64,000 nucleotides of DNA, taken from positions 23,261 through 87,260 of IMG/VR virus record IMGVR_UViG_3300009868_000003; one strand, given 5' to 3'. Below, piece after piece: positions 1 to 64,000 of this stretch. This DNA comes from a virus. Its lineage: Duplodnaviria; Caudoviricetes. The notes beneath the pieces are model-generated. The model was not told where the DNA came from. It did not search any database and saw only the letters and a list, made by a program, of their open reading frames with translations. Both the position numbers and the translations under genes were made by a program. Position 1 is the first letter of the stretch, and every line of letters begins with the position of its first letter.

Positions 1-2
1 TC

Positions 3-122
3 AGCTTTGAAAAGTTAGATGCTTTTTTAAAGGTGTTCGGTCTTTCATTCGAACTGCTAAGAGGAGAGAACCTTACATCTAAACTTATGGAGTCAGTTCC
101 GAGTTTTTTTTGGAATGGCTAA
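3..122 (+). CDS. 3' end of a truncated ORF (SFEKLDAFLKVFGLSFELLRGE...), possibly HTH-like
   Basis: Frame open from window edge to TAA at 120-122. Confidence 0.3.
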   Translation, partial: SFEKLDAFLKVFGLSFELLRGENLTSKLMESVPSFFWNG

Positions 123-293
123 GTGTGAAAGGTTAATTGGTCGCTGAAACTTATGATAAGCCTCATGTCTCTTCATTTCACTAATTAACACGTATTTTTC
201 CAAAGTCTATATAAGTTCAAAGTTATCATACAACGAAATGATACCAAAAATGAAGACATTAATGTATTTGGTAAATTTTAAAGAAAAAAAACA

Positions 294-1193
294 ATGAGTT
301 TTTTACGATTTTATGAAGAAATCTCTTCAATTCGTGGGTTTAATCCCGAAAAATACTTAGAAAATAAGGTCTATCTTATTAATGAGTTTTTCAAAAACGA
401 ACGGCGTGATTCGGTAGTTGTCGGAATCTCTGGAGGGATTGATTCTGCATTAGTTGTAAACATTTTTAACAAGGCAGCGCAAGCAAAAGATTCCCCTATC
501 AGAATGATAGTCGGTCTTATTCTACCTGTCTCAGGTTCAGGAACGACCGGTCAAAATAAAGCAAAAGACAAAGCATTAGAAGTCCTAAACAAAATACCAG
601 TTGCGTGTCAAGTGATGGATCTTTCACCAGCATATGACTCAATTGTGGCTCAAGGTGGAGGTTCAGCATGGGCACAGGGACAGATGGCCTCTGTATTGAG
701 AACACCGGCTTTGTATTATCAAGCAGCTCTTTTACAAGATGCAGGGTACCGTTCAATTGTATCAGGAACAACAAACAGGGACGAAGGGGCATATATTGGG
801 TTTTATGGTAAAGGTTCAGACGGTATGGTTGACATACAACCTATTGGAGATTTGCATAAGTCTGAAGTCGTCTTACTTTCTAAAATGCTAAATGTTCCGG
901 TTGAAATTCAAATCGCTCCTCCTGCTGGAGACGTATGGGACGGTCGTGTAGACGAACAGATGATAGGGGCACCATATTGGTTTATTGAATCGTATCTAAT
1001 AATGCTTGAAAAAGGAAGGTTTGACCTGTTAGAAATGTTAGGCCAAGAAGAAAGAACAAAAGCAGACCGATGGATGGAAAACATTGAAAAGATACACAAA
1101 ACAAATTTACATAAATATCAAGTCGGCCTTCCTGCAAGGTTTGTGGACGTAATTCCACGATGTGTCCCTGGCGGTTGGTCATCAAAACTATAA
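294..1193 (+). CDS. nadE: NH3-dependent NAD+ synthetase (NadE family)
   Basis: PP-loop VVGISGGIDSAL, GTTNRDEGAYIGFYGKGSDG, PIGDLHKSEV motifs; no glutaminase domain. Confidence 0.92.
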   Translation: MSFLRFYEEISSIRGFNPEKYLENKVYLINEFFKNERRDSVVVGISGGIDSALVVNIFNKAAQAKDSPIRMIVGLILPVSGSGTTGQNKAKDKALEVLNKIPVACQVMDLSPAYDSIVAQGGGSAWAQGQMASVLRTPALYYQAALLQDAGYRSIVSGTTNRDEGAYIGFYGKGSDGMVDIQPIGDLHKSEVVLLSKMLNVPVEIQIAPPAGDVWDGRVDEQMIGAPYWFIESYLIMLEKGRFDLLEMLGQEERTKADRWMENIEKIHKTNLHKYQVGLPARFVDVIPRCVPGGWSSKL

Positions 1194-1194
1194 C

Positions 1195-1980
1195 ATGGAA
1201 CTAATACAGACAAAACCAGACATGAGTAAGGTCCCAGGAGGATGGGAACCTGAGACCAATTTATTATTAAACGAATCATTCGGTCCTATCCATGAAAGAA
1301 AGCTTATAGATGAAACGTCAAAGGCAATAGTGTTTGACAATGTCCTGTCACCTGTTGATTCTAAAAAACTTAGAGACCTTTTTCTAAACTCTCACATTAC
1401 TGCACCTGTCTCTATTCAAGGAAGACAGGATGTTCCTGATGATAGAATAGGTTCGGTTAGAGCAACTGCATGGAGTCCATACCTGGCCGACCAGATTTGG
1501 TCAAGATTAAAGATGCATCCTCATTTTTCGTTAAAGTGGTTTATGATGGAAGACTTTGTTGCGACTGATTGGTGGCAAGAGGGTCCATTTAGAAAGTGGG
1601 AAGCTTTCGGAGTCTCCCCTATGTTAAGGTTTATGAAATACGAAAAAGGAGGCCAACATTATTCTCATTATGATGCAGGTTTCATTTATCCTGACCCTCA
1701 CTATCGTACTCTTAAGTCGATCGTGATTTATTTAACGACAAATGAAGGTTCAGGTGCGACTCGATTTGTAGAAGACGGACAGGGAAACCTTCCAGTTTGG
1801 GAAAGAGATCATCGTGACTGGACTCGTGAGACTCGAGAAGAAGAAATAATCACTCGTTCATACCCAATTGAAGGTTCGGTGCTTTCATTCAACCATAGGT
1901 TATGCCATGATGTTGAAATATTCAATGGACCTGGAGATAGGATAATAATTAGAGGAGACATAATATACAAAGCCATATAA
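1195..1980 (+). CDS. 2OG-Fe(II) oxygenase, prolyl-4-hydroxylase-like
   Basis: HYD (HxD), distal H in RLCHD, R in RIIIRGD, RFMKYEKGG, IVIYL..GATRF; start set at ATG 1195 just after the nadE stop (track starts 1162). Confidence 0.85.
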   Translation: MELIQTKPDMSKVPGGWEPETNLLLNESFGPIHERKLIDETSKAIVFDNVLSPVDSKKLRDLFLNSHITAPVSIQGRQDVPDDRIGSVRATAWSPYLADQIWSRLKMHPHFSLKWFMMEDFVATDWWQEGPFRKWEAFGVSPMLRFMKYEKGGQHYSHYDAGFIYPDPHYRTLKSIVIYLTTNEGSGATRFVEDGQGNLPVWERDHRDWTRETREEEIITRSYPIEGSVLSFNHRLCHDVEIFNGPGDRIIIRGDIIYKAI

Positions 1981-1981
1981 G

Positions 1982-3328
1982 ATGAATTGGAAAATTAAAC
2001 GAGACTATTTTTATTCAGAATTATATGAGGAGTTTGGCCTTGAGTGGATAGAGGACGCAGGTTTTTTCTTTGATTCATACAAAGAAAATTGGAATCTTGA
2101 AGACCATACAAAAATACAGTGCACTCCTATTAACTTTATGAGAGAATCATACTCTCAAGCAAAACGACCAATAGTCCTTGTCACAACAGGTTCTTTTTGT
2201 CCAATACATGACGGTCATGTTGAAATGATGGAAGTTGCTAAAAAGACTCTTACTAAGTATGGATGGGACGTGATAGGCGGTCTAATATGTCCGGACCATT
2301 ATGAGTATGTTTCATCAAAAGTTAAGGAAGGTTTTATACCTATTCACCAGAGGCTTGAATTAATAGAAAGAAAAGTTAGGGATAAAGGATGGTTGGCTGC
2401 TGACCCATGGGGAGGAGTTTTTGTTCACTGTGATGTTAATTTTACAGACGTCGTTAGACGCACTGAGCTCTATTTGAAACATTACTTAGGACCAAATGTT
2501 GAGGTTGCATTTGTGTGTGGAGCAGACTGTGCTAGGTTTATGAAGGCTTTTTATAAAAAAGGAATATGTGTTGTCGTCGGTCGTGGAGAGCATATGTCCT
2601 CTGCTAATTATTACTATCGAGAGTTTGGAGACATAACTAGGACTTTTTTAGTCGAGCACAATAATCCTTTGTCTTCAACTGAAGTCAGGAAGAACTTTGA
2701 CATTTCTTTTAAAATAAATCGAGCAATAGTTCGAACAGACTATTCAGGGGTAGAAACTGCAATCTTAATTCCGCATGTCCTTGACCGGTTTGAAAACGTA
2801 AAAATAAATGATGTCAAAGAACAGAGGCTTAGGTTTATGCAGACTCTTAACAGCTCAAACGTCATTAGTCTTGACCCTTTAATTCACTTAGGGCATAGCC
2901 TTGAGATTTCCAGATTATATGATTGTTTTGGAATGAAAATGTTAGGTTACACAAACAGACCAGGAAGTCCAGACCTTGAGACTCAAATAAGGCTTATACC
3001 TGACGGAAATTACGTTTTGTTTGATGATGACACTGCAACCGGCGGGACCTTAAGGTTTGCTCAAAAACTATTGGAAAATACTGGAAAGAAGATTACAGGT
3101 TACTTTACTCTTTCGCGTGCCCTTTCTACTGATGAAATAATAGACATCAGAGATTTTGTTAAGGGTAAGAAATTTTCAGGTTTAGTCGTCAAAGGAGCAG
3201 ACAATCAAGTTAAAAGGCTACCCTACCTTGACCCATATGTAAACATATATTCAAGAGCATCAATAAAGGATCCGGTAGAATTTTCTAAGAAGGTGACAGA
3301 AATCAATGAAAGTTTTGGTTACAATTAA
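1982..3328 (+). CDS. NMN/NaMN adenylyltransferase-like (NadD/NMNAT) domain fused to a C-terminal type I phosphoribosyltransferase domain
   Basis: GSFCPIHDGH (HxGH), FVCGAD, LSSTEVR in the N-terminal part; VLFDDDTATGGTL PRPP-binding loop in the C-terminal part. Confidence 0.8.
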   Translation: MNWKIKRDYFYSELYEEFGLEWIEDAGFFFDSYKENWNLEDHTKIQCTPINFMRESYSQAKRPIVLVTTGSFCPIHDGHVEMMEVAKKTLTKYGWDVIGGLICPDHYEYVSSKVKEGFIPIHQRLELIERKVRDKGWLAADPWGGVFVHCDVNFTDVVRRTELYLKHYLGPNVEVAFVCGADCARFMKAFYKKGICVVVGRGEHMSSANYYYREFGDITRTFLVEHNNPLSSTEVRKNFDISFKINRAIVRTDYSGVETAILIPHVLDRFENVKINDVKEQRLRFMQTLNSSNVISLDPLIHLGHSLEISRLYDCFGMKMLGYTNRPGSPDLETQIRLIPDGNYVLFDDDTATGGTLRFAQKLLENTGKKITGYFTLSRALSTDEIIDIRDFVKGKKFSGLVVKGADNQVKRLPYLDPYVNIYSRASIKDPVEFSKKVTEINESFGYN

Positions 3329-3337
3329 ATAATCAAT

Positions 3338-4258
3338 ATGAATTCTGTATTAAATTTTGCACAATGGACACGAGTCTTTGAAAACGAAGAAGAAATTCGA
3401 CAGATACTTCCAAATGAAATCAAAGAAGCGATTGATGGGTTAAACCGTACAGGATTCGGACCGGTCAAAATAAAAAGTTCAGTAAAGTTTTCAATACCTC
3501 TTTATTGGTTAATGGTTACTGAAACATCAGACCGAACCTTTGAATGGTTTAAGGAAGCATGTCAGTCGACTGAGTCATACATATATGACCCGATGTATTC
3601 CAAGGGAAAGCTTCACTATTTTCTTTTTAAAGAAGATATGCGGGACGCAATGCTAGCATATTATAAGAGGTGTAACGAAGACTATGTAAATCCCCTTAGT
3701 CTTGAAGGAAAAATAAAATCGCCTGATATCTATGTTGGACAAGAAGCTCTGCTTAAAACATGGGAAATAGCTAAAACTCGATTTTCAGGTGGTGATGACA
3801 TTGAGGGACAGTCTCATACTAATCAAATTATGGAAAAGAGGTCGGACATAAAGGTCTTTTTGGACGATGATCGACAGCCATTAGAGTGTGTTAAGTTAAT
3901 GAAAAATAGGTTAAACGATACATCATTATATGCTGACCCTGATTGGCTTGTGATAAGAACATATGGAGATTTTAAAAGATTTTTAGAGAAATATGGTGTT
4001 CCAAGACTAATATCATTTGACCATGATATCGCTCCACCTATTGAAAAAAGAGCAGAAGTTCCAATTGAGGACTGGTTTGACCTAGGTGAAAACAGAGAAT
4101 GGAATGGGGTAGATTGTTTAAATTTGCTTAAGGATTATTGTTTGGGTAATAACGAGAACCTTCCAGAGTTCCTTATTCACACTCAAAATCCTACCGGATA
4201 TAGAAACTTGTTAAATGACTTAAATAGGTTTAAAAGGTATCAGAATGAAAATAAGTAA
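3338..4258 (+). CDS. Unknown N-terminal domain plus C-terminal divergent receiver domain (cyclic-phosphate-processing receiver type)
   Basis: VFLDDDRQP, ISFDHDI, NGVDCL, IHTQNPTG motifs. Confidence 0.6.
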   Translation: MNSVLNFAQWTRVFENEEEIRQILPNEIKEAIDGLNRTGFGPVKIKSSVKFSIPLYWLMVTETSDRTFEWFKEACQSTESYIYDPMYSKGKLHYFLFKEDMRDAMLAYYKRCNEDYVNPLSLEGKIKSPDIYVGQEALLKTWEIAKTRFSGGDDIEGQSHTNQIMEKRSDIKVFLDDDRQPLECVKLMKNRLNDTSLYADPDWLVIRTYGDFKRFLEKYGVPRLISFDHDIAPPIEKRAEVPIEDWFDLGENREWNGVDCLNLLKDYCLGNNENLPEFLIHTQNPTGYRNLLNDLNRFKRYQNENK

Positions 4259-4748
4259 AAGTCATATTTTTATGTACGACCAATGGGATGGTTCGTTTGA
4301 GGGTGATGAGGTTAGGATAATATGTAATGTTCTAAATAAAAACGGCATAATTACTTCCCCTATTCCAATTCTTAAAGGGTTTTTTCATGTGTTTGTTCAC
4401 TCAGTCCAGGCAAACCTTGGAAACTACGTTAAGCCTGAGTCTCATATTCCAGTCATGTTAAGGCTTAAACAAATGGCTGTTTCTAAGAAATCATATTTAG
4501 ATAGGGGACAGACAGACTCTTATGTTGATTTTTTAGTCGAAGATGACTGTTTGAGTCTAACTGAAGAAATAAAGCACGGAATGACAAATGGTCTTCTTCC
4601 AGACTTCGAAGGTTGTTCAATAACTCATACTTTAAAAAAAATCACGGTAAACACAGAAGAGCTTAAAAAAATATTTAAGATTGCTACTGGCGGATGGGAA
4701 TCAACCGACGACAGATTAGGCTCTGTTTTTAGCGACAAGATCCTCTAA
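4245..4748 (+). CDS. hypothetical protein
   Basis: 167-aa ORF overlapping the upstream stop, operon-like. Confidence 0.6.
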   Translation: MKISKSHIFMYDQWDGSFEGDEVRIICNVLNKNGIITSPIPILKGFFHVFVHSVQANLGNYVKPESHIPVMLRLKQMAVSKKSYLDRGQTDSYVDFLVEDDCLSLTEEIKHGMTNGLLPDFEGCSITHTLKKITVNTEELKKIFKIATGGWESTDDRLGSVFSDKIL

Positions 4749-4976
4749 TTTTGGTTTCTTTATTTCCAATCTCTTGTCTTCTGCTGGTTTCTTTCTTAGT
4801 ATCAGTTTAAAGTAAACCAATGATATTAGTGCCCAAAGCAGACCAATGGGACCCCAAATAACAGCAAGCACCAATTCTGCTTCTTTATCTTGATCTGTCC
4901 TAGGTAAAAGATAATGGAATATAAGAGCTCCAAGAAGTCCACATATAAGATACGGAATTATAAGAATTGCGCTCAT
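4716..4976 (-). CDS. small membrane protein
   Basis: Two hydrophobic segments, basic C-tail. Confidence 0.6.
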   Translation of the reverse strand: MSAILIIPYLICGLLGALIFHYLLPRTDQDKEAELVLAVIWGPIGLLWALISLVYFKLILRKKPAEDKRLEIKKPKLEDLVAKNRA

Positions 4977-5245
4977 TTACTTATCCATTTTTTAATCTTA
5001 TACGAAATTTCCTTTCTTGGGTTCTTAAGAACATCGTATTTTTCAGTGACGTTTGCTACTGTGATGTCACGGGGTGAATAATATTCTCCTAATGAATATT
5101 CTGAATCCTCCGACACTCTGCCTTTTTTAAGGTGAGATATAACAGGAACCGGTTTTTCTTCTTGGAAAAAAGTAGGTGGGGTGAATGATTGTTCTAAGAA
5201 CAAGTAAGGAATCCCCTCATCCAACATGACAATGTATTTTTCCAT
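4973..5245 (-). CDS. hypothetical protein
   Basis: Tightly packed in minus-strand operon. Confidence 0.6.
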   Translation of the reverse strand: MEKYIVMLDEGIPYLFLEQSFTPPTFFQEEKPVPVISHLKKGRVSEDSEYSLGEYYSPRDITVANVTEKYDVLKNPRKEISYKIKKWISK

Positions 5246-5517
5246 TAGATCTCAATACTTTCGGAGAAAACTATGGAGTCGTCGTTTGCAGCCCTTTTTC
5301 CAAGCTCAAAACACTTTTCTCCAAACTTAAGGACTAAATCAACAGCCTCTTGTGATTTAATCATGTTTTGGTCTAGGCTATGAACCTTTTCAGCTGCATC
5401 AATTATTTCAGTAGATTCACCAGCTTCTACTTTTTTAGTACGAAACTGTGATAACACGTCCTTATAAGTATCAATTAAGACTGCTATTTCAAGGTTAGGA
5501 ATTTTAATCTTATCCAT
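5245..5517 (-). CDS. hypothetical protein
   Basis: Stop/start overlap with neighbour. Confidence 0.6.
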   Translation of the reverse strand: MDKIKIPNLEIAVLIDTYKDVLSQFRTKKVEAGESTEIIDAAEKVHSLDQNMIKSQEAVDLVLKFGEKCFELGKRAANDDSIVFSESIEI

Positions 5518-5534
5518 TTAAATGTGGACTATTT

Positions 5535-6194
5535 TTACACCAGTGCGATCTGCCTGACTACAATATCAAATGATACCAATTCTCCCTTATTAATGGTAGG
5601 TTGGAATTTAAGTTTGTCAGTTGTGTCCCAAATTTTTCTTGCAGACTTACCACATGGGGTGTCCAACCATTCTATTTCTATACAAAGAATGTTGTCTTTC
5701 TCTGGGTAAAATCCCAATATAAGGTGAGATGCCTTGCTAAGAGAACGAATCCCAACTGAATCCTCATCAGTTACTATGTAACCTATAACCTGACGTTTTT
5801 CCATCCGTTGAAGTAGGTCATTAAGCTTACAAAAATCATTTGGTCTATTAATTATCATGTCTGTTATCTCGCTCTTATCAAGCTTTATTTTTATGCGGTG
5901 CGGGTTTAGCTTAATTTCTGCCTTATATTTTTCAGGAAGAAAGAGATTTTTATTGGAATCCGAAAAGTTTTTAGCCAATCGGTCAGCCTCGTCTATTGAC
6001 TCGACACCTAACACAATTGAGTCTATTAAAAGGGTCTTTGTCTTAGGAAAGTATGCGATTGTTTTTTCCTTTAAAGTCGAAGCTTCTACGAACCTAATCG
6101 CAAAGAAAACATCTTCTTCAAAAACCTGAGTCTTTTCCCATGAAAAATTATCGCTGGTAATGACTTCAATTGATTTAGTGTTTGGTACTCTCAT
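5535..6194 (-). CDS. hypothetical protein
   Basis: 219-aa ORF in operon. Confidence 0.65.
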   Translation of the reverse strand: MRVPNTKSIEVITSDNFSWEKTQVFEEDVFFAIRFVEASTLKEKTIAYFPKTKTLLIDSIVLGVESIDEADRLAKNFSDSNKNLFLPEKYKAEIKLNPHRIKIKLDKSEITDMIINRPNDFCKLNDLLQRMEKRQVIGYIVTDEDSVGIRSLSKASHLILGFYPEKDNILCIEIEWLDTPCGKSARKIWDTTDKLKFQPTINKGELVSFDIVVRQIALV

Positions 6195-6574
6195 ATTATA
6201 TTTGATGCTTTAAGAATTTCCTCTACTTTAAACCAGTCAACAAATGGACGCCCTTTTACTTTATTATTCTCAACATTTGCGGTCAATGGACAACCAAGTG
6301 CTGTATCGTCAATATACACTTGGGCGTATGCTTTGGGACTTTTGGTCCAATTTTGTTGTGTCGGATTTTCATTTATACCATACAGAGGTATTCCATGACT
6401 CTTAAACCAATTGACAGCATCCTGAAGCGTCTTGTCAGAGCGCATGGTCCATAGAATTATGTGATGATGTTCGCTTATCTGACTTAAAACATTCACAGCA
6501 TTAGGGACATCCTTTCCAACCTTTGGAAACTCATGTTCAACACATGTTCCATCAAAATCAATTCCAAAAATCAT
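6191..6574 (-). CDS. HAD-like hydrolase (BT0820-like)
   Basis: IDFDGT motif I, LWTMR, VYIDD. Confidence 0.8.
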   Translation of the reverse strand: MIFGIDFDGTCVEHEFPKVGKDVPNAVNVLSQISEHHHIILWTMRSDKTLQDAVNWFKSHGIPLYGINENPTQQNWTKSPKAYAQVYIDDTALGCPLTANVENNKVKGRPFVDWFKVEEILKASNII

Positions 6575-6966
6575 TATAGTTTATTACTGTTTTTTAGCTC
6601 CCTATACTTTTCATGTTGCACAAATTCATCGTTTACTTTATACCCCCATTCCCTTTTAGGTTTAGAAGATATGAATAAAGAATAGACAACTGGTGTTAGA
6701 AGTTTCTGAATTTTATGGAATTTTGTACCGTCTCTTTTTGCATACGAACCAGGAGACATAGTGTTAATTCCATTTTCTGTCTCCTCCAAATAAGTTCCCT
6801 TAAGTATTAGTGAAAAGTAATCCCATGGATGGTTATGTAGATGTTTGTCTTGATCTGCTGCATATATTCCATGCAACCAAATGGAAAACCATGGTGTTTT
6901 TAAGATTTCCCACCTTTTAAAGTGTAGCTCTCCCTTCTTCGATCGTATTTCCTTTATTAGCTTCAT
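6574..6966 (-). CDS. cupin-like protein
   Basis: LH..DQDKHLHNHPWDYFSLILKGTYLEE and FHKI metal-binding pattern. Confidence 0.55.
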   Translation of the reverse strand: MKLIKEIRSKKGELHFKRWEILKTPWFSIWLHGIYAADQDKHLHNHPWDYFSLILKGTYLEETENGINTMSPGSYAKRDGTKFHKIQKLLTPVVYSLFISSKPKREWGYKVNDEFVQHEKYRELKNSNKL

Positions 6967-7342
6967 CCTGTTCTTCTTTTTCTATGATGTTAGCAACCTT
7001 TTTACCAAGTTCAGTCCACCAAACGATAAGTTCACCATCTTCTCTTTCAAACCCTTCCATTAATCCTTTTTCAATGAAGGTATAAATGTTTGAGTCAGCT
7101 TCTGCTCTTTTAGCAATCTCATCAATTTGGTCTTCTTCTAAATCAGGATCCTCATTTTCTTCGTATGCTTTAAGACATGCATCTTCTAAATTTTTTCTTA
7201 GGACACACTCAACGAAACACTCTTTTAAGACTGGATCTTCCATCCACTCCTTAACGGTTTCATCTACATACTCTTTAACTTCAGCCGGAAGAAACGGTCG
7301 GTCTTCCCAAAATAAGAGGGCTGGTGATCTTTTTTCGCTCAT
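6917..7342 (-). CDS. hypothetical acidic protein
   Basis: 141-aa ORF preceded by TTTGGTATAAT. Confidence 0.6.
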   Translation of the reverse strand: MSEKRSPALLFWEDRPFLPAEVKEYVDETVKEWMEDPVLKECFVECVLRKNLEDACLKAYEENEDPDLEEDQIDEIAKRAEADSNIYTFIEKGLMEGFEREDGELIVWWTELGKKVANIIEKEEQDEANKGNTIEEGRATL

Positions 7343-7357
7343 TTTAGACTATATTTT

Positions 7358-7368
7358 ATTATACCAAA
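7358..7368 (-). promoter_or_regulatory. extended -10-like element TTTGGTATAAT
   Basis: Identical 11-mer also at 36740-36750; lies 16 nt upstream of a start codon. Confidence 0.4.
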
Positions 7369-7415
7369 CACCCAATGATAAGTTTTAGGTATCTTTACAA
7401 GACAAACTATTAGAT

Positions 7416-7583
7416 ATGAATGAAAAGTTAAGTGTGCCGATGGCGATTGGGTTTATTGTCCTTCACGCTCTTATAGTCTTTAAATTTGCTACCACCAAAA
7501 GGGAACTGTGGACGAAAGTAGACACTGCCCAACTTGTTTCAGCATTAGCGGTTGACATAATCGCCCTCACCATTAAGAGTTAA
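7416..7583 (+). CDS. 55-aa hydrophobic ORF not in the supplied track
   Basis: ATG 7416 to TAA 7583 (MNEKLSVPMAIGFIVLHALIVF...) fills the intergenic gap. Confidence 0.35.
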   Translation: MNEKLSVPMAIGFIVLHALIVFKFATTKRELWTKVDTAQLVSALAVDIIALTIKS

Positions 7584-8580
7584 AGCCTTCTAATAGGCCC
7601 GAAACTGCGTCTTCTCCACCCATTACTTCAGTATTGTCTATTTCATCACCTAAATGGTGTTGAGCAAGGGATTTTAGGGACATTGGTGAAAGACTCTTGG
7701 ACAGAATATTTACCGTCCAGTTATCATTATCTCTGGCAAACACCTTAATGTTTGTAGAATCGTTGTTTGCCACATAATTTCCTGAAATGTCCTCTGAGAT
7801 CTTAGGAAATTCTTTAATCTTTTCGTTTAACCATTTCTTAAACTCATCAGCAGTCCTATTGTTTGCGAAGACAAATGTTTTTGTGATGTTTGTTAGGTTT
7901 TGAGTGTACGAATCCTCTCCTGTCTTTTTAACCATTAAGCCCATTTGATTAAGCATCCTTACGTATGAATCATAAGTCGTGGTTGAACTATCGCCTGCAA
8001 AAATATCAGATGGGAAGATTATGTTTTTGTTGATCCAATCACAGGTTGTTGCAGGTCTACCTAAGATTATTGAAGCCCAAAGTGTTATTGGTTTTCTGCC
8101 CGACCTATATTCCTTTATACCAGGCGAAACAGGATCTCCGTTTTCTTTATAGACCTGTGCATTTAATGGAAGGATTTTATGTGCTTTATAAACAGATGCA
8201 TCAAATGTCATGATTTTTTTAGCAAGGTCATCGTTTTTAGTCATCTGATTTCCTTCAACAAGTAATCTATTGATTTTCCTACCACCATTGCTTCCTGAAC
8301 CAGGTTTCATTGCAGTTTCTATTAGAATGCCTAAAATTTGATTTGCATTACCTGGAACAGATGCATCTCCTACCCAAATGATCTCCCCAATCCACTTATA
8401 CCCAGATTTTCTATCTACTGCTTGGAGTTTTATTATTGCTTCTAGCACATCAAACTTTCTTTTAGAAGGTCGATTGCTATCTGTTATAAAATAACATTCT
8501 CCTCCTCTAATTGAAACAAGAGCAGTGTCTCCGTTTTTCCAGGAGACTTGTGATTGAAAATTTTCAAATAGTTGTACCAT
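7573..8580 (-). CDS. hypothetical protein, possible virion component
   Basis: 335-aa ORF. Confidence 0.65.
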   Translation of the reverse strand: MVQLFENFQSQVSWKNGDTALVSIRGGECYFITDSNRPSKRKFDVLEAIIKLQAVDRKSGYKWIGEIIWVGDASVPGNANQILGILIETAMKPGSGSNGGRKINRLLVEGNQMTKNDDLAKKIMTFDASVYKAHKILPLNAQVYKENGDPVSPGIKEYRSGRKPITLWASIILGRPATTCDWINKNIIFPSDIFAGDSSTTTYDSYVRMLNQMGLMVKKTGEDSYTQNLTNITKTFVFANNRTADEFKKWLNEKIKEFPKISEDISGNYVANNDSTNIKVFARDNDNWTVNILSKSLSPMSLKSLAQHHLGDEIDNTEVMGGEDAVSGLLEGFNS

Positions 8581-8603
8581 TATCTTTTAATTTTTATTAT
8601 CTA

Positions 8604-9518
8604 TTAGAATGCAGTATGCATGTAAATGTCTCCTGAATAATCATCGGCAAATGTCTTGACATCAAATCCTAATGATTCTGCCAACTTAAAGACGTCGGTT
8701 ACAGTCATCACAGTCTTTTCAATCTTTGGATCTGACGCAAATACTAATCTTGCTCCAGCTGTTCTAAATTTTATTTCAATTTCCCTATGGATTGTTCTAA
8801 CGTCGCTTTCAGATCTTAAATTAAATGTGATCTCATACTTTCTTTGTCCAGCAACAGTCAATGACACTACACGTTCCTTAGGTTCTGACATTTCTACAAC
8901 TCCAGTTTCCCTTAAAATGTTTTCTGCTATTCCCCTAGCATCAATATTTTCTTTAGGCCCAAAATTTATTTTAAAGATAATTTGATAAGTAGAGACTTTA
9001 TTGTCGTCATCGATTGTTATGCCGCTTTCCCTTTGAATTTCGTTTTTAAGAACCTTGAACCAAGGTTCGTTACGAACTTTTAAATTTTCGTAAAGGTCTG
9101 AGAATAAAAAAACGTCTGATATTGGAACGTCACTTTTCACGGCAAGTTGTCCAACTTCAATAGTCTTCTTAGGGTCTATTTTGATACCTAATAGGACGCT
9201 TGTATTTTCAATGGTTTTGTTAGTAAGAGTTTTGGTTCCCTTTAAAACGGTAAAATGTCCCATTTTTCCTGTCACACGGTCAGCCGTTTTTCCTATTTTA
9301 TTAGCAAGTTCGTCGTATTGATGCAAAACACTGGAGTCCGAGATCCAAAGCATATTCGAATCACCTCCGATTCTTTGGACTTTTATTTCACCATCATTTT
9401 CATCGTGACCTATTCCAAAACCAATCTCATCATTCTTAGTAAAAAACATGTATTGGAAGTCCGGTGATTCAAATGATTCATTAATAAATTCATTAAACGT
9501 TTGACATCTTAGCTTCAT
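8604..9518 (-). CDS. hypothetical protein with capsid-targeting-like N-terminus
   Basis: Starts MKLRCQTFNEFINES; AATAAATA at 9525-9532. Confidence 0.65.
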   Translation of the reverse strand: MKLRCQTFNEFINESFESPDFQYMFFTKNDEIGFGIGHDENDGEIKVQRIGGDSNMLWISDSSVLHQYDELANKIGKTADRVTGKMGHFTVLKGTKTLTNKTIENTSVLLGIKIDPKKTIEVGQLAVKSDVPISDVFLFSDLYENLKVRNEPWFKVLKNEIQRESGITIDDDNKVSTYQIIFKINFGPKENIDARGIAENILRETGVVEMSEPKERVVSLTVAGQRKYEITFNLRSESDVRTIHREIEIKFRTAGARLVFASDPKIEKTVMTVTDVFKLAESLGFDVKTFADDYSGDIYMHTAF

Positions 9519-9536
9519 ATTTTTTATTTATTTTGA

Positions 9537-9821
9537 ATGGAACTAGCTACAATTGAACTTTGGAAAGTTATCCCAAAAGAAAGAGATGAGGACCAGGTTT
9601 CTCTAAAATCTTTTGAGATGATAATAGACAGATGGATGAGTCGGGCACTTCCTAACCCGTCTGCTGAAGAATTTGAATGGACTACATACCATGTTTTAAA
9701 TACACTATATGAGGTCAGAAAGATGATGGAGGAGACTGAATCTTACCGTCACTGTGAAATTCTTTTTGTTAAAGAATCAAAATTATTTGATGAAATCAAT
9801 GAACCAACCGAACAATTTTAA
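9537..9821 (+). CDS. hypothetical protein
   Basis: 94-aa ORF, divergent from previous gene. Confidence 0.55.
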   Translation: MELATIELWKVIPKERDEDQVSLKSFEMIIDRWMSRALPNPSAEEFEWTTYHVLNTLYEVRKMMEETESYRHCEILFVKESKLFDEINEPTEQF

Positions 9822-10128
9822 AGGATCTAAAGAATCTGAAATTCTTAAAAACCTTCAATCAGCAAAGGATGAGGTTCCGATATCTCATGCTAGACAACAA
9901 GTAAGAAAATTCACAAGGGCCTTTGTTTTACTTTTAGGCGAGGTTTTATTACTTTTTCTTCTTTGGAACTGGCAGATCTCTCCTCTGCTTAAAACCAAGA
10001 TAACTTTTTTACAGGCTGCATCAATTATCATCTTAATTAAAGTCCTATTTCCAATAGGATCGATGACAGCTACTATATTAGAATCAGTTAAGCCAGCAAA
10101 GACCGAACCTATAAATAACAAAAAATAG
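9754..10128 (+). CDS. membrane protein (true start probably a later Met)
   Basis: Two hydrophobic segments. Confidence 0.55.
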   Translation: MKFFLLKNQNYLMKSMNQPNNFKGSKESEILKNLQSAKDEVPISHARQQVRKFTRAFVLLLGEVLLLFLLWNWQISPLLKTKITFLQAASIIILIKVLFPIGSMTATILESVKPAKTEPINNKK

Positions 10129-10138
10129 GTCAGTCGTC

Positions 10139-10519
10139 ATGCGTAAAAGAATATTGGAATTTGAAGAATGGAAAGGTTCAGAAGCTCCGAATAATTCACA
10201 ATCAGGTCATATTCCAGTAAACCCTGAACCTCTGGTCACCAGAAAAAGAGTATGGACCAAAGCTCAATTGCCAGACCTATCTGCTGAAATTGCAGGAGAC
10301 ATTGAGGCATCCAACATAGGAAATGTTAAACATGTCTACCATATGAATCCTATTGGAATCACAACAGTAGACATAGAAAACATGGAAAAGGCAATTGAAT
10401 CCTATTTAGGAGATTCAGCTGTCGATGTTTCAGTAAATTGGGACGAGGGCGAAAATTTGGTAGTATCTGCTAATAAGATTCGTGATCTTAACGACTACGA
10501 CGAAGAGTTCGATTCATAA
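10139..10519 (+). CDS. hypothetical protein with capsid-targeting-like N-terminus
   Basis: Starts MRKRILEFEEW. Confidence 0.6.
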   Translation: MRKRILEFEEWKGSEAPNNSQSGHIPVNPEPLVTRKRVWTKAQLPDLSAEIAGDIEASNIGNVKHVYHMNPIGITTVDIENMEKAIESYLGDSAVDVSVNWDEGENLVVSANKIRDLNDYDEEFDS

Positions 10520-10532
10520 AACTTTATAGAAA

Positions 10533-10967
10533 ATGTTTAAGAAAGCCTTAATCCTCTTAAAATGGATGATATTTCCATTTTTATTGGCAGCTCAGACCAA
10601 TTTCTCAACACAATTAATTCAATGGAGGACTGAAAACGATAAGCCCCTTAAATGGGCAAGTTCGTTGGAATGGCAGGCTAAAGAAGACCTTGATAAGATT
10701 CTTGAGATTAACACAGAAGACGACCAGAAAATAGACGAAATAGTTTTTGCAAACGCAAAGTTCTTCAATGAAATACGATACATTTATTTTGTGTCACATG
10801 AAGAAAACGACAGTAAAGCAAACAAATGGGTTATAAATTCAATAGCTTCGACTGAAGCTGGTCGAAATCTTTTATTAAGCGGACAGTGGATTAGTTCAGC
10901 AGAGACTGTTAAAACTGTTAATAATACCACAATAAAGTACACTTTAGTCCTCCTGGTTGACCCCTAA
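10533..10967 (+). CDS. putative exported protein
   Basis: Signal-peptide-like N-terminus MFKKALILLKWMIFPFLLAAQ. Confidence 0.55.
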   Translation: MFKKALILLKWMIFPFLLAAQTNFSTQLIQWRTENDKPLKWASSLEWQAKEDLDKILEINTEDDQKIDEIVFANAKFFNEIRYIYFVSHEENDSKANKWVINSIASTEAGRNLLLSGQWISSAETVKTVNNTTIKYTLVLLVDP

Positions 10968-10991
10968 TGGTATATTGTCTAAAAGACTAAT

Positions 10992-11588
10992 ATGCCAAAA
11001 TTCATAACAAACATTTTAAGAAGTCTAACAAAGTCTTTGTTTGAGACTGAAATTACAGAAGCATCAAAGGTAAAGGGACTTGAGACTCGTGTTTCAGACC
11101 TTGAAAAGCTAAATGAAGAATGCACTCAAATAATAAACGAGCAGCAAAGGTCCCTTGTTTTTAAGGGAACTAAGATTGAAGAGCTTGCCAGACAGGCCGC
11201 AACTGACCATTCTAAGATTGCAGGACTTACTGAAAGACTAGAACACCAGCGCCAGCAATTTGAAGAAGAGACAAATGGTTTAAAGGAAACTTTCTTCCTT
11301 CGAGAACAGTTTTTGATTGAATCGAACTGGATGATTGCTGATGAAAAGGAAAGGTTTCAAAAATTAGCAACAACAAACGGTGCAGAATACATTCATCTTA
11401 AAAATGATTCTGAACTATCGATTAAAAAGTTGGAAACTAATCTAAGAACTACCATAATCCAACTTGCACATCATAACTCAAAACATAGGATAGTTTCTTC
11501 AGACCTGCTTTTAAACAGGTTTAAAGGAATTTATCCGGATTGGTTCACTAAAGAAGAAAACGTAACGCAAGATGAAAAGACTCAGTAA
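10992..11588 (+). CDS. coiled-coil protein
   Basis: Long heptad-like E/K/Q/L-rich stretch. Confidence 0.6.
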   Translation: MPKFITNILRSLTKSLFETEITEASKVKGLETRVSDLEKLNEECTQIINEQQRSLVFKGTKIEELARQAATDHSKIAGLTERLEHQRQQFEEETNGLKETFFLREQFLIESNWMIADEKERFQKLATTNGAEYIHLKNDSELSIKKLETNLRTTIIQLAHHNSKHRIVSSDLLLNRFKGIYPDWFTKEENVTQDEKTQ

Positions 11589-12093
11589 ATTTGCCGAATG
11601 GGCAATTCAGCAACACAGAAACACTAATCACTACTACGATAAGCATTTACCATATGAGTTTCACCTTAACCTGGTTGCTCAACAGGCCAATGAGTATAAG
11701 GACTTATGCGACATTGATTTGGATATGGCATACGATGGAGCATACGGTCATGATTTGATTGAAGACGCTCGTATTAACTATAACCAAATCGTACAGTTTA
11801 CCGGTTCAGTTGTATTGGCTGAGTTAATATTCGCAGTAACAAACATGCGAGGTAGAAATGCTTCGGAAAGAGCAAATGCAGAATATTATGACGGTATTCG
11901 TAAGACACCAGGTGCTTTATTTTTAAAGCTTTGTGACCGTCTTGCAAACTTAAAATACGGAGTCCTTACTAAGTCAAGCATGGTCAAAAAATACGCTAAA
12001 GAATATCCTAAGTTTAAAGAAGAACTTTACGACCAAAGGTTTGATCGTATGTTTAAGGACATGAAAAAGATTTTTGAAGAAAACGCACAGTAA
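11572..12093 (+). CDS. HD-domain hydrolase, RelA/SpoT-hydrolase (Mesh1/SAH)-like
   Basis: PYEFHL, GHDLIED, AVT, KLCDRLANL motifs. Confidence 0.75.
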   Translation: MKRLSKFAEWAIQQHRNTNHYYDKHLPYEFHLNLVAQQANEYKDLCDIDLDMAYDGAYGHDLIEDARINYNQIVQFTGSVVLAELIFAVTNMRGRNASERANAEYYDGIRKTPGALFLKLCDRLANLKYGVLTKSSMVKKYAKEYPKFKEELYDQRFDRMFKDMKKIFEENAQ

Positions 12094-12095
12094 AA

Positions 12096-12617
12096 ATGAA
12101 GGGTCTGAGGTTATTGTTTCTTTTTATGATTATGTCGGTGTTTGCATTCTCTCAGGATTATGTGGACATTGCCAAGACTAATCTTGAAAAATATAAGGGA
12201 TTGGTTAAAAACAGAACATATGTAATCGTTATTGATTATTCTAAGGCAATAACTTCAGATCGTCTTTACATCATAAACGTTAAGACCAATAAGATTGTTT
12301 TTGTTTCGACGGTCGCCCATGCATATAACAGCGGTTTATTTTATGCAACCAAATTCAGTAACACCCCAGGTTCTAATATGTCATGTATAGGTGCATTTGT
12401 TACTGAAGGTGAATACAACGGTAGCTTTGGTAGGTCGATGGTTATAAAGGGCCTGGAAAAGCAAAATTCTAATGCAAAATCTCGTAGCATCATCTTTCAT
12501 TCAGACACTAAAATGAAAACCAAATGGAGTAAGGGCTGCTTTGCCACTCCAGAAAAAGCAAACTCCACAATCATTAATCTCACCAAAGGTGGATGTTTGG
12601 TCTATGTCTTTAATTAA
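12096..12617 (+). CDS. Murein L,D-transpeptidase catalytic domain protein (YkuD_2 family) with signal peptide
   Basis: IDYSK...RLYII, VAHAYNSG, FSNTPGSNMSCIG, RSIIFH, SKGCFA. Confidence 0.8.
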   Translation: MKGLRLLFLFMIMSVFAFSQDYVDIAKTNLEKYKGLVKNRTYVIVIDYSKAITSDRLYIINVKTNKIVFVSTVAHAYNSGLFYATKFSNTPGSNMSCIGAFVTEGEYNGSFGRSMVIKGLEKQNSNAKSRSIIFHSDTKMKTKWSKGCFATPEKANSTIINLTKGGCLVYVFN

Positions 12618-13852
12618 GCTTGATTAGGTTGAGGAACCTGTTGAACTCCTTGTTGAGGTTGAGCCTGTGCAAGATTCGGTCCACCTGACTGCCACACTTT
12701 AGACCAAAGGTTTTTGGTCGCTTCAGGTTGGTTGTATTGAACAGTTAACCCAATTTTCTTATTTCCAGTCTTTGCTTGCCATGCGATGTAGTGATGAGCA
12801 AAATCATCCATATATCCTGTTAAATCGATGCATCCATGTGAACCTGGTATGCCTCCTCCGTGGATATACATATTATTTCGTCCAAATGTTTCTGTTCCCT
12901 TTAATGGATAGAGAAAACCTCTATAATTACCCCAAGCAATCTGTTCTTCTGCTCCACCTGATTTCCAATCGGTGTTTATTTTTTGGCCGCTTATTGCTTT
13001 ATATGCATTTGAAAGTATGTCAAGTTTAGAATACGAAGTCTGTCCATCTCTTGATTGTAGATCCCTAATTTCATATTCTCCTTCAGGAGTAGGACCTTGG
13101 TCCTTTATCTTTTGCCATTCCTTCGGGTCCTTTAGATACCTATCAAACTTTCCACTGTTCCATGGAGTTATACCAGAAACTGCTTGCCACATCTTCTTTT
13201 CAACACCATCGACCATCCAGTATAAATACGTTCCGTCGAACTTTAGGTGTGCATTTTTAGAATCAGTAACCTTAGGATCGATTTTTTTAGGATCACCAAT
13301 GATGTTATCAATTATTGCTTGGACCTTGTCTTTAATTCCATCGAAGAAGTTATCAATTTTCTGACCTATTCGGTTTATAGATTCCTTAAACTCATCCTTT
13401 AGATTAGAAAGTCTTTGGGCAAACGTTGGATTTTCCTTCGATACTGTCTCAATCTTTTGTTGGACCTTAGGCTCAGCCGCCTTAGACTTGTCTAAAAGCA
13501 CTGTGACAGTCTTTTTTCCAACTATTCCGTCGGTGACCAATCCGTTTTTTTGTTGAAACGAAACAACCGATGCTCTTGTTCTAGGCCCAAACTTACCGTC
13601 ATTCATTGGGACTATCTGTCCTTTTGCGTTTTTGTAGCTTGTTGCCATGTAACCTAAACCTATTAATAAGCTCTGAAGTTCTTTGACTTCAGCTCCTTCT
13701 GATAAAGGTTGGGCTTCATTTACCTTGCTAAAGTCTTCAGGTGTACAAAGGACGATTTTAGCCTTTTTAATTACCTCAATTGCTTCAGTCACTTCTGGTG
13801 ACTTCTTTAGCGTTTTTTGATAGTCTTCGAATCGGTGAATTGTTCTGGTCAT
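12614..13852 (-). CDS. Peptidoglycan-binding domain plus Tlde1/DUF2778-like L,D-transpeptidase-fold domain
   Basis: DGKFGPRTRASVVSFQQKNGLVTDGIVGKKT (PG_binding_1); GPTPEGEY and YIHGG..GSHGCIDL. Confidence 0.75.
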   Translation of the reverse strand: MTRTIHRFEDYQKTLKKSPEVTEAIEVIKKAKIVLCTPEDFSKVNEAQPLSEGAEVKELQSLLIGLGYMATSYKNAKGQIVPMNDGKFGPRTRASVVSFQQKNGLVTDGIVGKKTVTVLLDKSKAAEPKVQQKIETVSKENPTFAQRLSNLKDEFKESINRIGQKIDNFFDGIKDKVQAIIDNIIGDPKKIDPKVTDSKNAHLKFDGTYLYWMVDGVEKKMWQAVSGITPWNSGKFDRYLKDPKEWQKIKDQGPTPEGEYEIRDLQSRDGQTSYSKLDILSNAYKAISGQKINTDWKSGGAEEQIAWGNYRGFLYPLKGTETFGRNNMYIHGGGIPGSHGCIDLTGYMDDFAHHYIAWQAKTGNKKIGLTVQYNQPEATKNLWSKVWQSGGPNLAQAQPQQGVQQVPQPNQA

Positions 13853-13913
13853 AATTTTATTTATTTTAAAGTTCTCTTGAAACCAGCGATAACATCTACT
13901 GTATAAAATTTAT

Positions 13914-14201
13914 ATGACAGACCTAGAAAAATACGAGTTAATAAACTCGACTAAAAGCGTTGAACAGTTAATGGAGGCCGTTTCGAAAATCGGCCCTATT
14001 CAGGGCTCCAAAGAAGAATTTTCAGTGGAAAATATTCATGGTTCAATTCGTTTGATAATGTTACGCCCATACTATCCGTATTACAATCAACTCACAAGGA
14101 AGTTTGGACTTCGTCAACAGATGATCTATCTGATGACCTATAAAAAATACGATAGGTTGGGCCTCGAATCAGGTGCTTCCTTCGAAACAAAAAATAACTA
14201 A
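13914..14201 (+). CDS. hypothetical protein
   Basis: 95-aa ORF before thyX. Confidence 0.6.
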   Translation: MTDLEKYELINSTKSVEQLMEAVSKIGPIQGSKEEFSVENIHGSIRLIMLRPYYPYYNQLTRKFGLRQQMIYLMTYKKYDRLGLESGASFETKNN

Positions 14202-14209
14202 AACTTTTA

Positions 14210-15289
14210 ATGATTAAAGCAGAAATTGTAGCTGATTCTATTAGCACGTTTAATAGAAGGATCACTACTATGGTCTTAACTTTTCCCAGGTATATCCTAG
14301 CGGAATTTAACACGCACCGAGCATTATCAAAAAATTCGGCATCGTCTAGGGCAATTCCATTCAATAAACCCAAACGACCGATTGATATGATGAGAATGGT
14401 CCAAAATAATCCATTTGTTCCATTGGCCTGGATGATAGACCATGAAGGAATGCAAGGAACAGAATACTTTACAGCTGAACAAGTAAATGGCCTATTATTG
14501 GTAGAAGATTGGCTCAAAGCTAGAACCTTGTTTTTAGAGACAGCAAAGAGCTTTCACGACAGAAAGTTAACCAAGCAAATAGTAAACAGGTTAATTGAAC
14601 CGTTCTTATGGCATACTGTTATAGTGACTGGAACCGAATGGGAAAACTTCTTTGCATTAAGAAATCACCAAGCGGCAGACATTCATATTCAGGAACTGGC
14701 AAAAAAGATGTTAGCTGCATATAATGATTCTACTCCTAAAAACCTTAAACCTGGGGAATGGCATATACCGTTTGGAGACAGGATAGATGAAGATAGACTC
14801 GTCAGAGAACTTGAACTTGACTATCAGCCATATGAAGATGGAACGACAGACGTTGACCACGCTAAAATTCAGATAGCGACAGCAAGGTGTGCTAGGGTAT
14901 CCTATGTGAACTTTGAAGGTAAGGATGATTATTTAGCAGACGTTAAATTATATAGGGATCTCTTAATCGGAGGTCACATGAGTCCATTTGAACACTGTGC
15001 TAAAGCTATGACTAGAGACGAATGGTTAAGATGGACAATTTCATATCCATACTCAGAAGACAAGTTTGATTTATTGAAAGAAGAAATAGGGGACCAAATT
15101 TTAATTCACGAAACAAGCAAACCTGATTCTAAACCTATTAAGATAATTGAACCAGGATGGTGTGGAAACTTTAGAGGTTTTGTTCAACTAAGAAAGACCT
15201 TTAATAATGAAAATAGAAAAGATCCTCGTGTGGTTCAAAAGAAGTATAATTGGAATACAAATGAAACGGTCGATCCAAAGTCTAATTAA
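14210..15289 (+). CDS. thyX: FAD-dependent thymidylate synthase
   Basis: AEFNTHRALSKNSASSRAIP (RHRx7SxR-type motif), NRLIEPF, ARCARVSY, HMSPFEH. Confidence 0.88.
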   Translation: MIKAEIVADSISTFNRRITTMVLTFPRYILAEFNTHRALSKNSASSRAIPFNKPKRPIDMMRMVQNNPFVPLAWMIDHEGMQGTEYFTAEQVNGLLLVEDWLKARTLFLETAKSFHDRKLTKQIVNRLIEPFLWHTVIVTGTEWENFFALRNHQAADIHIQELAKKMLAAYNDSTPKNLKPGEWHIPFGDRIDEDRLVRELELDYQPYEDGTTDVDHAKIQIATARCARVSYVNFEGKDDYLADVKLYRDLLIGGHMSPFEHCAKAMTRDEWLRWTISYPYSEDKFDLLKEEIGDQILIHETSKPDSKPIKIIEPGWCGNFRGFVQLRKTFNNENRKDPRVVQKKYNWNTNETVDPKSN

Positions 15290-15304
15290 AAGACTAAAAC
15301 TAAA

Positions 15305-15344
15305 ATGGAACGAAGAACATAAATTTTCATATGCTCCGTTCCAT
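15305..15344. terminator. imperfect hairpin downstream of thyX
   Basis: Arms atggaacg / cgttccat with further inner pairing. Confidence 0.45.
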
Positions 15345-15368
15345 CCTATGATTTATGTATTAAAAACG

Positions 15369-15395
15369 AAGAGGGACATTTAGCCCCTCTTTTTA
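15369..15395. terminator. probable bidirectional intrinsic terminator
   Basis: aagaggg / ccctctt stem with T and A runs, between convergent genes. Confidence 0.6.
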
Positions 15396-16262
15396 TTTCT
15401 TCTTTGGTTTGTCTTCTTTCTTGGATTTCTTTGAACCTGCCCAATCATGGTATTTTTTAACTTCAATACCTGCTTTTTTTCCTTCAAACAATCCTCCAGT
15501 TTCTCCACCAAAGTCATCTTCTTCGTCTCCAAGGTCTATGTGAGCGTTTAGCTTTTTATTGAGCTTCTTTTCAAGTTCCATGATTTCACGATTAAGTTCA
15601 ATCATTTCCTTGGATAGGGCTTCTCTTTCGGAACTTCCTTTCTTAAGTGATAAGTATTGTTGTTTCTTTTGGGCTGCTTCTTCTTTTTTAGCATCAAGTT
15701 GAGCCTTAAGGTCTCCTTCGTCTTCGAATCCGCTTGCTGTTACTGTTTGTGGTTCTGTATCTGGTGAAAGACCAAATTCTTCACCTCCCTCTTCTTCAGA
15801 TTCTTTATTGATAAATTCTACCATTGCATCAAGACATTCATCAAGAGAACCAAAGGTAGTTTCATATTCTTCATGTTGAGTAACTCCGCTTTCATCTTCA
15901 ACTAAATATGTAAATCCATATTCTTCAGCTTGAGGTTCAGCTGAACCGAATTCTTCAGAACCGTCTCCGTCTTGTAAATCAAGCTCAGAATTTCCTGAAG
16001 GTTTAAATATAATGAACTCAGCAACCTCTGGGTCTTGACTAGTTTCATATTGAGATTTTTGTTCGTCATCTGCAAACACTGCAAATAAGTCGTCGCTTTC
16101 ATCTTCTTCTAATGATACGACTTGGAAAGTCTGTTTAGTTCCCTCATTAAGACGAGTTTCAATGTAGCTAGTTGATTCTTCAGATGATACAGGTACTTCA
16201 GGTAACGTCAGGTCTTCCGATTCGGTAAGCAACCAGTAGCGATAGTTTTTAATATAGCTCAT
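15393..16262 (-). CDS. highly acidic protein with coiled coil and basic tail
   Basis: E/D-rich, ends KKSKKEDKPKKK; TATAAATA upstream. Confidence 0.7.
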   Translation of the reverse strand: MSYIKNYRYWLLTESEDLTLPEVPVSSEESTSYIETRLNEGTKQTFQVVSLEEDESDDLFAVFADDEQKSQYETSQDPEVAEFIIFKPSGNSELDLQDGDGSEEFGSAEPQAEEYGFTYLVEDESGVTQHEEYETTFGSLDECLDAMVEFINKESEEEGGEEFGLSPDTEPQTVTASGFEDEGDLKAQLDAKKEEAAQKKQQYLSLKKGSSEREALSKEMIELNREIMELEKKLNKKLNAHIDLGDEEDDFGGETGGLFEGKKAGIEVKKYHDWAGSKKSKKEDKPKKK

Positions 16263-16285
16263 GTAGCGATTAAGTGATTTTGATT

Positions 16286-16293
16286 TATTTATA
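16286..16293 (-). promoter_or_regulatory. T4-late-like promoter TATAAATA
   Basis: Exact motif about 24 nt upstream of start 16262. Confidence 0.55.
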
Positions 16294-16299
16294 CACCAT

Positions 16300-16307
16300 G
16301 ATAAATA
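16300..16307 (+). promoter_or_regulatory. late-like promoter GATAAATA, back-to-back with the previous one
   Basis: 8 nt upstream of ATG 16316. Confidence 0.45.
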
Positions 16308-16315
16308 GAAATTAT

Positions 16316-16639
16316 ATGGTATTAAGTTTTAGAGAATGGCGTATTAATGAAAATCAGGTCAAATATATTAAGCCTCTCACTATGTTATCTAAACTGAGAA
16401 AGTATCCAGGTGATCAATATCACACGGACCTACTTCCGAGGCTTCAGAGACTAAACAATAAGTGGGGACAGATTAATATAGATGACTGGTATCTAAGGGC
16501 CCAGCAAGAGGATGGGGAATTCTATGCACTTGTTCAAGGAGATTTAATTGGACAACCTGATGTAAGAGAATTGTGGAGAGACTTGACCGGAAGATCTAGT
16601 ACAAAAATGACTCCTGGAATACACCAGGAAAATGTATAA
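16316..16639 (+). CDS. hypothetical protein with capsid-targeting-like N-terminus
   Basis: Starts MVLSFREWRINEN; start chosen downstream of the motif (track starts 16274). Confidence 0.55.
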   Translation: MVLSFREWRINENQVKYIKPLTMLSKLRKYPGDQYHTDLLPRLQRLNNKWGQINIDDWYLRAQQEDGEFYALVQGDLIGQPDVRELWRDLTGRSSTKMTPGIHQENV

Positions 16640-16937
16640 TATGAAGGATTTTTTCATGAAGATGCTTAGAGACTCCAGGGGAGGTGCATCACACAAAAGA
16701 CTAATAACAGTTGTTGCAGCTGGTCTTTTATTCATTGCTTTTGCAATCAGTATCTTTAAAAAGACCATGTTGGAACCATATATGTGGGAAACTATTGCAT
16801 GGATAGCGTTAGGTGGTATGGGTATCTCAACTACTGAGTATTTCAGTAAGGCAAGTTCAAAGCCAGCATATACTGAAAAGGCAGCAGACCCTCTTCCGAC
16901 TAAATTTGTTCCAGATTCAGAGACTCCGACTAAGTAA
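16632..16937 (+). CDS. small two-TM membrane protein, holin-like
   Basis: SHKR followed by two hydrophobic helices. Confidence 0.45.
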   Translation: MYNMKDFFMKMLRDSRGGASHKRLITVVAAGLLFIAFAISIFKKTMLEPYMWETIAWIALGGMGISTTEYFSKASSKPAYTEKAADPLPTKFVPDSETPTK

Positions 16938-17139
16938 GATCAGTTATTTTACAGTTTGTGGAAAGAAGAATAAAATCATCGTATTGAGAGGACGAAAGTT
17001 CAATCATTAAAAGACTATAGACGTCATCTCGAGTGATTGCTTCTGATAGAACCGTCACCTCGTTTTCTTGGATAAATGTTTTTACTCTTTCGTGTTCCGA
17101 TTTAGTTGGAGTTAAAATATGTAGTATGTGATTATTCAT
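16930..17139 (-). CDS. small hypothetical protein
   Basis: 69-aa ORF. Confidence 0.45.
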   Translation of the reverse strand: MNNHILHILTPTKSEHERVKTFIQENEVTVLSEAITRDDVYSLLMIELSSSQYDDFILLSTNCKITDLT

Positions 17140-17141
17140 AA

Positions 17142-17169
17142 AAAAGGGAGACCTAATGGTCTCCCTTTT
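17142..17169. terminator. intrinsic terminator downstream of the Hsp20 gene
   Basis: Perfect aaaagggagacc-taat-ggtctccctttt hairpin. Confidence 0.8.
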
Positions 17170-17201
17170 ACTTTACCAAAAATCAAAGCTATGTTGTTTG
17201 C

Positions 17202-17570
17202 TTAGTTGATTTTTATTCCGCCTCGTTTTTGGTTTGAATCAGGTATTGATACGAATAAGAATCCGTTTTCATACCTTGCATTAACCTCATCTTCGGCAAT
17301 TTCTTCGCCAACCTGGATTTGCAGGTTCAGCTGTTTAGAGCTTATTGAGCCCTCTTCATTTACTTCGCTTGTTCCGGTTACAACCAGGTTTCCGTTTTTC
17401 AGTTCAACTTTAAGGTCTTCTTTTTGAAAACCGGCAACGTTAACCTTAAAGGTTGTCTTACCGTCAGCTTTCAAAACATCGACCGGATTAAAGTCAAATC
17501 CACCGAATCTGAAAGGTAGACCTGAATTTTCACGCTCTAACATAGCGATTAATGTTCCGATGTTTTTCAT
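17202..17570 (-). CDS. small heat-shock protein (Hsp20/alpha-crystallin)
   Basis: VNVAGFQKEDLKVELKNGNLVVTG and ARYENGFLFVSIP. Confidence 0.88.
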   Translation of the reverse strand: MKNIGTLIAMLERENSGLPFRFGGFDFNPVDVLKADGKTTFKVNVAGFQKEDLKVELKNGNLVVTGTSEVNEEGSISSKQLNLQIQVGEEIAEDEVNARYENGFLFVSIPDSNQKRGGIKIN

Positions 17571-17622
17571 AAAATATTTTGTTTAGTTAGGTTAACTTAC
17601 CTATAAAATATGCACCTAGGAC

Positions 17623-18336
17623 TCATGGTTTTTCCATTTCATCTAAAACTTCTAATAACTGAGTGCCGGTTATTATATCTGATATAGTAAGAGTTTCTGT
17701 TTCTTCTGTTTCTTCTGCTTCATTTTCAGACTCTTCAGGTGCATCTACTATTGGGGCAGTAAGATGAATTATTGCCAAAATTAAGTCATTAAGGGTCCAC
17801 CTTCTGTAGCCTGACAGTGCAGTAAAATACCTTCCTCGATTATCTTTGTCTCCAAACTCTATATATGAATCTAAATAGACCGGTTTATCTAATAAATGAT
17901 AGATTTCAGTCACGGTGAAGTCAATATATTTTACTTCAACAAAGGATGCCATTTGAATTTTACTTAGACCTACACAACCCGGCCAAACGTCTATTTCCAT
18001 CATATGCTCAGTCTTTCGTCTAATGGTCTCAGTTTCCCATATAAAACTGACATCATTTATTTCCTGTGCAATTTGGTCGTCTCCTCCCTGAACAGGTTCA
18101 AATATGTCTTTAAAGTCATCATGTTTTAGGTAACCCATATAGATGAAAATAAACTGTTCCCTGTATTTTTCTAGGGCAGTCAATATGTCCCTAAATTTTA
18201 GGTTTTGGTCAAATTCAATGTTATAACCGAGATAATATGATATTGGCAGCTCGAATTTTTCAATAGGCTGCCATGTTGTTCCACTTTCGTCAGTAATCTC
18301 GACGAACATTCCTTCCTTCTTAAACGACAGATACAT
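17623..18336 (-). CDS. hypothetical protein
   Basis: 237-aa ORF; AATAAATA at 18343-18350. Confidence 0.65.
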   Translation of the reverse strand: MYLSFKKEGMFVEITDESGTTWQPIEKFELPISYYLGYNIEFDQNLKFRDILTALEKYREQFIFIYMGYLKHDDFKDIFEPVQGGDDQIAQEINDVSFIWETETIRRKTEHMMEIDVWPGCVGLSKIQMASFVEVKYIDFTVTEIYHLLDKPVYLDSYIEFGDKDNRGRYFTALSGYRRWTLNDLILAIIHLTAPIVDAPEESENEAEETEETETLTISDIITGTQLLEVLDEMEKP

Positions 18337-18356
18337 ATGACTTATTTATTGGTTTA

Positions 18357-19103
18357 TTATTGAGGATACTTTTCATAAAATTGTTGTAACCTCTGTTGAA
18401 ATTTTTGGTGGTATTCTTTAAGATCTGACGGTCCCATAATGAATTCCTGTGGTTCAAATGTCTGTTCGTTTGATATCCAAATTCGTGCTTGATTTACCCT
18501 AATACCTGTTCTATCAAACACAGCGACAGCATATGCTGCTACTTGATGTTTATAATCATCAATAAACTTTTCAATCTTAGGTTTTTTAGCAGTCTTAAAG
18601 TCTATGACGGATATTCCAAGATCATCTATTAACTCCGAAACATTATCAACAGTTCCGGCATATCCTCCACCTCTAGTAGACCATAGGAATCTTTCCTGCA
18701 TGAGGACTTTTTTGATGCTGTTGAAAAAGCCAGACCTAATGTAATTGAAGAACATCATTCCTCCAACTATCTTAGCTCGATTATCAAACTTTTCAATTTC
18801 ATCATCAAGCTTTGAAAGGGAAAGAGTCTCATTTAACCTGTCCTGCTTGCTCATATCTTCCGGTAGATTTAAGTAAAGCTCACATAATCTGTGCATGACA
18901 GTTCCACGTTCGACTGCGTTTTGACTAATTTCCTTAGCATTATCAGTTCCTATTCTTTTCTCCCATCTTTCCAACCAAGCCTTATCCGCGGTTTCACCTA
19001 GGATACTCGTTACGCTTGGATAGACTCCGACTATTTCATTGTCTACTTTAACTTCATAATATCTGAGTCCATTCTTTATGACTCTTTGAATTTGCTCTGC
19101 CAT
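18357..19103 (-). CDS. PD-(D/E)XK exonuclease
   Basis: YPSVTSIL, GTVMH, GYAGTVD, IDFKT, QVAAYA; start set at MAEQ (ATG 19103). Confidence 0.85.
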   Translation of the reverse strand: MAEQIQRVIKNGLRYYEVKVDNEIVGVYPSVTSILGETADKAWLERWEKRIGTDNAKEISQNAVERGTVMHRLCELYLNLPEDMSKQDRLNETLSLSKLDDEIEKFDNRAKIVGGMMFFNYIRSGFFNSIKKVLMQERFLWSTRGGGYAGTVDNVSELIDDLGISVIDFKTAKKPKIEKFIDDYKHQVAAYAVAVFDRTGIRVNQARIWISNEQTFEPQEFIMGPSDLKEYHQKFQQRLQQFYEKYPQ

Positions 19104-19110
19104 ATAAATA
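19103..19110 (+). promoter_or_regulatory. T4-late-like promoter TATAAATA
   Basis: Exact motif 15 nt upstream of ATG 19126. Confidence 0.55.
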
Positions 19111-19125
19111 AATTTATACTTAAAG

Positions 19126-20085
19126 ATGAAACCAAGATTTTTCTTAACTGAAAAGCAAATCATTAAATCGTTTTACGGTTACTTAAATGAAGACTCAGCA
19201 AATGCCCAACGTAAGCCCGAGATTCAGACAGACACCGTGGACGCATTCTTTAGGTCACTTACTGATTTTGCATCTTCTGGGAAAGAGCTTAAGAGAGTGT
19301 CCCAAAACATTCCATACTCAAAGGAAGTTGAGTTAATTCAAGCCGGATTAAATTATTTAGGATACCCTTTGCCTAAATTTGGAGTAGATGGTCTTTTTGG
19401 TCCTGAGACCGAAGCTGCCGTTAAGTCCTTTCAAGATGCTCATAAGATGGAACCGACTGGTATAATGAATGGTGAAATGGTTAAGACTCTCATTGATGAT
19501 TTACATGGAGACAATTTTGACCAAAATAAGCTTAAAGAATACTTAGGAGATCAGGTTAATTATATGAAGGGAGACGCTCTTTTAAAAGACCCTGCATTTT
19601 TAACAAGACTGAGTGAGATTAGTTCTTCAATTGGTGTCAAACCAGAAGACCTTGCACGAGTAATGAAGGCTGAGTCTGGTCTTAATCCTAAGGCGACAAA
19701 TCCTTACAGTGGAGCATGTGGACTTATCGGTTTCATGCCTTCTATCGCAACCACATTAGGAACGTCAGCTTTTGAACTTAAGAAAATGAATGCAATTCAA
19801 CAGCTTGATTTTGTTGAAAAGTATTATAAACCATATGCTGGAAGACTTCATGGATTAGAAGACATTTATTCTGTAACTTTTTATCCCCCGCTATTAGGAA
19901 AGGACATGAATTATGTAATAGGTTCAGAAAAGGGCGAAAATTATGCAAGATTAGTCGCCACTCAAAATCCAGGAATTGCAAAAGGAAAGGAATTTGCGAC
20001 CAAACAAGATTTCTTTGATTATTTAGGAAAAGTTAGGGCGCTTGCTTTACCTATCTCCCAGCTTCCCGGCCCAAGGCTTAGTTAA
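19126..20085 (+). CDS. Peptidoglycan-binding domain plus SLT-type lytic transglycosylase
   Basis: VDGLFGPETEAAVKSFQ; MKAESGLNPKATN..GACGLIGFMP. Confidence 0.82.
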   Translation: MKPRFFLTEKQIIKSFYGYLNEDSANAQRKPEIQTDTVDAFFRSLTDFASSGKELKRVSQNIPYSKEVELIQAGLNYLGYPLPKFGVDGLFGPETEAAVKSFQDAHKMEPTGIMNGEMVKTLIDDLHGDNFDQNKLKEYLGDQVNYMKGDALLKDPAFLTRLSEISSSIGVKPEDLARVMKAESGLNPKATNPYSGACGLIGFMPSIATTLGTSAFELKKMNAIQQLDFVEKYYKPYAGRLHGLEDIYSVTFYPPLLGKDMNYVIGSEKGENYARLVATQNPGIAKGKEFATKQDFFDYLGKVRALALPISQLPGPRLS

Positions 20086-20547
20086 CGAACCGTCTGGGTT
20101 TAGTCCAATGAACCCTGGGTTCTTATGATATTGTGCGATTGGGTCAATTGGTGTTATGTCTCTCCATTCAGACTTTTGGGTTCCAAATTCAAACATGTCT
20201 CCGTTTTTAAACTCTCGATTAGGACCTCGCATCTTCTGTTCCATCTGCTCAACCCATCTAGCTTCAGCGTTTTCTTTCTTTTTTCGGGCTTGATCTAATA
20301 ATCTATTTAGATTTGCCTGATGGTGTTGTACCTCATCTACCTTAAAAAATTCATAGGTCATTGTGTTAGGACTTATCCTAAGATAACCTAACGGACCTCT
20401 AGTCCTTGAAATAATCTGCCACGGTGAACTCCCACCTTGTGTAAAGTTCTGTATAAAAAGAGGTAGGGTTGACGGGTCTTCTTCGAACTCTTTAATAAGA
20501 TAGTCGAAAATATTAGACAGAAGTACTATTGGATCCATATATTCCAA
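20047..20547 (-). CDS. hypothetical protein
   Basis: 166-aa ORF. Confidence 0.6.
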   Translation of the reverse strand: MEYMDPIVLLSNIFDYLIKEFEEDPSTLPLFIQNFTQGGSSPWQIISRTRGPLGYLRISPNTMTYEFFKVDEVQHHQANLNRLLDQARKKKENAEARWVEQMEQKMRGPNREFKNGDMFEFGTQKSEWRDITPIDPIAQYHKNPGFIGLNPDGSLTKPWAGKLGDR

Positions 20548-20716
20548 TTCTTTTTAGGAACTCAAAAACGACCTTCACATTTGTTTTAATCGGTTCTTCA
20601 GTCAAGGGTTTGTATCGAGTTCCAGATTTTGAGACCCATGGATTTATGCCATGTCGTTTGCAATATTCCATATCAATATCTGTTTTAAACGTTACTCCCT
20701 TAAGAGACCTTCTCAT
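20513..20716 (-). CDS. small hypothetical protein
   Basis: 67-aa ORF filling the gap after fpg. Confidence 0.4.
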   Translation of the reverse strand: MRRSLKGVTFKTDIDMEYCKRHGINPWVSKSGTRYKPLTEEPIKTNVKVVFEFLKRIGIYGSNSTSV

Positions 20717-21601
20717 ACCTTTTATCTATTTTGAATGGAATCCCAATGGATCCTTGAACACGAGGGACCATGTGTGTGGTCCTTCCGTCTGAAGTCTTTA
20801 TTCTAATAACATCATTTAGTTCTGGATCCTTTGTTTGTCCATAAACTTGAAGCATTTTAGCGAAAGTTCCCCGATTTCCATCGAGGTCGACGTAATCACG
20901 GATAGTGTTTCCACCGTACTTAAGACTCAGCTTGGCCACTTTTTGGGCCTGCATAATCGTTTCTGCAATTTTTTCGGCAGATAGATCTTTTAATTGAGAC
21001 TCAGGGTGAACCTTTGCGTAATATAAAGCCTCACACTTTATATAATTGCCGATACCTGCAACGAAATGTTGGTCCATAAGAGTTTTACAGATACTTTGAT
21101 TAGGTTTTTAGTCTTAATTTCGTTTGAAATTGATAGGGCCTCATCTTCGGTTATTTCAAACAGGTCCGGACCAAACTGTCTTAATTTTTTATTGAAGTCT
21201 TCGGCCGTCATAAAGTGAATGTAACCGAACTTTCGTGGGTCGTTATAGACCAGAAAATCTTCATTTCCATCTCCGTCTGATAGACAAAATGCAAACCTGT
21301 CGTGTTTCTTAACCTTTCGTGAATTAAGGACTGGGTCGTTGTTTGAGTTTACAAGTCTAAACGACCCAGTCATACCGAGACTACAGACTATGAAATAGTC
21401 TTCAAAATCAAACCAAATCATCTTACCTCTCCTTGAAACTTCCATAAGCTTTAATTGCTTGATGTCTTTCCAGAAGTCGGTTCCCTTTACTCTTTTAATA
21501 AATGAGGAATCACCTAAATACTCTACTGATATTAAATTCCTGTGTATAAGGACGTCATGTAACTGTCCGACTATTCTTTCTACTTCTGCCGCTTCTGGCA
21601 T
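20700..21601 (-). pseudogene. fpg: Fpg/Nei DNA glycosylase split by a one-base frameshift near 21105-21109 (real lesion or assembly error)
   Basis: N-half MPEAAEV, RRGK, LGMTG, DPRKFG; C-half MDQ..VAGIGN (H2TH) and zinc-less finger GRTTHMVP in the -1 frame. Confidence 0.8.
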
Positions 21602-22431
21602 CTTTGCGTGTTTGTGGTTATTAAAACTTCTTCCACGGGTTTTCTATTGTCACCCTTAGCATTAATATACCTAGGGGCTAACACCGTTTCCACATTAAAT
21701 ATTGTGTCAGAATAAAGGTTTTGAATAAACTCACAGTTTGAATTAGAAAGTATCACATGGACACCATGAGATGCTAGAGACTTAGCAAAATCTCGAAGGG
21801 TTGTCTGTTGTTCAATCTCAAACCTATTTCCATTATAAGTTTTGTATGATCTTTCGGTTATTGGAAAATATGGAGGGTCAAAATAAACTAAGTCTCCTTC
21901 AATTGGCTCAATTTCATCAAAGCTTCCTGTAAATATTCTGGCAGACTGTAATGCCTGGCTTGAAGCAGATATTCCTTCAGGTGTACATAAAGTCGGATTT
22001 TTAGCTTTACCGAATGGGACATTATTTTTTCCTGTCTTAGAGCTTATTCGCCACATTCCATTAAATCCAGTCTTGTTTAAATATATGAACCATGCTGCTC
22101 TTGAAATAGCATCAACAGGTTCATTTGCTCTCTGAGCATAATAGAACTCTTCAGAGTGATTCTCCTTATACCATTTTAGTTTATTAATCAATTCGTCTGG
22201 ATGATTCCTAACAACCTCGTATGCGTTTATAAGAGTTCCGTTGATGTCAGATATGATTGCATTTTTTTCTTCTGTGCAGAAGCGTCCCTGGTTCCACAGT
22301 TCATAGAAAAGAGCTCCACCTCCAATAAATGGTTCCCAATATCTGTTAAATTTTTCGGGAACCCTTTTTAAGATTTCAGGTAAAAGAGATCGCTTGCCGC
22401 CGATCCATTTAATAAATGGTTTTGCTTGCAT
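21580..22431 (-). CDS. dam: N6-adenine DNA methyltransferase, Dam/D12 class
   Basis: KPFIKWIGGK, EPFIGGGA, YLNKTGFNG, YFDPPY. Confidence 0.88.
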   Translation of the reverse strand: MQAKPFIKWIGGKRSLLPEILKRVPEKFNRYWEPFIGGGALFYELWNQGRFCTEEKNAIISDINGTLINAYEVVRNHPDELINKLKWYKENHSEEFYYAQRANEPVDAISRAAWFIYLNKTGFNGMWRISSKTGKNNVPFGKAKNPTLCTPEGISASSQALQSARIFTGSFDEIEPIEGDLVYFDPPYFPITERSYKTYNGNRFEIEQQTTLRDFAKSLASHGVHVILSNSNCEFIQNLYSDTIFNVETVLAPRYINAKGDNRKPVEEVLITTNTQRCQKRQK

Positions 22432-22465
22432 AGATAATATTTTATTAAAAAATCGCTAGAAGTTT

Positions 22466-22666
22466 ATGTATTATTTAGTAAACGTTAAGTTTGAAGTCCC
22501 AACTGAAAAAGAGGGCAAAACAAAAACAATCAAGGAACTTTATGTCGTTTCAGCAGACTCAGTGTCAGCTGCCGAGAAAAAAGCTCTTGATGCAACAGGT
22601 GAAGGAACAAGCGAAAGGGTAGTAGAGTCCGTAAGGGAATCTAAGATTCTTGGAGTCCTAAGGTAA
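22466..22666 (+). CDS. DUF4494-like small protein (Bacteroidota-associated)
   Basis: V.FE...EGK.KTIKELYVVSA.S.S.AE pattern. Confidence 0.6.
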   Translation: MYYLVNVKFEVPTEKEGKTKTIKELYVVSADSVSAAEKKALDATGEGTSERVVESVRESKILGVLR

Positions 22667-22945
22667 AACCTGTTTAAAAGAAATGGCGACAGCTGCATCT
22701 ACTGTCTTACAACGTTTGAGGTTCTTAGAAAGAACCTCAACCATTTCTTTTTCATGACCCTTTAAAATTTTAAAGCAATCTGTTCTGTCAGTATGTACTA
22801 TACTACTGATAAACTCTATGGCTTTAGCATCACCGACTAGGATGTCATATTTGATGTATCTTTCCCTAAAGCCTTTATATCCAAGTTCTAGAATTTCGTC
22901 TAAAAGACTATTGATGTCTCGTAAGTAAAGCTTGTGTAAACCCAT
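22658..22945 (-). CDS. hypothetical protein
   Basis: 95-aa ORF. Confidence 0.55.
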   Translation of the reverse strand: MGLHKLYLRDINSLLDEILELGYKGFRERYIKYDILVGDAKAIEFISSIVHTDRTDCFKILKGHEKEMVEVLSKNLKRCKTVDAAVAISFKQVLP

Positions 22946-22960
22946 TATTTAAGAAGTTTT

Positions 22961-23179
22961 TTAAGAGCCACAGGTACACACTACTGTCTTATTTTTCTTA
23001 CCTCGCAATAAGAAAAATAAACCAAAGAAGAGTGCCGAAAGGCAATAGAAAATACCGTCCGTAATCCAATATGACCCTGTCAACTTCATGATGTAAGCAA
23101 AAAGGGCATCGAATCCAAATGGGTTGAAGAAAGTTGCAAGCACTAAGAAGCCTGAAGCTATTGTTTTTCGGTTCAACAT
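22961..23179 (-). CDS. small membrane protein
   Basis: Two hydrophobic helices. Confidence 0.55.
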   Translation of the reverse strand: MLNRKTIASGFLVLATFFNPFGFDALFAYIMKLTGSYWITDGIFYCLSALFFGLFFLLRGKKNKTVVCTCGS

Positions 23180-23280
23180 TACACGTGGAAGGATCTGAGT
23201 CCATAAAAAGGTTATATTTCAGCTGAGGGAGACGCTAAGTCATCTCAAAAGGAACAGTAAAGTCTGTTCTATTTTATCTA

Positions 23281-23526
23281 TTACCATTTGGGCGGTTTTA
23301 GGGGACAATGGAACATCTTAAGACGAGTCTTTACCTCTAAAAAACAACCACATTCCATACACCTTGAAAGTATAGGATCATAATAATCACAACCTTGACA
23401 TATCTCCATCCTGGCATCTTTTTCTTCGTCTGTTGTAAATATGTTTTCTGTTATTCGGGTAAGGGCGTTCTTTTTCTTCGGTTGACTGCTACCTTCACAC
23501 CCACAGTCCTCTTCGTTTTCTGTCAT
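23281..23526 (-). CDS. Cys-rich protein, DUF6171-like
   Basis: R..ICQGC...RCMECGC....KT......CP...KW. Confidence 0.65.
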   Translation of the reverse strand: MTENEEDCGCEGSSQPKKKNALTRITENIFTTDEEKDARMEICQGCDYYDPILSRCMECGCFLEVKTRLKMFHCPLKPPKW

Positions 23527-23543
23527 ACAACACAGTCTTTTTA

Positions 23544-24446
23544 TTATTTAAAGTCCTCACGGTACTTTAAGACGGCCAGGTCCTTTGACTTCGCTTCACA
23601 TTCAATGTCAAGGACAAGATCATACTGATTGACCCTCTGATATAGGTAATCAGCATGAGCCCTTTCCATTATTTTATCGTTTTCAAACTTACGTTTAGAA
23701 TCAGAATAATGAACAAGCGGAGTTAGACCTTTCCATGTGCTTGCACTAAGTCGAAGAGCATCCTCTTCACTAAGTCCATCGGGGTGTATAGAATGATGAA
23801 GATAATCAAAGGTTATTGGAATTCCAATTTTAAGAAAGACATGGTCAAATAAATCCTTTACAGAATACTGAGAAGTCTTATCGTCGTTTTCAACGACCAA
23901 TCTATTTTTAGCATCCTGTGAAAGTTTATTAAAGTTTTGACAGAATTTTTCTAAGCACTGGTACTTGTCATCATATGTTGCCCCCACGTGAATGTTTATT
24001 GGAAACCGGTTGGTTGAAGGAAGCCCCATTAGTGTAAATATTCTGGCATGTTGATTGAGATCGATTATTGAAGAGGTTACGACCTCGTCACGTTTAGAAC
24101 AAAGGACGTTAAAGTGTCCAGGATGAAAGGAAACCCTCAAGTTATTGTCAAGGACAAATCGACCGATTTCCAACAATTTTTCCTGAATTTGATTAAAGTT
24201 TGGAAGGTCCTCAAATTCATATTCAGACATCCATGGAAATAAGTTACTAGAAAACCTATAGACTAAAATCTGATTTTCTAAGTTCCATCTAAGAACAGTT
24301 AAGAGATCCTGAATGTTTTCGTATGCAAGTTGACCAACGTATTTGAGACCCCTTTTGTTAAAGGTTCGTCTAATCATCTTACGGTTTGTGGAAACTCCCT
24401 GTTTTTCAAGGGTCAGACTTATACAGCAGTAACCGATGTTTTTCAT
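23544..24446 (-). CDS. uvsE: UV damage endonuclease (UvsE/UVDE)
   Basis: IGYCCI, RFSSNLFP, SFHPGHF, NIHVG, VENDD, FDYLHH, HADY, EAKSKD. Confidence 0.92.
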   Translation of the reverse strand: MKNIGYCCISLTLEKQGVSTNRKMIRRTFNKRGLKYVGQLAYENIQDLLTVLRWNLENQILVYRFSSNLFPWMSEYEFEDLPNFNQIQEKLLEIGRFVLDNNLRVSFHPGHFNVLCSKRDEVVTSSIIDLNQHARIFTLMGLPSTNRFPINIHVGATYDDKYQCLEKFCQNFNKLSQDAKNRLVVENDDKTSQYSVKDLFDHVFLKIGIPITFDYLHHSIHPDGLSEEDALRLSASTWKGLTPLVHYSDSKRKFENDKIMERAHADYLYQRVNQYDLVLDIECEAKSKDLAVLKYREDFK

Positions 24447-24455
24447 TTAGTTAAT

Positions 24456-25010
24456 CTACCTAAACGTCACTCCATAAACTTCATAAATTGCATCTAGACC
24501 CTTGTTTGATATTTCTCTGGTTCCTATACCTGCAAAGTCATTAGAAAGAATTGGAGCGTCACAGTTTAAAAATAAGCCGTTTTCAAACCCTTTCCATCTC
24601 TCACTTTTCTGGTCAAATAACCATACAGGTTTACCATCATCTATTGCCATCTGAACTGCCCAAGCTGTTCCTCCGCTTACTATTGAGTCTGTTAAAAGAG
24701 TCCCGACCGCGAAAATCTCTTCACTGTTTTTGACTTGGTACCAGTTTCTATAAAGTAAGGAATTAACAAAAACATTTGAAGAAGGAAATCGTCTCTTTAG
24801 GGTCTCATTTGCCTTAATTAGTTTAGGTGTTGCCTCGAGTTTTGCTTCTTCGAATGGAATTGGAGTGTTTCCCTTTTGAGTCACATAAGGTTCAGTGTAA
24901 TAATGTCTAAATTTAGTTACACCAAACTGTCTACCGATCATGTCCCAAGCAGTGTCAGAACCTATTGCTCCTCCTGAATGTCCTGTAAAATCTGATGGGT
25001 TTCTTTTCAT
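24456..25010 (-). CDS. SLOG superfamily protein (YpsA/YAcAr-like)
   Basis: HSGGAIGSD, SGGTAWAV, FAGIGTR. Confidence 0.55.
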   Translation of the reverse strand: MKRNPSDFTGHSGGAIGSDTAWDMIGRQFGVTKFRHYYTEPYVTQKGNTPIPFEEAKLEATPKLIKANETLKRRFPSSNVFVNSLLYRNWYQVKNSEEIFAVGTLLTDSIVSGGTAWAVQMAIDDGKPVWLFDQKSERWKGFENGLFLNCDAPILSNDFAGIGTREISNKGLDAIYEVYGVTFR

Positions 25011-25381
25011 AAGCTTTTTAAAAATTCTATGCAGTCATGGAGAGTCCTTGCATTTGAGTTACATAAAGCTGCAATCACTTCTCCATGACAATGCATATGT
25101 CTTATTGATGACTTACCTGTGGAAGGCTTCACACAACACCAACACCCCAAAGTCTTTCCCTTTAAATCAAGGACTTCGTCTATCTTTTCAGGATTTTCTA
25201 AAAGATAATCACGGTACTTTTTAACGGCCTCATATCTGCTAGTGACAACTTGATATGCAAGGGTCCTTTGGTCTTTTTTATGAGTGAATGGGTTTCCATA
25301 TTCAGACGGCCTACCTATGTAAACATCATATGGTGCTTTTTTGCAATGTACTACTGTTGTCATTCTAATGTATTTAACCAA
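25007..25381 (-). CDS. DUF4326 protein
   Basis: VVHCKK.PYDVYIGRPS.YGNPF; LKGKTLGCWC; CHGEV. Confidence 0.85.
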   Translation of the reverse strand: MVKYIRMTTVVHCKKAPYDVYIGRPSEYGNPFTHKKDQRTLAYQVVTSRYEAVKKYRDYLLENPEKIDEVLDLKGKTLGCWCCVKPSTGKSSIRHMHCHGEVIAALCNSNARTLHDCIEFLKSL

Positions 25382-25713
25382 TCGTCTTCTCCTGCTTTCC
25401 GTTCAGCTTCATCGAAGAAGTCGACATTTTTTGTCTTATTGCTTGAAAGTATATGAATTGCTTCAAGCGTCGTGTAATAACGAGCTTCACCGTTGTCCGG
25501 TTTCCACTTACGTCCTTTTGCTAAAAATTGAACTGTGATCTGATCCCCGACTGAGAGCTCTTTTACGAGGTCGCATTTAGCTTGGACCACTTGAAAAGTG
25601 ACATATTGTTTTCCGTCATTACCTCCTAGGACAACAAACTCTCTCTTTCTAAACTTATCACTTACTTGATTCTCGCTAAAGATCTTCTCGACCTTTCCTT
25701 TAAACTCTAACAT
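25360..25713 (-). CDS. DUF3127 OB-fold putative ssDNA-binding protein
   Basis: F.KREFVV, VGDQITV.F...GRKW, Y.TL.A..I, acidic C-tail. Confidence 0.75.
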   Translation of the reverse strand: MLEFKGKVEKIFSENQVSDKFRKREFVVLGGNDGKQYVTFQVVQAKCDLVKELSVGDQITVQFLAKGRKWKPDNGEARYYTTLEAIHILSSNKTKNVDFFDEAERKAGEDDWLNTLE

Positions 25714-26168
25714 TAAAGATTCATGTATTTTCTCGTGTTCTCAAATATTTCAGTAAGTTGAGGAGACATATCAAACCTCTCTGAGTTTACTTTAATGCTT
25801 TCTTCGAGGCTTCCGTTTGCTGTCCTTTCAGACGCAGCCTTCCAATCAAAAAACATTTCAATAATATCAAATAGATTCATCCCGTTTATACCGTTGGCAT
25901 AGTGTTGAGGGTGGTGAGAATTATTAGCATAGTGATGATGAAGAGCAACATTGAGCTCCTTAAGAGACTCGTGATATTCAGGAGAACCATATTTTAGGTT
26001 TTTAAGAATCGGAGTCATCTTGTCAAAAAGAGGCTTTTCAGGATCCTTTAGTTTGGAGTCGTCATGCTGACTTCCTCTTTTTAATAGTTCAGTTGCACTT
26101 ATGCTTAATAATTCAGAGACCCTTTTAATGTGCAATAGGGTGTCTGCTGCACTATCATAATTTTCCAT
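25713..26168 (-). CDS. DUF5662 HD-like protein
   Basis: HI..V, HDDSK, HHY.NNSHHP, EM..DW.AA; start set at MENY (ATG 26168). Confidence 0.7.
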   Translation of the reverse strand: MENYDSAADTLLHIKRVSELLSISATELLKRGSQHDDSKLKDPEKPLFDKMTPILKNLKYGSPEYHESLKELNVALHHHYANNSHHPQHYANGINGMNLFDIIEMFFDWKAASERTANGSLEESIKVNSERFDMSPQLTEIFENTRKYMNL

Positions 26169-26169
26169 C

Positions 26170-26646
26170 TTAAAAGTTTTCGTTTGTAAACCTTGCATCA
26201 TAGTCTGTAAATGAACTAAAATCCAAGTTATCTGCTTCAATTCTACGATCAACTGAATCACCTGGCATGATCCTTTCGTTTAACCTAAACCTTCTCAATT
26301 CGTCTGAGATGTCGAGATACATTATAAAGGATCTCTTCCTATCATCTTCTGTCAGTTGGGCTATTCCGGCAGGTGTCATCAAAAAGACATCTTTTTGGTC
26401 AAATTCTTTTTTAGACGTGCCGTACCACCAAGTGTTGAAATTTGCAGTCTCATAAAACTCTCCGTCTTGTTTCATTCTAAGAAACTCCTCTTCTGAAACA
26501 TAATAATACGTTTCGCCCTCGACTTCACCAGGTCTCATTGGCCTTGTTGTGTGACTTATTCCACACCTCAAACCACGGTTTCGTAATCTATTTTTTAGGA
26601 AGTCCTTTCCGGATGCAGCTTTTCCTGCAATGATAATCTTTGCCAT
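26170..26646 (-). CDS. gmk: guanylate kinase-like protein
   Basis: GKAASGKD P-loop, SHTTRPMRPGEVEG..Y.YVS..EF, WYGT. Confidence 0.85.
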   Translation of the reverse strand: MAKIIIAGKAASGKDFLKNRLRNRGLRCGISHTTRPMRPGEVEGETYYYVSEEEFLRMKQDGEFYETANFNTWWYGTSKKEFDQKDVFLMTPAGIAQLTEDDRKRSFIMYLDISDELRRFRLNERIMPGDSVDRRIEADNLDFSSFTDYDARFTNENF

Positions 26647-26685
26647 ATGCTTTACTAAATTTTACTCAGTAAAGCTGTATGGTTT

Positions 26686-26916
26686 TTAATGACTACGTCT
26701 AAATTCGTTCCATTCTTTGGTAAGCCTGGCAGTCAAACGACGGTCTGCTTCTTCTGCTTCTTCTTGTCGGTTTAAACCATTATGGTTTCGACCACATTTT
26801 TCACAAAACGAAGTTGAATAATCTTTATTTCGGTGATCACACCATTTGCATATCCAACGCGACTCGCTTGCGTCAATACACATCTCAAGGATCATTATTG
26901 GTGCTAATTTTTTCAT
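26686..26916 (-). CDS. small zinc-ribbon protein
   Basis: W.CKWC..RN......CEKC (RanBP2-like spacing). Confidence 0.55.
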   Translation of the reverse strand: MKKLAPIMILEMCIDASESRWICKWCDHRNKDYSTSFCEKCGRNHNGLNRQEEAEEADRRLTARLTKEWNEFRRSH

Positions 26917-26917
26917 G

Positions 26918-27271
26918 TTAAACTTTGTTTGGACTCATAGAATTATATAAGGCTCTGAGCAGCTCTAATGGATTTCTCTGGTAGTAAGCATCAATGACCA
27001 CTCGTGCCTCCTTTGATGAATCATATTCTCCGACAAGTTCATACCAATCGGAACGAAAGAACCCACCAGACGTCATAAAAATGTTTCCATGTTCCTTTCC
27101 TTTAAGGACCATTGTATCTTTGTTTTGAGTATAGATGACGTCTACTTCTTGCTCTCCAAATGGAGTCATCACCATTTCCTTACCATGTGTTCCTGGTTCT
27201 TTCATTTTAATATCCCGGTTCATGTGACCATGTGCATTTATGACAATATGAACCGTTCCAAGTTGGCACAT
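26918..27271 (-). CDS. hypothetical protein (true start probably later)
   Basis: ORF overlapping the NADAR 3' end. Confidence 0.5.
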   Translation of the reverse strand: MCQLGTVHIVINAHGHMNRDIKMKEPGTHGKEMVMTPFGEQEVDVIYTQNKDTMVLKGKEHGNIFMTSGGFFRSDWYELVGEYDSSKEARVVIDAYYQRNPLELLRALYNSMSPNKV

Positions 27272-28088
27272 GACAGTCTGGACAGGTTTTGCTAATTATT
27301 TCGACTTTTTTGGCATTTAAAACTGATACATTAAGATCCCATTCTTCAGGATCCTGTGGATGATTTGATTTGAATGAGTGCAACTCAATCGTACAACTAT
27401 ATGCACCAGGTTTAAGTATTCCGAACTTTTCTCTTTCAGATTTGGAAAAGTGAAAATTGTCGTCGTCTATTATATCGCTCAACTCTGGAATTTCTGGTGA
27501 ATCTGGAAATGGTTCCTCAATTAAAAAAACGTTTCCAAACTTAGATACTCCAATCACAATGTTATGAATATGAGTCTTGCTTGAAGTTCTAAATAGGGAA
27601 CTTGTTTCTCTTTCCTTTTCTAAGAAAGCTTCCCTAAGTTGGGTCAAAATTTCTCCCAAATAATTCTTACCTTCCCATGTTTCTCTGCTTTTTGCACGAT
27701 GATCAGACTCACGAAGTCCTATTCCCCAGATTTTGTCAAAAGGACTTGCTTCTACTAATGTAGTTCCATGAGTTGAAAGAAGGCTTTCATATAGTTTCTT
27801 GTTTTGTTTAAACTTGGCATAATTACCACGATAGACAACCTTTTTACAGATCTTGTCCCACTGTTCTGCCTTAAAGTTTTTAACTTCCCTTCCTAGTGCT
27901 TTTTGTTCCTTAGGGTCTGATGTTAACATTATTTTAGCTGCAGTGTCTTCGTCTCCGAAATATAATGCCTTTTGGTACATCATATATTGCTCAGCACAGT
28001 TATACTCTATACCGTTTATCCAAAAAACAGAAGGATGCCACTGTGAATAAATGTCCTCTGTTTTCCAAAAGAATGTAAATTTTTCCAT
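27207..28088 (-). CDS. NADAR (YbiA/DUF1768) domain with C-terminal extension and zinc ribbon
   Basis: SQW, AEQYMMYQKA, K.LGR.V, AKF.QN, LVEASP.D.IWGIG, N.LG..L; CPDC..CHKC at the end. Confidence 0.88.
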   Translation of the reverse strand: MEKFTFFWKTEDIYSQWHPSVFWINGIEYNCAEQYMMYQKALYFGDEDTAAKIMLTSDPKEQKALGREVKNFKAEQWDKICKKVVYRGNYAKFKQNKKLYESLLSTHGTTLVEASPFDKIWGIGLRESDHRAKSRETWEGKNYLGEILTQLREAFLEKERETSSLFRTSSKTHIHNIVIGVSKFGNVFLIEEPFPDSPEIPELSDIIDDDNFHFSKSEREKFGILKPGAYSCTIELHSFKSNHPQDPEEWDLNVSVLNAKKVEIISKTCPDCHVPTWNGSYCHKCTWSHEPGY

Positions 28089-28381
28089 TAGACTGTTTCT
28101 AAATGTTGTTCTGGGGTTAAGAAATGAAACTGTGACTGTGAATTACTATGACCGTCTACCTTTGTGGATGCTTCAAATGATTTTATGGAATCAAGTAATG
28201 ATATGTCTTCATGACATTGTAAAGTATTCCATAAATGAGTTTCTCCATTTCCTATAAACCAGTTTGACAAGAGCATTTTATCTTCTTCAAACACTAAAAG
28301 ATGGTAACCGAATGGTTTTCCCCAAACTCCAGGTTTCATTAGTCTATATCCCATTGATAATAGGTCTCTTTTGATTTCCAT
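28088..28381 (-). CDS. hypothetical protein
   Basis: 97-aa ORF in operon. Confidence 0.6.
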   Translation of the reverse strand: MEIKRDLLSMGYRLMKPGVWGKPFGYHLLVFEEDKMLLSNWFIGNGETHLWNTLQCHEDISLLDSIKSFEASTKVDGHSNSQSQFHFLTPEQHLETV

Positions 28382-28386
28382 GATTC

Positions 28387-29775
28387 TTATTTTAAGCCTT
28401 TAGCCATAGCTTCAATGTCTAATATGTGTTGTAAAGTATCTGCTGTCGTTTTATCCGTCCGTATTTCTTTATAGACCGGGTGAAGCAATGAATAATTACC
28501 CTCAGAGTCTTGAGAGACACCTGAACATTTTGTCTCGAGGATTGCTCCTTTAAGACTTTCTTGATTTTCAGTAATGTATTTCATTTCCTTCTCCTTTATT
28601 CCAGTCGGAGCTGTAAAAAGAAGTCCGTCTTCAGATACTGCTTCAACTGATGAAATGAGGTGTTCATTTTTCCCAGTTCCATACCTAAATCCGGTTATTC
28701 GTAAGTCGATTGTAATTTCAAGCTTAAGTTTTATTTGCCATTTAGGTTTACCATCCTTCCAGACCCCGTCTATTGACTTAAGAATGTTTCCTTCATACCC
28801 TAAATTTATGGTCTGTTGAAACAGTTTCATTGCTTCAGCATAGCTATTGACATGAGTCGTCTCTATTAGGGAAACCATAGTGGTCTGAGCATCACTTATG
28901 TATTTGGCAATGTTGTCTAACCGTTGACTGTATGGTGTGTCTGAATGTGCCCTGGTATATTCATCAAGTGTAATGGTGTCCCATGTCGTATAACGAATCT
29001 TACCTAAGGCTTCTTTCATTGACATACCATGTTCTTTTTCAAACTCAGCAAGCTCCTTAGTTACCTTCTTACCTTCTATGATTTTGGCATTTATTGTAAT
29101 AAGTGATGCAATTATTCCATTAGACTCATATCGGTTATACCCGTCCATTGTCAGTTCACCGTTAAGAACGCAGTCAGGAAACCGTTTAAGTTCCTCAACA
29201 AACGTTGCTCCTTCTAAGTATGAAGGTTCACCTCCACGACTTTCCATATTAACTATGCCACCCTCAATTATAACGTTTGCATACCGACCGTCCATCTTAA
29301 TCTGGGAATATGCACCATTTCCTTGAGCTAAGAGTTCATCAACCAACTTCTTAGAAAAGGCTTTTGCTCCCATATATGGAGTTTCCTCTATTAAACCTGG
29401 AAATATCTTATTGATGTTGGTGACCCCCATACCGATTTTACAGTCACGGTCGATTATCCTTTCAATAATATATGCATCATCAGGTGATAATGAAGACAAT
29501 ACAGTATGTAGGTGATTTAGTGCATCGTGACCCGTCTTTTCCCTTGAACTTAAAGGAGAAAGTAGATCCATTGCTTCATTTAGAGTCAGAGTAGGACTAC
29601 CTGAATTTTTAGGGTATTCTCCCATGTGTTTGATGTAAAATTTCACTCTAGGTGAATTAGCAAGGTATAATGCTCTTTTTAAGGTTTCATTTTCGGAATA
29701 AGACCGAAGGATGTCCATCTTTGCATTAGAACCGTTGTCTGATGATATATGGTCGAATATTTCTTTAACTGTCAT
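28387..29775 (-). CDS. lig: ATP-dependent DNA ligase (T4 gp30-like)
   Basis: QIKMDGRY (KxDG), LNGELT, EGNILK, IKLK; C-terminal OB fold. Confidence 0.92.
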   Translation of the reverse strand: MTVKEIFDHISSDNGSNAKMDILRSYSENETLKRALYLANSPRVKFYIKHMGEYPKNSGSPTLTLNEAMDLLSPLSSREKTGHDALNHLHTVLSSLSPDDAYIIERIIDRDCKIGMGVTNINKIFPGLIEETPYMGAKAFSKKLVDELLAQGNGAYSQIKMDGRYANVIIEGGIVNMESRGGEPSYLEGATFVEELKRFPDCVLNGELTMDGYNRYESNGIIASLITINAKIIEGKKVTKELAEFEKEHGMSMKEALGKIRYTTWDTITLDEYTRAHSDTPYSQRLDNIAKYISDAQTTMVSLIETTHVNSYAEAMKLFQQTINLGYEGNILKSIDGVWKDGKPKWQIKLKLEITIDLRITGFRYGTGKNEHLISSVEAVSEDGLLFTAPTGIKEKEMKYITENQESLKGAILETKCSGVSQDSEGNYSLLHPVYKEIRTDKTTADTLQHILDIEAMAKGLK

Positions 29776-29791
29776 AGACTAAATATACTAA

Positions 29792-29816
29792 AAAGGCACC
29801 AAAATTTGGTGCCTTT
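29792..29816. terminator. inverted repeat / probable intrinsic terminator
   Basis: aaaggcaccaaa / tttggtgccttt perfect arms. Confidence 0.7.
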
Positions 29817-29838
29817 AGAATTAAATATGTAACCTGGA

Positions 29839-30426
29839 TTAAGACTCAGTTGTTATTGGGTTTTGGTCATCAGCTGGGGTTGAATCAGCTGGAGTCTCTT
29901 CTGCCTTTAACTTTTCACGATATTCTTTAACAAGTTCGTCAATTTCCCTCATCTTCTTAGCTGCCCCGTTTAGTGCCATGGCAATCCTAAAAGTCCTCTG
30001 TGCCTGTTCAATACCCTTACCCTTAACCCGGCCGGTGTAATAAATTGCTCCTTCAATTGCTGCGGCTGAGAGTGCAATTACCGGGGCTTCAGCCTTGTTT
30101 TTCTGAGCTTCTTTTAAAACTTTAGAGTAGGTTGCATATGCTGATTCGATACCCATAAAGGCGTTCATCAACATAAATGCTTCCTGAGGACCGGTAAACT
30201 CATATTCACCTTGCATCTTACCCCTTAGGTATTTAAGGTCATCTAAGTGCAATAATGGAACCGCAAAAGTTCCTACTCGTTGGTCTTGTAAAAATTCAAT
30301 CTTTTCTTGTGTTGATAAAGATTCAAAATCAACCGGAGCAGGTGCTTCAGATGTTTCTTGTTCAACTTCAGGTGCTACTGGGCCCACTGTTGTTTCTTCG
30401 TTTAGTTGTTCTTGTGTTTGTGACAT
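29839..30426 (-). CDS. hypothetical helical protein
   Basis: 195-aa ORF. Confidence 0.65.
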   Translation of the reverse strand: MSQTQEQLNEETTVGPVAPEVEQETSEAPAPVDFESLSTQEKIEFLQDQRVGTFAVPLLHLDDLKYLRGKMQGEYEFTGPQEAFMLMNAFMGIESAYATYSKVLKEAQKNKAEAPVIALSAAAIEGAIYYTGRVKGKGIEQAQRTFRIAMALNGAAKKMREIDELVKEYREKLKAEETPADSTPADDQNPITTES

Positions 30427-30441
30427 TTGTCTATCTTGTTT

Positions 30442-30729
30442 TTAGATTAATTCTCTTAATTTTTGGTTTGAGCAGTGTAACTTAATGTTATTACACCTCA
30501 TTCTTTCAAGAATAACGTTTAGTTTGTCGGTTAAAGTATAAGGTTCCGATTCCTTTAGTCCACCTGATGGTGTTTCAGTCATTTCATCTTCGATGTGAAT
30601 TTGACGAACCTTTGCAGATAGGTCATAAGCTTCATCTGCAGTTGCAGACACTTCGGAAAAAATTTCATTAATTAATTGACAGACTATTGTTGGAGCCTGA
30701 ACTGATGGATCATTTGTCGGATATGGCAT
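30442..30729 (-). CDS. hypothetical protein
   Basis: 95-aa ORF. Confidence 0.55.
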   Translation of the reverse strand: MPYPTNDPSVQAPTIVCQLINEIFSEVSATADEAYDLSAKVRQIHIEDEMTETPSGGLKESEPYTLTDKLNVILERMRCNNIKLHCSNQKLRELI

Positions 30730-30767
30730 AACTTGTGTTCTTTAGCTAAGTTATACGTCTACTGAAG

Positions 30768-31253
30768 TTAAGGTTTTAGTCGGTCTAAAATAATTTTTTG
30801 AGCAGGAACTATTTTTGAGTATGCCTCTTCATATTTGATAAAACCAGCCCAGTCCACTTCTTCTGTCTGAAGCATGGTCTTAGGAAGTGTTGGTCCAGTT
30901 AGACCTAAAGATTCTAACTTTGGAACTGAAACTTCATAATAAGTTACGGTCTTCTTAGGTTTGTTTCCTGAGAAAAAAACAAAAGTCTTGGGTTCCCTAT
31001 TTATAAACTCTTCAGGGACCTCAAGACCTATTTCTTCCTTGACCTCCCTAAGGGCAGCTTGCCATTCGGATTCTCCAATTTCAATCTTTCCTTTTGGAAT
31101 ACCTAGTGTCGGTTTTTGCCAACTTGAATTTGTGGGGTGAATTAAAAGTATTTTACCTTCACATGTGATTGCTAATCCTGCTGCATCTTTCATCTCAGAC
31201 ATATTATCATATGCTTCTATTATAAAATCGTTGAAAGATTTAACTCTTATCAT
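30768..31253 (-). CDS. Nudix hydrolase with capsid-targeting-like N-terminus
   Basis: Nudix box GKIEIGESEWQAALREVKEEIG; starts MIRVKSFNDFIIEA. Confidence 0.88.
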   Translation of the reverse strand: MIRVKSFNDFIIEAYDNMSEMKDAAGLAITCEGKILLIHPTNSSWQKPTLGIPKGKIEIGESEWQAALREVKEEIGLEVPEEFINREPKTFVFFSGNKPKKTVTYYEVSVPKLESLGLTGPTLPKTMLQTEEVDWAGFIKYEEAYSKIVPAQKIILDRLKP

Positions 31254-32419
31254 TTTTTCGCAGTAGGTGAAGTTGTATTAGGTTGTGAATAGTATCTGCT
31301 ATATGAACGGTTTCCCTTAGCATCCTTAAGAAGAAGTCCTTTTCCTTGTAGGAACTTTTGAACACTGGATGGGTCGATTGAGTATTCACCGTCTAAATCA
31401 TCGATTAAGTTGTTTCCGGTGATCTTTTCGTACGTATCGCGAACTGCATCTAAATCGGCTTGAGACTTAATAGGTTCAAGTATTTTCTTAATCTTATCGG
31501 TTTCATCCCAAGCAACTCCTGATATTTGGTTTTTAAGCTGTGTTGCTATGTCCAAAACTTGAGAATCATTTAAGGTCTTTCCTGCAACAGGTGCTCCTCC
31601 TAATTTAGTTCCAGTAGAGGCTGCTTGTCCTGCTCCTCCGGCTCCAGGTTGTCCTGTCTTAGGGGAGTTCTGAGAGCCTGAATTTAAGTAAGTTTGAAGT
31701 TGGTTCATATCCACGTTTCCGCCAGCTTTCATTACTGCAGCAAGTAATGTGTCTAATACCTGTTGAGTTACCTCATTTATAGGTTGACCTTGGTTTCCGT
31801 TTACCACAAGGCCTAATGCAGATGCTGTTACGTCTCCATAACGACCATCAATACCTCCCTTACCTTTTATAAGAGCTGCTGCTTGTGGATTTGCTGCACT
31901 TATAAGAGTCTGAAGGACCTTGGCTCGACCGTCAATTATTCCAGGATTCTTTTTAAGTCCAACCAATTTACCTGATATTCCCTTTAAGTCTGCATCAGTT
32001 GCTTTGTGTGTCTGACCAAACATATGTTCAACTGATTTTACTTCAAGTTTAACCTTATTAGTTCCAGCAATAGGAGAAACTTTAAGTTTTGCAACCAAAT
32101 TTCTATCACCCTTAGAATCTGTGAATTCCACATTATCTATGTCAACTGGCTGAGAAATGTTTGCAAGATCTATTTTAGTTCCAATTGCGGTCTGAAGTGA
32201 TTGTTGTTCAGCTGAACCACGAATACCTCCCATGACCTCGTCAAAAACCTTCTTTAATTCTTCTGAACCCGCTGGAGCAGAAGAATTTGGATTTTGGGTC
32301 TGTTGGTTAGCAGCATTTGCAGGATCCTTAGTAGGATCGTAATACTGGTTATCTGGTGTGTCCTCGTTTATTGTCTTAAACTTTTTTTGCTCTAAAAACA
32401 ATGCATAGTTTTGAATCAT
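31250..32419 (-). CDS. putative virion internal protein, with PG-binding-like motif
   Basis: MIQNYALFLEQ..INED start; IDGRYGDVT motif; G/A/Q-rich linkers. Confidence 0.55.
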   Translation of the reverse strand: MIQNYALFLEQKKFKTINEDTPDNQYYDPTKDPANAANQQTQNPNSSAPAGSEELKKVFDEVMGGIRGSAEQQSLQTAIGTKIDLANISQPVDIDNVEFTDSKGDRNLVAKLKVSPIAGTNKVKLEVKSVEHMFGQTHKATDADLKGISGKLVGLKKNPGIIDGRAKVLQTLISAANPQAAALIKGKGGIDGRYGDVTASALGLVVNGNQGQPINEVTQQVLDTLLAAVMKAGGNVDMNQLQTYLNSGSQNSPKTGQPGAGGAGQAASTGTKLGGAPVAGKTLNDSQVLDIATQLKNQISGVAWDETDKIKKILEPIKSQADLDAVRDTYEKITGNNLIDDLDGEYSIDPSSVQKFLQGKGLLLKDAKGNRSYSRYYSQPNTTSPTAKK

Positions 32420-32437
32420 CTTATGTTAGTTTGATTT

Positions 32438-33091
32438 TTAAACAGCTGAATAGATTACTGGAGTTCCTTTAGGTGTAGTAAAAGTCACGTCGCTTCCTAC
32501 CGCTCCGGCTGCACCTGATGCTGTATTATCCTGTGCTCCTGTTTTTTTACTTATTGCGTTGTTCAGCTGAGCAAGAGTCTTCTGTTTTTCCTTGTCAACT
32601 TCACTGACAATACGATTGTCTGCTCCTGGTTTAGCATACTTAGGAAGTTCTGCTATTGGAACTAACCATACATGCCATTCGTTTGGTTTCTCGTAATAGT
32701 ATTCCTTAGGAAAATCGTTATATTTGGTTTTATCCATTAGTGAGATGATAAACACATTCACAAACCTTCCAGTAAAACCTGCAGCCTCAGGAACGTCTTT
32801 CTTTAACTGGTCATATGCTAGGAAAAAATTAGCAGAATCGTCAAATGCTTTTTTAAATTCATCAAAGGTCCTTGCACTTTGCATCTGTTCCCTCCAGATA
32901 CCCATAAGTTCGATTTGGTTAGGGTCATGCTCAATAAATTTAGCCTTCATTGTTGCAAGAGCACCATCAAGTGTCTTGATGACTATGAATTTGTATTTGT
33001 TTCCTTGAGTCTTAATTTTAGTCATCTCCTTTTCGGTGAGATTTTCCTTAACGAAGTCATCAAATGATGGAAGTCTTTTAAATTCTTTCAT
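32438..33091 (-). CDS. putative virion internal protein
   Basis: Starts MKEFKRLPSFDDFVKENLTE. Confidence 0.55.
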   Translation of the reverse strand: MKEFKRLPSFDDFVKENLTEKEMTKIKTQGNKYKFIVIKTLDGALATMKAKFIEHDPNQIELMGIWREQMQSARTFDEFKKAFDDSANFFLAYDQLKKDVPEAAGFTGRFVNVFIISLMDKTKYNDFPKEYYYEKPNEWHVWLVPIAELPKYAKPGADNRIVSEVDKEKQKTLAQLNNAISKKTGAQDNTASGAAGAVGSDVTFTTPKGTPVIYSAV

Positions 33092-33096
33092 GTTGT

Positions 33097-35232
33097 TTAG
33101 TTTGTTCCAGAAGTCTGCTTTTGTTGGATTCTTAAGTCAACTAATCTCTTAGTTTCCTCAAGAAGCATATCAGCATCTTCTTTGGTTATCTTTTTATTAT
33201 TTAAAAGCCAATCGATGTTTTGTTTTGCAACGGTCATGGCCTGAGAATCATCAAGGTAAGCTGTTCCATTCTGGATGCTTATTATAGTTAGGAAGTGTAA
33301 CTGTTTATTGCTGTCTGGAATTGAATCATATGTATCAAACATGACATCCTCAACTGGAGCCATTCCTAAATTCTTCAGCATCTCGTTTTGGTTTCTAGCA
33401 ATGGCTTCAGCATCTTCCTTTTTATAGATAGGTTTTTGACCTAAGTCATTGTCTTTATAACGAACGTCTTTAATGTCTTTATATGCTGGATCGTGAACCG
33501 GCATATAAGTAGAAGCTGCAGCTATTAGTGGTTCGCAATTTTCGTTGCAATTAGGTTTTGCTGTGTATTTTGAAAGGCTCGAATGAATTTCCATGGCAGC
33601 TTGAGTAAACGATGCTTGAACCGTTGGGTCGTTTACGTCTCCTGCATAATTTTTCATAAGGTCAGCCTTAATTTGTTCTACTGTTTGGACCTCAACCTCG
33701 TGTCCGTCTGCGTCGTTAATAGATTCCGACCAGCACCTAAATTGACATAAAAGTGAATTAGATCTTGTTGCAACGTTTCTTAAAACAAGTCTAAAGAAAT
33801 ATTTGAAATATGGAAAGGTAGTAGAAGCAACCCCATTTTTTATTAAACCTGAAATAAGAGCCTTATTTTTATCGACTGTTTTGAGCATGTTCATATACAT
33901 GTTCGGTTTTGCCGCAATAGTCTTTAAAAACACCAGGTCACCTTTAGACAGCCCTTTAACAAAAGCTGGATTATCTAGCATCTTAAGGGTTGCGTTTCTT
34001 AATTCAAGTGCGGAAGCATCCTTCATTAATAGCTTAAATGAAGGCTTAAAGTTTGTGTATTTAGAAAGAGCAGTAGCAAAGACTTCCGCTTCTTTTGTTC
34101 CATGAATTGCTGATTTTTCGACAAGTTCTCCTGCTCTTTTGAAAGATTGAAGAACTCCATGAGAATACTTATATGCTTCTTTCGCTCTTTGTGGAAGCTT
34201 TGCATATTCAGCAGTCTTCATAAAATCGTCAAGATGAGTCGTTATCATTAAGTCTTGGCTATGAGGAACTAGTTTTTGAGTTCCTGACATTCCAGGTTTA
34301 GGGACGGTTACTGTTTTAGAACCGGCTGCTCCTCTTTCTACTGCCTCAATCTCGCGTACAAAATCATCTCCACTTGCCGATAAAGCCTTCATTTTTTGAA
34401 GTGTTGGAGTATTCTTTAAACCTAATATTTTAGTTTCAGCTTTAGTTGAGATCCAACCTACAACCTTTGCAATGCCTGATATTACACCGTCAAACATCTT
34501 ATAGATTATTTCTACTCCACCTCTAAGGAACTCCTTAATGATGTTTATGAATTTACCTCCTCCTACTTTTAGGAATTCGGGATTTTTATATAAGTCTGCT
34601 ACTGCATGAGCTGCTGCTCCTTTATCGGTCTTAAATATGGCCTCAGAGAGAGCCTTTATCCCTGTAAATCTTGCCAATGGCCTGAAAGCTTCAGCCATGA
34701 CTCCGAATGGAAGAAGAGCAATAAAAGATATCGCTGCATCAAAAAATCTACCTTGAATTAAATAGATGATACCGTTAACTAATGCGGCTGCCCTATCAAT
34801 TGGGATTCCAATATATGTTGCTGGGATAAGAGAAACAATATCTAGAATTAGGTGTAAAGCACCCAACATCCAGTTTTGGTCTTCAAAATATGCGCCTTTA
34901 ACGAATCCCCAAACTGCACTTGCAACCTTTCCAATTCCACTAAAAAGGTCCTCATTAATCTTTTGAGCAATGATTTCAAAGTCTTTAAAACGATTTTCAA
35001 AGACAAAGACAGGGTCGGCCCCATTAGAATAAAACTCATGTTCTATTCTAAGCGCTTGTCCCGCACTTATTCCTTTGTTTTCAAAAAAGTTTAAATAGTT
35101 TTCTGTTACCGGTAGGTAATAGAGAGTATCGTCGTACAAATAAGATTTAGACTCAAGGATTTCCTTAAGCTTCTGTCCCTCTGGGGTTCTAAGATATAAA
35201 AATTGATTTATGTCTGGGGATACGAATGACAC
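33097..35232 (-). CDS. large protein with pre-toxin (PT-TG-like) helical hairpin
   Basis: LHLILDIVSLIP..IG..ID.AAAL.NGIIYL.QG...DAAIS..ALLPFG. Confidence 0.55.
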   Translation of the reverse strand: MSFVSPDINQFLYLRTPEGQKLKEILESKSYLYDDTLYYLPVTENYLNFFENKGISAGQALRIEHEFYSNGADPVFVFENRFKDFEIIAQKINEDLFSGIGKVASAVWGFVKGAYFEDQNWMLGALHLILDIVSLIPATYIGIPIDRAAALVNGIIYLIQGRFFDAAISFIALLPFGVMAEAFRPLARFTGIKALSEAIFKTDKGAAAHAVADLYKNPEFLKVGGGKFINIIKEFLRGGVEIIYKMFDGVISGIAKVVGWISTKAETKILGLKNTPTLQKMKALSASGDDFVREIEAVERGAAGSKTVTVPKPGMSGTQKLVPHSQDLMITTHLDDFMKTAEYAKLPQRAKEAYKYSHGVLQSFKRAGELVEKSAIHGTKEAEVFATALSKYTNFKPSFKLLMKDASALELRNATLKMLDNPAFVKGLSKGDLVFLKTIAAKPNMYMNMLKTVDKNKALISGLIKNGVASTTFPYFKYFFRLVLRNVATRSNSLLCQFRCWSESINDADGHEVEVQTVEQIKADLMKNYAGDVNDPTVQASFTQAAMEIHSSLSKYTAKPNCNENCEPLIAAASTYMPVHDPAYKDIKDVRYKDNDLGQKPIYKKEDAEAIARNQNEMLKNLGMAPVEDVMFDTYDSIPDSNKQLHFLTIISIQNGTAYLDDSQAMTVAKQNIDWLLNNKKITKEDADMLLEETKRLVDLRIQQKQTSGTN

Positions 35233-35253
35233 AGGCTTCTTCCTGTTTCTTTT

Positions 35254-35261
35254 TATTTATC
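35254..35261 (-). promoter_or_regulatory. late-like promoter GATAAATA
   Basis: About 21 nt upstream of start 35232. Confidence 0.5.
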
Positions 35262-36330
35262 CCTCTTTAAACCTAGCTACTTTAAGTGCAATCTTTTTGT
35301 AAAGGTCTCCTTGTTCCTCGGTCGAAAGATCCATTAGAAACTTAAGAACTTCGCTATATTGAAATTCACTTTCAAAGCTTAGACCAGGCTCTAACCATGA
35401 AAAATTATACGATACTGGAATTGCTCCAAATATTACAGCTTCATAGATTCTTGCAGGTATGAATCTGTATTGGTTGTATTTGTTTTTTGTTACGTTTAAA
35501 CAGACATTACTGTTTTTAAAAGTGTCCCATGCAACTAAGCGGTTACCTCTTTCAATCAAATGAGTATTACTTTCCTCAAAGTCTTCCCGAAGTTCCGGAG
35601 TTATTTTTGCAACTATTGATAACTTTGGTGATTTACCGGTGAATGTTTTAACTCGTTCTGTTTCAAAAAGAACGTCCTTAAGAATTTGAGATTTTTCATG
35701 ACCTGCTTTATAATTGTTGGCATCGACGTTTCCGTAAAATATTACATTTGAACTAAGACCTCCCTTAAACTTTTCTTTTAAATTTAGTTCTATAAAGGAA
35801 GAGGCAAATTCTTCAGATATTCCTGGAAAATCAATTGATGGGACTATGATTTTTATTCCATGATCTTCCGCAAACGACTTAAATGACGCAGGTAATGAAA
35901 GGTCAGTGTCTACTATATAGGCGTTTTGTGTTGGAAACTTCGAATCTATTATAGTTTTAATAATTTCTTCAAACTTCCAAGTATCTGTTAATCCTTTTGA
36001 GAGGCTTGAAAGGTTTCTAAATCTTGCCTTTAGGAAGATTTTATTGTATTTCTTAGCTTTTATGTAATCGAGAACTTGATTTAGGTCTTGAACGAGTGCA
36101 TCAATATTTTGCTCCGCGAATTCAAACATCAATTTACCATGATTGTCTGTTGGAAAATCACAAGTTAATGGTTCAACATCAGATATGTATGAGAAGACTT
36201 CAAATTTTTGTCCGTCACCATACATTCGTCGTATTGAATCTAAAAGTCCGATTTGATAAAAGGTGTGACCTGGAACGTCCAGTTTAAAATTGGTTCCAAA
36301 TGAACCGAAGTATGCATATAAGTTATTCAT
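35257..36330 (-). CDS. GT-B glycosyltransferase resembling T4 DNA beta-glucosyltransferase
   Basis: NFKLDVP..T.Y, TDLSLP, NVIFYG and NKYNQYRFIPARIYEA parallel recalled T4 BGT motifs (NFKTVP, TDIRLP, DVIYGG, NYNDNFITLRVWE); similar length. Confidence 0.55.
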   Translation of the reverse strand: MNNLYAYFGSFGTNFKLDVPGHTFYQIGLLDSIRRMYGDGQKFEVFSYISDVEPLTCDFPTDNHGKLMFEFAEQNIDALVQDLNQVLDYIKAKKYNKIFLKARFRNLSSLSKGLTDTWKFEEIIKTIIDSKFPTQNAYIVDTDLSLPASFKSFAEDHGIKIIVPSIDFPGISEEFASSFIELNLKEKFKGGLSSNVIFYGNVDANNYKAGHEKSQILKDVLFETERVKTFTGKSPKLSIVAKITPELREDFEESNTHLIERGNRLVAWDTFKNSNVCLNVTKNKYNQYRFIPARIYEAVIFGAIPVSYNFSWLEPGLSFESEFQYSEVLKFLMDLSTEEQGDLYKKIALKVARFKEG

Positions 36331-36733
36331 CTATCTTTTCCTGGTTTCTTCGCCAGTCAAGATATTTTATTAGGACTCCATCCTTTGGTTCTACGTTAAT
36401 ATTTCCTTTTTGAAAGATTTCCCAAGAATCCTGACCATACTTACCAATTCCATGCAGCTCTATGGGCTCTTTCCAATCCTTTTCGAGCCATTCCTTAGAA
36501 AATCTGACTATTGTCTTTGCTCTTTTTTCAGAAAGTCCTAATGGCGTTAAAAATGATTTTAGAAACTCATGGTTCGCTTTAGTTGCACGTTCAGAAGTAG
36601 GATACATCTCGAAGAAAAGGTCTCTAATTCCGTCAACCTGTTTTCTTTGTGTTAGATTTAAAAAGATGCAACATATAAGCATCTTCCAAGGGTCCTTTTG
36701 ATAAATTTCCTGTAAGAGAACAAATGGGCTCAT
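36323..36733 (-). CDS. MBD4-like HhH-GPD mismatch DNA glycosylase (catalytic domain only)
   Basis: SPF.L.QE...DPWK.LI..IFLN.T, PLGL...RAKTIV.FS.E.L...WK.PIELHGIGKYG.DS, P.D..L.KY.DW. Confidence 0.88.
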   Translation of the reverse strand: MSPFVLLQEIYQKDPWKMLICCIFLNLTQRKQVDGIRDLFFEMYPTSERATKANHEFLKSFLTPLGLSEKRAKTIVRFSKEWLEKDWKEPIELHGIGKYGQDSWEIFQKGNINVEPKDGVLIKYLDWRRNQEKIDE

Positions 36734-36739
36734 TACAGT

Positions 36740-36750
36740 ATTATACCAAA
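36740..36750 (-). promoter_or_regulatory. extended -10-like element TTTGGTATAAT
   Basis: Same 11-mer as 7358-7368, immediately upstream of the MBD4-like start. Confidence 0.4.
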
Positions 36751-37095
36751 TTAGGATTCTCTTTCTGGTTGTTCAGGTTGAGTAGGGGCAGGCACCTCGG
36801 CTGTTTGTTCGCTTCCAAGTGGAGCATTAGACAATGACATATCCTCTTCTCTCTTCTTATCAAGGTTTTCAAGCTCTTCTGGAGTCTTTTCCCTTTCTAA
36901 GTTAATTTTATGTTGAATATCATCATTCTTAAGCGGAAAAGATTTTCCACTTGGGTCTATTGCAAGGTATGATTGTGAAGTCGATTCGACTCCAATAATG
37001 TTAACTAATCTTCCATCCTTGAGGCGTACTCTATCCCCTCCCTTATATTTACTAGGACGTAGGTCTAAGAATGCGGACTCATAGTCCTCAAACAT
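36751..37095 (-). CDS. hypothetical protein, SH3-like N-terminus
   Basis: YKGGDRVRLKDGR..I pattern. Confidence 0.55.
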   Translation of the reverse strand: MFEDYESAFLDLRPSKYKGGDRVRLKDGRLVNIIGVESTSQSYLAIDPSGKSFPLKNDDIQHKINLEREKTPEELENLDKKREEDMSLSNAPLGSEQTAEVPAPTQPEQPERES

Positions 37096-38675
37096 TAGTT
37101 TTTTTTAGACAGATCTAATGCAACGTATTTATTCTTAAGGGAAACTAAGCTTTTTTGGATGCTTTCCTTAAGAGTAGTAAGATGATCTAGAACATCAGGA
37201 GTTATATCTGGGTTCTTGAGAGCCTCGGAGATTTTAACCTCAGACTGTTCAAGTTTTGCAATATCGGTTTCAATTGCTCTCTTCTCTTCATCAATAATAA
37301 ATGCGGTCTCTTCTGCTTCACTTAGTTGTATTGAATACAGATCCCTAACATCGTATTGGAATTTTTCAAGAACATATATATGGAAACCTACTGGACTAAC
37401 CTTTACGAACTTATCGCTAGTTGTTGTTCCTTTTTCCATCACAAAAACCTTATCCTTAAACCCGATTGCATATGATTCATTTGCAAACTGAGTGTTTCTA
37501 ATCCTTTTTACGTTTTGAAGGTTTACAATTTGAGAAAGACCTTCAAAGAAATCAGCAAGATTTTGACGAACGTTTGTTGACTCCATCATTCCAATCTCAG
37601 TAACATTAACGTTTTCAGGTTCAACCTTAGACCCTGCTATAAATACTTCAACGTTTCCTGATTCATTTGTCTTAAGGCTTACCTTAACATGACGTGTTCC
37701 GGTTGAAACGAATTTTCCTTCTATTTCTTTAAATCCTAAATAATAAAAAGCTTCACATACTTTTCTAAAAGATTCTGGAAGACCTTCGTATTCTTCCTGC
37801 GAAATTAAATCAGGGTCGGTCTCTTCCTCTTCTCCTTCAATTTCTTCGTCTTCTTTGATAACATACATCTTACTGTCGACAAAGAAATAGGATTTATTTT
37901 CATTTTTCATGAATGGGCTAATAACGTCGGAAACGGTGGTTGCACCAGAACCTATACCCATATCAAATCCACCTTCGCCTTGAGCTTCATACATTTTAAG
38001 AGCATTAACAAGACGATTCACAACTGCAACATTCTTAAAATCACGGAGTCTCATAGAGATAGCAGAAGACGTTGTTTCGTCCTTTTCAAGACACTCTTCT
38101 AACACTAAGCACAGATTCTTATAAATTAAGTTGTTAACTCTTTCAAGCTCAAAAATAGTGTCAGCTATCATAAGCTTTGGTTTATTCTCTTCAAGGAATA
38201 CCTTGGCTTCTGTTACGACCTCTTTAATGTCTGCGTCATAGACATAGTTTTCGAAAATCCTAATAAATGGAACCAGAGATTTGAATTCTGGTAAAACCGC
38301 GATAGCCTCTTCTATTTTATCACAGCTTCCCTTTACAATTGGATCCTTAGATGCCTTAGACCCTTTAACCTTCTTAACTTTATCCTTAAGACCAATTGAA
38401 CCTAACAGTTTCTTGGTCTTTTTCTTAGGGGTATTAAACAGTTTTTCTTTTTTGTCTTTAACTAGGTTCTTTATAAAGTTTTTCTTTTCACCAACGAAGT
38501 CGCTTAATGCTTCTAGGTTATTTAGAAGGCTCTCGTACACTTCATCTGAGTCGCTGTTAGTGTTAACAACGTTCTTAGCACCATCCAAATACATTTTTAC
38601 TACTGGGTGGTTAGCCAACGTTTCATCAGATTGAAGTTCTAATATTAATTCTTGAGTCATTCCTGCCATTGCCAT
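37095..38675 (-). CDS. putative structural protein with C-terminal coiled coil
   Basis: 526 aa; late-like motif upstream; morphogenesis context. Confidence 0.6.
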   Translation of the reverse strand: MAMAGMTQELILELQSDETLANHPVVKMYLDGAKNVVNTNSDSDEVYESLLNNLEALSDFVGEKKNFIKNLVKDKKEKLFNTPKKKTKKLLGSIGLKDKVKKVKGSKASKDPIVKGSCDKIEEAIAVLPEFKSLVPFIRIFENYVYDADIKEVVTEAKVFLEENKPKLMIADTIFELERVNNLIYKNLCLVLEECLEKDETTSSAISMRLRDFKNVAVVNRLVNALKMYEAQGEGGFDMGIGSGATTVSDVISPFMKNENKSYFFVDSKMYVIKEDEEIEGEEEETDPDLISQEEYEGLPESFRKVCEAFYYLGFKEIEGKFVSTGTRHVKVSLKTNESGNVEVFIAGSKVEPENVNVTEIGMMESTNVRQNLADFFEGLSQIVNLQNVKRIRNTQFANESYAIGFKDKVFVMEKGTTTSDKFVKVSPVGFHIYVLEKFQYDVRDLYSIQLSEAEETAFIIDEEKRAIETDIAKLEQSEVKISEALKNPDITPDVLDHLTTLKESIQKSLVSLKNKYVALDLSKKN

Positions 38676-38691
38676 GAGGCTTATTTTGATT

Positions 38692-38699
38692 TATTTATC
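38692..38699 (-). promoter_or_regulatory. late-like promoter GATAAATA
   Basis: 16 nt upstream of start 38675. Confidence 0.5.
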
Positions 38700-38704
38700 C
38701 AATT

Positions 38705-40675
38705 TTAACCAGTTTGAATGTTAGTTATCTTAGATAGTTTAGCATTCAATGTGTTTTGGAACCTTGCCTTGTTTGTTGGGTCAAACTTTAACAATATTGC
38801 ATTGTCTGGGCTAGCCTTAATACTTATGTTTTCGTTATCCTTAGCTTGTTGAAGCTGGGCTTCCAACTCAGCAACCTTATTTCTTAAGTCTGCTATTGTT
38901 TCTAAATTATCCTTTTCTGTCTGATATATCGAATTTACTTCATCTCTATCATCTACACTATACCATTTACCTGAATAAAATGATGTTTGGGTTCCGTCTG
39001 TTGCTATTGATATTAAGTGAAAGTTATTATCATTGGACTGAAGGATTTTCTTAGAATCATCTTTAGTGACTTTGAATAGGATTTCGCCTAGACTAGGATT
39101 AGCCTTAGTCTGATCATTAATACTTTCAACAGTGACCTGGCCATCACTTGTATTAAAGACAAGGCTTAATGAAGAATTAAGGTTTAGATCCATCGGTTGA
39201 ATAACATCAGCCACACCTGGTTTTGTTATTTTGGTGTAAACCTTAAACTTAAATATGTTGTCAAAAGGTTTAACAACTATGGGCAGTTTTCCTTGACCGA
39301 ATGCGATGACATCATTGGTGTCCTTAACTGTCACCATATGACTTTCTTCAGACACCGCTATATTCTGAGATTCATAAAACATTGGAACAAATTGAGTAAT
39401 GGTTGTGCCAACACTTGCAGTAGTGGTATTCGGAAGTATTGTGCTCGTAGTATTGCTAGGTCCTATAAAAAGAAGGGTAGAATCAAAGTTCTTTTTGATT
39501 AACTTATTGTATATCTTTTGAGACTCAGGGAGATCTTTAAGCTTAATAGAAACTAAGTGAGCCCCATACTTATTAGGATTTAAAACAACAAGTGAACCTG
39601 ACCTTATTATTTGGTCTCCATTATTTTGATTAAGAAGTCTTACTGTATAATCAATTGTCATTGAGATTGCTTCTTCTGCGTGTTCCAATATTGGTCTAAA
39701 TTTCTGCGGAGCATCAAAATTATCAGTTTGATATTGCACCAAATTAGCCGTCTTTATGAATGATGTTCCTACCTGTTCATATACTGTCAGTTGATGAATT
39801 AGAATCCAATTTTCGCCAGTCCTTGTATTTAAGACTGAAATTAGTTCCTCTGGGAATCCGCTGTTCCATGTGGCAAAAAATTCAATATAATCACCGACTG
39901 TCGATTCCTGAATATGAACTCCTAAATTATCAAATTCGTTTACCTGAACAACATCTGTTTCAAAATGTCGAACTGTGTTAAAGATTTCATACTTAGTATT
40001 ATTTGTTACCAAGTCAGGTGCAGGAGTACACTCATCTAGAGATATTGAAATTGGGCTGTTTTGGATAAACCCTATTCCATCAGTTATTTGATAAGCAAAA
40101 GTTGAGGGCCTGTTTGATGAAGTGTAAAATTCTTCGTCTATGCTTTTAAGGGAAGGTATTGTGATCTCAATATACCTGTCATAAGAAGAGTCCCTTAGAA
40201 AAATAGGTTTAGGGTTAAACGTTAAAAGATATTGCGAAGTCAGTTGATCTAACAAAAGACATGCTAATAAACCAGTCCTCTCATCGGTTAGGTTTTGTTT
40301 TATTGAGAAAACAAGCTTTTGAACTTCGCTAAAATTAAAACCTGTTGCAAAGTGAATTCTTACCTTATCGACTACTGGATTATACCCCGCTATTAGTGAT
40401 TCAGAAACGGTCGTGTCATATAATGTATAGTTAGGAATCTTCTCTTGGTCAAGGTAAACGTATTTTCCTCCATCAAGTGGCATAACCGTTAAATCCTTAA
40501 CGTTTTTAGTTGTGTATAAATATGCGTCCTCATTATAAATTTGGACGGTAGAATCACCACGTTTGGTTGCAAAAAAAGGAATATTTATAATTTGAGTAGA
40601 ACCTAGCGGCTCCATCCTGTATTCAACAAGACAGTAATCAGTAAGGCTTACAAATTTAATTATACCAGTTGCCAT
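38705..40675 (-). CDS. putative structural protein
   Basis: 656-aa beta-rich ORF in morphogenesis region. Confidence 0.6.
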   Translation of the reverse strand: MATGIIKFVSLTDYCLVEYRMEPLGSTQIINIPFFATKRGDSTVQIYNEDAYLYTTKNVKDLTVMPLDGGKYVYLDQEKIPNYTLYDTTVSESLIAGYNPVVDKVRIHFATGFNFSEVQKLVFSIKQNLTDERTGLLACLLLDQLTSQYLLTFNPKPIFLRDSSYDRYIEITIPSLKSIDEEFYTSSNRPSTFAYQITDGIGFIQNSPISISLDECTPAPDLVTNNTKYEIFNTVRHFETDVVQVNEFDNLGVHIQESTVGDYIEFFATWNSGFPEELISVLNTRTGENWILIHQLTVYEQVGTSFIKTANLVQYQTDNFDAPQKFRPILEHAEEAISMTIDYTVRLLNQNNGDQIIRSGSLVVLNPNKYGAHLVSIKLKDLPESQKIYNKLIKKNFDSTLLFIGPSNTTSTILPNTTTASVGTTITQFVPMFYESQNIAVSEESHMVTVKDTNDVIAFGQGKLPIVVKPFDNIFKFKVYTKITKPGVADVIQPMDLNLNSSLSLVFNTSDGQVTVESINDQTKANPSLGEILFKVTKDDSKKILQSNDNNFHLISIATDGTQTSFYSGKWYSVDDRDEVNSIYQTEKDNLETIADLRNKVAELEAQLQQAKDNENISIKASPDNAILLKFDPTNKARFQNTLNAKLSKITNIQTG

Positions 40676-40914
40676 TAACCGTTAATAATTTTAAGAAAGT
40701 CATCGGCAGTTGGACGCTTTCCAGTCTCTAACTCTATCTTATCTATAAGATTTATTTCAGAGCTCCTGAGTGAATCTAATTTCAAAATAAGAGAATTAGC
40801 TTCATCCTTCAATTCATTCATTCGTTCGTTCACTTCATTGAGTTTTCTATGAACTTCTTGATATTCGTCCTTAGTCGAAAGTATTTCTGGTAAAAAATCT
40901 TTAAGTGCTTTCAT
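40675..40914 (-). CDS. small coiled-coil protein
   Basis: Heptad pattern; stop/start overlaps on both sides. Confidence 0.6.
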   Translation of the reverse strand: MKALKDFLPEILSTKDEYQEVHRKLNEVNERMNELKDEANSLILKLDSLRSSEINLIDKIELETGKRPTADDFLKIING

Positions 40915-42095
40915 TAATCTACATTAAGTTTAACTTTTAAGCTTCCAGTTAGAGTCTCATGTATCATTGATAATAGAGTAGTCTGCATAGATATAAGCTG
41001 GCTCAGTTCAGTTAGGTTTGACTGGCTTGAATTATTTGTTGTTGTATTAGTTGTCGAATCACTCCTCTTTTCTGTTATCTTTTCTCGGTCGTTTGTGTTT
41101 GACACCAAGCTTCCTCCCTTTTCTATAAAGAATGTGGAATTTTGAGAGTCAGATTTAATGTTTTTAATGGCCCCCTCAAAAGCAGTTTGCATTTCATTTA
41201 TTCGATTGTCTTTTTCTTCCTTTGGCATTGCTATTTCTAAGTTACTGCGTTCCAGTTGAGCAGAAAATCTATTATTAGTTTCTGATTGGGTTAGCTTATT
41301 GGAAGAATTGTTCTCTAGGTGTAAGGGAGAGTTCTGAAACGATTCGTTTGACGAATATGTTGTATCATACCTTGAGTTACTCGAATCACCTATTGAATTC
41401 TGAGTGTGATTATACGAACTATTGTTTTGGTTTATGATACTAGACTTATTAAAGATCTTGTTTCCACCTTCCAGATGAATTGGGCTTTGGTGAATAGAAG
41501 ATGTCTCACGTTCGGTTTCTCTTGATTCTAAATTCTTTTCAACAGATTCGGTTATTTCCTTAACCTTTTCATCTTCTGTTTTAATTCTTTCAGTTGATGA
41601 CGAAACATTGTTTGAGGTCTGATTTGAGCTTGAGTTTAAAGATAATCTTTCTATTAAGTTTTTTTCCGAATTCTTAAGGCTTATTGATTCCTTTATAAAG
41701 TTTGTCGATTGAAGAACAAGCGGTTGAATGATTTCCCTATTAACAGAATTTATTATCGGTTCAATAAGAGAAGCAGCTGTCTGAATTATTAATGGTTCTA
41801 TCCTTTCAGACGTCTTCTCGATTATCTTAGTAATTTCAGTTTCACGTATTGTGTTAGTTTCCTTCTCAGAAACAGGTCCAATTTTATTTGATTTTCTTTC
41901 TTCTTTAGCTTCATCCTCTTTTTCAGTCTCAGTTTCAATACCTCTCGTTTCAATAAACGCAAGGTCACCGGTAACTAAATCATTTAATGGAACCTCCTTT
42001 ATAAGGTCACTAGTACTTCCAATAGAAGAATTTACTTTATCATTTGAAACTTCTTCAAACCCATTAAGGTCGCTTGAAAAGAGAGAGTTAATCAT
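40914..42095 (-). CDS. low-complexity S/T/N/E-rich protein
   Basis: 393-aa ORF downstream of baseplate hub chaperone-like genes. Confidence 0.55.
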   Translation of the reverse strand: MINSLFSSDLNGFEEVSNDKVNSSIGSTSDLIKEVPLNDLVTGDLAFIETRGIETETEKEDEAKEERKSNKIGPVSEKETNTIRETEITKIIEKTSERIEPLIIQTAASLIEPIINSVNREIIQPLVLQSTNFIKESISLKNSEKNLIERLSLNSSSNQTSNNVSSSTERIKTEDEKVKEITESVEKNLESRETERETSSIHQSPIHLEGGNKIFNKSSIINQNNSSYNHTQNSIGDSSNSRYDTTYSSNESFQNSPLHLENNSSNKLTQSETNNRFSAQLERSNLEIAMPKEEKDNRINEMQTAFEGAIKNIKSDSQNSTFFIEKGGSLVSNTNDREKITEKRSDSTTNTTTNNSSQSNLTELSQLISMQTTLLSMIHETLTGSLKVKLNVD

Positions 42096-42103
42096 TAATT
42101 TAT

Positions 42104-42316
42104 TTAATCAAATTTTGCTGGAATGAAACCAGGAATATCTGAGCTCTCTTTTTTAAGTTCAATAGTTTTATGTTCTAATGATTCGTTCTTTTCTCGAATC
42201 TCGCTGTTAAATATTGTGACATATGTTGAGTATTCGTAAAAAGGAAGATTGTATAGTGTTTCTAGGCTTTGCTTTAGCTTCTCGGTCAGGAACTTATTGA
42301 CATTAAATAAGTTCAT
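42104..42316 (-). CDS. T4 gp51-like baseplate hub assembly protein
   Basis: MNLF..NK.L......SLETLYNLPFYEYSTY resembles the gp51 pattern; ATG 42316. Confidence 0.5.
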   Translation of the reverse strand: MNLFNVNKFLTEKLKQSLETLYNLPFYEYSTYVTIFNSEIREKNESLEHKTIELKKESSDIPGFIPAKFD

Positions 42317-43286
42317 CAAGTCTAATTGAAATAAAGAAAAGATCTTTGACAGAGAAGCCTGACTCCAAAAAAATTGGACTTGTGATTTTTGTTCCGCATT
42401 TTGGACAAGATATGCTAAGAATCTCCTTTTTAGACTTTTCAAGTATATCAACTATCTTAGTTACTGCAAAGAACTTGTTGTTGGACCATCTCATGTAATC
42501 CATCTTAATTGCATTTATCTCTGCCCTAGTTAAAGTTGGATTATTTGTCAGATATGGTAGCAGTTTTAAAAATTCAGGTTCTAAATCTGTGTTAGACTTT
42601 CTGAGTTCAGAACGATGCGCTCTAATCCTGTCATATGAACCTAGGTTTGGAAGGTATATTTTTGCAGAACCTCCAATCTTTTCTGAGCTTATAACAATGC
42701 ATCTATTTTCTTCCGAATAGTGAACTTTTAATTCATCTGGGAAGTTAAAGAGGTTTAGCATTCCGCTTCTAACTTGCTGTTTTTCTGAATATTGTGGCCT
42801 ACATGTTCCCTTACATTCAAAATGAGTATAAAGCTTGTTTTCTTGGTTTGGAAAGGTTAATTCATAGATCCTAAAGATTATAAAAAATCTATCGATATCT
42901 AAGATTCTCTGCCAACCTAACCATGTGCTTTCTCCTTTAATTTTAAAACGAGTGCACTTCTCAAGAATAAAATTGAGTTTTTCGTTTATACTTAGCCTAT
43001 CGAACTCGTCAATAGTAGACCAGTGACGAATTTCATTAACATTAGCTGCCCTAATTGTCAGTTCAGCTCCTACTGGATAAAACATTCCCAGTGAAGGTAG
43101 GTATTCTAGGTTCAGAATCTTCCACCCTGAGTCGTTTGCTCCAGATATTTCTGAAACTTGAGGTTGTCTTGCGGTTCCTAGACTGATTGGTTTTTGTGAT
43201 TGATTGACTCCTCCGGCAATATCCCTTTGAGCAAGGGTTTTTTCTGCTTCAGAGTCATCGATGATTGGGTGACCTGATTTCATCAA
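42303..43286 (-). CDS. T4 gp26-like baseplate hub / tail assembly chaperone
   Basis: LPSLG.FY, IR...V.EI, D....F.RI, two CxxC-like pairs, ends DLFF. Confidence 0.6.
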   Translation of the reverse strand: MMKSGHPIIDDSEAEKTLAQRDIAGGVNQSQKPISLGTARQPQVSEISGANDSGWKILNLEYLPSLGMFYPVGAELTIRAANVNEIRHWSTIDEFDRLSINEKLNFILEKCTRFKIKGESTWLGWQRILDIDRFFIIFRIYELTFPNQENKLYTHFECKGTCRPQYSEKQQVRSGMLNLFNFPDELKVHYSEENRCIVISSEKIGGSAKIYLPNLGSYDRIRAHRSELRKSNTDLEPEFLKLLPYLTNNPTLTRAEINAIKMDYMRWSNNKFFAVTKIVDILEKSKKEILSISCPKCGTKITSPIFLESGFSVKDLFFISIRLDELI

Positions 43287-43307
43287 AATAACAGTTCTTT
43301 AGTTTAA

Positions 43308-43775
43308 TTATACTCCGAAACTGTCTATGGATTTTACGTATTGTTTGCTCTCAAAAACAACAGACTCATTGAGCCTTTGGAGAGAGCTAGGATAAACTTC
43401 AAAAACCCGCTGAGTTTTTATGTCCCTAATGAATGCTCTAACCGTCTTGTTTTTATTGTCAACTACAAATTTATCAAAGCTTCCAACTGCATAATCTGGA
43501 TTCTTTTTCTTTCCGTTTCCCTCAAATGTAGAATTGACTATGACCCCTTGGGTACGTATTCCTTTTCTGAAAATTGAAGTCATCTCTTTTAAAGAGTCTT
43601 GAAAGGCATCTGGATGAATGTCTTCGAATTTTGTATTGTTACTTACAAGAGGTAGTAGTTTAATTGAAATGCCACCGGTAAATGCACTCCTGCCGTTTCC
43701 GAAACTTGTATCGCTTCGACCATATAGAGGTAGCTTACTTTGAGCCTGATTAAATTGTGAGTATGTAAATTGCAT
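43308..43775 (-). CDS. hypothetical protein
   Basis: 155-aa ORF. Confidence 0.6.
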   Translation of the reverse strand: MQFTYSQFNQAQSKLPLYGRSDTSFGNGRSAFTGGISIKLLPLVSNNTKFEDIHPDAFQDSLKEMTSIFRKGIRTQGVIVNSTFEGNGKKKNPDYAVGSFDKFVVDNKNKTVRAFIRDIKTQRVFEVYPSSLQRLNESVVFESKQYVKSIDSFGV

Positions 43776-44119
43776 TATCTGTTCAATGATGGTGCAAGAG
43801 AACCTAAAAGTACGAGCTTATTATCGTATGTGGTTCCTGACCAGGTTACTTTTCCTACATATACGTAAAACACTCCGCCTGCTGGAATGGTGATAGATGT
43901 TCCTGAACCTATCCAAGTGCTTCCATCGTGCATGTCCATTGGCCAAACAGTAACAGTTGCGGCTGAAGAATCTGTGTTATGGATTCCAAAATATGTTGCA
44001 TTATAATGACCTATTGACTTGCTACTGCCTGCTTGACGTAAATCTGATGATACCCAAGTAGGTCTATAGTCTGTGTCTTTTACCAAAGAAGTAAGCAATG
44101 CTGCTACGTTTGAATGCAT
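43775..44119 (-). CDS. putative structural beta-sandwich protein
   Basis: 114 aa, beta-rich. Confidence 0.5.
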   Translation of the reverse strand: MHSNVAALLTSLVKDTDYRPTWVSSDLRQAGSSKSIGHYNATYFGIHNTDSSAATVTVWPMDMHDGSTWIGSGTSITIPAGGVFYVYVGKVTWSGTTYDNKLVLLGSLAPSLNR

Positions 44120-44134
44120 TCGTGTAATGTGTTT

Positions 44135-44728
44135 TTAACAATCACAGTTTTTAATATCAAGCGAACTCTTCACGTAAATAAGAAGGGCTCGTACCTTTAT
44201 ACTAAAATTAGTGTGAGGATTGGTTATCTCTACTTTATTTATTAGATCATCAGGATCCCTTGATTCTGGGTTACAGAAGTGAGAACTGAAATTGAATAAT
44301 GGTATTGAAAGTTGTTGGTTGGTCCTGTTTATAAAAGTCAGGTTACATGTTTTATATTTAGGTTCAATGTCCTCTCCTTCAGAATCAAGAGTCGGATAAT
44401 AGACATAAATTAAATAACCCCTAACATATTGTTTATCCTCAGATATTGCCCCAGGTGAATCGGATACCAACAAATCTAATGCATTATCGAAAAGGACTAA
44501 AGTATCTCCTGCACAGACTTCAAAATCAATGGATAAGTGTCCGTCTACTGGATAGTCGAAATTGTTTAGATCACAAAAAGATGCAATAGTCTGGTCCTTT
44601 GAATATATGTTGAAGCATTGATTAAAAAGCCTTAATGAATTCTTCTGAGAATTTGTATCACACAGGTTAGCGAAGGATGAGTTCACCCTGACCTCGTTTG
44701 GATTGTTTACATATTTAATGTAAGCCAT
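44135..44728 (-). CDS. putative structural protein
   Basis: 197-aa ORF in operon. Confidence 0.55.
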   Translation of the reverse strand: MAYIKYVNNPNEVRVNSSFANLCDTNSQKNSLRLFNQCFNIYSKDQTIASFCDLNNFDYPVDGHLSIDFEVCAGDTLVLFDNALDLLVSDSPGAISEDKQYVRGYLIYVYYPTLDSEGEDIEPKYKTCNLTFINRTNQQLSIPLFNFSSHFCNPESRDPDDLINKVEITNPHTNFSIKVRALLIYVKSSLDIKNCDC

Positions 44729-45369
44729 TATCGATTAATGTTTTTTTCATTTCCAGTAGAAATGTTGAAGTCGGGATTATCTATAGGAGTTTCAGTCAAT
44801 ATAGGAACTTCTTCTATTGACTGCTCTTGAATTATCTCATGTTCCTTTTCAATAGTTGAGGATGGACTGTCTATTGTTGGTTCAATTATGACGTTTGGCT
44901 CTTCTATTTTAGTTAAAACTGGTTCCCTTTCAGGTTCGTTCTTCAGATAATCAACAAGTGATTTAATGAAACCTAATGCAATTAGAGGAAGTATTGCCCC
45001 GCTTATTAACGCAAGTATTCTCTTTTGAAATATTGGGTCTTCTTCCTGTAAACCAAAGAGTTCAATCCATCCTTGATAATTATTAAGGTGAACGAACGAG
45101 TGATATGTATTACTCATCGCCTGCATAGCAGTCAATAGGATAAAAAGAGACCAAACAATATACATATTGATTCTTTTTAGGACAACTATTGATGCAAGAG
45201 AGGCTGCTGCTCCTATTTCAAAGGCAACTGCTAAGAATATTGCCAGCCAATCTGGATTAGACAATTTAAAAAACGCGACAGAGTGAATCGTTGATATAGT
45301 TGAAACGACAAGATATAGCACGACAAATGTGCCAATTACAAACCAGTTTATGGCTTTTTGTAATTTCAT
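44728..45369 (-). CDS. multi-TM membrane protein (DUF2637-like)
   Basis: Four hydrophobic helices then acidic P/E-rich tail. Confidence 0.55.
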   Translation of the reverse strand: MKLQKAINWFVIGTFVVLYLVVSTISTIHSVAFFKLSNPDWLAIFLAVAFEIGAAASLASIVVLKRINMYIVWSLFILLTAMQAMSNTYHSFVHLNNYQGWIELFGLQEEDPIFQKRILALISGAILPLIALGFIKSLVDYLKNEPEREPVLTKIEEPNVIIEPTIDSPSSTIEKEHEIIQEQSIEEVPILTETPIDNPDFNISTGNEKNINR

Positions 45370-45662
45370 TTAACGCTAGCTTTATTTTTTATCTCAGAAA
45401 GACTAGTTTTTCCCTTATCTAAATCGTCTTCATAGATTAAAAAATCATAGAAATTATGTACGCTAGACTCGTCTATTTCTTTAAGAGACGGTTTAGACTT
45501 AAGCTCAACTGTTAAGCTGTCTATTTTAGACTCAAGCTGAGCAATCTTTTTGGACTGAGAATTGTCCCTTCTGGAATTATTACATTGTCCTAAAAGGACG
45601 AGAACCAGAAGCACTAAAAGTATTTTAGATAAGTGTTTTTCAAATAGATTCATAGGACCCAC
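45366..45662 (-). CDS. putative lipoprotein with coiled coil (spanin-like)
   Basis: Hydrophobic N-terminus ending LLGQC, then coiled coil. Confidence 0.45.
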   Translation of the reverse strand: MGPMNLFEKHLSKILLVLLVLVLLGQCNNSRRDNSQSKKIAQLESKIDSLTVELKSKPSLKEIDESSVHNFYDFLIYEDDLDKGKTSLSEIKNKASVK

Positions 45663-45671
45663 CTTTCTTAT

Positions 45672-45679
45672 TATTTATA
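45672..45679 (-). promoter_or_regulatory. T4-late-like promoter TATAAATA
   Basis: Exact motif about 9 nt upstream of start 45662. Confidence 0.5.
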
Positions 45680-45699
45680 AGAAATCTAGGTCCTATGAG

Positions 45700-46182
45700 T
45701 TATAGAAATTTGAAGATGATGGTTAACAGAACAGCAGCATACGCTAAAAGATTAGCCGCAGCTGTTACTCCAGCTCGAATAAGGTTCTCTTTTAAAAGGT
45801 AAGAATATGAGAAATCAATCCAGACAAGGTATCCGTAATAGTCTTTGTCCCTTATTCTTTCGAAACCGGTCTTAACGTAATCTATGAGCATATGCTTAAG
45901 ATAAAACTCGTTGTATGGGCCTAGTGATTCTTTCACTTTGGTCATTTCAAGTTTTTGAAGTTCTGAGAAACCTTCCTTTTCATAGATTAAAAGTTCAGGC
46001 TGTAAGTTAACTATGTAATAAGCTTTACCCCATTCGGTGACTCGAAGGTTAACCTTATCAAATTCTCCGTCTTTTTTAAGCTTATTGATTACTTTAATAT
46101 AAGTCCAATAATCAAATGCCTCGTTGGCAATTGCACGTAGTTCTCTGTATATTTTGACCGGATTTATGTAATCTAAAAACAT
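45700..46182 (-). CDS. hypothetical protein with C-terminal TM helix
   Basis: Hydrophobic C-terminus. Confidence 0.6.
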   Translation of the reverse strand: MFLDYINPVKIYRELRAIANEAFDYWTYIKVINKLKKDGEFDKVNLRVTEWGKAYYIVNLQPELLIYEKEGFSELQKLEMTKVKESLGPYNEFYLKHMLIDYVKTGFERIRDKDYYGYLVWIDFSYSYLLKENLIRAGVTAAANLLAYAAVLLTIIFKFL

Positions 46183-46183
46183 C

Positions 46184-46816
46184 TTAAACGAGTTCGAATA
46201 TTCTGTCTTGTAAATCAGGATTTTCCTGTAAAACTCGACTTCTTACTATTTTACGAGCCTTTCTTAGTTTAGTTTTAACTGTGTTGAGATTCATTTCGTA
46301 CTTTACTGCAATGTCTTCACCCTTAAGTAGGTTAATGTCCTTCTCTATTAGTAAAGTTTTTTCTATGGAATCTGGTAGATTTTCAATTTCCATCATTGTT
46401 GCTTGATAAAGACGAGTCTTAAGTGACTCTCGCTCAAATGATTCATAATAACCATCTGCTATTTCGAATGTTAGGGGTGAAACATCATCAATAGAAACCA
46501 TCGGTTTAACCTTTTTCTTAACTTGATCGATGTGATAGAGAGCTTGATTTCTGGCAATTGTGAATGCCCAGGTTGTAAACCTGTACTGAGGATTAAAGGT
46601 GTGAATGTTGTTGAAGATTTTTTCACAAGTTTCCATTAGGGCATGACTTGTTTCTTCTTCATCGTTGAAAAACTTCCAAATGAAGTATTTCAATTTCGGG
46701 TAGATTAAAGACGCTAATCTGTTTCGTTCTGTTTCCTTATAGTCTCCACTTTTTACTTTGATTGCTAATTCCTGAATTTCGTCGTTTGTTCTTTTGCTTA
46801 ACTCTTTAAAGTTCAT
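46184..46816 (-). CDS. ECF-type sigma-70 family RNA polymerase sigma factor
   Basis: Region 2 F....RFTTWAFTIARN.AL; region 4 EDIA...EMNLNTVKTKLRKAR. Confidence 0.85.
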   Translation of the reverse strand: MNFKELSKRTNDEIQELAIKVKSGDYKETERNRLASLIYPKLKYFIWKFFNDEEETSHALMETCEKIFNNIHTFNPQYRFTTWAFTIARNQALYHIDQVKKKVKPMVSIDDVSPLTFEIADGYYESFERESLKTRLYQATMMEIENLPDSIEKTLLIEKDINLLKGEDIAVKYEMNLNTVKTKLRKARKIVRSRVLQENPDLQDRIFELV

Positions 46817-46880
46817 ATATGGGTTCGATATTTTTCTAAGGTAGAGTTTTTGTGGAGTATGCTAAATATACATAAAAAGC

Positions 46881-47615
46881 TTAAGACTTGTCATTGTGTT
46901 TCCACCTTTCGTAGCGTTGAGTAATTTCAATTAGAATTTTATTACGGACTATATCATTTTCGTTAAATATAAACTTAGAAACACCCTCAATTCCATCCAT
47001 TAACTCGATAAATTTTGGGAGTGCTACCTTCTTTTTCTCTATGTCAAACTGGCTTACGTCGCCACATGCTAACATTTTCGACCGGTTACCTAATCTGGTC
47101 ACAAACAGTATTAGCTGGGAGAAATCGGCGTTCTGAACTTCGTCGAGTATCATTAAACATTCATCAAATGAAGCTCCCCTCATATAAGCAAGTGGTCTGT
47201 ATTCTAAGAACATTGATTCAAATATCTTAAATAGGGGTTCTCCAAGTATCTTTATGTAGTTTGAAACATAGCTTTCCATAAACGGTCCTATCTTATCTGA
47301 CACTTCACCTGGAAGAAAACCTAACTTTTCTCCAGATTCCTGAATAGGTTTGCATAGGACTACTTTGTTAACTTTATGCTTAACTAAAAGTTCAAGTGAG
47401 GTTACACATGCGGTAAAGGTTTTGCTGGTTCCTGCTGGTCCGTGACAAAACGTTATAGTGTTGTTTTTTATTGTTTCTGAGTATTTCTTCTGAGATTCTG
47501 AGAGCTGGATATTCGTTAAATGATCATCTATTTGTTTTAAGATTTCCTTCCTATCTTTACTTGTCGGTTGTTTTTTAAGATTAGGTTTTTGTTCAGGCGA
47601 ATGTTTTTCTCTCAT
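46881..47615 (-). CDS. phoH: PhoH family ATPase
   Basis: GPAGTSKT, LGFLPG, PLAYMRGASF, ILDEVQN, GD..Q.D. Confidence 0.92.
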   Translation of the reverse strand: MREKHSPEQKPNLKKQPTSKDRKEILKQIDDHLTNIQLSESQKKYSETIKNNTITFCHGPAGTSKTFTACVTSLELLVKHKVNKVVLCKPIQESGEKLGFLPGEVSDKIGPFMESYVSNYIKILGEPLFKIFESMFLEYRPLAYMRGASFDECLMILDEVQNADFSQLILFVTRLGNRSKMLACGDVSQFDIEKKKVALPKFIELMDGIEGVSKFIFNENDIVRNKILIEITQRYERWKHNDKS

Positions 47616-47617
47616 TC

Positions 47618-47884
47618 TTATGATATTTTTTGGGCCAGATCTCTACATATCTGGCAGTGTTCGTAATCGTCATTTCTACTAAAGAAGTCTTCAGCCTTCT
47701 TTAAAATTTGAAGATATTCAGATTTGATAACTATTACTGTTACTATCTTTCCATGAACCCTAATCTTACCTTCTATGTGAATTTCATCAAGGTTTTTAGT
47801 GATTGCTGATTCAATAGCTGTGACTAATACATCAAAGACTCCTTTCTTTGCTTCCATTATTTCTTGCTTATTCATACTATTCAT
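47618..47884 (-). CDS. hypothetical protein
   Basis: 88-aa ORF. Confidence 0.55.
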   Translation of the reverse strand: MNSMNKQEIMEAKKGVFDVLVTAIESAITKNLDEIHIEGKIRVHGKIVTVIVIKSEYLQILKKAEDFFSRNDDYEHCQICRDLAQKIS

Positions 47885-47902
47885 TCCTTGTTTAACCTAT
47901 AC

Positions 47903-49876
47903 TTATAAAATTCCATTTGATCCATAAAAACGTTCAATCATTTGTTTATACATATCAATTGTGTTTTGTGAAAATCCTGTGTTTCCTATTGGCCTTTCAC
48001 CAAGACTAGGAGTGTTTGCTTCTTTTATTATGCTTGGGTCAAATGCTGATTTTCCACCAGAAAAGAACTCTTCATTAAATATATCAAGCCTAAGCTGGTC
48101 TTTATATTCTTTGGGCATTATTCGGTCTATATAGTCATCGGCAAGTTCATAAAAATTAGTAGAATCAAAAAATGAGGAAGTAGTTACACATGTCATGGCC
48201 AAGTCATCGTTTCCACTTTGTCCTCTATATGTTCCATTATTTGTCCTACCGAAGGAACCTAATTCATTACATGTCCTAAACTCATTAGGAAGGATCTTAT
48301 TTAAAGCCAAGAGATATTTAAACCTCTCACAGTATTTTATCTTGCTTACGCTGGTCAGTTTAACACCAGGTTTGGCCGTTATTGCACTTTCTGTGTGTTT
48401 ACTGAAAATAACTTGGCCTTCCCAGAAGTTTTCGTTGTTTTCTCTAAAGGTATTTAAAATATAGTCTCCTTTATGGTTAAGTTCTAAAATAAACCTTACC
48501 TTCTCATAGTTAAAGACACGGTATGTCAGGTATTCTAAGCTTTTAGTGAAGGCATTTATGTCCTTTTTATTACCTCGTAACATACCAACTTGAACAAGAG
48601 TTAAGACATCATACTCAGACCGTATGTATTCCTTCACCTGTTTAACCATTTTTATCGGCATATGTGAAAGCTTAAAAATGTTAATTATAGAGTGATCCTT
48701 ATTGACACCGTCTGCTGTGTCAATTGAAAAGATGTAAATATTACCGTCATTTCTGATGTCATCCATGGTCATATCAGCCATCTTTGGATGGAATACTAAG
48801 CCATCAAGCAAGTGTGCCTCTTCGGGTTCCATAATGAACGAGTGAGGGACATACGATGTTTGTAATGAAAACACCTTTTTAAGCTCTTTAGAATTAAGTA
48901 ACAATCTATCCGACGAAAAGAATTGAAGGCCAAATTCCTGGTTAAATGCTTCCTCTGAACCCATCCTACCTATTGTTTCCTGTTTCCAGGCTTCGTCTCT
49001 TCCAGGAACCTGCCACCAATCAACACGTAATGGAGTATAACCATTCCATTTAGGACCACGTTCAAGTGCGCCCTCATATAAGTTATGAAACAGGTTGAGC
49101 CCATTTGGTGTAGACGTGATTATTACCTTTGAAATTTTTGAAGACGTGATTGTAGGATAGATTGAACGATAGAAAAAGTCCAGATATGCCTCAGAGATGT
49201 GTGCAAATTCATCAATATACAACAGGTGAATGGTAAAACCGATACCGGTCTTTTTAGTGGTAGTTCTACCTATAAGTCTACATCCGTTATCGAATTTTAA
49301 CGACATAACGTTGTTGCTTACACATCCAGGTTTTAAGAAAAACGGAAGGTTTTCAAATATCGTCTTTATCTTATCCACGATTTCCTTAGTTGTCGATGCA
49401 TTGTCAGCAACAACTAAGACGTTTTTATCGACATGAAAGGTTAAGAACCAGACTATAAATGCACCTGACATGATGGTCTTACCGATCTGACGACTTGCCA
49501 TTAAAATGTTAAACCTATCTCTGTTAAAGGTTTGAATAATTTCGTTCTGATAATCACGAAGTTTGATGTAGTCAATACCATCATCTGTCATAACTTTACA
49601 GTACTTCTCAATAAAATAGATTGGGTCAGCCTTACATTTCTCAATCTCTTCATATTCTTCTGGTGTATACTCAAATGGAATATTGGCTTTCTTCCATGCA
49701 GGATCGTTGTCTTTAAATGGGGACGATTTAATGGCCTTAATGTCTATAAGACCATTCTCAAAATCATCAAGTATTTGGTTGACTCGTTTTGTTGTCCAAA
49801 TTGAGCCATCCACACCCTTATTGATTCCAGCAACAGAGTTTCTGGATCTACTTCCTAATGATATGAAGTCTTTCAT
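47903..49876 (-). CDS. terL: large terminase subunit (T4 gp17-like)
   Basis: LRDYQ, SRQIGKT (Walker A), LLYIDEFA (Walker B), ITSTPNG, IDTADG, DDLAM. Confidence 0.95.
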   Translation of the reverse strand: MKDFISLGSRSRNSVAGINKGVDGSIWTTKRVNQILDDFENGLIDIKAIKSSPFKDNDPAWKKANIPFEYTPEEYEEIEKCKADPIYFIEKYCKVMTDDGIDYIKLRDYQNEIIQTFNRDRFNILMASRQIGKTIMSGAFIVWFLTFHVDKNVLVVADNASTTKEIVDKIKTIFENLPFFLKPGCVSNNVMSLKFDNGCRLIGRTTTKKTGIGFTIHLLYIDEFAHISEAYLDFFYRSIYPTITSSKISKVIITSTPNGLNLFHNLYEGALERGPKWNGYTPLRVDWWQVPGRDEAWKQETIGRMGSEEAFNQEFGLQFFSSDRLLLNSKELKKVFSLQTSYVPHSFIMEPEEAHLLDGLVFHPKMADMTMDDIRNDGNIYIFSIDTADGVNKDHSIINIFKLSHMPIKMVKQVKEYIRSEYDVLTLVQVGMLRGNKKDINAFTKSLEYLTYRVFNYEKVRFILELNHKGDYILNTFRENNENFWEGQVIFSKHTESAITAKPGVKLTSVSKIKYCERFKYLLALNKILPNEFRTCNELGSFGRTNNGTYRGQSGNDDLAMTCVTTSSFFDSTNFYELADDYIDRIMPKEYKDQLRLDIFNEEFFSGGKSAFDPSIIKEANTPSLGERPIGNTGFSQNTIDMYKQMIERFYGSNGIL

Positions 49877-49877
49877 A

Positions 49878-50618
49878 TTAAATCATGTCACCAAGGTCAC
49901 TCTTAGTTATCTCTTCAATCTCTTCTTTTTGTTCAATTAAGTGCCCTAGTCCCCTTTCAGTAAGAACGTTGTCCTTTTCTGTTGGATTTGTTAGATACCT
50001 AGTATCAGTCTTATCGACTGGAACTGCACTTGCATTAATGTCCTTCATCAAGTTCTTGGTCCCAGCAGTTACATAGTAATCGCCCTTCATATGAATTCCA
50101 GTCGATTGTTGTTCACCTGCACCTTCGACTTGAGTAACTTCAGTCTTAGCTCGCCGGTATGCGTCCTCAAGGAACAAAACATAATTGGCCTGCATTTTAA
50201 CGACTGAACCTAATTTATCGTGTAACTGTCCAAAAACTTCAAATAACCTTGGGTGAGTGTTACCCTGATTTATCTCTTCCATTATTCTCTCAATAGCCAT
50301 ACGAATAGACTTTATCTGAAAGAAGATGTTTTCAAGGTTGGTGTTATCAATCTCCTTTTTGTGTTTGAAATATTCTACCCTGTCTATTATTCCCAGATCG
50401 ACATAAAACTTTAACAGTGAATTTGTAAGGTTATTTGCCTGTTTCTTAAAACCAGCATTCATTGCATCAAAGTCAATAGGAGGAGCCTGTTGAATAACAG
50501 CAAGTTGTTGATCAATGACAGCATCCTCTTCGTTAGTTGCACTGAAATTATGAAGCAGAGCCTCTAGATCGTTTTTAATTTGGGTCTTTTGGTCTTTTGA
50601 AAATTTCTCCTTAGACAT
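49878..50618 (-). CDS. helical protein, candidate small terminase subunit
   Basis: Immediately upstream of terL; position-based only. Confidence 0.35.
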   Translation of the reverse strand: MSKEKFSKDQKTQIKNDLEALLHNFSATNEEDAVIDQQLAVIQQAPPIDFDAMNAGFKKQANNLTNSLLKFYVDLGIIDRVEYFKHKKEIDNTNLENIFFQIKSIRMAIERIMEEINQGNTHPRLFEVFGQLHDKLGSVVKMQANYVLFLEDAYRRAKTEVTQVEGAGEQQSTGIHMKGDYYVTAGTKNLMKDINASAVPVDKTDTRYLTNPTEKDNVLTERGLGHLIEQKEEIEEITKSDLGDMI

Positions 50619-50619
50619 A

Positions 50620-50865
50620 TTAATTTACTGTGTTTTCGTATTTGTCTAGAGCAGGATTAGCAAATATTTTGACCTGTTTAATTGACTCAATCAGTTCATA
50701 AAAATACGAATCCAGATAAGAAATGAAGTTATCTAGTGTAGAGTTTATGCCAAACATTTGTTCAGACAAAGTCCTCTTAAAGATTTGACCTCTATAATCA
50801 AATCCTTTATAAAGACGACTCTCGTTTCTCTTATAAATTGCCCTATATACTGAGTTTTTAACCAT
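50620..50865 (-). CDS. small baseplate-region protein
   Basis: Overlaps the end of the gp6-like gene. Confidence 0.5.
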   Translation of the reverse strand: MVKNSVYRAIYKRNESRLYKGFDYRGQIFKRTLSEQMFGINSTLDNFISYLDSYFYELIESIKQVKIFANPALDKYENTVN

Positions 50866-52528
50866 TTTGGAATGATTTTCTAGGCATTATTGCCTTTATT
50901 TGAATGTTAACTGCTCCTAATCCGACTTCTGATAGACCTGTGTCGTATTCGTTTCCAAATCTATCTTTCCATCCACCTCGGATTACAGCAAACTCATCTT
51001 TATTTATCACAATATCATTAAATTCATCGACTCCAACGTCTAGTGCAACTGGATTTGCTTTCTTAGAAACTTCATTTTTCTCAGAAATTATATTTACACT
51101 CACTGAATCAACTCCATTTATCTGTTCTATACTGCTTATTAGATCGCTCTTAGGGATCCTTTCTGACCTCTGAGTAGTGATAAAGTAGTTTCCTAATGAA
51201 TTCACTATGTCCTGTTTTATTGCATCAGTTGAAACGTCATCGAAAACTATCACGCTTACATTCACGACATATTTGCTTAAAATTGGGTCAAGGATTTTGA
51301 TGTCAGTGGAAACAAGTTTGGTTCCTGACTTTTCAATATATTTTAAAAGCTCATTTTTCTGAAAGGTTGTCATTTTAAACCTATCAACCGGCAAAGTAAA
51401 ATAATCAGCACCTGTTTGAAATGATTTAGTAACATCAGGAACTAAAAACAGGTCGATTACCCTGTCATCTATTGGGTCTAAGAATACCCGAACGACCGAA
51501 AATAACTGAAGCTTTCTCAATAAAATTTCATAGTTATTGGGATTGACCAATGCAAAGTTTTTAGAAGCATGAGGTGCAATTAATCGGGTCAACTCTAAGC
51601 TTTCTGGGTCTGCTCCAAAGTTAGGAGGAGTCACAACCTTTATATCAACAAACTCATTTAAGTCAACCTCATCACCGATAGGAGTAAGGCCTGTGTCCTG
51701 GAATATAAATGAAATTTGTTCTGGGACTTCTGCATTAATGTTGCCTAAAGAACCATCAGTCACCAAGTATTCAAACACTATTTCAGAACCAGGAGTAGGA
51801 ATTTTACCGTATGCTCCATTACCTAAAAATATGTCAAGTCCATTTGTAATTCCTGTCTTGGCAACAAATCCAGGTTCTCCCCTCGGAATATCAAGTATCG
51901 ATTCATATTTCGGCCATTTTGTTCCATTGACATACATATTGACCAGAAAGTTGTCAATAAAAAAATTACTTGGTGCTCCAAGAACAAAACTTTCAAACTT
52001 TATGCCTCTTGCTGTCATTCTTTGAGTCTCTATAGTTCCCTGTCGTATGGCCAATACTCGATTGTTATCACTGCCCGTCATAGAAAATCTTAGACTATCC
52101 TGTGGAAGCTCTATAACATATGGCAAGTTATTTGTAACACATGTCAATTTAAAGTAATTGTTGAGTATCACCTTATTTGAAGGAACATCAATTGCTCCAG
52201 GTTTAGTAGATATTGAAACCTGACCGGTCGCCCCAATTGCTCTGCTTGGATTATGGCCTCCAATTGCAGCCAATGAATAAACTGATGTCGGCCTGCTTGC
52301 TTCATATATGTTTAACTCAGTGATTGAGTCTTCCAGATAGTAAAATATTAACTGGCTTAGGTTTTCAGTGACTAGGAGTAACTGTCCAAACGGAGACGCA
52401 ACAGTAAACACTAAGTTACTCTGTTTGAATGTGTTTTGCAGAGTCTGGATAGTTTCTGCCATTATGTCAGTTATAAAAATGTTAAGAGTTGAAAAGAGCT
52501 TGATCCCTGTCTTATTTCCGTTAGCCAT
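50858..52528 (-). CDS. baseplate wedge subunit (T4 gp6-like)
   Basis: IFLGNG.YGK.P..GS.I..EYLVTDG..GN, GADPES, ALV...YE. Confidence 0.8.
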   Translation of the reverse strand: MANGNKTGIKLFSTLNIFITDIMAETIQTLQNTFKQSNLVFTVASPFGQLLLVTENLSQLIFYYLEDSITELNIYEASRPTSVYSLAAIGGHNPSRAIGATGQVSISTKPGAIDVPSNKVILNNYFKLTCVTNNLPYVIELPQDSLRFSMTGSDNNRVLAIRQGTIETQRMTARGIKFESFVLGAPSNFFIDNFLVNMYVNGTKWPKYESILDIPRGEPGFVAKTGITNGLDIFLGNGAYGKIPTPGSEIVFEYLVTDGSLGNINAEVPEQISFIFQDTGLTPIGDEVDLNEFVDIKVVTPPNFGADPESLELTRLIAPHASKNFALVNPNNYEILLRKLQLFSVVRVFLDPIDDRVIDLFLVPDVTKSFQTGADYFTLPVDRFKMTTFQKNELLKYIEKSGTKLVSTDIKILDPILSKYVVNVSVIVFDDVSTDAIKQDIVNSLGNYFITTQRSERIPKSDLISSIEQINGVDSVSVNIISEKNEVSKKANPVALDVGVDEFNDIVINKDEFAVIRGGWKDRFGNEYDTGLSEVGLGAVNIQIKAIMPRKSFQNG

Positions 52529-52589
52529 TCGTTGGGCCTTTTGTTTATTTATTGCTGGATAGATAAATTGGTATATTTACTTTACTTAT

Positions 52590-52939
52590 GGGCTTGACTG
52601 GTTTTGACGTGATATTGACTGGTAAACCCGCACACAGGAAGTGATAAGTGATTCCTTAATCCACATTTATCGAACATAAACGCAAACACAACTATCTGGG
52701 ATGTATTCAACATGGTTGAAGCTCCCGTAGCTGACGAAGCTGTTCTTGCTTAATAGCCGAACAAAAGAAGGGGTGACCCCTGGCAGATGAGGTCAACGAC
52801 ACTAGAAGGTATCTAGGGTAGAAACTTTCTCTCAACCACAGAAGAGAAATTGTTTGTCAGTTTCGAAAAATTGACTAAGTGTGTAGAAAGTTTATTATTC
52901 GTACTTGCGGACGTGGGTTCAAATCCCACCAGGTCCACC
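52590..52939 (+). ncRNA. ssrA: tmRNA encoding the tag (A)ANTTIWDVFNMVEAPVADEAVLA
   Basis: Acceptor stem GGGCTTG / CAGGTCC with G3:U70 and discriminator A; T arm GTGGG-TTCAAAT-CCCAC; ATAAAC-GCA resume context at 52682; TAA TAG stops at 52751. Confidence 0.93.
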
Positions 52940-52946
52940 GAATTTT

Positions 52947-52985
52947 TGTACCTTAGTGAAGATAAATAGTCTAAACTAAGGTACA
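52947..52985 (+). promoter_or_regulatory. 11-bp inverted repeat enclosing GATAAATA and overlapping the translation-initiation region of the homing endonuclease
   Basis: tgtaccttagt (52947-52957) / actaaggtaca (52975-52985); GATAAATA at 52961-52968; ATG at 52990. Confidence 0.7.
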
Positions 52986-52989
52986 TTTT

Positions 52990-53604
52990 ATGCCTCGCAA
53001 ACCACATTCTCACCATTACATTTATAAAACAACATGCATAGTAACCAATAAATTTTATATTGGTATGCACTCAACCTCAAAACTAAACGACGGTTATATC
53101 GGTTCAGGTAAAATCCTCTGGTACTCAATAAACAAATACGGAAAAGAAAACCATAAGTTTGAAATACTTGAAAACTATAATAGTCGAAAGGAACTTTCAG
53201 ATAGAGAGGCTCAATTAATTAATGATGATCTTCTTAAAGATCCATTATGTATGAATATAAAGCACGGAGGAGAATATGGAAACCTAAGCTCATTAGGTGG
53301 TCAAGCAATCGCCAAAAAAATTAAAGAAGACCCTGACAAATCTAGACAATACCATGAAATAGGCATAGCTTTTAATAAAAAGATGTCCGAAAATGGAATA
53401 AGACCGTCTGCTCCTAGTTGGAAAGGTAAAAAACACTCAGAGCTAACAAAACAAAAGATGTCTAACTCTCAAAAGGGTAAACAAGAAGGGACTCTTAACT
53501 CTCAGTTTGGAACCATTTGGATAACTAATGAAGTCTTAAACTTAAAGATTAAAAAGGAAAATCCGATTCCAGAAGGATGGAGACGCGGTCGAATTAAGAC
53601 GTAG
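52990..53604 (+). mobile_element. free-standing GIY-YIG homing endonuclease (Seg-like) with NUMOD3-like motif
   Basis: YIYKTTC..TNKFYIG.H, Y.GSG, REAQLI, HSELTKQKMS. Confidence 0.88.
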
Positions 53605-54349
53605 TAGTCTCGTCTCCTTGGTCATGCCAACCTGAAATGTATTGAAAACCGCCTGGTGCCTTAAAGTTAAAGCCAATCTGTTCCATAATATTCTTACGGT
53701 TACGTATGGAATCCCTATTAAAGCTTGGATAATAAGTCTCAACTGTAATTTGAAACTTTATTGTTCCCATTTGGTCTACTGTGTAATCGAAATTAGTCTG
53801 CTTTTCCAACTGTTGACTTTTTGGAAACTTAAATTGAGCAGGTATTCTCATTCCTTTAAATTGAAAATACATGACTCTATTTGCATAAAGTTCAAGTATC
53901 ATCTCCATTATCTTAAAAGATTGGTTTAGGGTCGAAGTCTTTATTTCAACCGAATAGGTGGCTTGAAATGGTATTGCAAAAAGAAAGGCTGAATATGCAT
54001 CCATTTTCCTTTCATCATTGACGCCCCTTGATGGTGCTGAATAGTTACCACGAACAAACTTATTAGTAATATCTGAGGTAGATATTGAGGCTCCAGTATA
54101 AGTTACAATTCCTCTTGGAACCTGATCATGGTTTCCTTCAGCTTTAGGGACTACACAATCGTCTGGAATTCCAATAAAAAAGTCCTTCATAAACTGCTCA
54201 TCATTTCCAAAATTATAAAAGAATGGAATTGACCTGTTTTCAGTTATGTCATCGACCTTCTGTTCTATTGTAAACTTTCGATTTAAAAGGTCCAATAGTG
54301 ATATTGTCAAGTTTCTAAAGAAAATGTCATCAGTATTTAGGTTCTTCAT
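53594..54349 (-). CDS. tail completion / sheath stabilizer (T4 gp15-like)
   Basis: IPF.Y, PRG.V, P....Y.VEI......F.I.E.IL pattern; structural context. Confidence 0.6.
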   Translation of the reverse strand: MKNLNTDDIFFRNLTISLLDLLNRKFTIEQKVDDITENRSIPFFYNFGNDEQFMKDFFIGIPDDCVVPKAEGNHDQVPRGIVTYTGASISTSDITNKFVRGNYSAPSRGVNDERKMDAYSAFLFAIPFQATYSVEIKTSTLNQSFKIMEMILELYANRVMYFQFKGMRIPAQFKFPKSQQLEKQTNFDYTVDQMGTIKFQITVETYYPSFNRDSIRNRKNIMEQIGFNFKAPGGFQYISGWHDQGDETTTS

Positions 54350-54368
54350 TAAGGTTATTTAACTCTGA

Positions 54369-54665
54369 TTAACGCTTAATAATACTGATATGCTTTAGAC
54401 TTAGTATTTGTATGAAGATTAATAGCATGAAGAATATTGAAGAAAATGTAGACCAATGATTTAAAATTTGGTTTGAACTCTTACATACATGAGTCTCATG
54501 AAGAAACACTATCACAGATATAATAAGAAATACAGCCTCTATTAAGTAGAATAGAGAGGCATGTTTGACCCACCACATTCTTAGTTTTGTTAACATGACT
54601 CTATTATTTATCTTCTGAAACAATAAACTCAACCATGATGTATTATTTCGATAGGATTTATTCAT
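54369..54665 (-). CDS. small membrane protein (start uncertain)
   Basis: Two hydrophobic segments. Confidence 0.4.
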   Translation of the reverse strand: MNKSYRNNTSWLSLLFQKINNRVMLTKLRMWWVKHASLFYLIEAVFLIISVIVFLHETHVCKSSNQILNHWSTFSSIFFMLLIFIQILSLKHISIIKR

Positions 54666-55272
54666 CTAAGTGAAAATCGATATCAAACTTGAAATATTGA
54701 AAGGTTGCAGTAAAGGTCCTGGTTTGAGAGTTAACGTTTGTGTAATTAAAATCCAGACCTGAGAATCCAGTCCATATTGGTTTATCAAACCTTAGAGTAG
54801 CTATTGCATAGCCTTCATCATTTAACAAAGTTAAAAAGAACGGTTCGAATGCCTGTCCTACTGTGTCTGGGGCAGCAAGGTTTCCAACGGTTCCTAGACT
54901 GTTTCTATTGTTTTTAGGGGATATATTTTCCGGCTTAAGATAGTTAATTGCATTATCTAAAAACATGAAATAGTTTAACCAACCGTCTGAAAGCCTAAAC
55001 GTAATCGTGAACTTTCTTTCAAAAAGGTCTGGAGTAGGCCTGGCATTCTTGTAGTCCTGAATCTTGCCAAGGTTTCTAACCTGTTGAATGGTCTGCATGT
55101 TAAATCCTGAAAAATCTATACTCTGGACAGTAAACGCCAGAAAATCAGTCGACCTCTCAAAAGGCAGCATTAGGTTTTTATAATACTTCTCATACTTCTC
55201 ATCTATTTCCTTGGAAAAGAAGTTATTGGGAAAGCTTAAAATGAATCCGTTATTTCTCTGATTTAAAAACAT
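54658..55272 (-). CDS. tail-tube-fold structural protein
   Basis: Beta-rich, ends TFTATFQYFKFDI, typical of tube and tube-initiator proteins. Confidence 0.5.
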   Translation of the reverse strand: MFLNQRNNGFILSFPNNFFSKEIDEKYEKYYKNLMLPFERSTDFLAFTVQSIDFSGFNMQTIQQVRNLGKIQDYKNARPTPDLFERKFTITFRLSDGWLNYFMFLDNAINYLKPENISPKNNRNSLGTVGNLAAPDTVGQAFEPFFLTLLNDEGYAIATLRFDKPIWTGFSGLDFNYTNVNSQTRTFTATFQYFKFDIDFHLDE

Positions 55273-55273
55273 A

Positions 55274-57310
55274 TTATAGGGTTGGGTCTACTATTGTTAA
55301 CATGTCGGTAGAATCATAATAAGTCATTCTAATCGCTCCTGATTCATTTTTAAAAATTGTCTTATGAGCTGCTGAATTAAGAGTACTCCAATAACTCGAA
55401 GACGTTAAATTTAGATTATTCAAATCATTTTCAATCCTAATATATTTTGGAGAGTTTCCTGTCGGCGAACTTATTAAAGTATTGTAAACACGATGCCCAA
55501 TTTCCATGTATTGACCACCCCTTACAAAGAGTTTATAACAATCCCTTCCAATATTCATATTTTCACAGTCATATAGTGTCATCCCATTACTCTCCCCAGC
55601 CGATGTGATCTCACCTGAAGATTGGATAAACACCATAATGTTTCCACTGCTTTCGCCTGTTACGCGAAGATTTTTGACAGTAGATGTAGCATTCATTGCT
55701 GAAATTATCATATTGTCAAACTGTCCGGATGCTTTAACTGAGTTTATCTCTACTGCATTTATAATAACACCTAAAAATAGGTTTCCTAAGTCCAGATTAA
55801 GTATATTAGAATCAGCATGAAGAACTCCGCTCATACAATTTTTAACTTTAACTTCAAATGCAATGCTTGCACTAACGTTTAAAATACCTGAAAGTTCCAA
55901 ACTTTGAACCACTATGGGGTTTTCATTATGAATGGTTATTATAGGAACACTTGTTACGAACTGGCCTGAACCGATACCAAGTAGCCCCAAGATTTCTGGA
56001 TTGATAGTGTCAACTTTTACGTTTTTAATAATTGAGATGTTCGACGGATCGTTTTCAATGTATATAAATGGTTGATCTCTATAAGACGATGATAATTTAG
56101 GAAGGGTGACAGTTAATTGATTTATTCCAAGATCTTTTAAGTTAATAGAGTCATAAAGACAGTATATGTCTTTCATTATCCTGACCCATGGATAGTTAGC
56201 GCCAGGAGCGACAGGCCCAGGTGCAGCTCTGAGTGTCATCCATATATAACCATTATGTGAAACTATCCCACACTCAGGTAAAGATGCTCCCATAGGTAGA
56301 GTCCAGGCCGGAGCATCTACTTTATAGAGTCTGAAAACCCAGTTCCTCCAATCATATGGTCCTGATATTTCACGTTGAATTTCTCTACGATATGTGATCC
56401 TTCCTCGGTAGTTAGGAACAAGAGAATAAGTTGGTCCTGGACCCCAAAATGCACTATCTTTATATCCAACAATTGTTGTAAAACTAGTGTCCATTGAATA
56501 TCGTATTTCATCGTTTGGATATTGGTCTGACCATACCCGTTCGGAAATACTGTTTCTAGACAACGCTTGAACAACAATAGGTTCGACAGGTCCACTAAAA
56601 GTATCTGTTGTTCCTATAATATAACCGGTAGTGTAAAAGTCGGTTATACGATAGTAATAAAATGGCTCAAGACGTTCTTCATGAATCATCGTTTCAAGTT
56701 CATTAAACGTTACATCAGTCACAAGGTTCTGATGAGTCTCAAGCTGACGATTTACCCATTTTCCTGAATCAGCATCATATGATAAGACATCGTCATTTTG
56801 AGGACCTGGAGACTCGCTTATGTTTACGTCTGGTAGGTCCTCAAGATTACAACAACCTCCTCCGCCTTCACCACCGTCTAATCTTACCCAGCCTGCGTAT
56901 TCAGTGTATAACCATAGACCTTCTTCAAGGGTTGGACTATTAGGACCTGTGTAAACTACTTCTCCTAAGACACCGGCGTCTGGTCTATCTGGAAATTCAG
57001 TAAACCTATGTCTTTTTGATTGAGAAACCTCAACTAATATAGATTTACCTGTGATACGACCTTGAGAGTCAATTAAAAGAGTTCTAATACCGTTCTGATT
57101 CATGGTTAGTGAATCGGTCAGTGATATGAGTTGGCTTGTTATTCCATGAAAGGTGACATCATTGTCAGTTTCATTATAGTTTATCTGATCTAGAAACGTC
57201 TTAAAAGCTGAAGAAAGCTTTATAAAGTTGTTATTAGAGTTTTCAATAATTGCACCAAGGCTACCATTTGTCAGACGCTTGACTTGCTTGATGTCATTGT
57301 AAATTCCCAT
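55274..57310 (-). CDS. tail fibre/spike-like protein with C-terminal beta-helix-like region
   Basis: LEDLPDVNIS..P..DDVL.YD...GKWVN fibre repeat; repetitive beta strands. Confidence 0.55.
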   Translation of the reverse strand: MGIYNDIKQVKRLTNGSLGAIIENSNNNFIKLSSAFKTFLDQINYNETDNDVTFHGITSQLISLTDSLTMNQNGIRTLLIDSQGRITGKSILVEVSQSKRHRFTEFPDRPDAGVLGEVVYTGPNSPTLEEGLWLYTEYAGWVRLDGGEGGGGCCNLEDLPDVNISESPGPQNDDVLSYDADSGKWVNRQLETHQNLVTDVTFNELETMIHEERLEPFYYYRITDFYTTGYIIGTTDTFSGPVEPIVVQALSRNSISERVWSDQYPNDEIRYSMDTSFTTIVGYKDSAFWGPGPTYSLVPNYRGRITYRREIQREISGPYDWRNWVFRLYKVDAPAWTLPMGASLPECGIVSHNGYIWMTLRAAPGPVAPGANYPWVRIMKDIYCLYDSINLKDLGINQLTVTLPKLSSSYRDQPFIYIENDPSNISIIKNVKVDTINPEILGLLGIGSGQFVTSVPIITIHNENPIVVQSLELSGILNVSASIAFEVKVKNCMSGVLHADSNILNLDLGNLFLGVIINAVEINSVKASGQFDNMIISAMNATSTVKNLRVTGESSGNIMVFIQSSGEITSAGESNGMTLYDCENMNIGRDCYKLFVRGGQYMEIGHRVYNTLISSPTGNSPKYIRIENDLNNLNLTSSSYWSTLNSAAHKTIFKNESGAIRMTYYDSTDMLTIVDPTL

Positions 57311-57327
57311 CCCATCCCTTTTCTTTT

Positions 57328-57335
57328 TATTTATA
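57328..57335 (-). promoter_or_regulatory. T4-late-like promoter TATAAATA
   Basis: 17 nt upstream of start 57310. Confidence 0.55.
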
Positions 57336-57351
57336 ATAGGATGAAAGTAGA

Positions 57352-58713
57352 TTAAGAAGGTCTGTTCTGGCTTCTTTTTTGCTTAAGCTTCTTTATTTCG
57401 ATGAGTTCAGTCTTACTGTCAATTGTTGAATTTTCAGAAAGAGTTCCCCGTCTTACTATACATTCACTAAGGTTGGCAAATATCATCTTTCCTGGCTTGT
57501 TTTTAATGAATGACATCCTAATTTCATTCATACCTTCTCCATTAAATAGACAATCATCAACATAACTATATCGTATATCGTTTCCGTTTAAAATCTCACA
57601 TTCCTTTATCATCGAAGAACGAACCTTACACCCATAAAGCAAACATTCTTTAAGTTCTCCCTCAACATAACACTCAAAAAATTGAAATCCTTCCAATAAA
57701 AACCCGTTTTCAATTTTAGCCCCTTTGATTTGTAATTTTTTAAGGTCTGAATCATAATTTACGACTCCCTTCTTAAGGTTACCATACATTACTAAGTCAA
57801 ATAGTTTATCCCTAAATGCTGGAAACATTGCTGTTATTTTTTGGTGCTCAGAAATGGTGTCAACATATAGAGAAATATCAGGGTATGATAATTTAAAGTT
57901 CTCATAACTTCTCATTGATTCTATTCGCTTCTTCTGTTCAGCGATAACTCGATTTATCCTATGTCTTTCAATATCAGAATAAGTATTGTTATTGGATAGA
58001 GTGTTGTAAATATTCTCTATTATGATGTTTATGAGTTCAATCGATTCGTTTTTCTTCTTTTCATAACCCTGTCCACCTGCATATCTTACTTCAAGGTAAC
58101 CTTTAGCCAGTTTTGTAAAATTGACTCCAAAGTATTTGGTTGCAGGGTACACAAAATCCATAGGATTTGCACCATGTGAATAATTTAATGCAGCTTCTCC
58201 TAAAAATTTATTCTTTGGGTATATGAAAGAGACCGAATTTTTATAAATCTTCTGAACCTTTGATGTAGCATTAGGCCAAAGTTCGAATATTTTTTCCTCG
58301 TTTAAGTTAAGTATAAATTTGAAAACGTTTAACGATTCCATTCTATTCTTTAAACCTGCATCAAATTCATTTATTGAAACGTTTATATGCAGGCCTGACT
58401 TGTCATTTGTAAACCCATTCTCTTGAATAAAATTCATGACTTTAAAGAAGACCTGAATTGCTTCATGATATGGTAATGGACCTGTCACAAGTTCATGCAT
58501 CTTAAAACCACCTGAATAATCAGGTTCAAGTTTAAATTGGTTCTCATCAACTGGAATAGTTGAATGATATGTTCCTGTCTTAACAACCTTTTTGTTTAAT
58601 AATGCAGAAAGCCTCTCAGCTAGCATTTTTCTTGGCATTGGCGAAAAGAATTCGAACTCGAATCCTAATTTAGCATTTTCAAATGCCTTAGACTTGTTGA
58701 TATCTTTATACAT
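57352..58713 (-). CDS. putative amidoligase (Amidoligase_2, COOH-NH2 ligase) with beta-helix-like C-terminus
   Basis: GFEFEF, EPD.S, ELVT, SGLHINVS, KYFGVN, EVRYAGG. Confidence 0.75.
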   Translation of the reverse strand: MYKDINKSKAFENAKLGFEFEFFSPMPRKMLAERLSALLNKKVVKTGTYHSTIPVDENQFKLEPDYSGGFKMHELVTGPLPYHEAIQVFFKVMNFIQENGFTNDKSGLHINVSINEFDAGLKNRMESLNVFKFILNLNEEKIFELWPNATSKVQKIYKNSVSFIYPKNKFLGEAALNYSHGANPMDFVYPATKYFGVNFTKLAKGYLEVRYAGGQGYEKKKNESIELINIIIENIYNTLSNNNTYSDIERHRINRVIAEQKKRIESMRSYENFKLSYPDISLYVDTISEHQKITAMFPAFRDKLFDLVMYGNLKKGVVNYDSDLKKLQIKGAKIENGFLLEGFQFFECYVEGELKECLLYGCKVRSSMIKECEILNGNDIRYSYVDDCLFNGEGMNEIRMSFIKNKPGKMIFANLSECIVRRGTLSENSTIDSKTELIEIKKLKQKRSQNRPS

Positions 58714-58718
58714 AAGTT

Positions 58719-58726
58719 TATTTATC
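58719..58726 (-). promoter_or_regulatory. late-like promoter GATAAATA
   Basis: 5 nt upstream of amidoligase start 58713. Confidence 0.45.
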
Positions 58727-58729
58727 GAA

Positions 58730-60799
58730 TTATCTGTTTCGGGTCACATAAGGACTTCCTAATCTTGGCTTAGTGTTATCAATCACCTGCAACATTGATT
58801 CATCCCTAATGATGAGCTGGCTAATTAAGTAATCATGGTCTTCCTCCTGTACCATAGTATTAAGTATTCTAAGATTAGCAAGATGAATATTTGAAGTTGG
58901 AATGCAATAGAAATCAGCATCAGTAAACTCAAACTCAGTTAAAGTGATGTTTTCTTCAAACACCTTATTTAATTGGTTAAAATTTTTGGTGTTTGCTGGG
59001 TCCTGGGTAAACGAATACACGTAGATTCCAGCCTGTTTAAATTCAAAGGAAACTGGCATGAAAATCTGATACCATTTATCACTTTCAACAGTACCGACAT
59101 TAAAATTATAAGTATCTGAGTTTAAAATAAGTGTAATTATTAAATTGCCGGTGTTTGAAACAGTTCCATACACTTGAATACCTTTAGACTGAGTTTCATC
59201 ATATCCCCTTATTAAAAAGAATTCTTGAGTTGAAGAGTTCAATCTAAATATGCAGGAAAGAGTTAAATTCTTTTGAACATCAGATAGACTTGCCTTTTCC
59301 TTATATACAACTGCATTTGACCTAGTCTTTATTCTAATTTTCTCAGGGTCTATTGTGTAAATGTTTTTAAAAGAGCTTGAATTAAACAATAGGTTTGAAT
59401 TAGCATAAATGTTCACATAACGAAGTCCGTTAGAAATGTCATGTTTAGGACCGTCTGTTTTAATTCTCCAAGCCTGTCCTAATGAATTTAGGTTTAGATC
59501 GCCCGTCCTAACAGAACCTGCCTGCCATGCAGTAAAAAGAGCAGAACCTTCGTATGCTGAAAGATACGTTGGGCTTCCTTGTAAGATTCCATAATCGTCA
59601 CCAACTGTTGACGTAAACCTAAAGTCAGTTGAGGTTGAACTTATAGAAGACATATCATAATAGTGCCCAATGAGTTCACCATAATTATACATCTGTTCAA
59701 GGTTCTTTACTATCATGTCTGGATTAAGATACGAACGCGATTCATCAAACCTGTTAGAAATTGTTGTTAATTGTTGTGGATTAGTTGCATCCTTTACTGC
59801 TTCTTTCACTTGTTGACCAAATGCATCTTCAGATGAAAGTATAAGATTGTCTATGACCGTCTTTTCCTTAGGAGGAATTATAGTGTCAATGTTTGGATTG
59901 TATACTTTGAGTTGCATTTTCCAGTAAGCAGGAACCATCATAAACCCTCGATAAAGATATGACCCTTGAATTTCATACATTCTATTCAATAAAGGAAAAT
60001 ATAAGAAATCCCTTTTCCTAGGTTCGGAATTTTTACCAAAAATTGTCTGGAAATACTTATGATCGATGTGAATCTCAAATGGAGTCATAAAACCTATTCC
60101 GCTTTCCTGAAACGTTGGTTTATTATCTGGAATGTTATTGTCTGGAATAAGGACCTTTAGGCACTTTCTTTCTACTACTTTAAAGATTGTCCACTCTTTA
60201 AAGATGTAATCTCCACTTTTTCTATCAGGTTCTGTCCTAAAATAAACTACATCTTGACCAAAGATCCTATTAGTCTGAAAAGTCAGCTCTTGATAAATTC
60301 CAACAGCACTGTCTACTGAATACGGTTGAAACGAAGAAAGCCTATCTGCAATAACAGCTGGACACCTTTCGTCTGAACAATATGTTATTGGTGTATATAG
60401 TTCTGTGTTTGGGACGTTTACTACTTCTAATCCAAGTTTTATTTCATTGATCTTCACAGCATTTTCAAGCGAACCTGAACTACCATTATCATATTCATAC
60501 TTAAATTCAGCAAAAAAATCTTTAGTTTCATCAAGCACTATTGAATTTAAAATAGTTGAAATGTTATCTGGGTCCAATTCAAACCAAAGTGACCAATCTC
60601 CTTGATTGGTTGAATACCTGAAGAATCTTTTTATAGAGGCTTCATCATTTCCATCACCGACCTCAATATCTTCAGAAAATGAAAGAATCTGTGAAACTGT
60701 TGGCACAGGTTCCTTAGACGTGAACAATCTATAGTTTTTACTAAATGTTAACGTGTTCTTATCAGAATCAGGAATAACTTTTAAGACTACTTTAGACAT
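58730..60799 (-). CDS. neck/head-completion protein (T4 gp14-like core) with LamG-like C-terminal domain
   Basis: FG.DV.YF, D.IF.E, FE..FG....P...D.LYFP....MYEI; beta-sandwich C-terminus. Confidence 0.6.
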   Translation of the reverse strand: MSKVVLKVIPDSDKNTLTFSKNYRLFTSKEPVPTVSQILSFSEDIEVGDGNDEASIKRFFRYSTNQGDWSLWFELDPDNISTILNSIVLDETKDFFAEFKYEYDNGSSGSLENAVKINEIKLGLEVVNVPNTELYTPITYCSDERCPAVIADRLSSFQPYSVDSAVGIYQELTFQTNRIFGQDVVYFRTEPDRKSGDYIFKEWTIFKVVERKCLKVLIPDNNIPDNKPTFQESGIGFMTPFEIHIDHKYFQTIFGKNSEPRKRDFLYFPLLNRMYEIQGSYLYRGFMMVPAYWKMQLKVYNPNIDTIIPPKEKTVIDNLILSSEDAFGQQVKEAVKDATNPQQLTTISNRFDESRSYLNPDMIVKNLEQMYNYGELIGHYYDMSSISSTSTDFRFTSTVGDDYGILQGSPTYLSAYEGSALFTAWQAGSVRTGDLNLNSLGQAWRIKTDGPKHDISNGLRYVNIYANSNLLFNSSSFKNIYTIDPEKIRIKTRSNAVVYKEKASLSDVQKNLTLSCIFRLNSSTQEFFLIRGYDETQSKGIQVYGTVSNTGNLIITLILNSDTYNFNVGTVESDKWYQIFMPVSFEFKQAGIYVYSFTQDPANTKNFNQLNKVFEENITLTEFEFTDADFYCIPTSNIHLANLRILNTMVQEEDHDYLISQLIIRDESMLQVIDNTKPRLGSPYVTRNR

Positions 60800-60815
60800 C
60801 TATCTTACTTTTTCT

Positions 60816-60823
60816 TATTTATA
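60816..60823 (-). promoter_or_regulatory. T4-late-like promoter TATAAATA
   Basis: 16 nt upstream of start 60799. Confidence 0.55.
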
Positions 60824-60875
60824 AACATGTGCTAATTTTTGTGAATCGAAATAAATAACAAGAAAAGCTGGAGCT

Positions 60876-61670
60876 ATGAAAGCTATTAAAACAAAAGTGC
60901 TCCTCGATCCTCTTTGGATGGCAAGGTCTAAAAATATAGACCTAGAATATTATTCACTAAAATTGATGGCGGCTAAGCAATCATTTGAGAAAGTAATTGA
61001 CAAAAGCTTTTCAAATCTTCAAGAGATAATCTTTCACTACTTAAATATAAATCACCTGGAATTCACAGGTAAGGTGTATGATTCTTCACTGAATGAGGTA
61101 AAGGACGGCAATATTCCTGCATTATATGATGGGTTTAAGACCGGAAAAGAAGATTTTCTAAGTATCTTCGAAGAAACAGAAAAAAGGATATCTGAGATTC
61201 TTATTGCTTATCTTAAACGAGCATTAGATGATCTTTCCAATTTAGAGTTCTATTTTAATAGCCTTAAAGTTCATAGAAAAGATCGAGTGTATATAGTATT
61301 CAAATATTCAGGTCAAAAAGTCTATGAGATATGGAAACTTGATTACAATCCTAAGGAAAACCTAGGATTCGAATTCAAGCATATACTTAGCGCAGAATTT
61401 GAAGAATCTCAGCCTAATACCTTTAAACAAAAAGTTGTTACTCTTAACTCAAACTTAAAGGACTTTGATCCTAATCATAATGTATTAGTAGTTATCAGTA
61501 ACTCTGATTCTATTAAAAAGAAAGAGTGTCTACTTTTGGTAAAAGACATGGTAATAGTCAACAAATCAATAAACATGAATGCATCATTTGATGCTAATGC
61601 CATGAGAGACCTTTTATCTGTCGTAGAAAAAAGAAAGGGATTAGAGATTACCCCTCAGCCTCGTACCTAA
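60876..61670 (+). CDS. hypothetical protein
   Basis: 264-aa ORF; AATAAATA at 60850-60857. Confidence 0.65.
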   Translation: MKAIKTKVLLDPLWMARSKNIDLEYYSLKLMAAKQSFEKVIDKSFSNLQEIIFHYLNINHLEFTGKVYDSSLNEVKDGNIPALYDGFKTGKEDFLSIFEETEKRISEILIAYLKRALDDLSNLEFYFNSLKVHRKDRVYIVFKYSGQKVYEIWKLDYNPKENLGFEFKHILSAEFEESQPNTFKQKVVTLNSNLKDFDPNHNVLVVISNSDSIKKKECLLLVKDMVIVNKSINMNASFDANAMRDLLSVVEKRKGLEITPQPRT

Positions 61671-63669
61671 GTTCAAGATGGTAGTTACTACCGTTGATAA
61701 TATTTGGAATCAAGAGAACACCGTTAGCTTGGACCTGAATAGGAACAAACGCACTGTCTCCGGCTGACCATACTGGAAATATTCTACTTGCACTTGGTCT
61801 GTATCCCACAGGAAGAGTTAGTATTGTGCCGAATGCTGTGGTTGTAGCTGCTTCAATTATTCCCCTAAACTCAACATAATTATCAAAGGTTTTTCGTACG
61901 GCAAATGGTGTGTTTGATGGGTTAACTGTTGCAGGGTCGGCCCAGTTAGAACTAAGTGTTGGAACAAGCTCACCGTTTACAAATATTTCGCTTGGCGGAA
62001 CATAATTAGGATAAGTATGTCCGTTTTCTAATATTTGTTTCCATGGTTCATTTTGAATGGTCTGTCCAACTGATAACCAAATATATGTTCCGCCTGATTT
62101 CATACAGTGAAACATCATGCTTTCACCTGGTAACATTATGTATTCATTGACCCTGTTTGGAAACTGACCTTGAAATTTGGAGAAGAAAAAGTTTGCTGAT
62201 TCAGTGTATGCAGGATCAACTTGAGTATAACTGTTACCTCCGTTTGTAAACGCAAGCCTTAACCTCCATAAACCTGTATAGTTCATGTTTTTAATTCTCA
62301 CTATACGATTCACTTGGCTTGGACCGGCAATTGGAAACGTAATGTTTTGAGTATATGGATATCCTGCTCGGGTAGAAGGTTCTACATATGGATCCGGAAT
62401 ATTAACTAAATCATCTTGACCTGCTATAAAAACTATTTCACAAGTATCATCATTTAATGGATAGTTAAGAGTATATGAGTTTCCTGGGTTAACTTGAGTA
62501 TTGTCTGGTATTATGTAAGTAATGTTATTACCAAACGAGCCTAACACATTTAAACCTAATACCGGAGTTTCAGGATCTGCTTGTCCTAAAGTAGAACGAC
62601 CTATGTTAGTCTTTCCAGAACCGGTAGTTTTGACTGCAATATGAGTGTTACCCTCAAGCTTCATTTTATAACCAGAGACTCCATCTCTTGCTTGAAGAAG
62701 TAGAAGCCCATTAGAGTCTATACCAAGCGACCATTTGACTATATTACTTCCGCTTGAGTTTTCAACAGTAATACCGTCAACTGCATCAAATAATGTTCCT
62801 ATTGATGACATGCTCTGTATTGAATTAAACGAAAGAGTCAGAGGACCTGAAGTTGTTGCTTTAGAAAGAACCCAGTTCATCGATGAATCAAAATCATATT
62901 CACTAGGTGAAGCTGTCTCAATTGGAGCAAGAACGTGACGTGCTAAAAAGACTCCACTGTTTCCTATTTGATACTTAATTTTATAGCTTTCATCTTCAGT
63001 TGTTGGGACAACACCAGTACCGGGGTCATGGAATATACCAAGCTGGATATGGTGTCTGACTGTGTTGTCGACGTTTCCGTTTACGTGATTGACGTAAATT
63101 GAATTCATTGAGGTATAGAAATCGTCTGGGTTAAGACCTAGGGTCGTGATGTTATAGTTATGTAAGAATAAGACATCATTTTTAAACGAAAGAGGCAAAT
63201 AACCTGTTGATATCCTATCATTAAACTGATGGTCAGAACGTATGAAAGTAATAAATTGGTCGGAATTAGATACACCGTTTATTGACCTTATTAAGGTGGT
63301 GTTAGACGTGCTAAGGTAATTGTTGATTATTGTTCCGAAGTTTAAAACTGCAGTCCAAGTAACTCCATCTGCATCCAGCTGCCATGCCTGTTGAGGGTTT
63401 AAATAAAAATCTCCAGGAACAGCACCCAATGATGATGAGGTAGGAGGAATGACCAGGTTTCCGGTAAACCAATAAGAACCTCGAATACCTTGGCTACCTG
63501 TCTGACCGATTGGACCTATTGGTCCAATGAGACCTTGAAAACCTTGATCTCCTTTTTCACCAATCCCTAAAAGTAAAAGCTGATTAAAGTCAAAATTTAA
63601 CTTTTCTGCAATCATTTCAGGTGTGTCTGAAGCAAAAAACTCCTTAAGATTTATTATAACACTGCTCAT
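61648..63669 (-). CDS. tail fibre protein with collagen-like Gly-X-Y repeat
   Basis: GEKGDQGFQGLIGPIGPIGQTGSQGIRGS; C-terminal V.FRG......TLP.GYRP fibre tip motif. Confidence 0.7.
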   Translation of the reverse strand: MSSVIINLKEFFASDTPEMIAEKLNFDFNQLLLLGIGEKGDQGFQGLIGPIGPIGQTGSQGIRGSYWFTGNLVIPPTSSSLGAVPGDFYLNPQQAWQLDADGVTWTAVLNFGTIINNYLSTSNTTLIRSINGVSNSDQFITFIRSDHQFNDRISTGYLPLSFKNDVLFLHNYNITTLGLNPDDFYTSMNSIYVNHVNGNVDNTVRHHIQLGIFHDPGTGVVPTTEDESYKIKYQIGNSGVFLARHVLAPIETASPSEYDFDSSMNWVLSKATTSGPLTLSFNSIQSMSSIGTLFDAVDGITVENSSGSNIVKWSLGIDSNGLLLLQARDGVSGYKMKLEGNTHIAVKTTGSGKTNIGRSTLGQADPETPVLGLNVLGSFGNNITYIIPDNTQVNPGNSYTLNYPLNDDTCEIVFIAGQDDLVNIPDPYVEPSTRAGYPYTQNITFPIAGPSQVNRIVRIKNMNYTGLWRLRLAFTNGGNSYTQVDPAYTESANFFFSKFQGQFPNRVNEYIMLPGESMMFHCMKSGGTYIWLSVGQTIQNEPWKQILENGHTYPNYVPPSEIFVNGELVPTLSSNWADPATVNPSNTPFAVRKTFDNYVEFRGIIEAATTTAFGTILTLPVGYRPSASRIFPVWSAGDSAFVPIQVQANGVLLIPNIINGSNYHLELRYEAEG

Positions 63670-63998
63670 TAAATAAGCCTAATTTTTAGTTTTGGACTGA
63701 TGATAAGGCTGAATCCTAGTCTCTTAGAGAATCTAAACTTAAGCTCTAACCTCTCCGATTTATTTATTTGAAGGTTCCTAGATAGTGAAAACCCTTGTTG
63801 AAACCTTGATGAATCGTTTGAAAGAAACTGAAAGTCAACTGTGTTTACTATTGAACCTATTGATTGGGTATTTGAAACTACACTCTTACTTTCCTTGGAA
63901 TAAAATTCCACCGAATTTATATCATAAAGAGGTATTAGGTTTGAAACTATATATGAATTGATGTAATCAGTAAGTGTAAGCTTGCCTAAGAAATCATT
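63669..63998 (-). CDS. 3' end of a larger structural gene truncated by the window edge
   Basis: Frame stays open from GTG 63911 back to the window end (NDFLGKLTLTDYINS...). Confidence 0.6.
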   Translation of the reverse strand, partial: NDFLGKLTLTDYINSYIVSNLIPLYDINSVEFYSKESKSVVSNTQSIGSIVNTVDFQFLSNDSSRFQQGFSLSRNLQINKSERLELKFRFSKRLGFSLIISPKLKIRLI

Positions 63999-64000
63999 AT

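Follow-up and report, generated by a model that had tools for sequence, protein, structure and literature searches.

Introduction

Depleting NAD+ is one of the main ways in which bacteria counter phages, and since 2024 three phage NAD+ reconstitution pathways (NARP1-3) have been described. NARP1 combines Adps, a two-domain PRPS-like ADPR pyrophosphokinase, with the NAMPT-like Namat. NARP2 consists of a phage NAMPT and an NMNAT (Osterman et al. 2024, bioRxiv 10.1101/2024.02.11.579819), and NARP3 of a PnuC-like transporter and a NadR-like kinase/adenylyltransferase (PMC13464706). The Preiss-Handler pathway runs through PncB, NadD and NadE, and jumbo phages have been reported to carry its genes as a cluster (PMC11662467). 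For Francisella, a NadE*/NadM route leading from NaMN to NMN to NAD is mentioned (Sorci et al. 2009, as cited in PMC7824862).

The locus analyzed here lies in a jumbo-phage window of 64,000 nt, by which the whole analyzed stretch of DNA is meant. It comprises three genes, for an NAD synthetase (NadE), a 2OG-Fe(II) oxygenase, and a fusion of an NMN/NaMN adenylyltransferase (NMNAT) domain with a putative type I PRTase domain. The module is apparently undescribed, no account of it having been found in the literature searched on NARP1-3 and phage NAD+/ADPr systems. It is widespread, and its product is most likely NAD+ or a close analogue, made by a route that differs from the phage NAD-rebuilding pathways known so far.

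Results

Organization of the cassette

As originally predicted, the three ORFs were located on the + strand with 1 nt between neighbors (Table 1), and the motifs named in that prediction for NadE, the oxygenase, the HxGH adenylyltransferase and the PRPP loop were all recovered. The oxygenase start at 1195 is the first in-frame ATG of the ORF spanning 1162-1980. A scan of the window for promoters and terminators gave signals at or below shuffled expectation. The source record comprises 87 kb and is 34% complete, so that absence from the record does not extend to the whole phage.

Table 1. Coordinates of the cassette and of the two genes following it in the window.
Feature	Position	Strand	Basis
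NH3-type NAD synthetase (NadE), 299 aa	294..1193	+	PF02540, TIGR00552, PDB matches 2e18/3fiu, orthologues adjoining oxygenase
Prolyl-4-hydroxylase-like 2OG-Fe(II) dioxygenase, 261 aa	1195..1980	+	HxD...H...R, phrog_81, AF2 DSBH matches
Fusion ORF	1982..3328	+	
NMN/NaMN adenylyltransferase domain of fusion, residues 1-245	1982..2716	+	phmmer, Foldseek, VIA, motifs
Putative divergent type I PRTase domain of fusion, residues 246-448	2717..3328	+	PRPP loop, profile vs PDB, VIA
306 aa protein, unknown N-terminal half and cREC (cyclic-phosphate-processing receiver) domain	3338..4258	+	PF20274, E 2e-15
167 aa protein, last gene of the + strand block	4245..4748	+	no family above threshold

NadE and the oxygenase

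The first gene product scored 108.7 bits against Pfam NAD_synthase PF02540 (E 3e-31, cut-off 21) and 106.1 bits against NCBIfam TIGR00552, over the cut-off of 63.65. The PP-loop SGGxDS was present, reading GISGGIDSA in the alignment with PDB 2e18, which was also the nearest solved structure, followed by the Francisella enzyme 3fiu. By motif and curated family score, the protein is identified as an NH3-dependent NAD synthetase. Orthologues at 37-50% identity adjoin the oxygenase in many loci.

In the oxygenase, H158-x-D160, H234/H238 and R249 were invariant across 30 homologues, and the homologue alignment also contained about eight invariant Arg residues and an aromatic TDWWQ motif. The AF2 model (pLDDT 92) matched prolyl-4-hydroxylase-type DSBH oxygenases, among them vCPH and BaP4H at E of about 2e-7. 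The protein matched phrog_81 at E 1e-7, and its profile matched the P4H of B. anthracis and of Chlamydomonas at E 1e-3. The iron triad, R249 as the basic residue that would bind the 2OG C5 carboxylate, and the DSBH fold place it among the 2OG-Fe(II) dioxygenases of the P4H-like clade; since its Pfam match of 21.7 bits fell under the gathering threshold of 27, it was counted as a divergent member of the family. Among solved structures it is closest to prolyl hydroxylases that act on proteins, one of them the EF-Tu-modifying P4H. To our knowledge, an Fe/2OG oxygenase has no part in any canonical NAD route.

The NMNAT-PRTase fusion

The N-terminal domain of the fusion, which includes a conserved N-terminal extension, carries CPIHDGH (HxGH) and SSTEVR, and the motifs HxGH, SPxHDxY, VDPW, CGxD and SSTxxR were kept in the homologue alignment. 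Plant and human NMNATs were retrieved by phmmer at E 9e-9. The best 10 VIA matches were all NMNAT/NadD; the comparison with 9iw1 gave a Z of 18.9 over 194 aligned residues (rmsd 2.9), and Foldseek gave an E of 1e-10. By motifs and fold, the domain belongs to the NMN/NaMN adenylyltransferases. The domain had been labelled NadD in the original prediction; its nearest relatives were NMNATs of the eukaryote type, not bacterial NadD. The fusion scored 37.3 bits against the curated bacterial NadD equivalog TIGR00482, under the cut-off of 112.45, and the domain is therefore regarded as a divergent member rather than a bacterial NadD orthologue.

In the model of the C-terminal domain, the PRPP loop YVLFDDDTATGGT occupies strand E343-351 and runs into helix H355-365. 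The loop follows the type I pattern of a hydrophobic run, an acidic pair, a hydrophobic pair and TG-T, and its placement where a core-sheet strand turns into a helix indicates, as far as the model goes, a type I PRTase. A profile of the domain matched APRT in the PDB at E 3e-4, nearly all of the listed chains being type I PRTases; PurR and PyrR were among the matches. Fold similarity was moderate, with VIA Z values of 7.8 for HGXPRT (136 residues aligned, rmsd 4.2), 7.5 for OPRT and 7.4 for a purine PRTase. Against Pfam PF00156, the window fusion reached just 13.9 bits versus the threshold of 26.3, and six of 18 fusion homologues matched this family (best E 2e-5).

The loop LFDDDxxTGxT was invariant in the homologue alignment, and the full PRPP loop was retained together with many charged residues across homologues 25-73% identical. 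An exhaustive search at E<=1e-3 yielded 1237 cluster representatives of the domain family, and these data suggest a separate, divergent and new PRTase family. A word-indexed search found no short stand-alone relatives of the domain; the exhaustive search listed stand-alone forms of about 220 aa, some of which may be fragments. In the stand-alone homologue of Acinetobacter phage ME3, the PRPP loop is degenerate. We know of no type I PRTase that uses nicotinate or nicotinamide.

Conservation and distribution

The original prediction called for a check of trio conservation across phage genomes. Among 20 distinct fusion-bearing phage loci, which were otherwise non-syntenic, NadE and the oxygenase were each present in 14, in three gene orders. 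They were the only families that recurred beside the fusion, the next commonest occurring in 5/20 loci, and a search seeded with the oxygenase recovered the trio again. Co-occurrence was far beyond chance; with no further flank family conserved, both chance adjacency and inherited synteny were ruled out.

In MAGs, the order NadE-oxygenase-fusion was contiguous in 13 of 19 loci (GC 40-78%). These loci were found with an alignment of closer homologues, a broader alignment being too divergent for the contig scan. Several belong to Myxococcota chromosomes that are clearly bacterial. NadE and the oxygenase were often fused among the MAG loci, and bacteria encode such fusions with a length of about 565-590 aa. 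Moreover, single uninterrupted ORFs of 1048-1208 aa encode NadE, oxygenase, NMNAT and PRTase in the same order as in the window; one such protein (P0241) showed 41%, 37% and 32% identity to the three proteins of the window. Neighborhood conservation and these four-domain polypeptides mark the trio as a single system, as had been proposed, and the trio is one real functional unit.

Results depended on the search used. When the window genes were compared with 50,697 GenBank phages, neither megablast nor tblastn gave a match for the fusion, and an IMG/VR pattern scan from the single protein gave none, while the alignment-based scan did find relatives. Profile comparison identified WEM34357 of Xanthomonas phage X1 as a full-length fusion homologue; the ESM Atlas provided family-level leads only. 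Cultured phages with variants of the module are Xanthomonas phages X1 and BUDD and Acinetobacter phage ME3, the last with a split variant. ME3_297 was tested as a split NMNAT and proved not to be one.

The cassette had been described as a phage operon. It does occur in phages; it is not phage-specific, being found in bacterial chromosomes as well, and its presence there points to a role in general metabolism as well as in phage weaponry. A recent host-derived housekeeping operon was excluded by the GC content of the trio (0.378, matching the phage), by nearest relatives on phage-like contigs, and by its occurrence in 4/121 Polyangiales genomes sampled. The cassette is proposed to be self-contained and horizontally mobile.

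Genomic context

In phage X1, fusion-oxygenase-NadE is followed, after two hypothetical genes, by NadM (NMNAT-Nudix) and, beyond a further hypothetical gene, by NAMPT. A neighboring 380 aa protein of X1 was tested as a PRTase and is not one. Another locus (L039) has a NAMPT-type gene 2 kb upstream of the trio, and in phage ME3 a Macro-domain gene adjoins the module. The predicted link to NAD is thus supported by the position of the trio beside NAMPT or NadM in X1 and L039.

Canonical NAD genes were present alongside the module in several genomes: NadD/NadE in G006-G008, PncB and NadE in G003, and NAMPT and NMNAT in G005 and X1. In G003, a true PncB-NadE cluster is located elsewhere in the genome, and in related phages NAMPT accompanies the trio. 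Because canonical NAMPT/NMNAT or PncB/NadE usually co-exist with it, the module is an add-on, not a replacement, and its earlier interpretation as an alternative route has to be corrected accordingly. In Myxococcota genomes with the module, matches to the type II NAPRTase family were weak (23-27 bits), which would allow the type I domain to act as the pyridine PRTase there. No match to PF04095 (NAMPT/PncB type II PRTase) was found in the 87 kb record, itself 34% complete.

Downstream of the trio, the 306 aa cREC gene shares an operon-like block with it. cREC domains are predicted to process ADPr or RNA cyclic phosphates (PMC7824862, PMC9503650). No homologue of this gene was found beside the trio in loci L002-L022, and none of the 167 aa gene in related loci; both were dropped as system parts, not being conserved with the trio. 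A weak cREC-like ORF is present near the trio of phage X1. Some related loci contain genes for Pol-beta NTases, an RNA ligase-HIGH NTase fusion, HAD_SAK_2 or Macro proteins.

Discussion

The four domains have the identities described above, their catalytic motifs are intact, and they are functionally linked. We consider it about an even chance (roughly 50%) that the cassette makes an NAD-type dinucleotide, most likely NAD+, from a base and PRPP through adenylylation, amidation by NadE and an obligatory oxidative step by the oxygenase. The assignment of substrates, the sequence of the steps, the reaction of the oxygenase and a role against host defences are inferred. The C-terminal type I PRTase domain would couple PRPP to a pyridine base, of which nicotinate is the likeliest, and the fused NMNAT domain would convert the mononucleotide with ATP to the deamido-dinucleotide, which NadE would amidate to NAD+. 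The Fe(II)/2OG oxygenase would contribute an obligatorily coupled oxidation of the base or of a nucleotide intermediate, for example an oxidative dealkylation, or a hydroxylation, by which the substrate is produced or adapted. That this step must belong to the chemistry follows from the occurrence of all four activities in single polypeptides. In phages, the cassette may serve as a second branch beside NAMPT/NMNAT salvage, sustaining NAD+ during infection and under NADase-type defence. Several points speak against this reading: we know of no type I PRTase acting on nicotinate or nicotinamide, the oxygenase is foreign to canonical NAD routes and nearest to protein prolyl hydroxylases, module-bearing genomes already own canonical NAD genes, and the PRPP loop is degenerate in ME3.

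As the main alternative, the product may be a non-canonical dinucleotide, in which a modified pyridine or other base is ribosylated, adenylylated, oxidised by the oxygenase and amidated by NadE to give an NAD analogue acting as NADase-resistant cofactor, decoy/inhibitor or signal. The four activities are kept together even where canonical NadD, NadE, PncB or NAMPT exist, as would be expected if the housekeeping enzymes reject the intermediates; a PRTase making NaMN would leave a dedicated NMNAT and NadE redundant beside canonical enzymes, which favors non-canonical intermediates. The in-line fusion of the oxygenase with the other three domains and the separate, divergent PRTase family agree with such a product, and the Arg set and TDWWQ of the oxygenase would suit an anionic nucleotide substrate. 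However, NadE exceeds the nadE cut-off, the NMNAT domain retains every NMNAT motif, the module sits within ordinary gene clusters for NAD salvage, and horizontal mobility alone would also select self-contained cassettes. We know of no precedent for a product of this kind, and on balance this product appears rather unlikely. Only tentatively can the wider proposal be made that the cassette either leads to an undescribed NAD-like dinucleotide in oxidised or hydroxylated form, or arrives at NAD+ via non-canonical oxidised intermediates; its PRTases would then form a new type I family acting on pyridines and its Fe/2OG oxygenase would act on nucleotides, and the cassette would provide a NADase-proof cofactor, decoy or signal in jumbo phages and some bacteria.

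Two further explanations assign the domains differently. The PRTase-like domain could be a non-catalytic PRPP/nucleotide sensor and the oxygenase a protein hydroxylase, the module being an NMNAT and NadE pair that boosts the final two steps to NAD and is controlled by metabolism or oxygen. The protein prolyl hydroxylases nearest to the oxygenase, with the EF-Tu-modifying P4H among them, would fit this, as would the PRTase-fold sensors PurR and PyrR among the profile matches and the degenerate loop of the ME3 homologue. It is nevertheless improbable, given the invariance of the PRPP loop and many charged residues in homologues 25-73% identical, the fusion of the domain straight to the enzyme that would take its product, and the resemblance of the four-domain polypeptides to a metabolic assembly line. 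The position of the cREC gene directly after the trio, and the Pol-beta NTase, RNA ligase-HIGH NTase, HAD_SAK_2 or Macro genes of some related loci, would accord with a trio that, together with the cREC protein, serves to repair RNA in an NAD+-dependent manner or to process ADP-ribose, and not to supply NAD+ in bulk. Yet neither cREC nor the other RNA-repair genes are conserved with the trio: cREC stands beside it only in the window, with a weak match in X1, and the top extra family reaches 5/20 loci, which makes such a function very unlikely.

If the preferred reading, synthesis of an NAD-type dinucleotide, is correct, the module would be a fourth, mechanistically different phage NAD+ branch, bringing a new PRTase family (1237 representatives) and an Fe/2OG oxygenase foreign to known NAD routes. 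An oxygenase within the chemistry would imply either a new entry into pyridine nucleotide synthesis or a new NAD analogue. As cultured phages (X1, BUDD, ME3) carry variants, the question is directly testable.

Comparison with known systems

The proposed chemistry of the trio is that of the Preiss-Handler pathway (base plus PRPP, adenylylation, NadE amidation), and its NadE scores over the nadE cut-off. In contrast, the Preiss-Handler PRTase is the type II PncB, which was not found in the record (34% complete), whereas that of the module is a putative type I domain fused to the adenylyltransferase. The adenylyltransferase is NadD in the former and eukaryote-type NMNAT-like in the latter, and the oxygenase, an obligatory member of the trio, is absent from Preiss-Handler. 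The window NadE belongs to the short NH3-type subfamily, as in the Francisella route, and with 3fiu as second-best solved relative, amidation could fall at the mononucleotide level; the NadE*/NadM route involves neither a PRTase fusion nor an oxygenase, unlike the trio.

Adps of NARP1 has a PRPP-synthetase/PRTase-type fold, and both systems would rebuild NAD+. Neither Adps nor Namat is present in the window: the only PRTase-type domain is a single one, which carries a classic PRPP loop and is joined to NMNAT, and PF04095 had no match in the 34% complete record. NARP3 resembles the module in that one bifunctional polypeptide would both make and adenylylate the mononucleotide. Its NadR joins a P-loop nicotinamide-riboside kinase to NMNAT, whereas the fusion here joins a PRTase to NMNAT; no transporter was among the families recurring beside the trio, and NadE and the oxygenase are additional.

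NARP2 is likewise carried by phages, depends on PRPP and includes an NMNAT step, and the trio adjoins NARP2-type genes in X1 and L039. Of its parts, the NMNAT domain is present in the window record and NAMPT was not found in the 87 kb sequenced, 34% of the whole. The claimed distinction from NARP1 and NARP2 stands, since the trio relies on NadE, an oxygenase and a putative type I PRTase domain. NARP2 employs a NAMPT of type II and does not require NadE or an oxygenase; the trio is thus an extra branch, not a version of NARP2.

Gene Block in the Phage Fragment

The window was taken from an 87 kb IMG/VR virus record (bases 23261-87260), the completeness of which was estimated at 34% by CheckV. 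Because it carries genes for a large terminase, a baseplate wedge protein, an ATP-dependent DNA ligase, an endolysin and a tmRNA, it is a piece of a large tailed phage. GC content was even throughout the window (0.34-0.39).

Five plus-strand genes form a block (294-4748), in which the first four are spaced by 1, 1 and 9 nt and the last two overlap by 14 nt. The first three are exactly those of the original prediction, being plus-strand ORFs with 1 nt spacers and the expected domains. Since the DNA ligase is ATP-dependent and not NAD+-dependent, DNA ligation is not an obvious NAD+ consumer in this fragment. In addition to the tmRNA of the window, an SmpB gene was found near the trio in a related locus, L024.

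Features annotated in the window
Feature	Position	Strand	Basis or remarks
NH3-type NAD synthetase (NadE)	294-1193	+	Pfam NAD_synthase, NCBIfam nadE, SGGIDS PP-loop
2OG-Fe(II) dioxygenase	1195-1980	+	invariant HxD/H/R residues, DSBH fold of AF2 model
NMN/NaMN adenylyltransferase + divergent type I PRTase fusion	1982-3328	+	motifs, profile, AF2 fold matches
cREC (cyclic-phosphate-processing receiver domain) protein	3338-4258	+	cREC domain C-terminal; N-terminal half (170 residues) unassigned
ThyX-like thymidylate synthase	14210-15289	+	weak Pfam Thy1 match
ATP-dependent DNA ligase	28387-29775	-	cofactor ATP, not NAD+
tmRNA	52590-52939	+	ARAGORN; tag peptide ANTTIWDVFNMVEAPVADEAVLA

Domain Assignment

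NadE matched Pfam NAD_synthase with an E value of 3e-31 and scored 106 bits on the NCBIfam nadE model (cut-off 63.65); its nearest solved relatives come from Pyrococcus and Francisella.

Across 30 aligned oxygenase homologues, H158-x-D160, H234/H238 and R249 were invariant, as were about eight arginines, which would suit a phosphorylated substrate, and a TDWWQ motif. The AF2 model (pLDDT 92) was nearest to viral, bacterial and algal prolyl-4-hydroxylases, with small-molecule and nucleoside oxygenases scoring almost equally. In a related locus, two more PhyH-family oxygenase genes lie directly downstream of a 1208 aa NadE-oxygenase-NMNAT-PRTase gene (L031:9617-11355).

The fusion protein was modelled with a pLDDT of 91.8. 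Residues 44-245 correspond to a eukaryotic-type NMN/NaMN adenylyltransferase (phmmer E 9e-9), in which the HxGH, SPxHDxY, VDPW, CGxD and SSTxxR motifs are kept; the top structural match was 9iw1 (Z 18.9, rmsd 2.9, 194 residues aligned), and the next matches were all NMNAT/NadD. Residues 246-448 form a divergent type I PRTase with an invariant PRPP loop, LFDDDxxTGxT, on a strand-to-helix turn. The profile of this domain matched adenine PRTase at E 3e-4, nearly all of the matches listed being type I PRTases or their relatives, and fold matches were moderate (HGXPRT, Z 7.8; OPRT, 7.5; purine PRTase, 7.4). Because the Pfam PRTase model remained below threshold, the domain appears to be an unclassified branch.

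Among the homologues, P0212 (705 aa) carries a C-terminal GNAT acetyltransferase after its NMNAT and PRTase domains, and P0224 (825 aa) continues for about 260 unassigned residues beyond the PRTase domain. In a 391 kb IMG/VR phage, a single in-frame TAA followed by a run of A occurs in the NMNAT-PRTase linker (L009:10745-10747); the gene may be split or recoded, or the stop may be a sequencing error.

Conservation of the Trio

Four independent lines of evidence identify NadE, the oxygenase and the fusion protein as one system. For phage neighbourhoods, 20 distinct loci encoding the fusion (IMG/VR, ENA, Logan, NCBI) were taken together with their flanking 10 kb, and all ORFs in them were clustered; the fusion proteins of these loci were 28-48% identical to that of the window. 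The proposal that the three genes belong together was upheld: NadE and the oxygenase each recurred in 14 of the 20 loci, and contiguous NadE-oxygenase-fusion was present in 13 of 19 fusion-bearing MAG loci from a species-representative genome collection. The third commonest flanking family of the phage loci occurred in only five, so background synteny among them is lacking. The 90%-complete genome G003 has its NadE-oxygenase pair just beyond the 10 kb flank, and in four further MAG loci the contig ends right after oxygenase-fusion. The MAG loci had no flanking families in common. Gene order among phage loci varied (NadE-oxygenase-fusion, fusion...NadE-oxygenase, oxygenase-fusion-NadE), and NadE-oxygenase-fusion was seen again in loci seeded by oxygenase homologues.

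An exhaustive PRTase-domain profile search matched 1237 representatives of protein clusters, of which 448 reached E<=1e-30; among the matches listed, 11 of 150 were proteins of 1048-1208 aa. Four of these long proteins were scanned by Pfam: in three, NadE, 2OG oxygenase and NMNAT precede the PRTase domain; in P0273, NadE and NMNAT were recognised. P0241, an uninterrupted single ORF on a phage-like contig, shares 41%, 37% and 32% identity with the three window proteins in unchanged order. Oxygenase-NMNAT-PRTase proteins were also found, as were NadE-oxygenase fusions of about 565-590 aa in bacteria.

Near the trio, 5/20 phage loci encode a nucleotidyltransferase of the Pol-beta superfamily, about 205-250 aa long (L003:4973-5689, L014:11437-12195 and three others), and an RNA ligase-HIGH nucleotidyltransferase fusion occurs in one locus (L002:12862-14793); taken together, these genes may point to RNA repair as a theme in the surroundings of some module copies.

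Distribution and Accompanying NAD Genes

The module was found at GC contents of 21-78%, including in uncultured jumbo phages of 170-480 kb. In Xanthomonas phage X1, the 'hypothetical' protein WEM34357 is a full-length fusion homologue (hhalign 99.1%, E 4e-19), followed by the oxygenase, NadE and, later, NadM (NMNAT-Nudix) and NAMPT. Xanthomonas phage BUDD has adjoining oxygenase and NadE genes. In Acinetobacter phage ME3, genes for the oxygenase, NadE and a Macro-domain protein accompany a PRTase-like protein that stands alone and whose PRPP loop is degenerate.

The module also occurs in bacterial chromosomes, as seen in two Polyangiales loci (L046 and L053) flanked by genes for an epimerase, YicC, a Ser/Thr kinase, a CDP-alcohol transferase, a Na+/H+ exchanger and a cation efflux pump. 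Bacterial context was established by annotation for these two loci; several bacterial loci are MAG-derived, where phage contigs can be mis-binned, and L039 and L040 (GC 41%) look phage-like. As the module was present in only 4 of 121 Polyangiales genomes sampled, it is an accessory, mobile cassette. A BrxC/BrxD-like ATPase gene lies about 3 kb from the module in L046 (12223-14268), possibly a defence-island context.

Because genomes with the module also carry ordinary NAD enzymes, the module is clearly tied to NAD metabolism, yet as an addition. The 417 kb phage G003 has a canonical PncB (442 bits) adjoining a second, canonical NadE (L029:2993-5489 = G003 36993-39489), with a short NadD-like HIGH nucleotidyltransferase nearby, and thus a complete Preiss-Handler set besides the module. 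NAMPT-type genes were found in G001, in the 100% complete G005 (adjoining another NMNAT) and 2 kb upstream of the trio on the 179 kb contig of L039. In Myxococcota genomes with the module, canonical NadD occurs alongside several paralogues of NadE, but type II PRTase-family matches are only weak.

Proposed Function

In the proposed pathway, the PRTase domain would convert a base and PRPP to a mononucleotide, which the NMNAT domain, to which it is directly fused and which could therefore receive it by channelling, would join with ATP into a dinucleotide. The presence of NadE suggests that a carboxylate-bearing (deamido) intermediate would be its substrate. The simplest product would be NAD+ from nicotinate, and we give NAD+ a probability of about 50%. 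Phages would then gain a deamido branch alongside salvage by Nam/NAMPT, which could help them in hosts whose PncA or PncC deamidates nicotinamide or NMN.

An NAD analogue is a distinctly less probable product. Non-canonical intermediates or a non-canonical product are best argued from the retention of a dedicated NMNAT and NadE despite housekeeping copies, although selection on a mobile, self-sufficient cassette could account for the same retention. In-line fusion with the other domains argues for the oxygenase as a probable metabolic step, which might make the base (e.g., by oxidative N-dealkylation or hydroxylation), convert an intermediate or tailor the product. Smaller weight is given to a regulatory PRTase-like domain with the oxygenase acting as a protein hydroxylase, and likewise to a role in RNA repair or ADPr metabolism, which is suggested by the neighbouring cREC gene, but this neighbour is not kept with the module beyond the window and X1. 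In X1, a small cREC-like ORF (L034:2175-2501; tblastn E 2e-9) lies about 4.5 kb upstream of the trio.

Comparison with Known Systems

The papers covered were the NARP1/2 preprint and its follow-ups, the NARP3 paper (PMC13464706), a 2026 phage counter-defence review (PMC13728456), the Aravind-lab surveys of jumbo phages and viral NAD+/ADPr systems (PMC7824862, PMC9503650), the 'NAD-jumbo phage' survey (PMC11662467) and the description of phage X1 (PMC13384950). Within this literature, of incomplete coverage and with novelty thus unproven, no mention was found of a NadE-oxygenase-NMNAT/PRTase system, a type I PRTase-NMNAT fusion or a NadE-oxygenase fusion. In the X1 description (PMC13384950) and the jumbo-phage papers, auxiliary genes of the nadD/nadE type are simply listed.

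Follow-up and report, generated by a model that had tools for sequence, protein, structure and literature searches.

The glucosyl-5-hydroxymethylcytosine system of bacteriophage T4 consists of the gp42 dCMP hydroxymethylase, the gp56 dCTPase and the alpha- and beta-glucosyltransferases, of which the beta-glucosyltransferase (BGT) belongs to PF09198 and CAZy family GT63. In T4, neither a glycosylase nor an FkbM methyltransferase is linked to these genes, in contrast to the phage group described here. GT-B enzymes that act on 5-hydroxymethylcytosine (5hmC) are also known from metaviromes (GT53, GT66 and GT94; Pyle et al., 2023, bioRxiv 10.1101/2023.12.21.572611), and arabinosyl and hexosyl transferases have been described from RB69, DLP3 and RL38J1 (PMC13326640). 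The glycosyltransferases (GTs) of both studies are associated with thymidylate synthase (TS)-family pre-replicative pathways, and a linked DNA glycosylase is reported in neither (Pyle et al., 2023; PMC13326640). MBD4 glycosylases excise U, T and 5hmU alike, and MBD4-type enzymes require a G mismatch, so that hmU:A from misincorporation would not be a substrate (PMC3458566).

The window analyzed here, a stretch of 64,000 nucleotides, belongs to the partial genome of a large T4-like phage that has not been cultured and has a T4-type terminase; its own record is 87 kb long and 34% complete. On the minus strand, a gene for an MBD4-type glycosylase (36323..36733, 136 aa) is followed by a GT gene (35257..36330, 357 aa). 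The original prediction that these genes overlap by 8 nt was confirmed for the ORFs and the overlap by direct reading of the sequence: at 36323..36330 on the minus strand (ATGAATAA), the end of the glycosylase gene (...GAT GAA TAA) lies over the start of the GT gene (ATG AAT AA), the GT start codon falling within the terminal codons, stop included, of the glycosylase gene. This arrangement suggests translational coupling. In relatives, the junction ranges from an overlap of 4-8 nt to a spacing of some 20 nt or more. The GT start agrees with the N-terminus of GT homologs, and neither gene is a chance ORF, because both belong to large conserved families. Scans upstream of the pair for the T4 late promoter motif (TATAAATA), sigma70 promoters and terminators returned nothing specific. 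The conserved upstream flank (36751..40675) consists of p114 (36751-37095), p526 (37095-38675) and p656 (38705-40675); the conserved downstream flank is p711 (33097..35232, 711 aa), and all four genes are on the minus strand. The pair sits close to baseplate and terminase genes, in a block of uncharacterised genes that may encode virion proteins.

Judged by its sequence, the shorter of the two proteins (136 aa) is an MBD4-type HhH-GPD glycosylase that stands on its own, in agreement with the original prediction. In a PDB phmmer search, its residues 2-134 matched 4ew4, 1ngn and 4dk9 (E about 5e-34), an alignment at E 4.6e-34 covering chain residues 9-143; its Pfam HhH-GPD match was weak (19.6 bits). 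It is about 50% identical to mammalian MBD4 (4EW4, 4EVV, 4EW0, 1NGN, 4DK9) over the whole catalytic domain, and has in common with it the HhH, the catalytic Asp, a Gln/Tyr pair, an Asn and the hydrophobic wedge. The HhH sequence LHGIGKYG aligned to LHGIGKYG of MBD4, the catalytic Asp is D118 (mouse D534) and the base-reading pair is Q8/Y99 (mouse Q423/Y514), each of which is invariant in 39 family members; N26 (mouse N441) and L65/L67 (mouse L480/L482) are further matches. In MBD4, Gln423 and Tyr514 read O2/N3/O4 of T or 5hmU (PMC3458566). Unlike mammalian MBD4, the phage protein contains neither the methyl-CpG-binding domain nor the arginine finger. The ORF encodes the catalytic domain only (family members have 130-159 aa), and mouse R442 is replaced by Leu27 in the window and by Cys, Gln, Leu or Met across the family, with an invariant Arg30 found family-wide three residues downstream of Leu27. 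The 136-aa enzyme is predicted to excise T, U or 5hmU opposite G. A pattern scan of 185,579 prokaryotic species genomes did not find the phage MBD4-type domain.

From its structural model, the 357-aa protein can be assigned with confidence to the GT-B glycosyltransferases, as a member of an unnamed phage family. The AF2 model (pLDDT 94.8) has the two Rossmann domains of the GT-B fold, which the protein shares with T4 BGT, as it does a similar size (357 vs 351 aa). The family comprises more than 280 homologs; those of the window's own subclade have 66% and 55% identity, and two metagenome scans retrieved only relatives at about 36-40% identity. The protein had no match in Pfam, PHROGs, NCBIfam or by PDB phmmer, was not found by tblastn among 50,697 GenBank phages, and gained no membership of PF09198, PF00534 or PF13524 in a Pfam search at E <= 1. 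Its best Pfam GT match, Exostosin GT47 (E 0.1, 12.3 bits), was far under the cut-off.

The GT had originally been called T4 BGT-like on the basis of shared motifs. The motifs themselves, DTDLSLP (141-147) and R294..E297, do occur in the protein and do not vary among 68 homologs, but the proposed residue-for-residue equivalence to BGT was not confirmed by hhalign. DTD141-143 was not aligned to the region of D100, the window GT having H22 and D141/D143 as candidate catalytic residues in place of D100, and R294/E297 stood opposite BGT R269/E272 only in a non-significant alignment. The hhalign probability of the GT family profile was 0.6% against T4 BGT, 1.3% against T4 AGT and 1.1% against a BGT-like profile, and T4 BGT as a tblastn query found nothing in 80 GT loci or the window's own record. 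In the hhalign comparisons, the sequence could not be related to a proven DNA GT, and with no PF09198 match either, the BGT-like label does not hold at the sequence level.

The proposed structure comparison with BGT recovered a shared GT-B fold (1c3j, Z 14.3, 268 residues aligned; 1qkj, Foldseek E 2.5e-5), but GT4/CgeB enzymes were closer: PglH (6EJI) at Z 17.2, BshA (6N1X) at Z 16.8 and PimA (2GEJ) at Z 16.3, with about 285 residues aligned. ESM Atlas rows for CgeB/GT4 gave TM 0.65-0.70 against the model. Like the GT4/CgeB enzymes, the window GT has a C-terminal R..E..G.IPV nucleotide-sugar motif; unlike them, it has one Glu only of the EX7E pair, invariant N-terminal motifs particular to its family (PGH..YQ, KARFRNL and DTDLS) and a DNA-modification gene context. 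Closeness to CgeB-like transferases had been named at the outset as grounds for abandoning the DNA-modification reading. That closeness was found, yet it does not discriminate, as the folds of proven DNA GT-B enzymes are likewise similar to those of PglH and LPS transferases (Pyle et al., 2023). The window model is similar, compared by description only, to the GTs of Pyle et al. (2023) and PMC13326640 in resembling both T4 BGT and Campylobacter PglH (6eji, the top neighbor). Fold ranking does not tell DNA GTs from glycan GTs, and fold closeness was dropped as a criterion, because PDB Foldseek, VIA wide, BFVD and ESM Atlas all gave generic GT-B lists. Isoelectric point and net charge were also dropped, as the BGT homologs of sister phages are as acidic as this GT family.

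The conserved gene order around the GT in relatives is p656-p526-...-GT-p711. Upstream of the GT, p656 and p526 are found in 73-76 of 80 relatives, and p711 lies downstream in 54 of 80 loci, there recognized by weak but recurrent tblastn matches. The same p656/p526 flank also precedes BGT homologs in sister phages, in whose loci p711 is again downstream. In a slot survey anchored on p656, which yielded 61 informative loci, the position between p526 and p711 was occupied by this GT in 47 and by a T4 BGT homolog in 13, never by both. These BGT homologs match over nearly the full length (tblastn E 4e-16 to 9e-12), pass PF09198 (35.7 bits vs the cut-off of 27) and keep D100 and R269/E272. More distant GT homologs, at 30-35% identity, are found in dUTPase-kinase-UDG-like-GT-hydroxymethylase clusters, where they adjoin a gp42-like hydroxymethylase. 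Comparative genomics thus points to a role of the GT in DNA modification.

This context has to be weighed against the view that the GT acts on a non-DNA acceptor, such as a virion protein, an envelope glycan or a small molecule, and that the MBD4-like gene is a general-purpose repair accessory inserted by chance. The partner of the GT in most relatives is a methyltransferase of the FkbM family, whose members typically tailor glycans. The model is nearer to glycan and small-molecule transferases of the GT4/CgeB type (Z 16.3-17.2) than to BGT (14.3), the surrounding gene block may encode virion proteins, MBD4-like genes occur unlinked elsewhere, and the phage encodes further repair enzymes (UvdE and a ligase). 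We nevertheless regard a non-DNA acceptor as unlikely, given that a genuine T4 BGT homolog occupies the same slot in sister phages in a mutually exclusive manner, that distant homologs lie beside a gp42-like hydroxymethylase, dUTPase and kinase, that relatives with the hmC pathway have no other recognizable DNA GT, and that the PglH- and LPS transferase-like fold is equally a property of proven DNA GT-B enzymes (Pyle et al., 2023).

The glycosylase gene is less constant than the GT slot, and the original expectation that the two genes would be linked in relatives holds in part. The glycosylase gene is directly 5' of the GT gene, at a constant position, in 39 of 80 relatives, but it is often absent and was gained or lost at least eight times on the GT tree. 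It was not found in relatives that are 84% and 70% complete and have the full hmC gene set. In other phages it also occurs unlinked: at 10 of 25 other viral loci, an MBD4-like gene has no GT within 4 kb. GT, BGT and hydroxymethylase genes were not found in the records with unlinked MBD4-like genes, nor MBD4-like genes in BGT-type sister records, but most of the records in both searches are 9-51% complete and these negatives are therefore uninformative. The glycosylase is accessory and dispensable to the GT locus. Besides the MBD4 fold, we noticed an unrelated UDG-superfamily protein (profile vs 1l9g, E 1.2e-4), whose gene lies beside a DNA GT in all nine viral loci where it was observed, seven of the BGT type and two of this GT family. 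The pairing of a DNA GT with a glycosylase therefore recurs.

The tight linkage and the 8-nt overlap with the GT gene are all that speaks for a glycosylase that helps to make the modification, by generating abasic sites or editing the acceptor before or after sugar transfer, as one version of the original prediction had it. That version found no support and is highly improbable: half of the relatives, including the 84% and 70% complete phages with the full hmC set, have no such gene, the retained T/U-specific reading residues exclude cytosine derivatives, and genome-wide base excision would be destructive.

The source of the acceptor base was sought in near-complete relatives (84-100% complete). 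A gp42-type TS homolog, closest to MilA and T4 gp42, is present in all five and retains the gp42 signature, i.e., Asp at ThyA N177, L143 and D169, under the residue criteria of PMC13326640. It adjoins a dCMP deaminase, and four of the five relatives have a gp56-type dCTPase; as in T4, gp42-type, gp56-type and dCMP deaminase genes thus occur in the relatives of the window's phage. Neither T4 AGT nor BGT was found in these hmC-pathway relatives. The proposed search for a hydroxymethylase or TET/JBP was accordingly productive for the former in the relatives, whereas the TET/JBP search of the five relatives gave no match and has little weight, since control genomes gave none either. The absence of a dCMP hydroxymethylase from the window, noted originally, was borne out and extended: no TS-family gene is present there or in the whole 87-kb record. 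A hydroxymethylase, a dCTPase and a dCMP deaminase are all missing from this record because, at 34% completeness, it does not cover the syntenic region that would carry them. The possibility that the window's ThyX-like gene is an unrecognized hydroxymethylase was dismissed, since the gene keeps the ThyX signature and matches phrog_85 (phage thymidylate synthase) at 1e-63. ThyX occurs in the own record where relatives have ThyA, which indicates that the nucleotide metabolism of the window's phage differs somewhat. That this phage itself produces 5hmC, and hence its base chemistry, is what we infer from its relatives.

The GT might also modify DNA on another acceptor (5hmU, 5-hydroxycytosine or another base), with the glycosylase policing misincorporated or mis-modified uracil-type bases, e.g., hm-dUMP formed via dCMP deaminase, or host-deaminase lesions, rather than spontaneous 5hmC deamination. 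Consistent with this are the own record without a gp42-type gene and with ThyX vs the relatives' ThyA, the ability of some TS homologs to make 5hoC rather than 5hmC (PMC13326640), the clade's dCMP deaminase adjoining the hydroxymethylase, and the excision of U, T and 5hmU alike by MBD4 enzymes (PMC3458566). The TS homologs of relatives, however, carry Asp, the 5hmC-type residue, at the D169 position, where Asn would mark the 5hoC type, TET/JBP was not found in the five relatives (nor in control genomes), and the requirement of MBD4-type enzymes for a G mismatch leaves hmU:A outside their substrates (PMC3458566). We consider another acceptor unlikely.

The reading that we regard as reasonably probable is that the GT glycosylates 5hmC in phage DNA and that the MBD4-type glycosylase removes the deamination products of 5hmC. 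The GT would move a sugar from a nucleotide-sugar donor onto 5hmC in replicated phage DNA, as a functional analogue but not a sequence relative of T4 BGT, and the sugar would shield the phage genome against host nucleases. The 136-aa protein, whose translation would immediately precede that of the GT, would serve as a monofunctional MBD4-type mismatch glycosylase that flips out and excises U, T and 5hmU opposite G, 5hmU from 5hmC deamination being the most relevant. Excision would initiate base-excision repair at sites of damage which, in hypermodified DNA, host enzymes may be ill suited to process. Acceptor base, sugar and repair role are here our inferences. The originally proposed pair of a sugar-modified pyrimidine and an enzyme that removes its deaminated form is thereby upheld in part, by the BGT slot, the gp42/gp56 pathway and the recurrence of UDG-like genes, while the failure of the BGT label at the sequence level, the dispensability of the glycosylase and its unlinked occurrences weaken it. 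More tentatively, hmC-glycosylating phages may repeatedly recruit their own base-excision glycosylase beside the DNA GT, in which case the two unrelated folds would represent an undescribed layer of repair or proofreading dedicated to hypermodified cytosine DNA, removing G-opposed 5hmU (perhaps glycosyl-5hmU) that host repair cannot process or that host deaminase defences create. If this is true, it would further imply a transfer of the MBD4 catalytic domain between eukaryotes and phages; the closeness of phage and animal MBD4 is also relevant to where the eukaryotic enzyme came from.

If 5hmC glycosylation is correct, a clade of abundant freshwater jumbo phages would run the T4 anti-restriction chemistry with an undescribed GT family, and the FkbM methyltransferase beside the GT in most members would hint at a methylated sugar on DNA. 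The enzymology of DNA hypermodification would be widened and could provide new tools for 5hmC labelling, and the compact (136 aa) MBD4-type enzymes are on offer for the detection of G:T and G:5hmU. The linked glycosylases also raise the unstudied question of how deamination damage is kept out of the hypermodified genomes of phages.

The two open reading frames of the original prediction, which encode a 136-aa MBD4-like glycosylase (36323-36733, minus strand) and a 357-aa glycosyltransferase (GT; 35257-36330, minus strand), were both present. Direct reading of the sequence confirmed the reported 8-nt overlap: the glycosylase gene ends in GAT GAA TAA and the downstream ATG AAT AAC begins inside this junction, which suggests that translation of the two genes may be coupled. 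The GT start codon agreed with the N-termini of 67 aligned homologs. Each of the two is a member of a large conserved family, so neither reading frame is attributable to chance. Their source, an 87,260-bp IMG/VR virus record that is 34% complete by CheckV, encodes a T4-type large terminase, a baseplate wedge protein, PhoH, a ligase and UvdE. Relatives reach 250-271 kb, so that this record covers only part of a T4-like jumbo phage genome.

In a phmmer search of the PDB, MBD4 glycosylase domains were the only matches of the 136-aa protein (E about 5e-34, residues 2-134), whose identity to mouse and human MBD4 was about 50%. Unlike mammalian MBD4, the window protein consists of the catalytic domain only, without the methyl-CpG-binding domain. 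In mouse MBD4 on G:T and G:5hmU DNA, Gln423 and Tyr514 recognise thymine or 5hmU at O2/N3 and keep out cytosines (PMC3458566). Residue mapping placed these two at Q8 and Y99 of the window glycosylase, Asn441 at N26, the Leu480/Leu482 wedge at L65/L67, and catalytic Asp534 at D118, so that the catalytic Asp is retained as predicted. Q8, N26, L65, Y99 and D118 were invariant in the alignment of 39 phage MBD4-like proteins, in which the L67 position was mostly Phe, with hydrophobicity kept. The arginine finger (mouse Arg442) is Leu in the window protein and Cys, Gln or Leu in the family, and an invariant Arg lies three residues past this position. From its sequence, we read the 136-aa protein as a putatively active, monofunctional glycosylase with T, U and 5hmU opposite G as its predicted targets.

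By sequence, GT had no match in Pfam, PHROGs, NCBIfam, the PDB or GenBank phages; its more than 280 metagenomic homologs are all without names, and no Pfam model exists for the family. An AlphaFold2 model built with 68 homologs (pLDDT 94.8) had a GT-B fold. Its top structural matches were of the GT4 type (PglH 6eji, Z 17.2; BshA, 16.8; PimA, 16.3), with T4 alpha-glucosyltransferase (AGT, 14.8), T4 beta-glucosyltransferase (BGT, 14.3) and the phage HY126 GT (14.1) slightly below. Foldseek, BFVD and the ESM Atlas concordantly placed CgeB/GT4 clusters nearest to GT by structure, and by language-model features the 30 nearest clusters included three of the T4-Gluco-transf type. The proposed likeness to BGT stands for the common GT-B fold, although GT4/CgeB enzymes are nearer. 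Proximity to CgeB-like enzymes had been named as evidence against a DNA glycosyltransferase. Given that proven phage GT-B DNA glycosyltransferases resemble both BGT and PglH by fold (Pyle et al., 2023), this criterion does not discriminate. Comparisons of the GT profile with T4 BGT, T4 AGT and the BGT-like profile were non-significant (about 1%); the proposed alignment to D100 and R269/E272 of BGT is therefore unsupported beyond a generic C-terminal R..E..G.IPV motif. The family-invariant residues H22 (PGH), K101/R103/R105 (KARFRNL), D141/D143 (DTDLS), K208, K213, R261, R264, K282, R294 and E297 could be active-site candidates, and we infer that GT may have a His-Asp dyad, as in inverting GT1 enzymes.

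DNA is the likely acceptor of GT. In 80 viral loci with a GT homolog, the gene order was p656, p526, p114 or p91, an FkbM-family methyltransferase, the MBD4-like gene where present, GT and p711, in which the p-numbered proteins are named by length. We surveyed the interval between p526 and p711 by anchoring on p656, not on GT. Among 61 loci with enough downstream sequence, this interval held GT in 47, a T4 BGT homolog in 13 and neither in one, the two being mutually exclusive. The BGT homologs (tblastn E 4e-16 to 9e-12, residues 2-337 of 351; PF09198 at 35.7 bits, above the cut-off of 27) retained D100 and R269/E272. In the same survey, the methyltransferase and the MBD4-like gene occurred only with the new GT and never at BGT-type loci. 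Outside the p656 block, two distant homologs of GT (35% and 30% identical) lay in clusters of a dUTPase, a P-loop kinase, a UDG-like protein, GT and a hydroxymethylase like T4 gp42. In some BGT-type sister phages, BGT is immediately preceded by genes for a 379-aa homolog of adenylosuccinate synthetase (PF00709 E 1e-44) and for a DUF6378 protein (L130:12236-13375 and 13383-13661; L121:12250-13389); such a PurZ-like enzyme would suggest 2-aminoadenine DNA on top of modified cytosine.

The FkbM methyltransferase (PF05050, TIGR01444) was found in 76 of the 80 loci, but was absent at the window locus and throughout its record. It lies directly upstream of GT (PF05050 E 1e-11, TIGR01444 E 1e-18; e.g., L006:4973-5773, L016:5082-5900 and L008:5117-5917) and is conserved more strongly than GT itself. 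The window, L062 and L080 have the MBD4-GT pair without the methyltransferase, and L002 has GT with neither gene. The methyltransferase may methylate a DNA-borne sugar. Among prokaryotic genome assemblies, GT has a single homolog, encoded by a contig (CAIWBA010000291.1, 254,203 bp) binned into an uncultured Bacteroidetes MAG; as this contig is as large as a whole phage genome of the clade, it is probably a mis-binned phage, and its binning may hint at a Bacteroidetes host.

Pathway genes were examined in five long relatives (70-100% complete). Each contained a divergent thymidylate synthase homolog of about 290 aa, alongside or replacing canonical ThyA, with the CMP hydroxymethylase MilA (1.5e-23) and T4 dCMP hydroxymethylase (4.7e-19) as best PDB matches, ahead of all thymidylate synthases. 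In such homologs, Asp at the ThyA N177 position indicates dCMP specificity and Asp at the L143 position hydroxymethylation rather than methylation, while 5-hydroxy-dCMP synthases have Asn at the D169 position (PMC13326640). Aligned with T4 gp42, the relatives' protein had Asp at N177, Asp three residues ahead of the catalytic Cys (the L143 position) and the retained Asp at D169. A dCMP deaminase gene directly follows it, four of the five relatives encode homologs of the T4 dCTPase gp56 (32-36% identity), and T4 AGT or BGT homologs were absent from all five. The lack of a hydroxymethylase noted for the window extends to its whole record, a 34% fragment without hydroxymethylase, dCTPase or deaminase that does not extend into the stretch syntenic to the hydroxymethylase locus of the relatives. 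For thymidylate synthesis, the window phage encodes ThyX (14210-15289, plus strand, 359 aa; Pfam Thy1 36 bits; phrog_85 E 1e-63; THR..S....SSR motif), whereas its relatives have ThyA; a PDB sequence search at E 0.01 gave no match to this ThyX, and the five relatives lack a homolog.

Linkage of the two genes in relatives, on which the original prediction depended, was borne out in part. The MBD4-like gene was present in 39 of 80 GT loci, directly 5' of GT every time, and GT adjoined it in 15 of 25 viral loci; in the other 10, however, no GT lay within 4 kb. Such unlinked genes were found with a UvsW-type helicase upstream, flanked by a 2OG-Fe(II) oxygenase (PF13661) and a 429-aa protein (L108:3251-3961 and neighbours), or beside an NAD-dependent sugar epimerase and ThyA (L102:2666-3556). 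The MBD4-like gene was missing in relatives 84% and 70% complete, near-identical GTs differed in its presence, and parsimony on a quick maximum-likelihood GT tree gave 12 changes, at least 8 of them forced by well-supported branches. The glycosylase is optional for GT. The best support for functional linkage comes from a second glycosylase fold: the UDG-like protein of the distant GT clusters, a UDG-superfamily member (229-239 aa; profile against Thermotoga maritima family-4 UDG 1l9g, E 1.2e-4) with an altered motif A, G-[FLI]-x-P-G, and HPSY..R. A DNA glycosyltransferase adjoins its gene in 9/9 viral loci (L213:1605-2294, L216:5209-5928, L219-L227 around 6001-6600): a T4 BGT homolog in seven of them (E 1e-27 to 1e-36) and a member of the window's GT family in the other two. 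These loci often have a gp42-like hydroxymethylase close by. We found no published link between an MBD4-like or UDG-like glycosylase and a DNA glycosyltransferase of a phage, and a linked DNA glycosylase is unmentioned in Pyle et al. (2023) and PMC13326640.

Elsewhere in the window lie genes for a UvdE UV-damage endonuclease (E 4e-57; 23544-24446, minus strand) and for an ATP-dependent DNA ligase (28387-29775, minus strand); together with the MBD4-like gene, they equip this phage with an unusually broad repair set. Consecutive plus-strand genes at 294-4258 encode NAD synthase, a 2OG-Fe(II) oxygenase (weak match), a 448-aa cytidylyltransferase-like protein, probably NMNAT-type, and a cREC_REC cyclic-phosphate receiver-domain protein; this block looks like NAD salvage or signalling, not sugar-nucleotide synthesis. 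Also identified were an Amidoligase_2-family protein among tail and baseplate genes (57352-58713, minus strand) and a PG-binding protein (12614-13852, minus strand; endolysin-type PHROG matches) that includes an L,D-transpeptidase/Tlde1-like domain.

In the proposed mechanism, the phage would replicate with 5hm-dCTP, as its clade suggests, and GT would then glycosylate 5hmC in duplex DNA. Deamination of 5hmC would leave 5hmU mispaired with G, to be excised by the MBD4-type enzyme, and repair would be finished by AP endonuclease, polymerase and ligase; the window phage encodes the ligase, and the host may supply the other activities. No member of the MBD4-like family turned up when 185,579 prokaryotic species, each represented by one genome, were scanned by pattern, and the family thus looks phage-restricted among microbes. 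Together with its identity of about 50% to mammalian MBD4, this raises the question of transfer between phages and eukaryotes.
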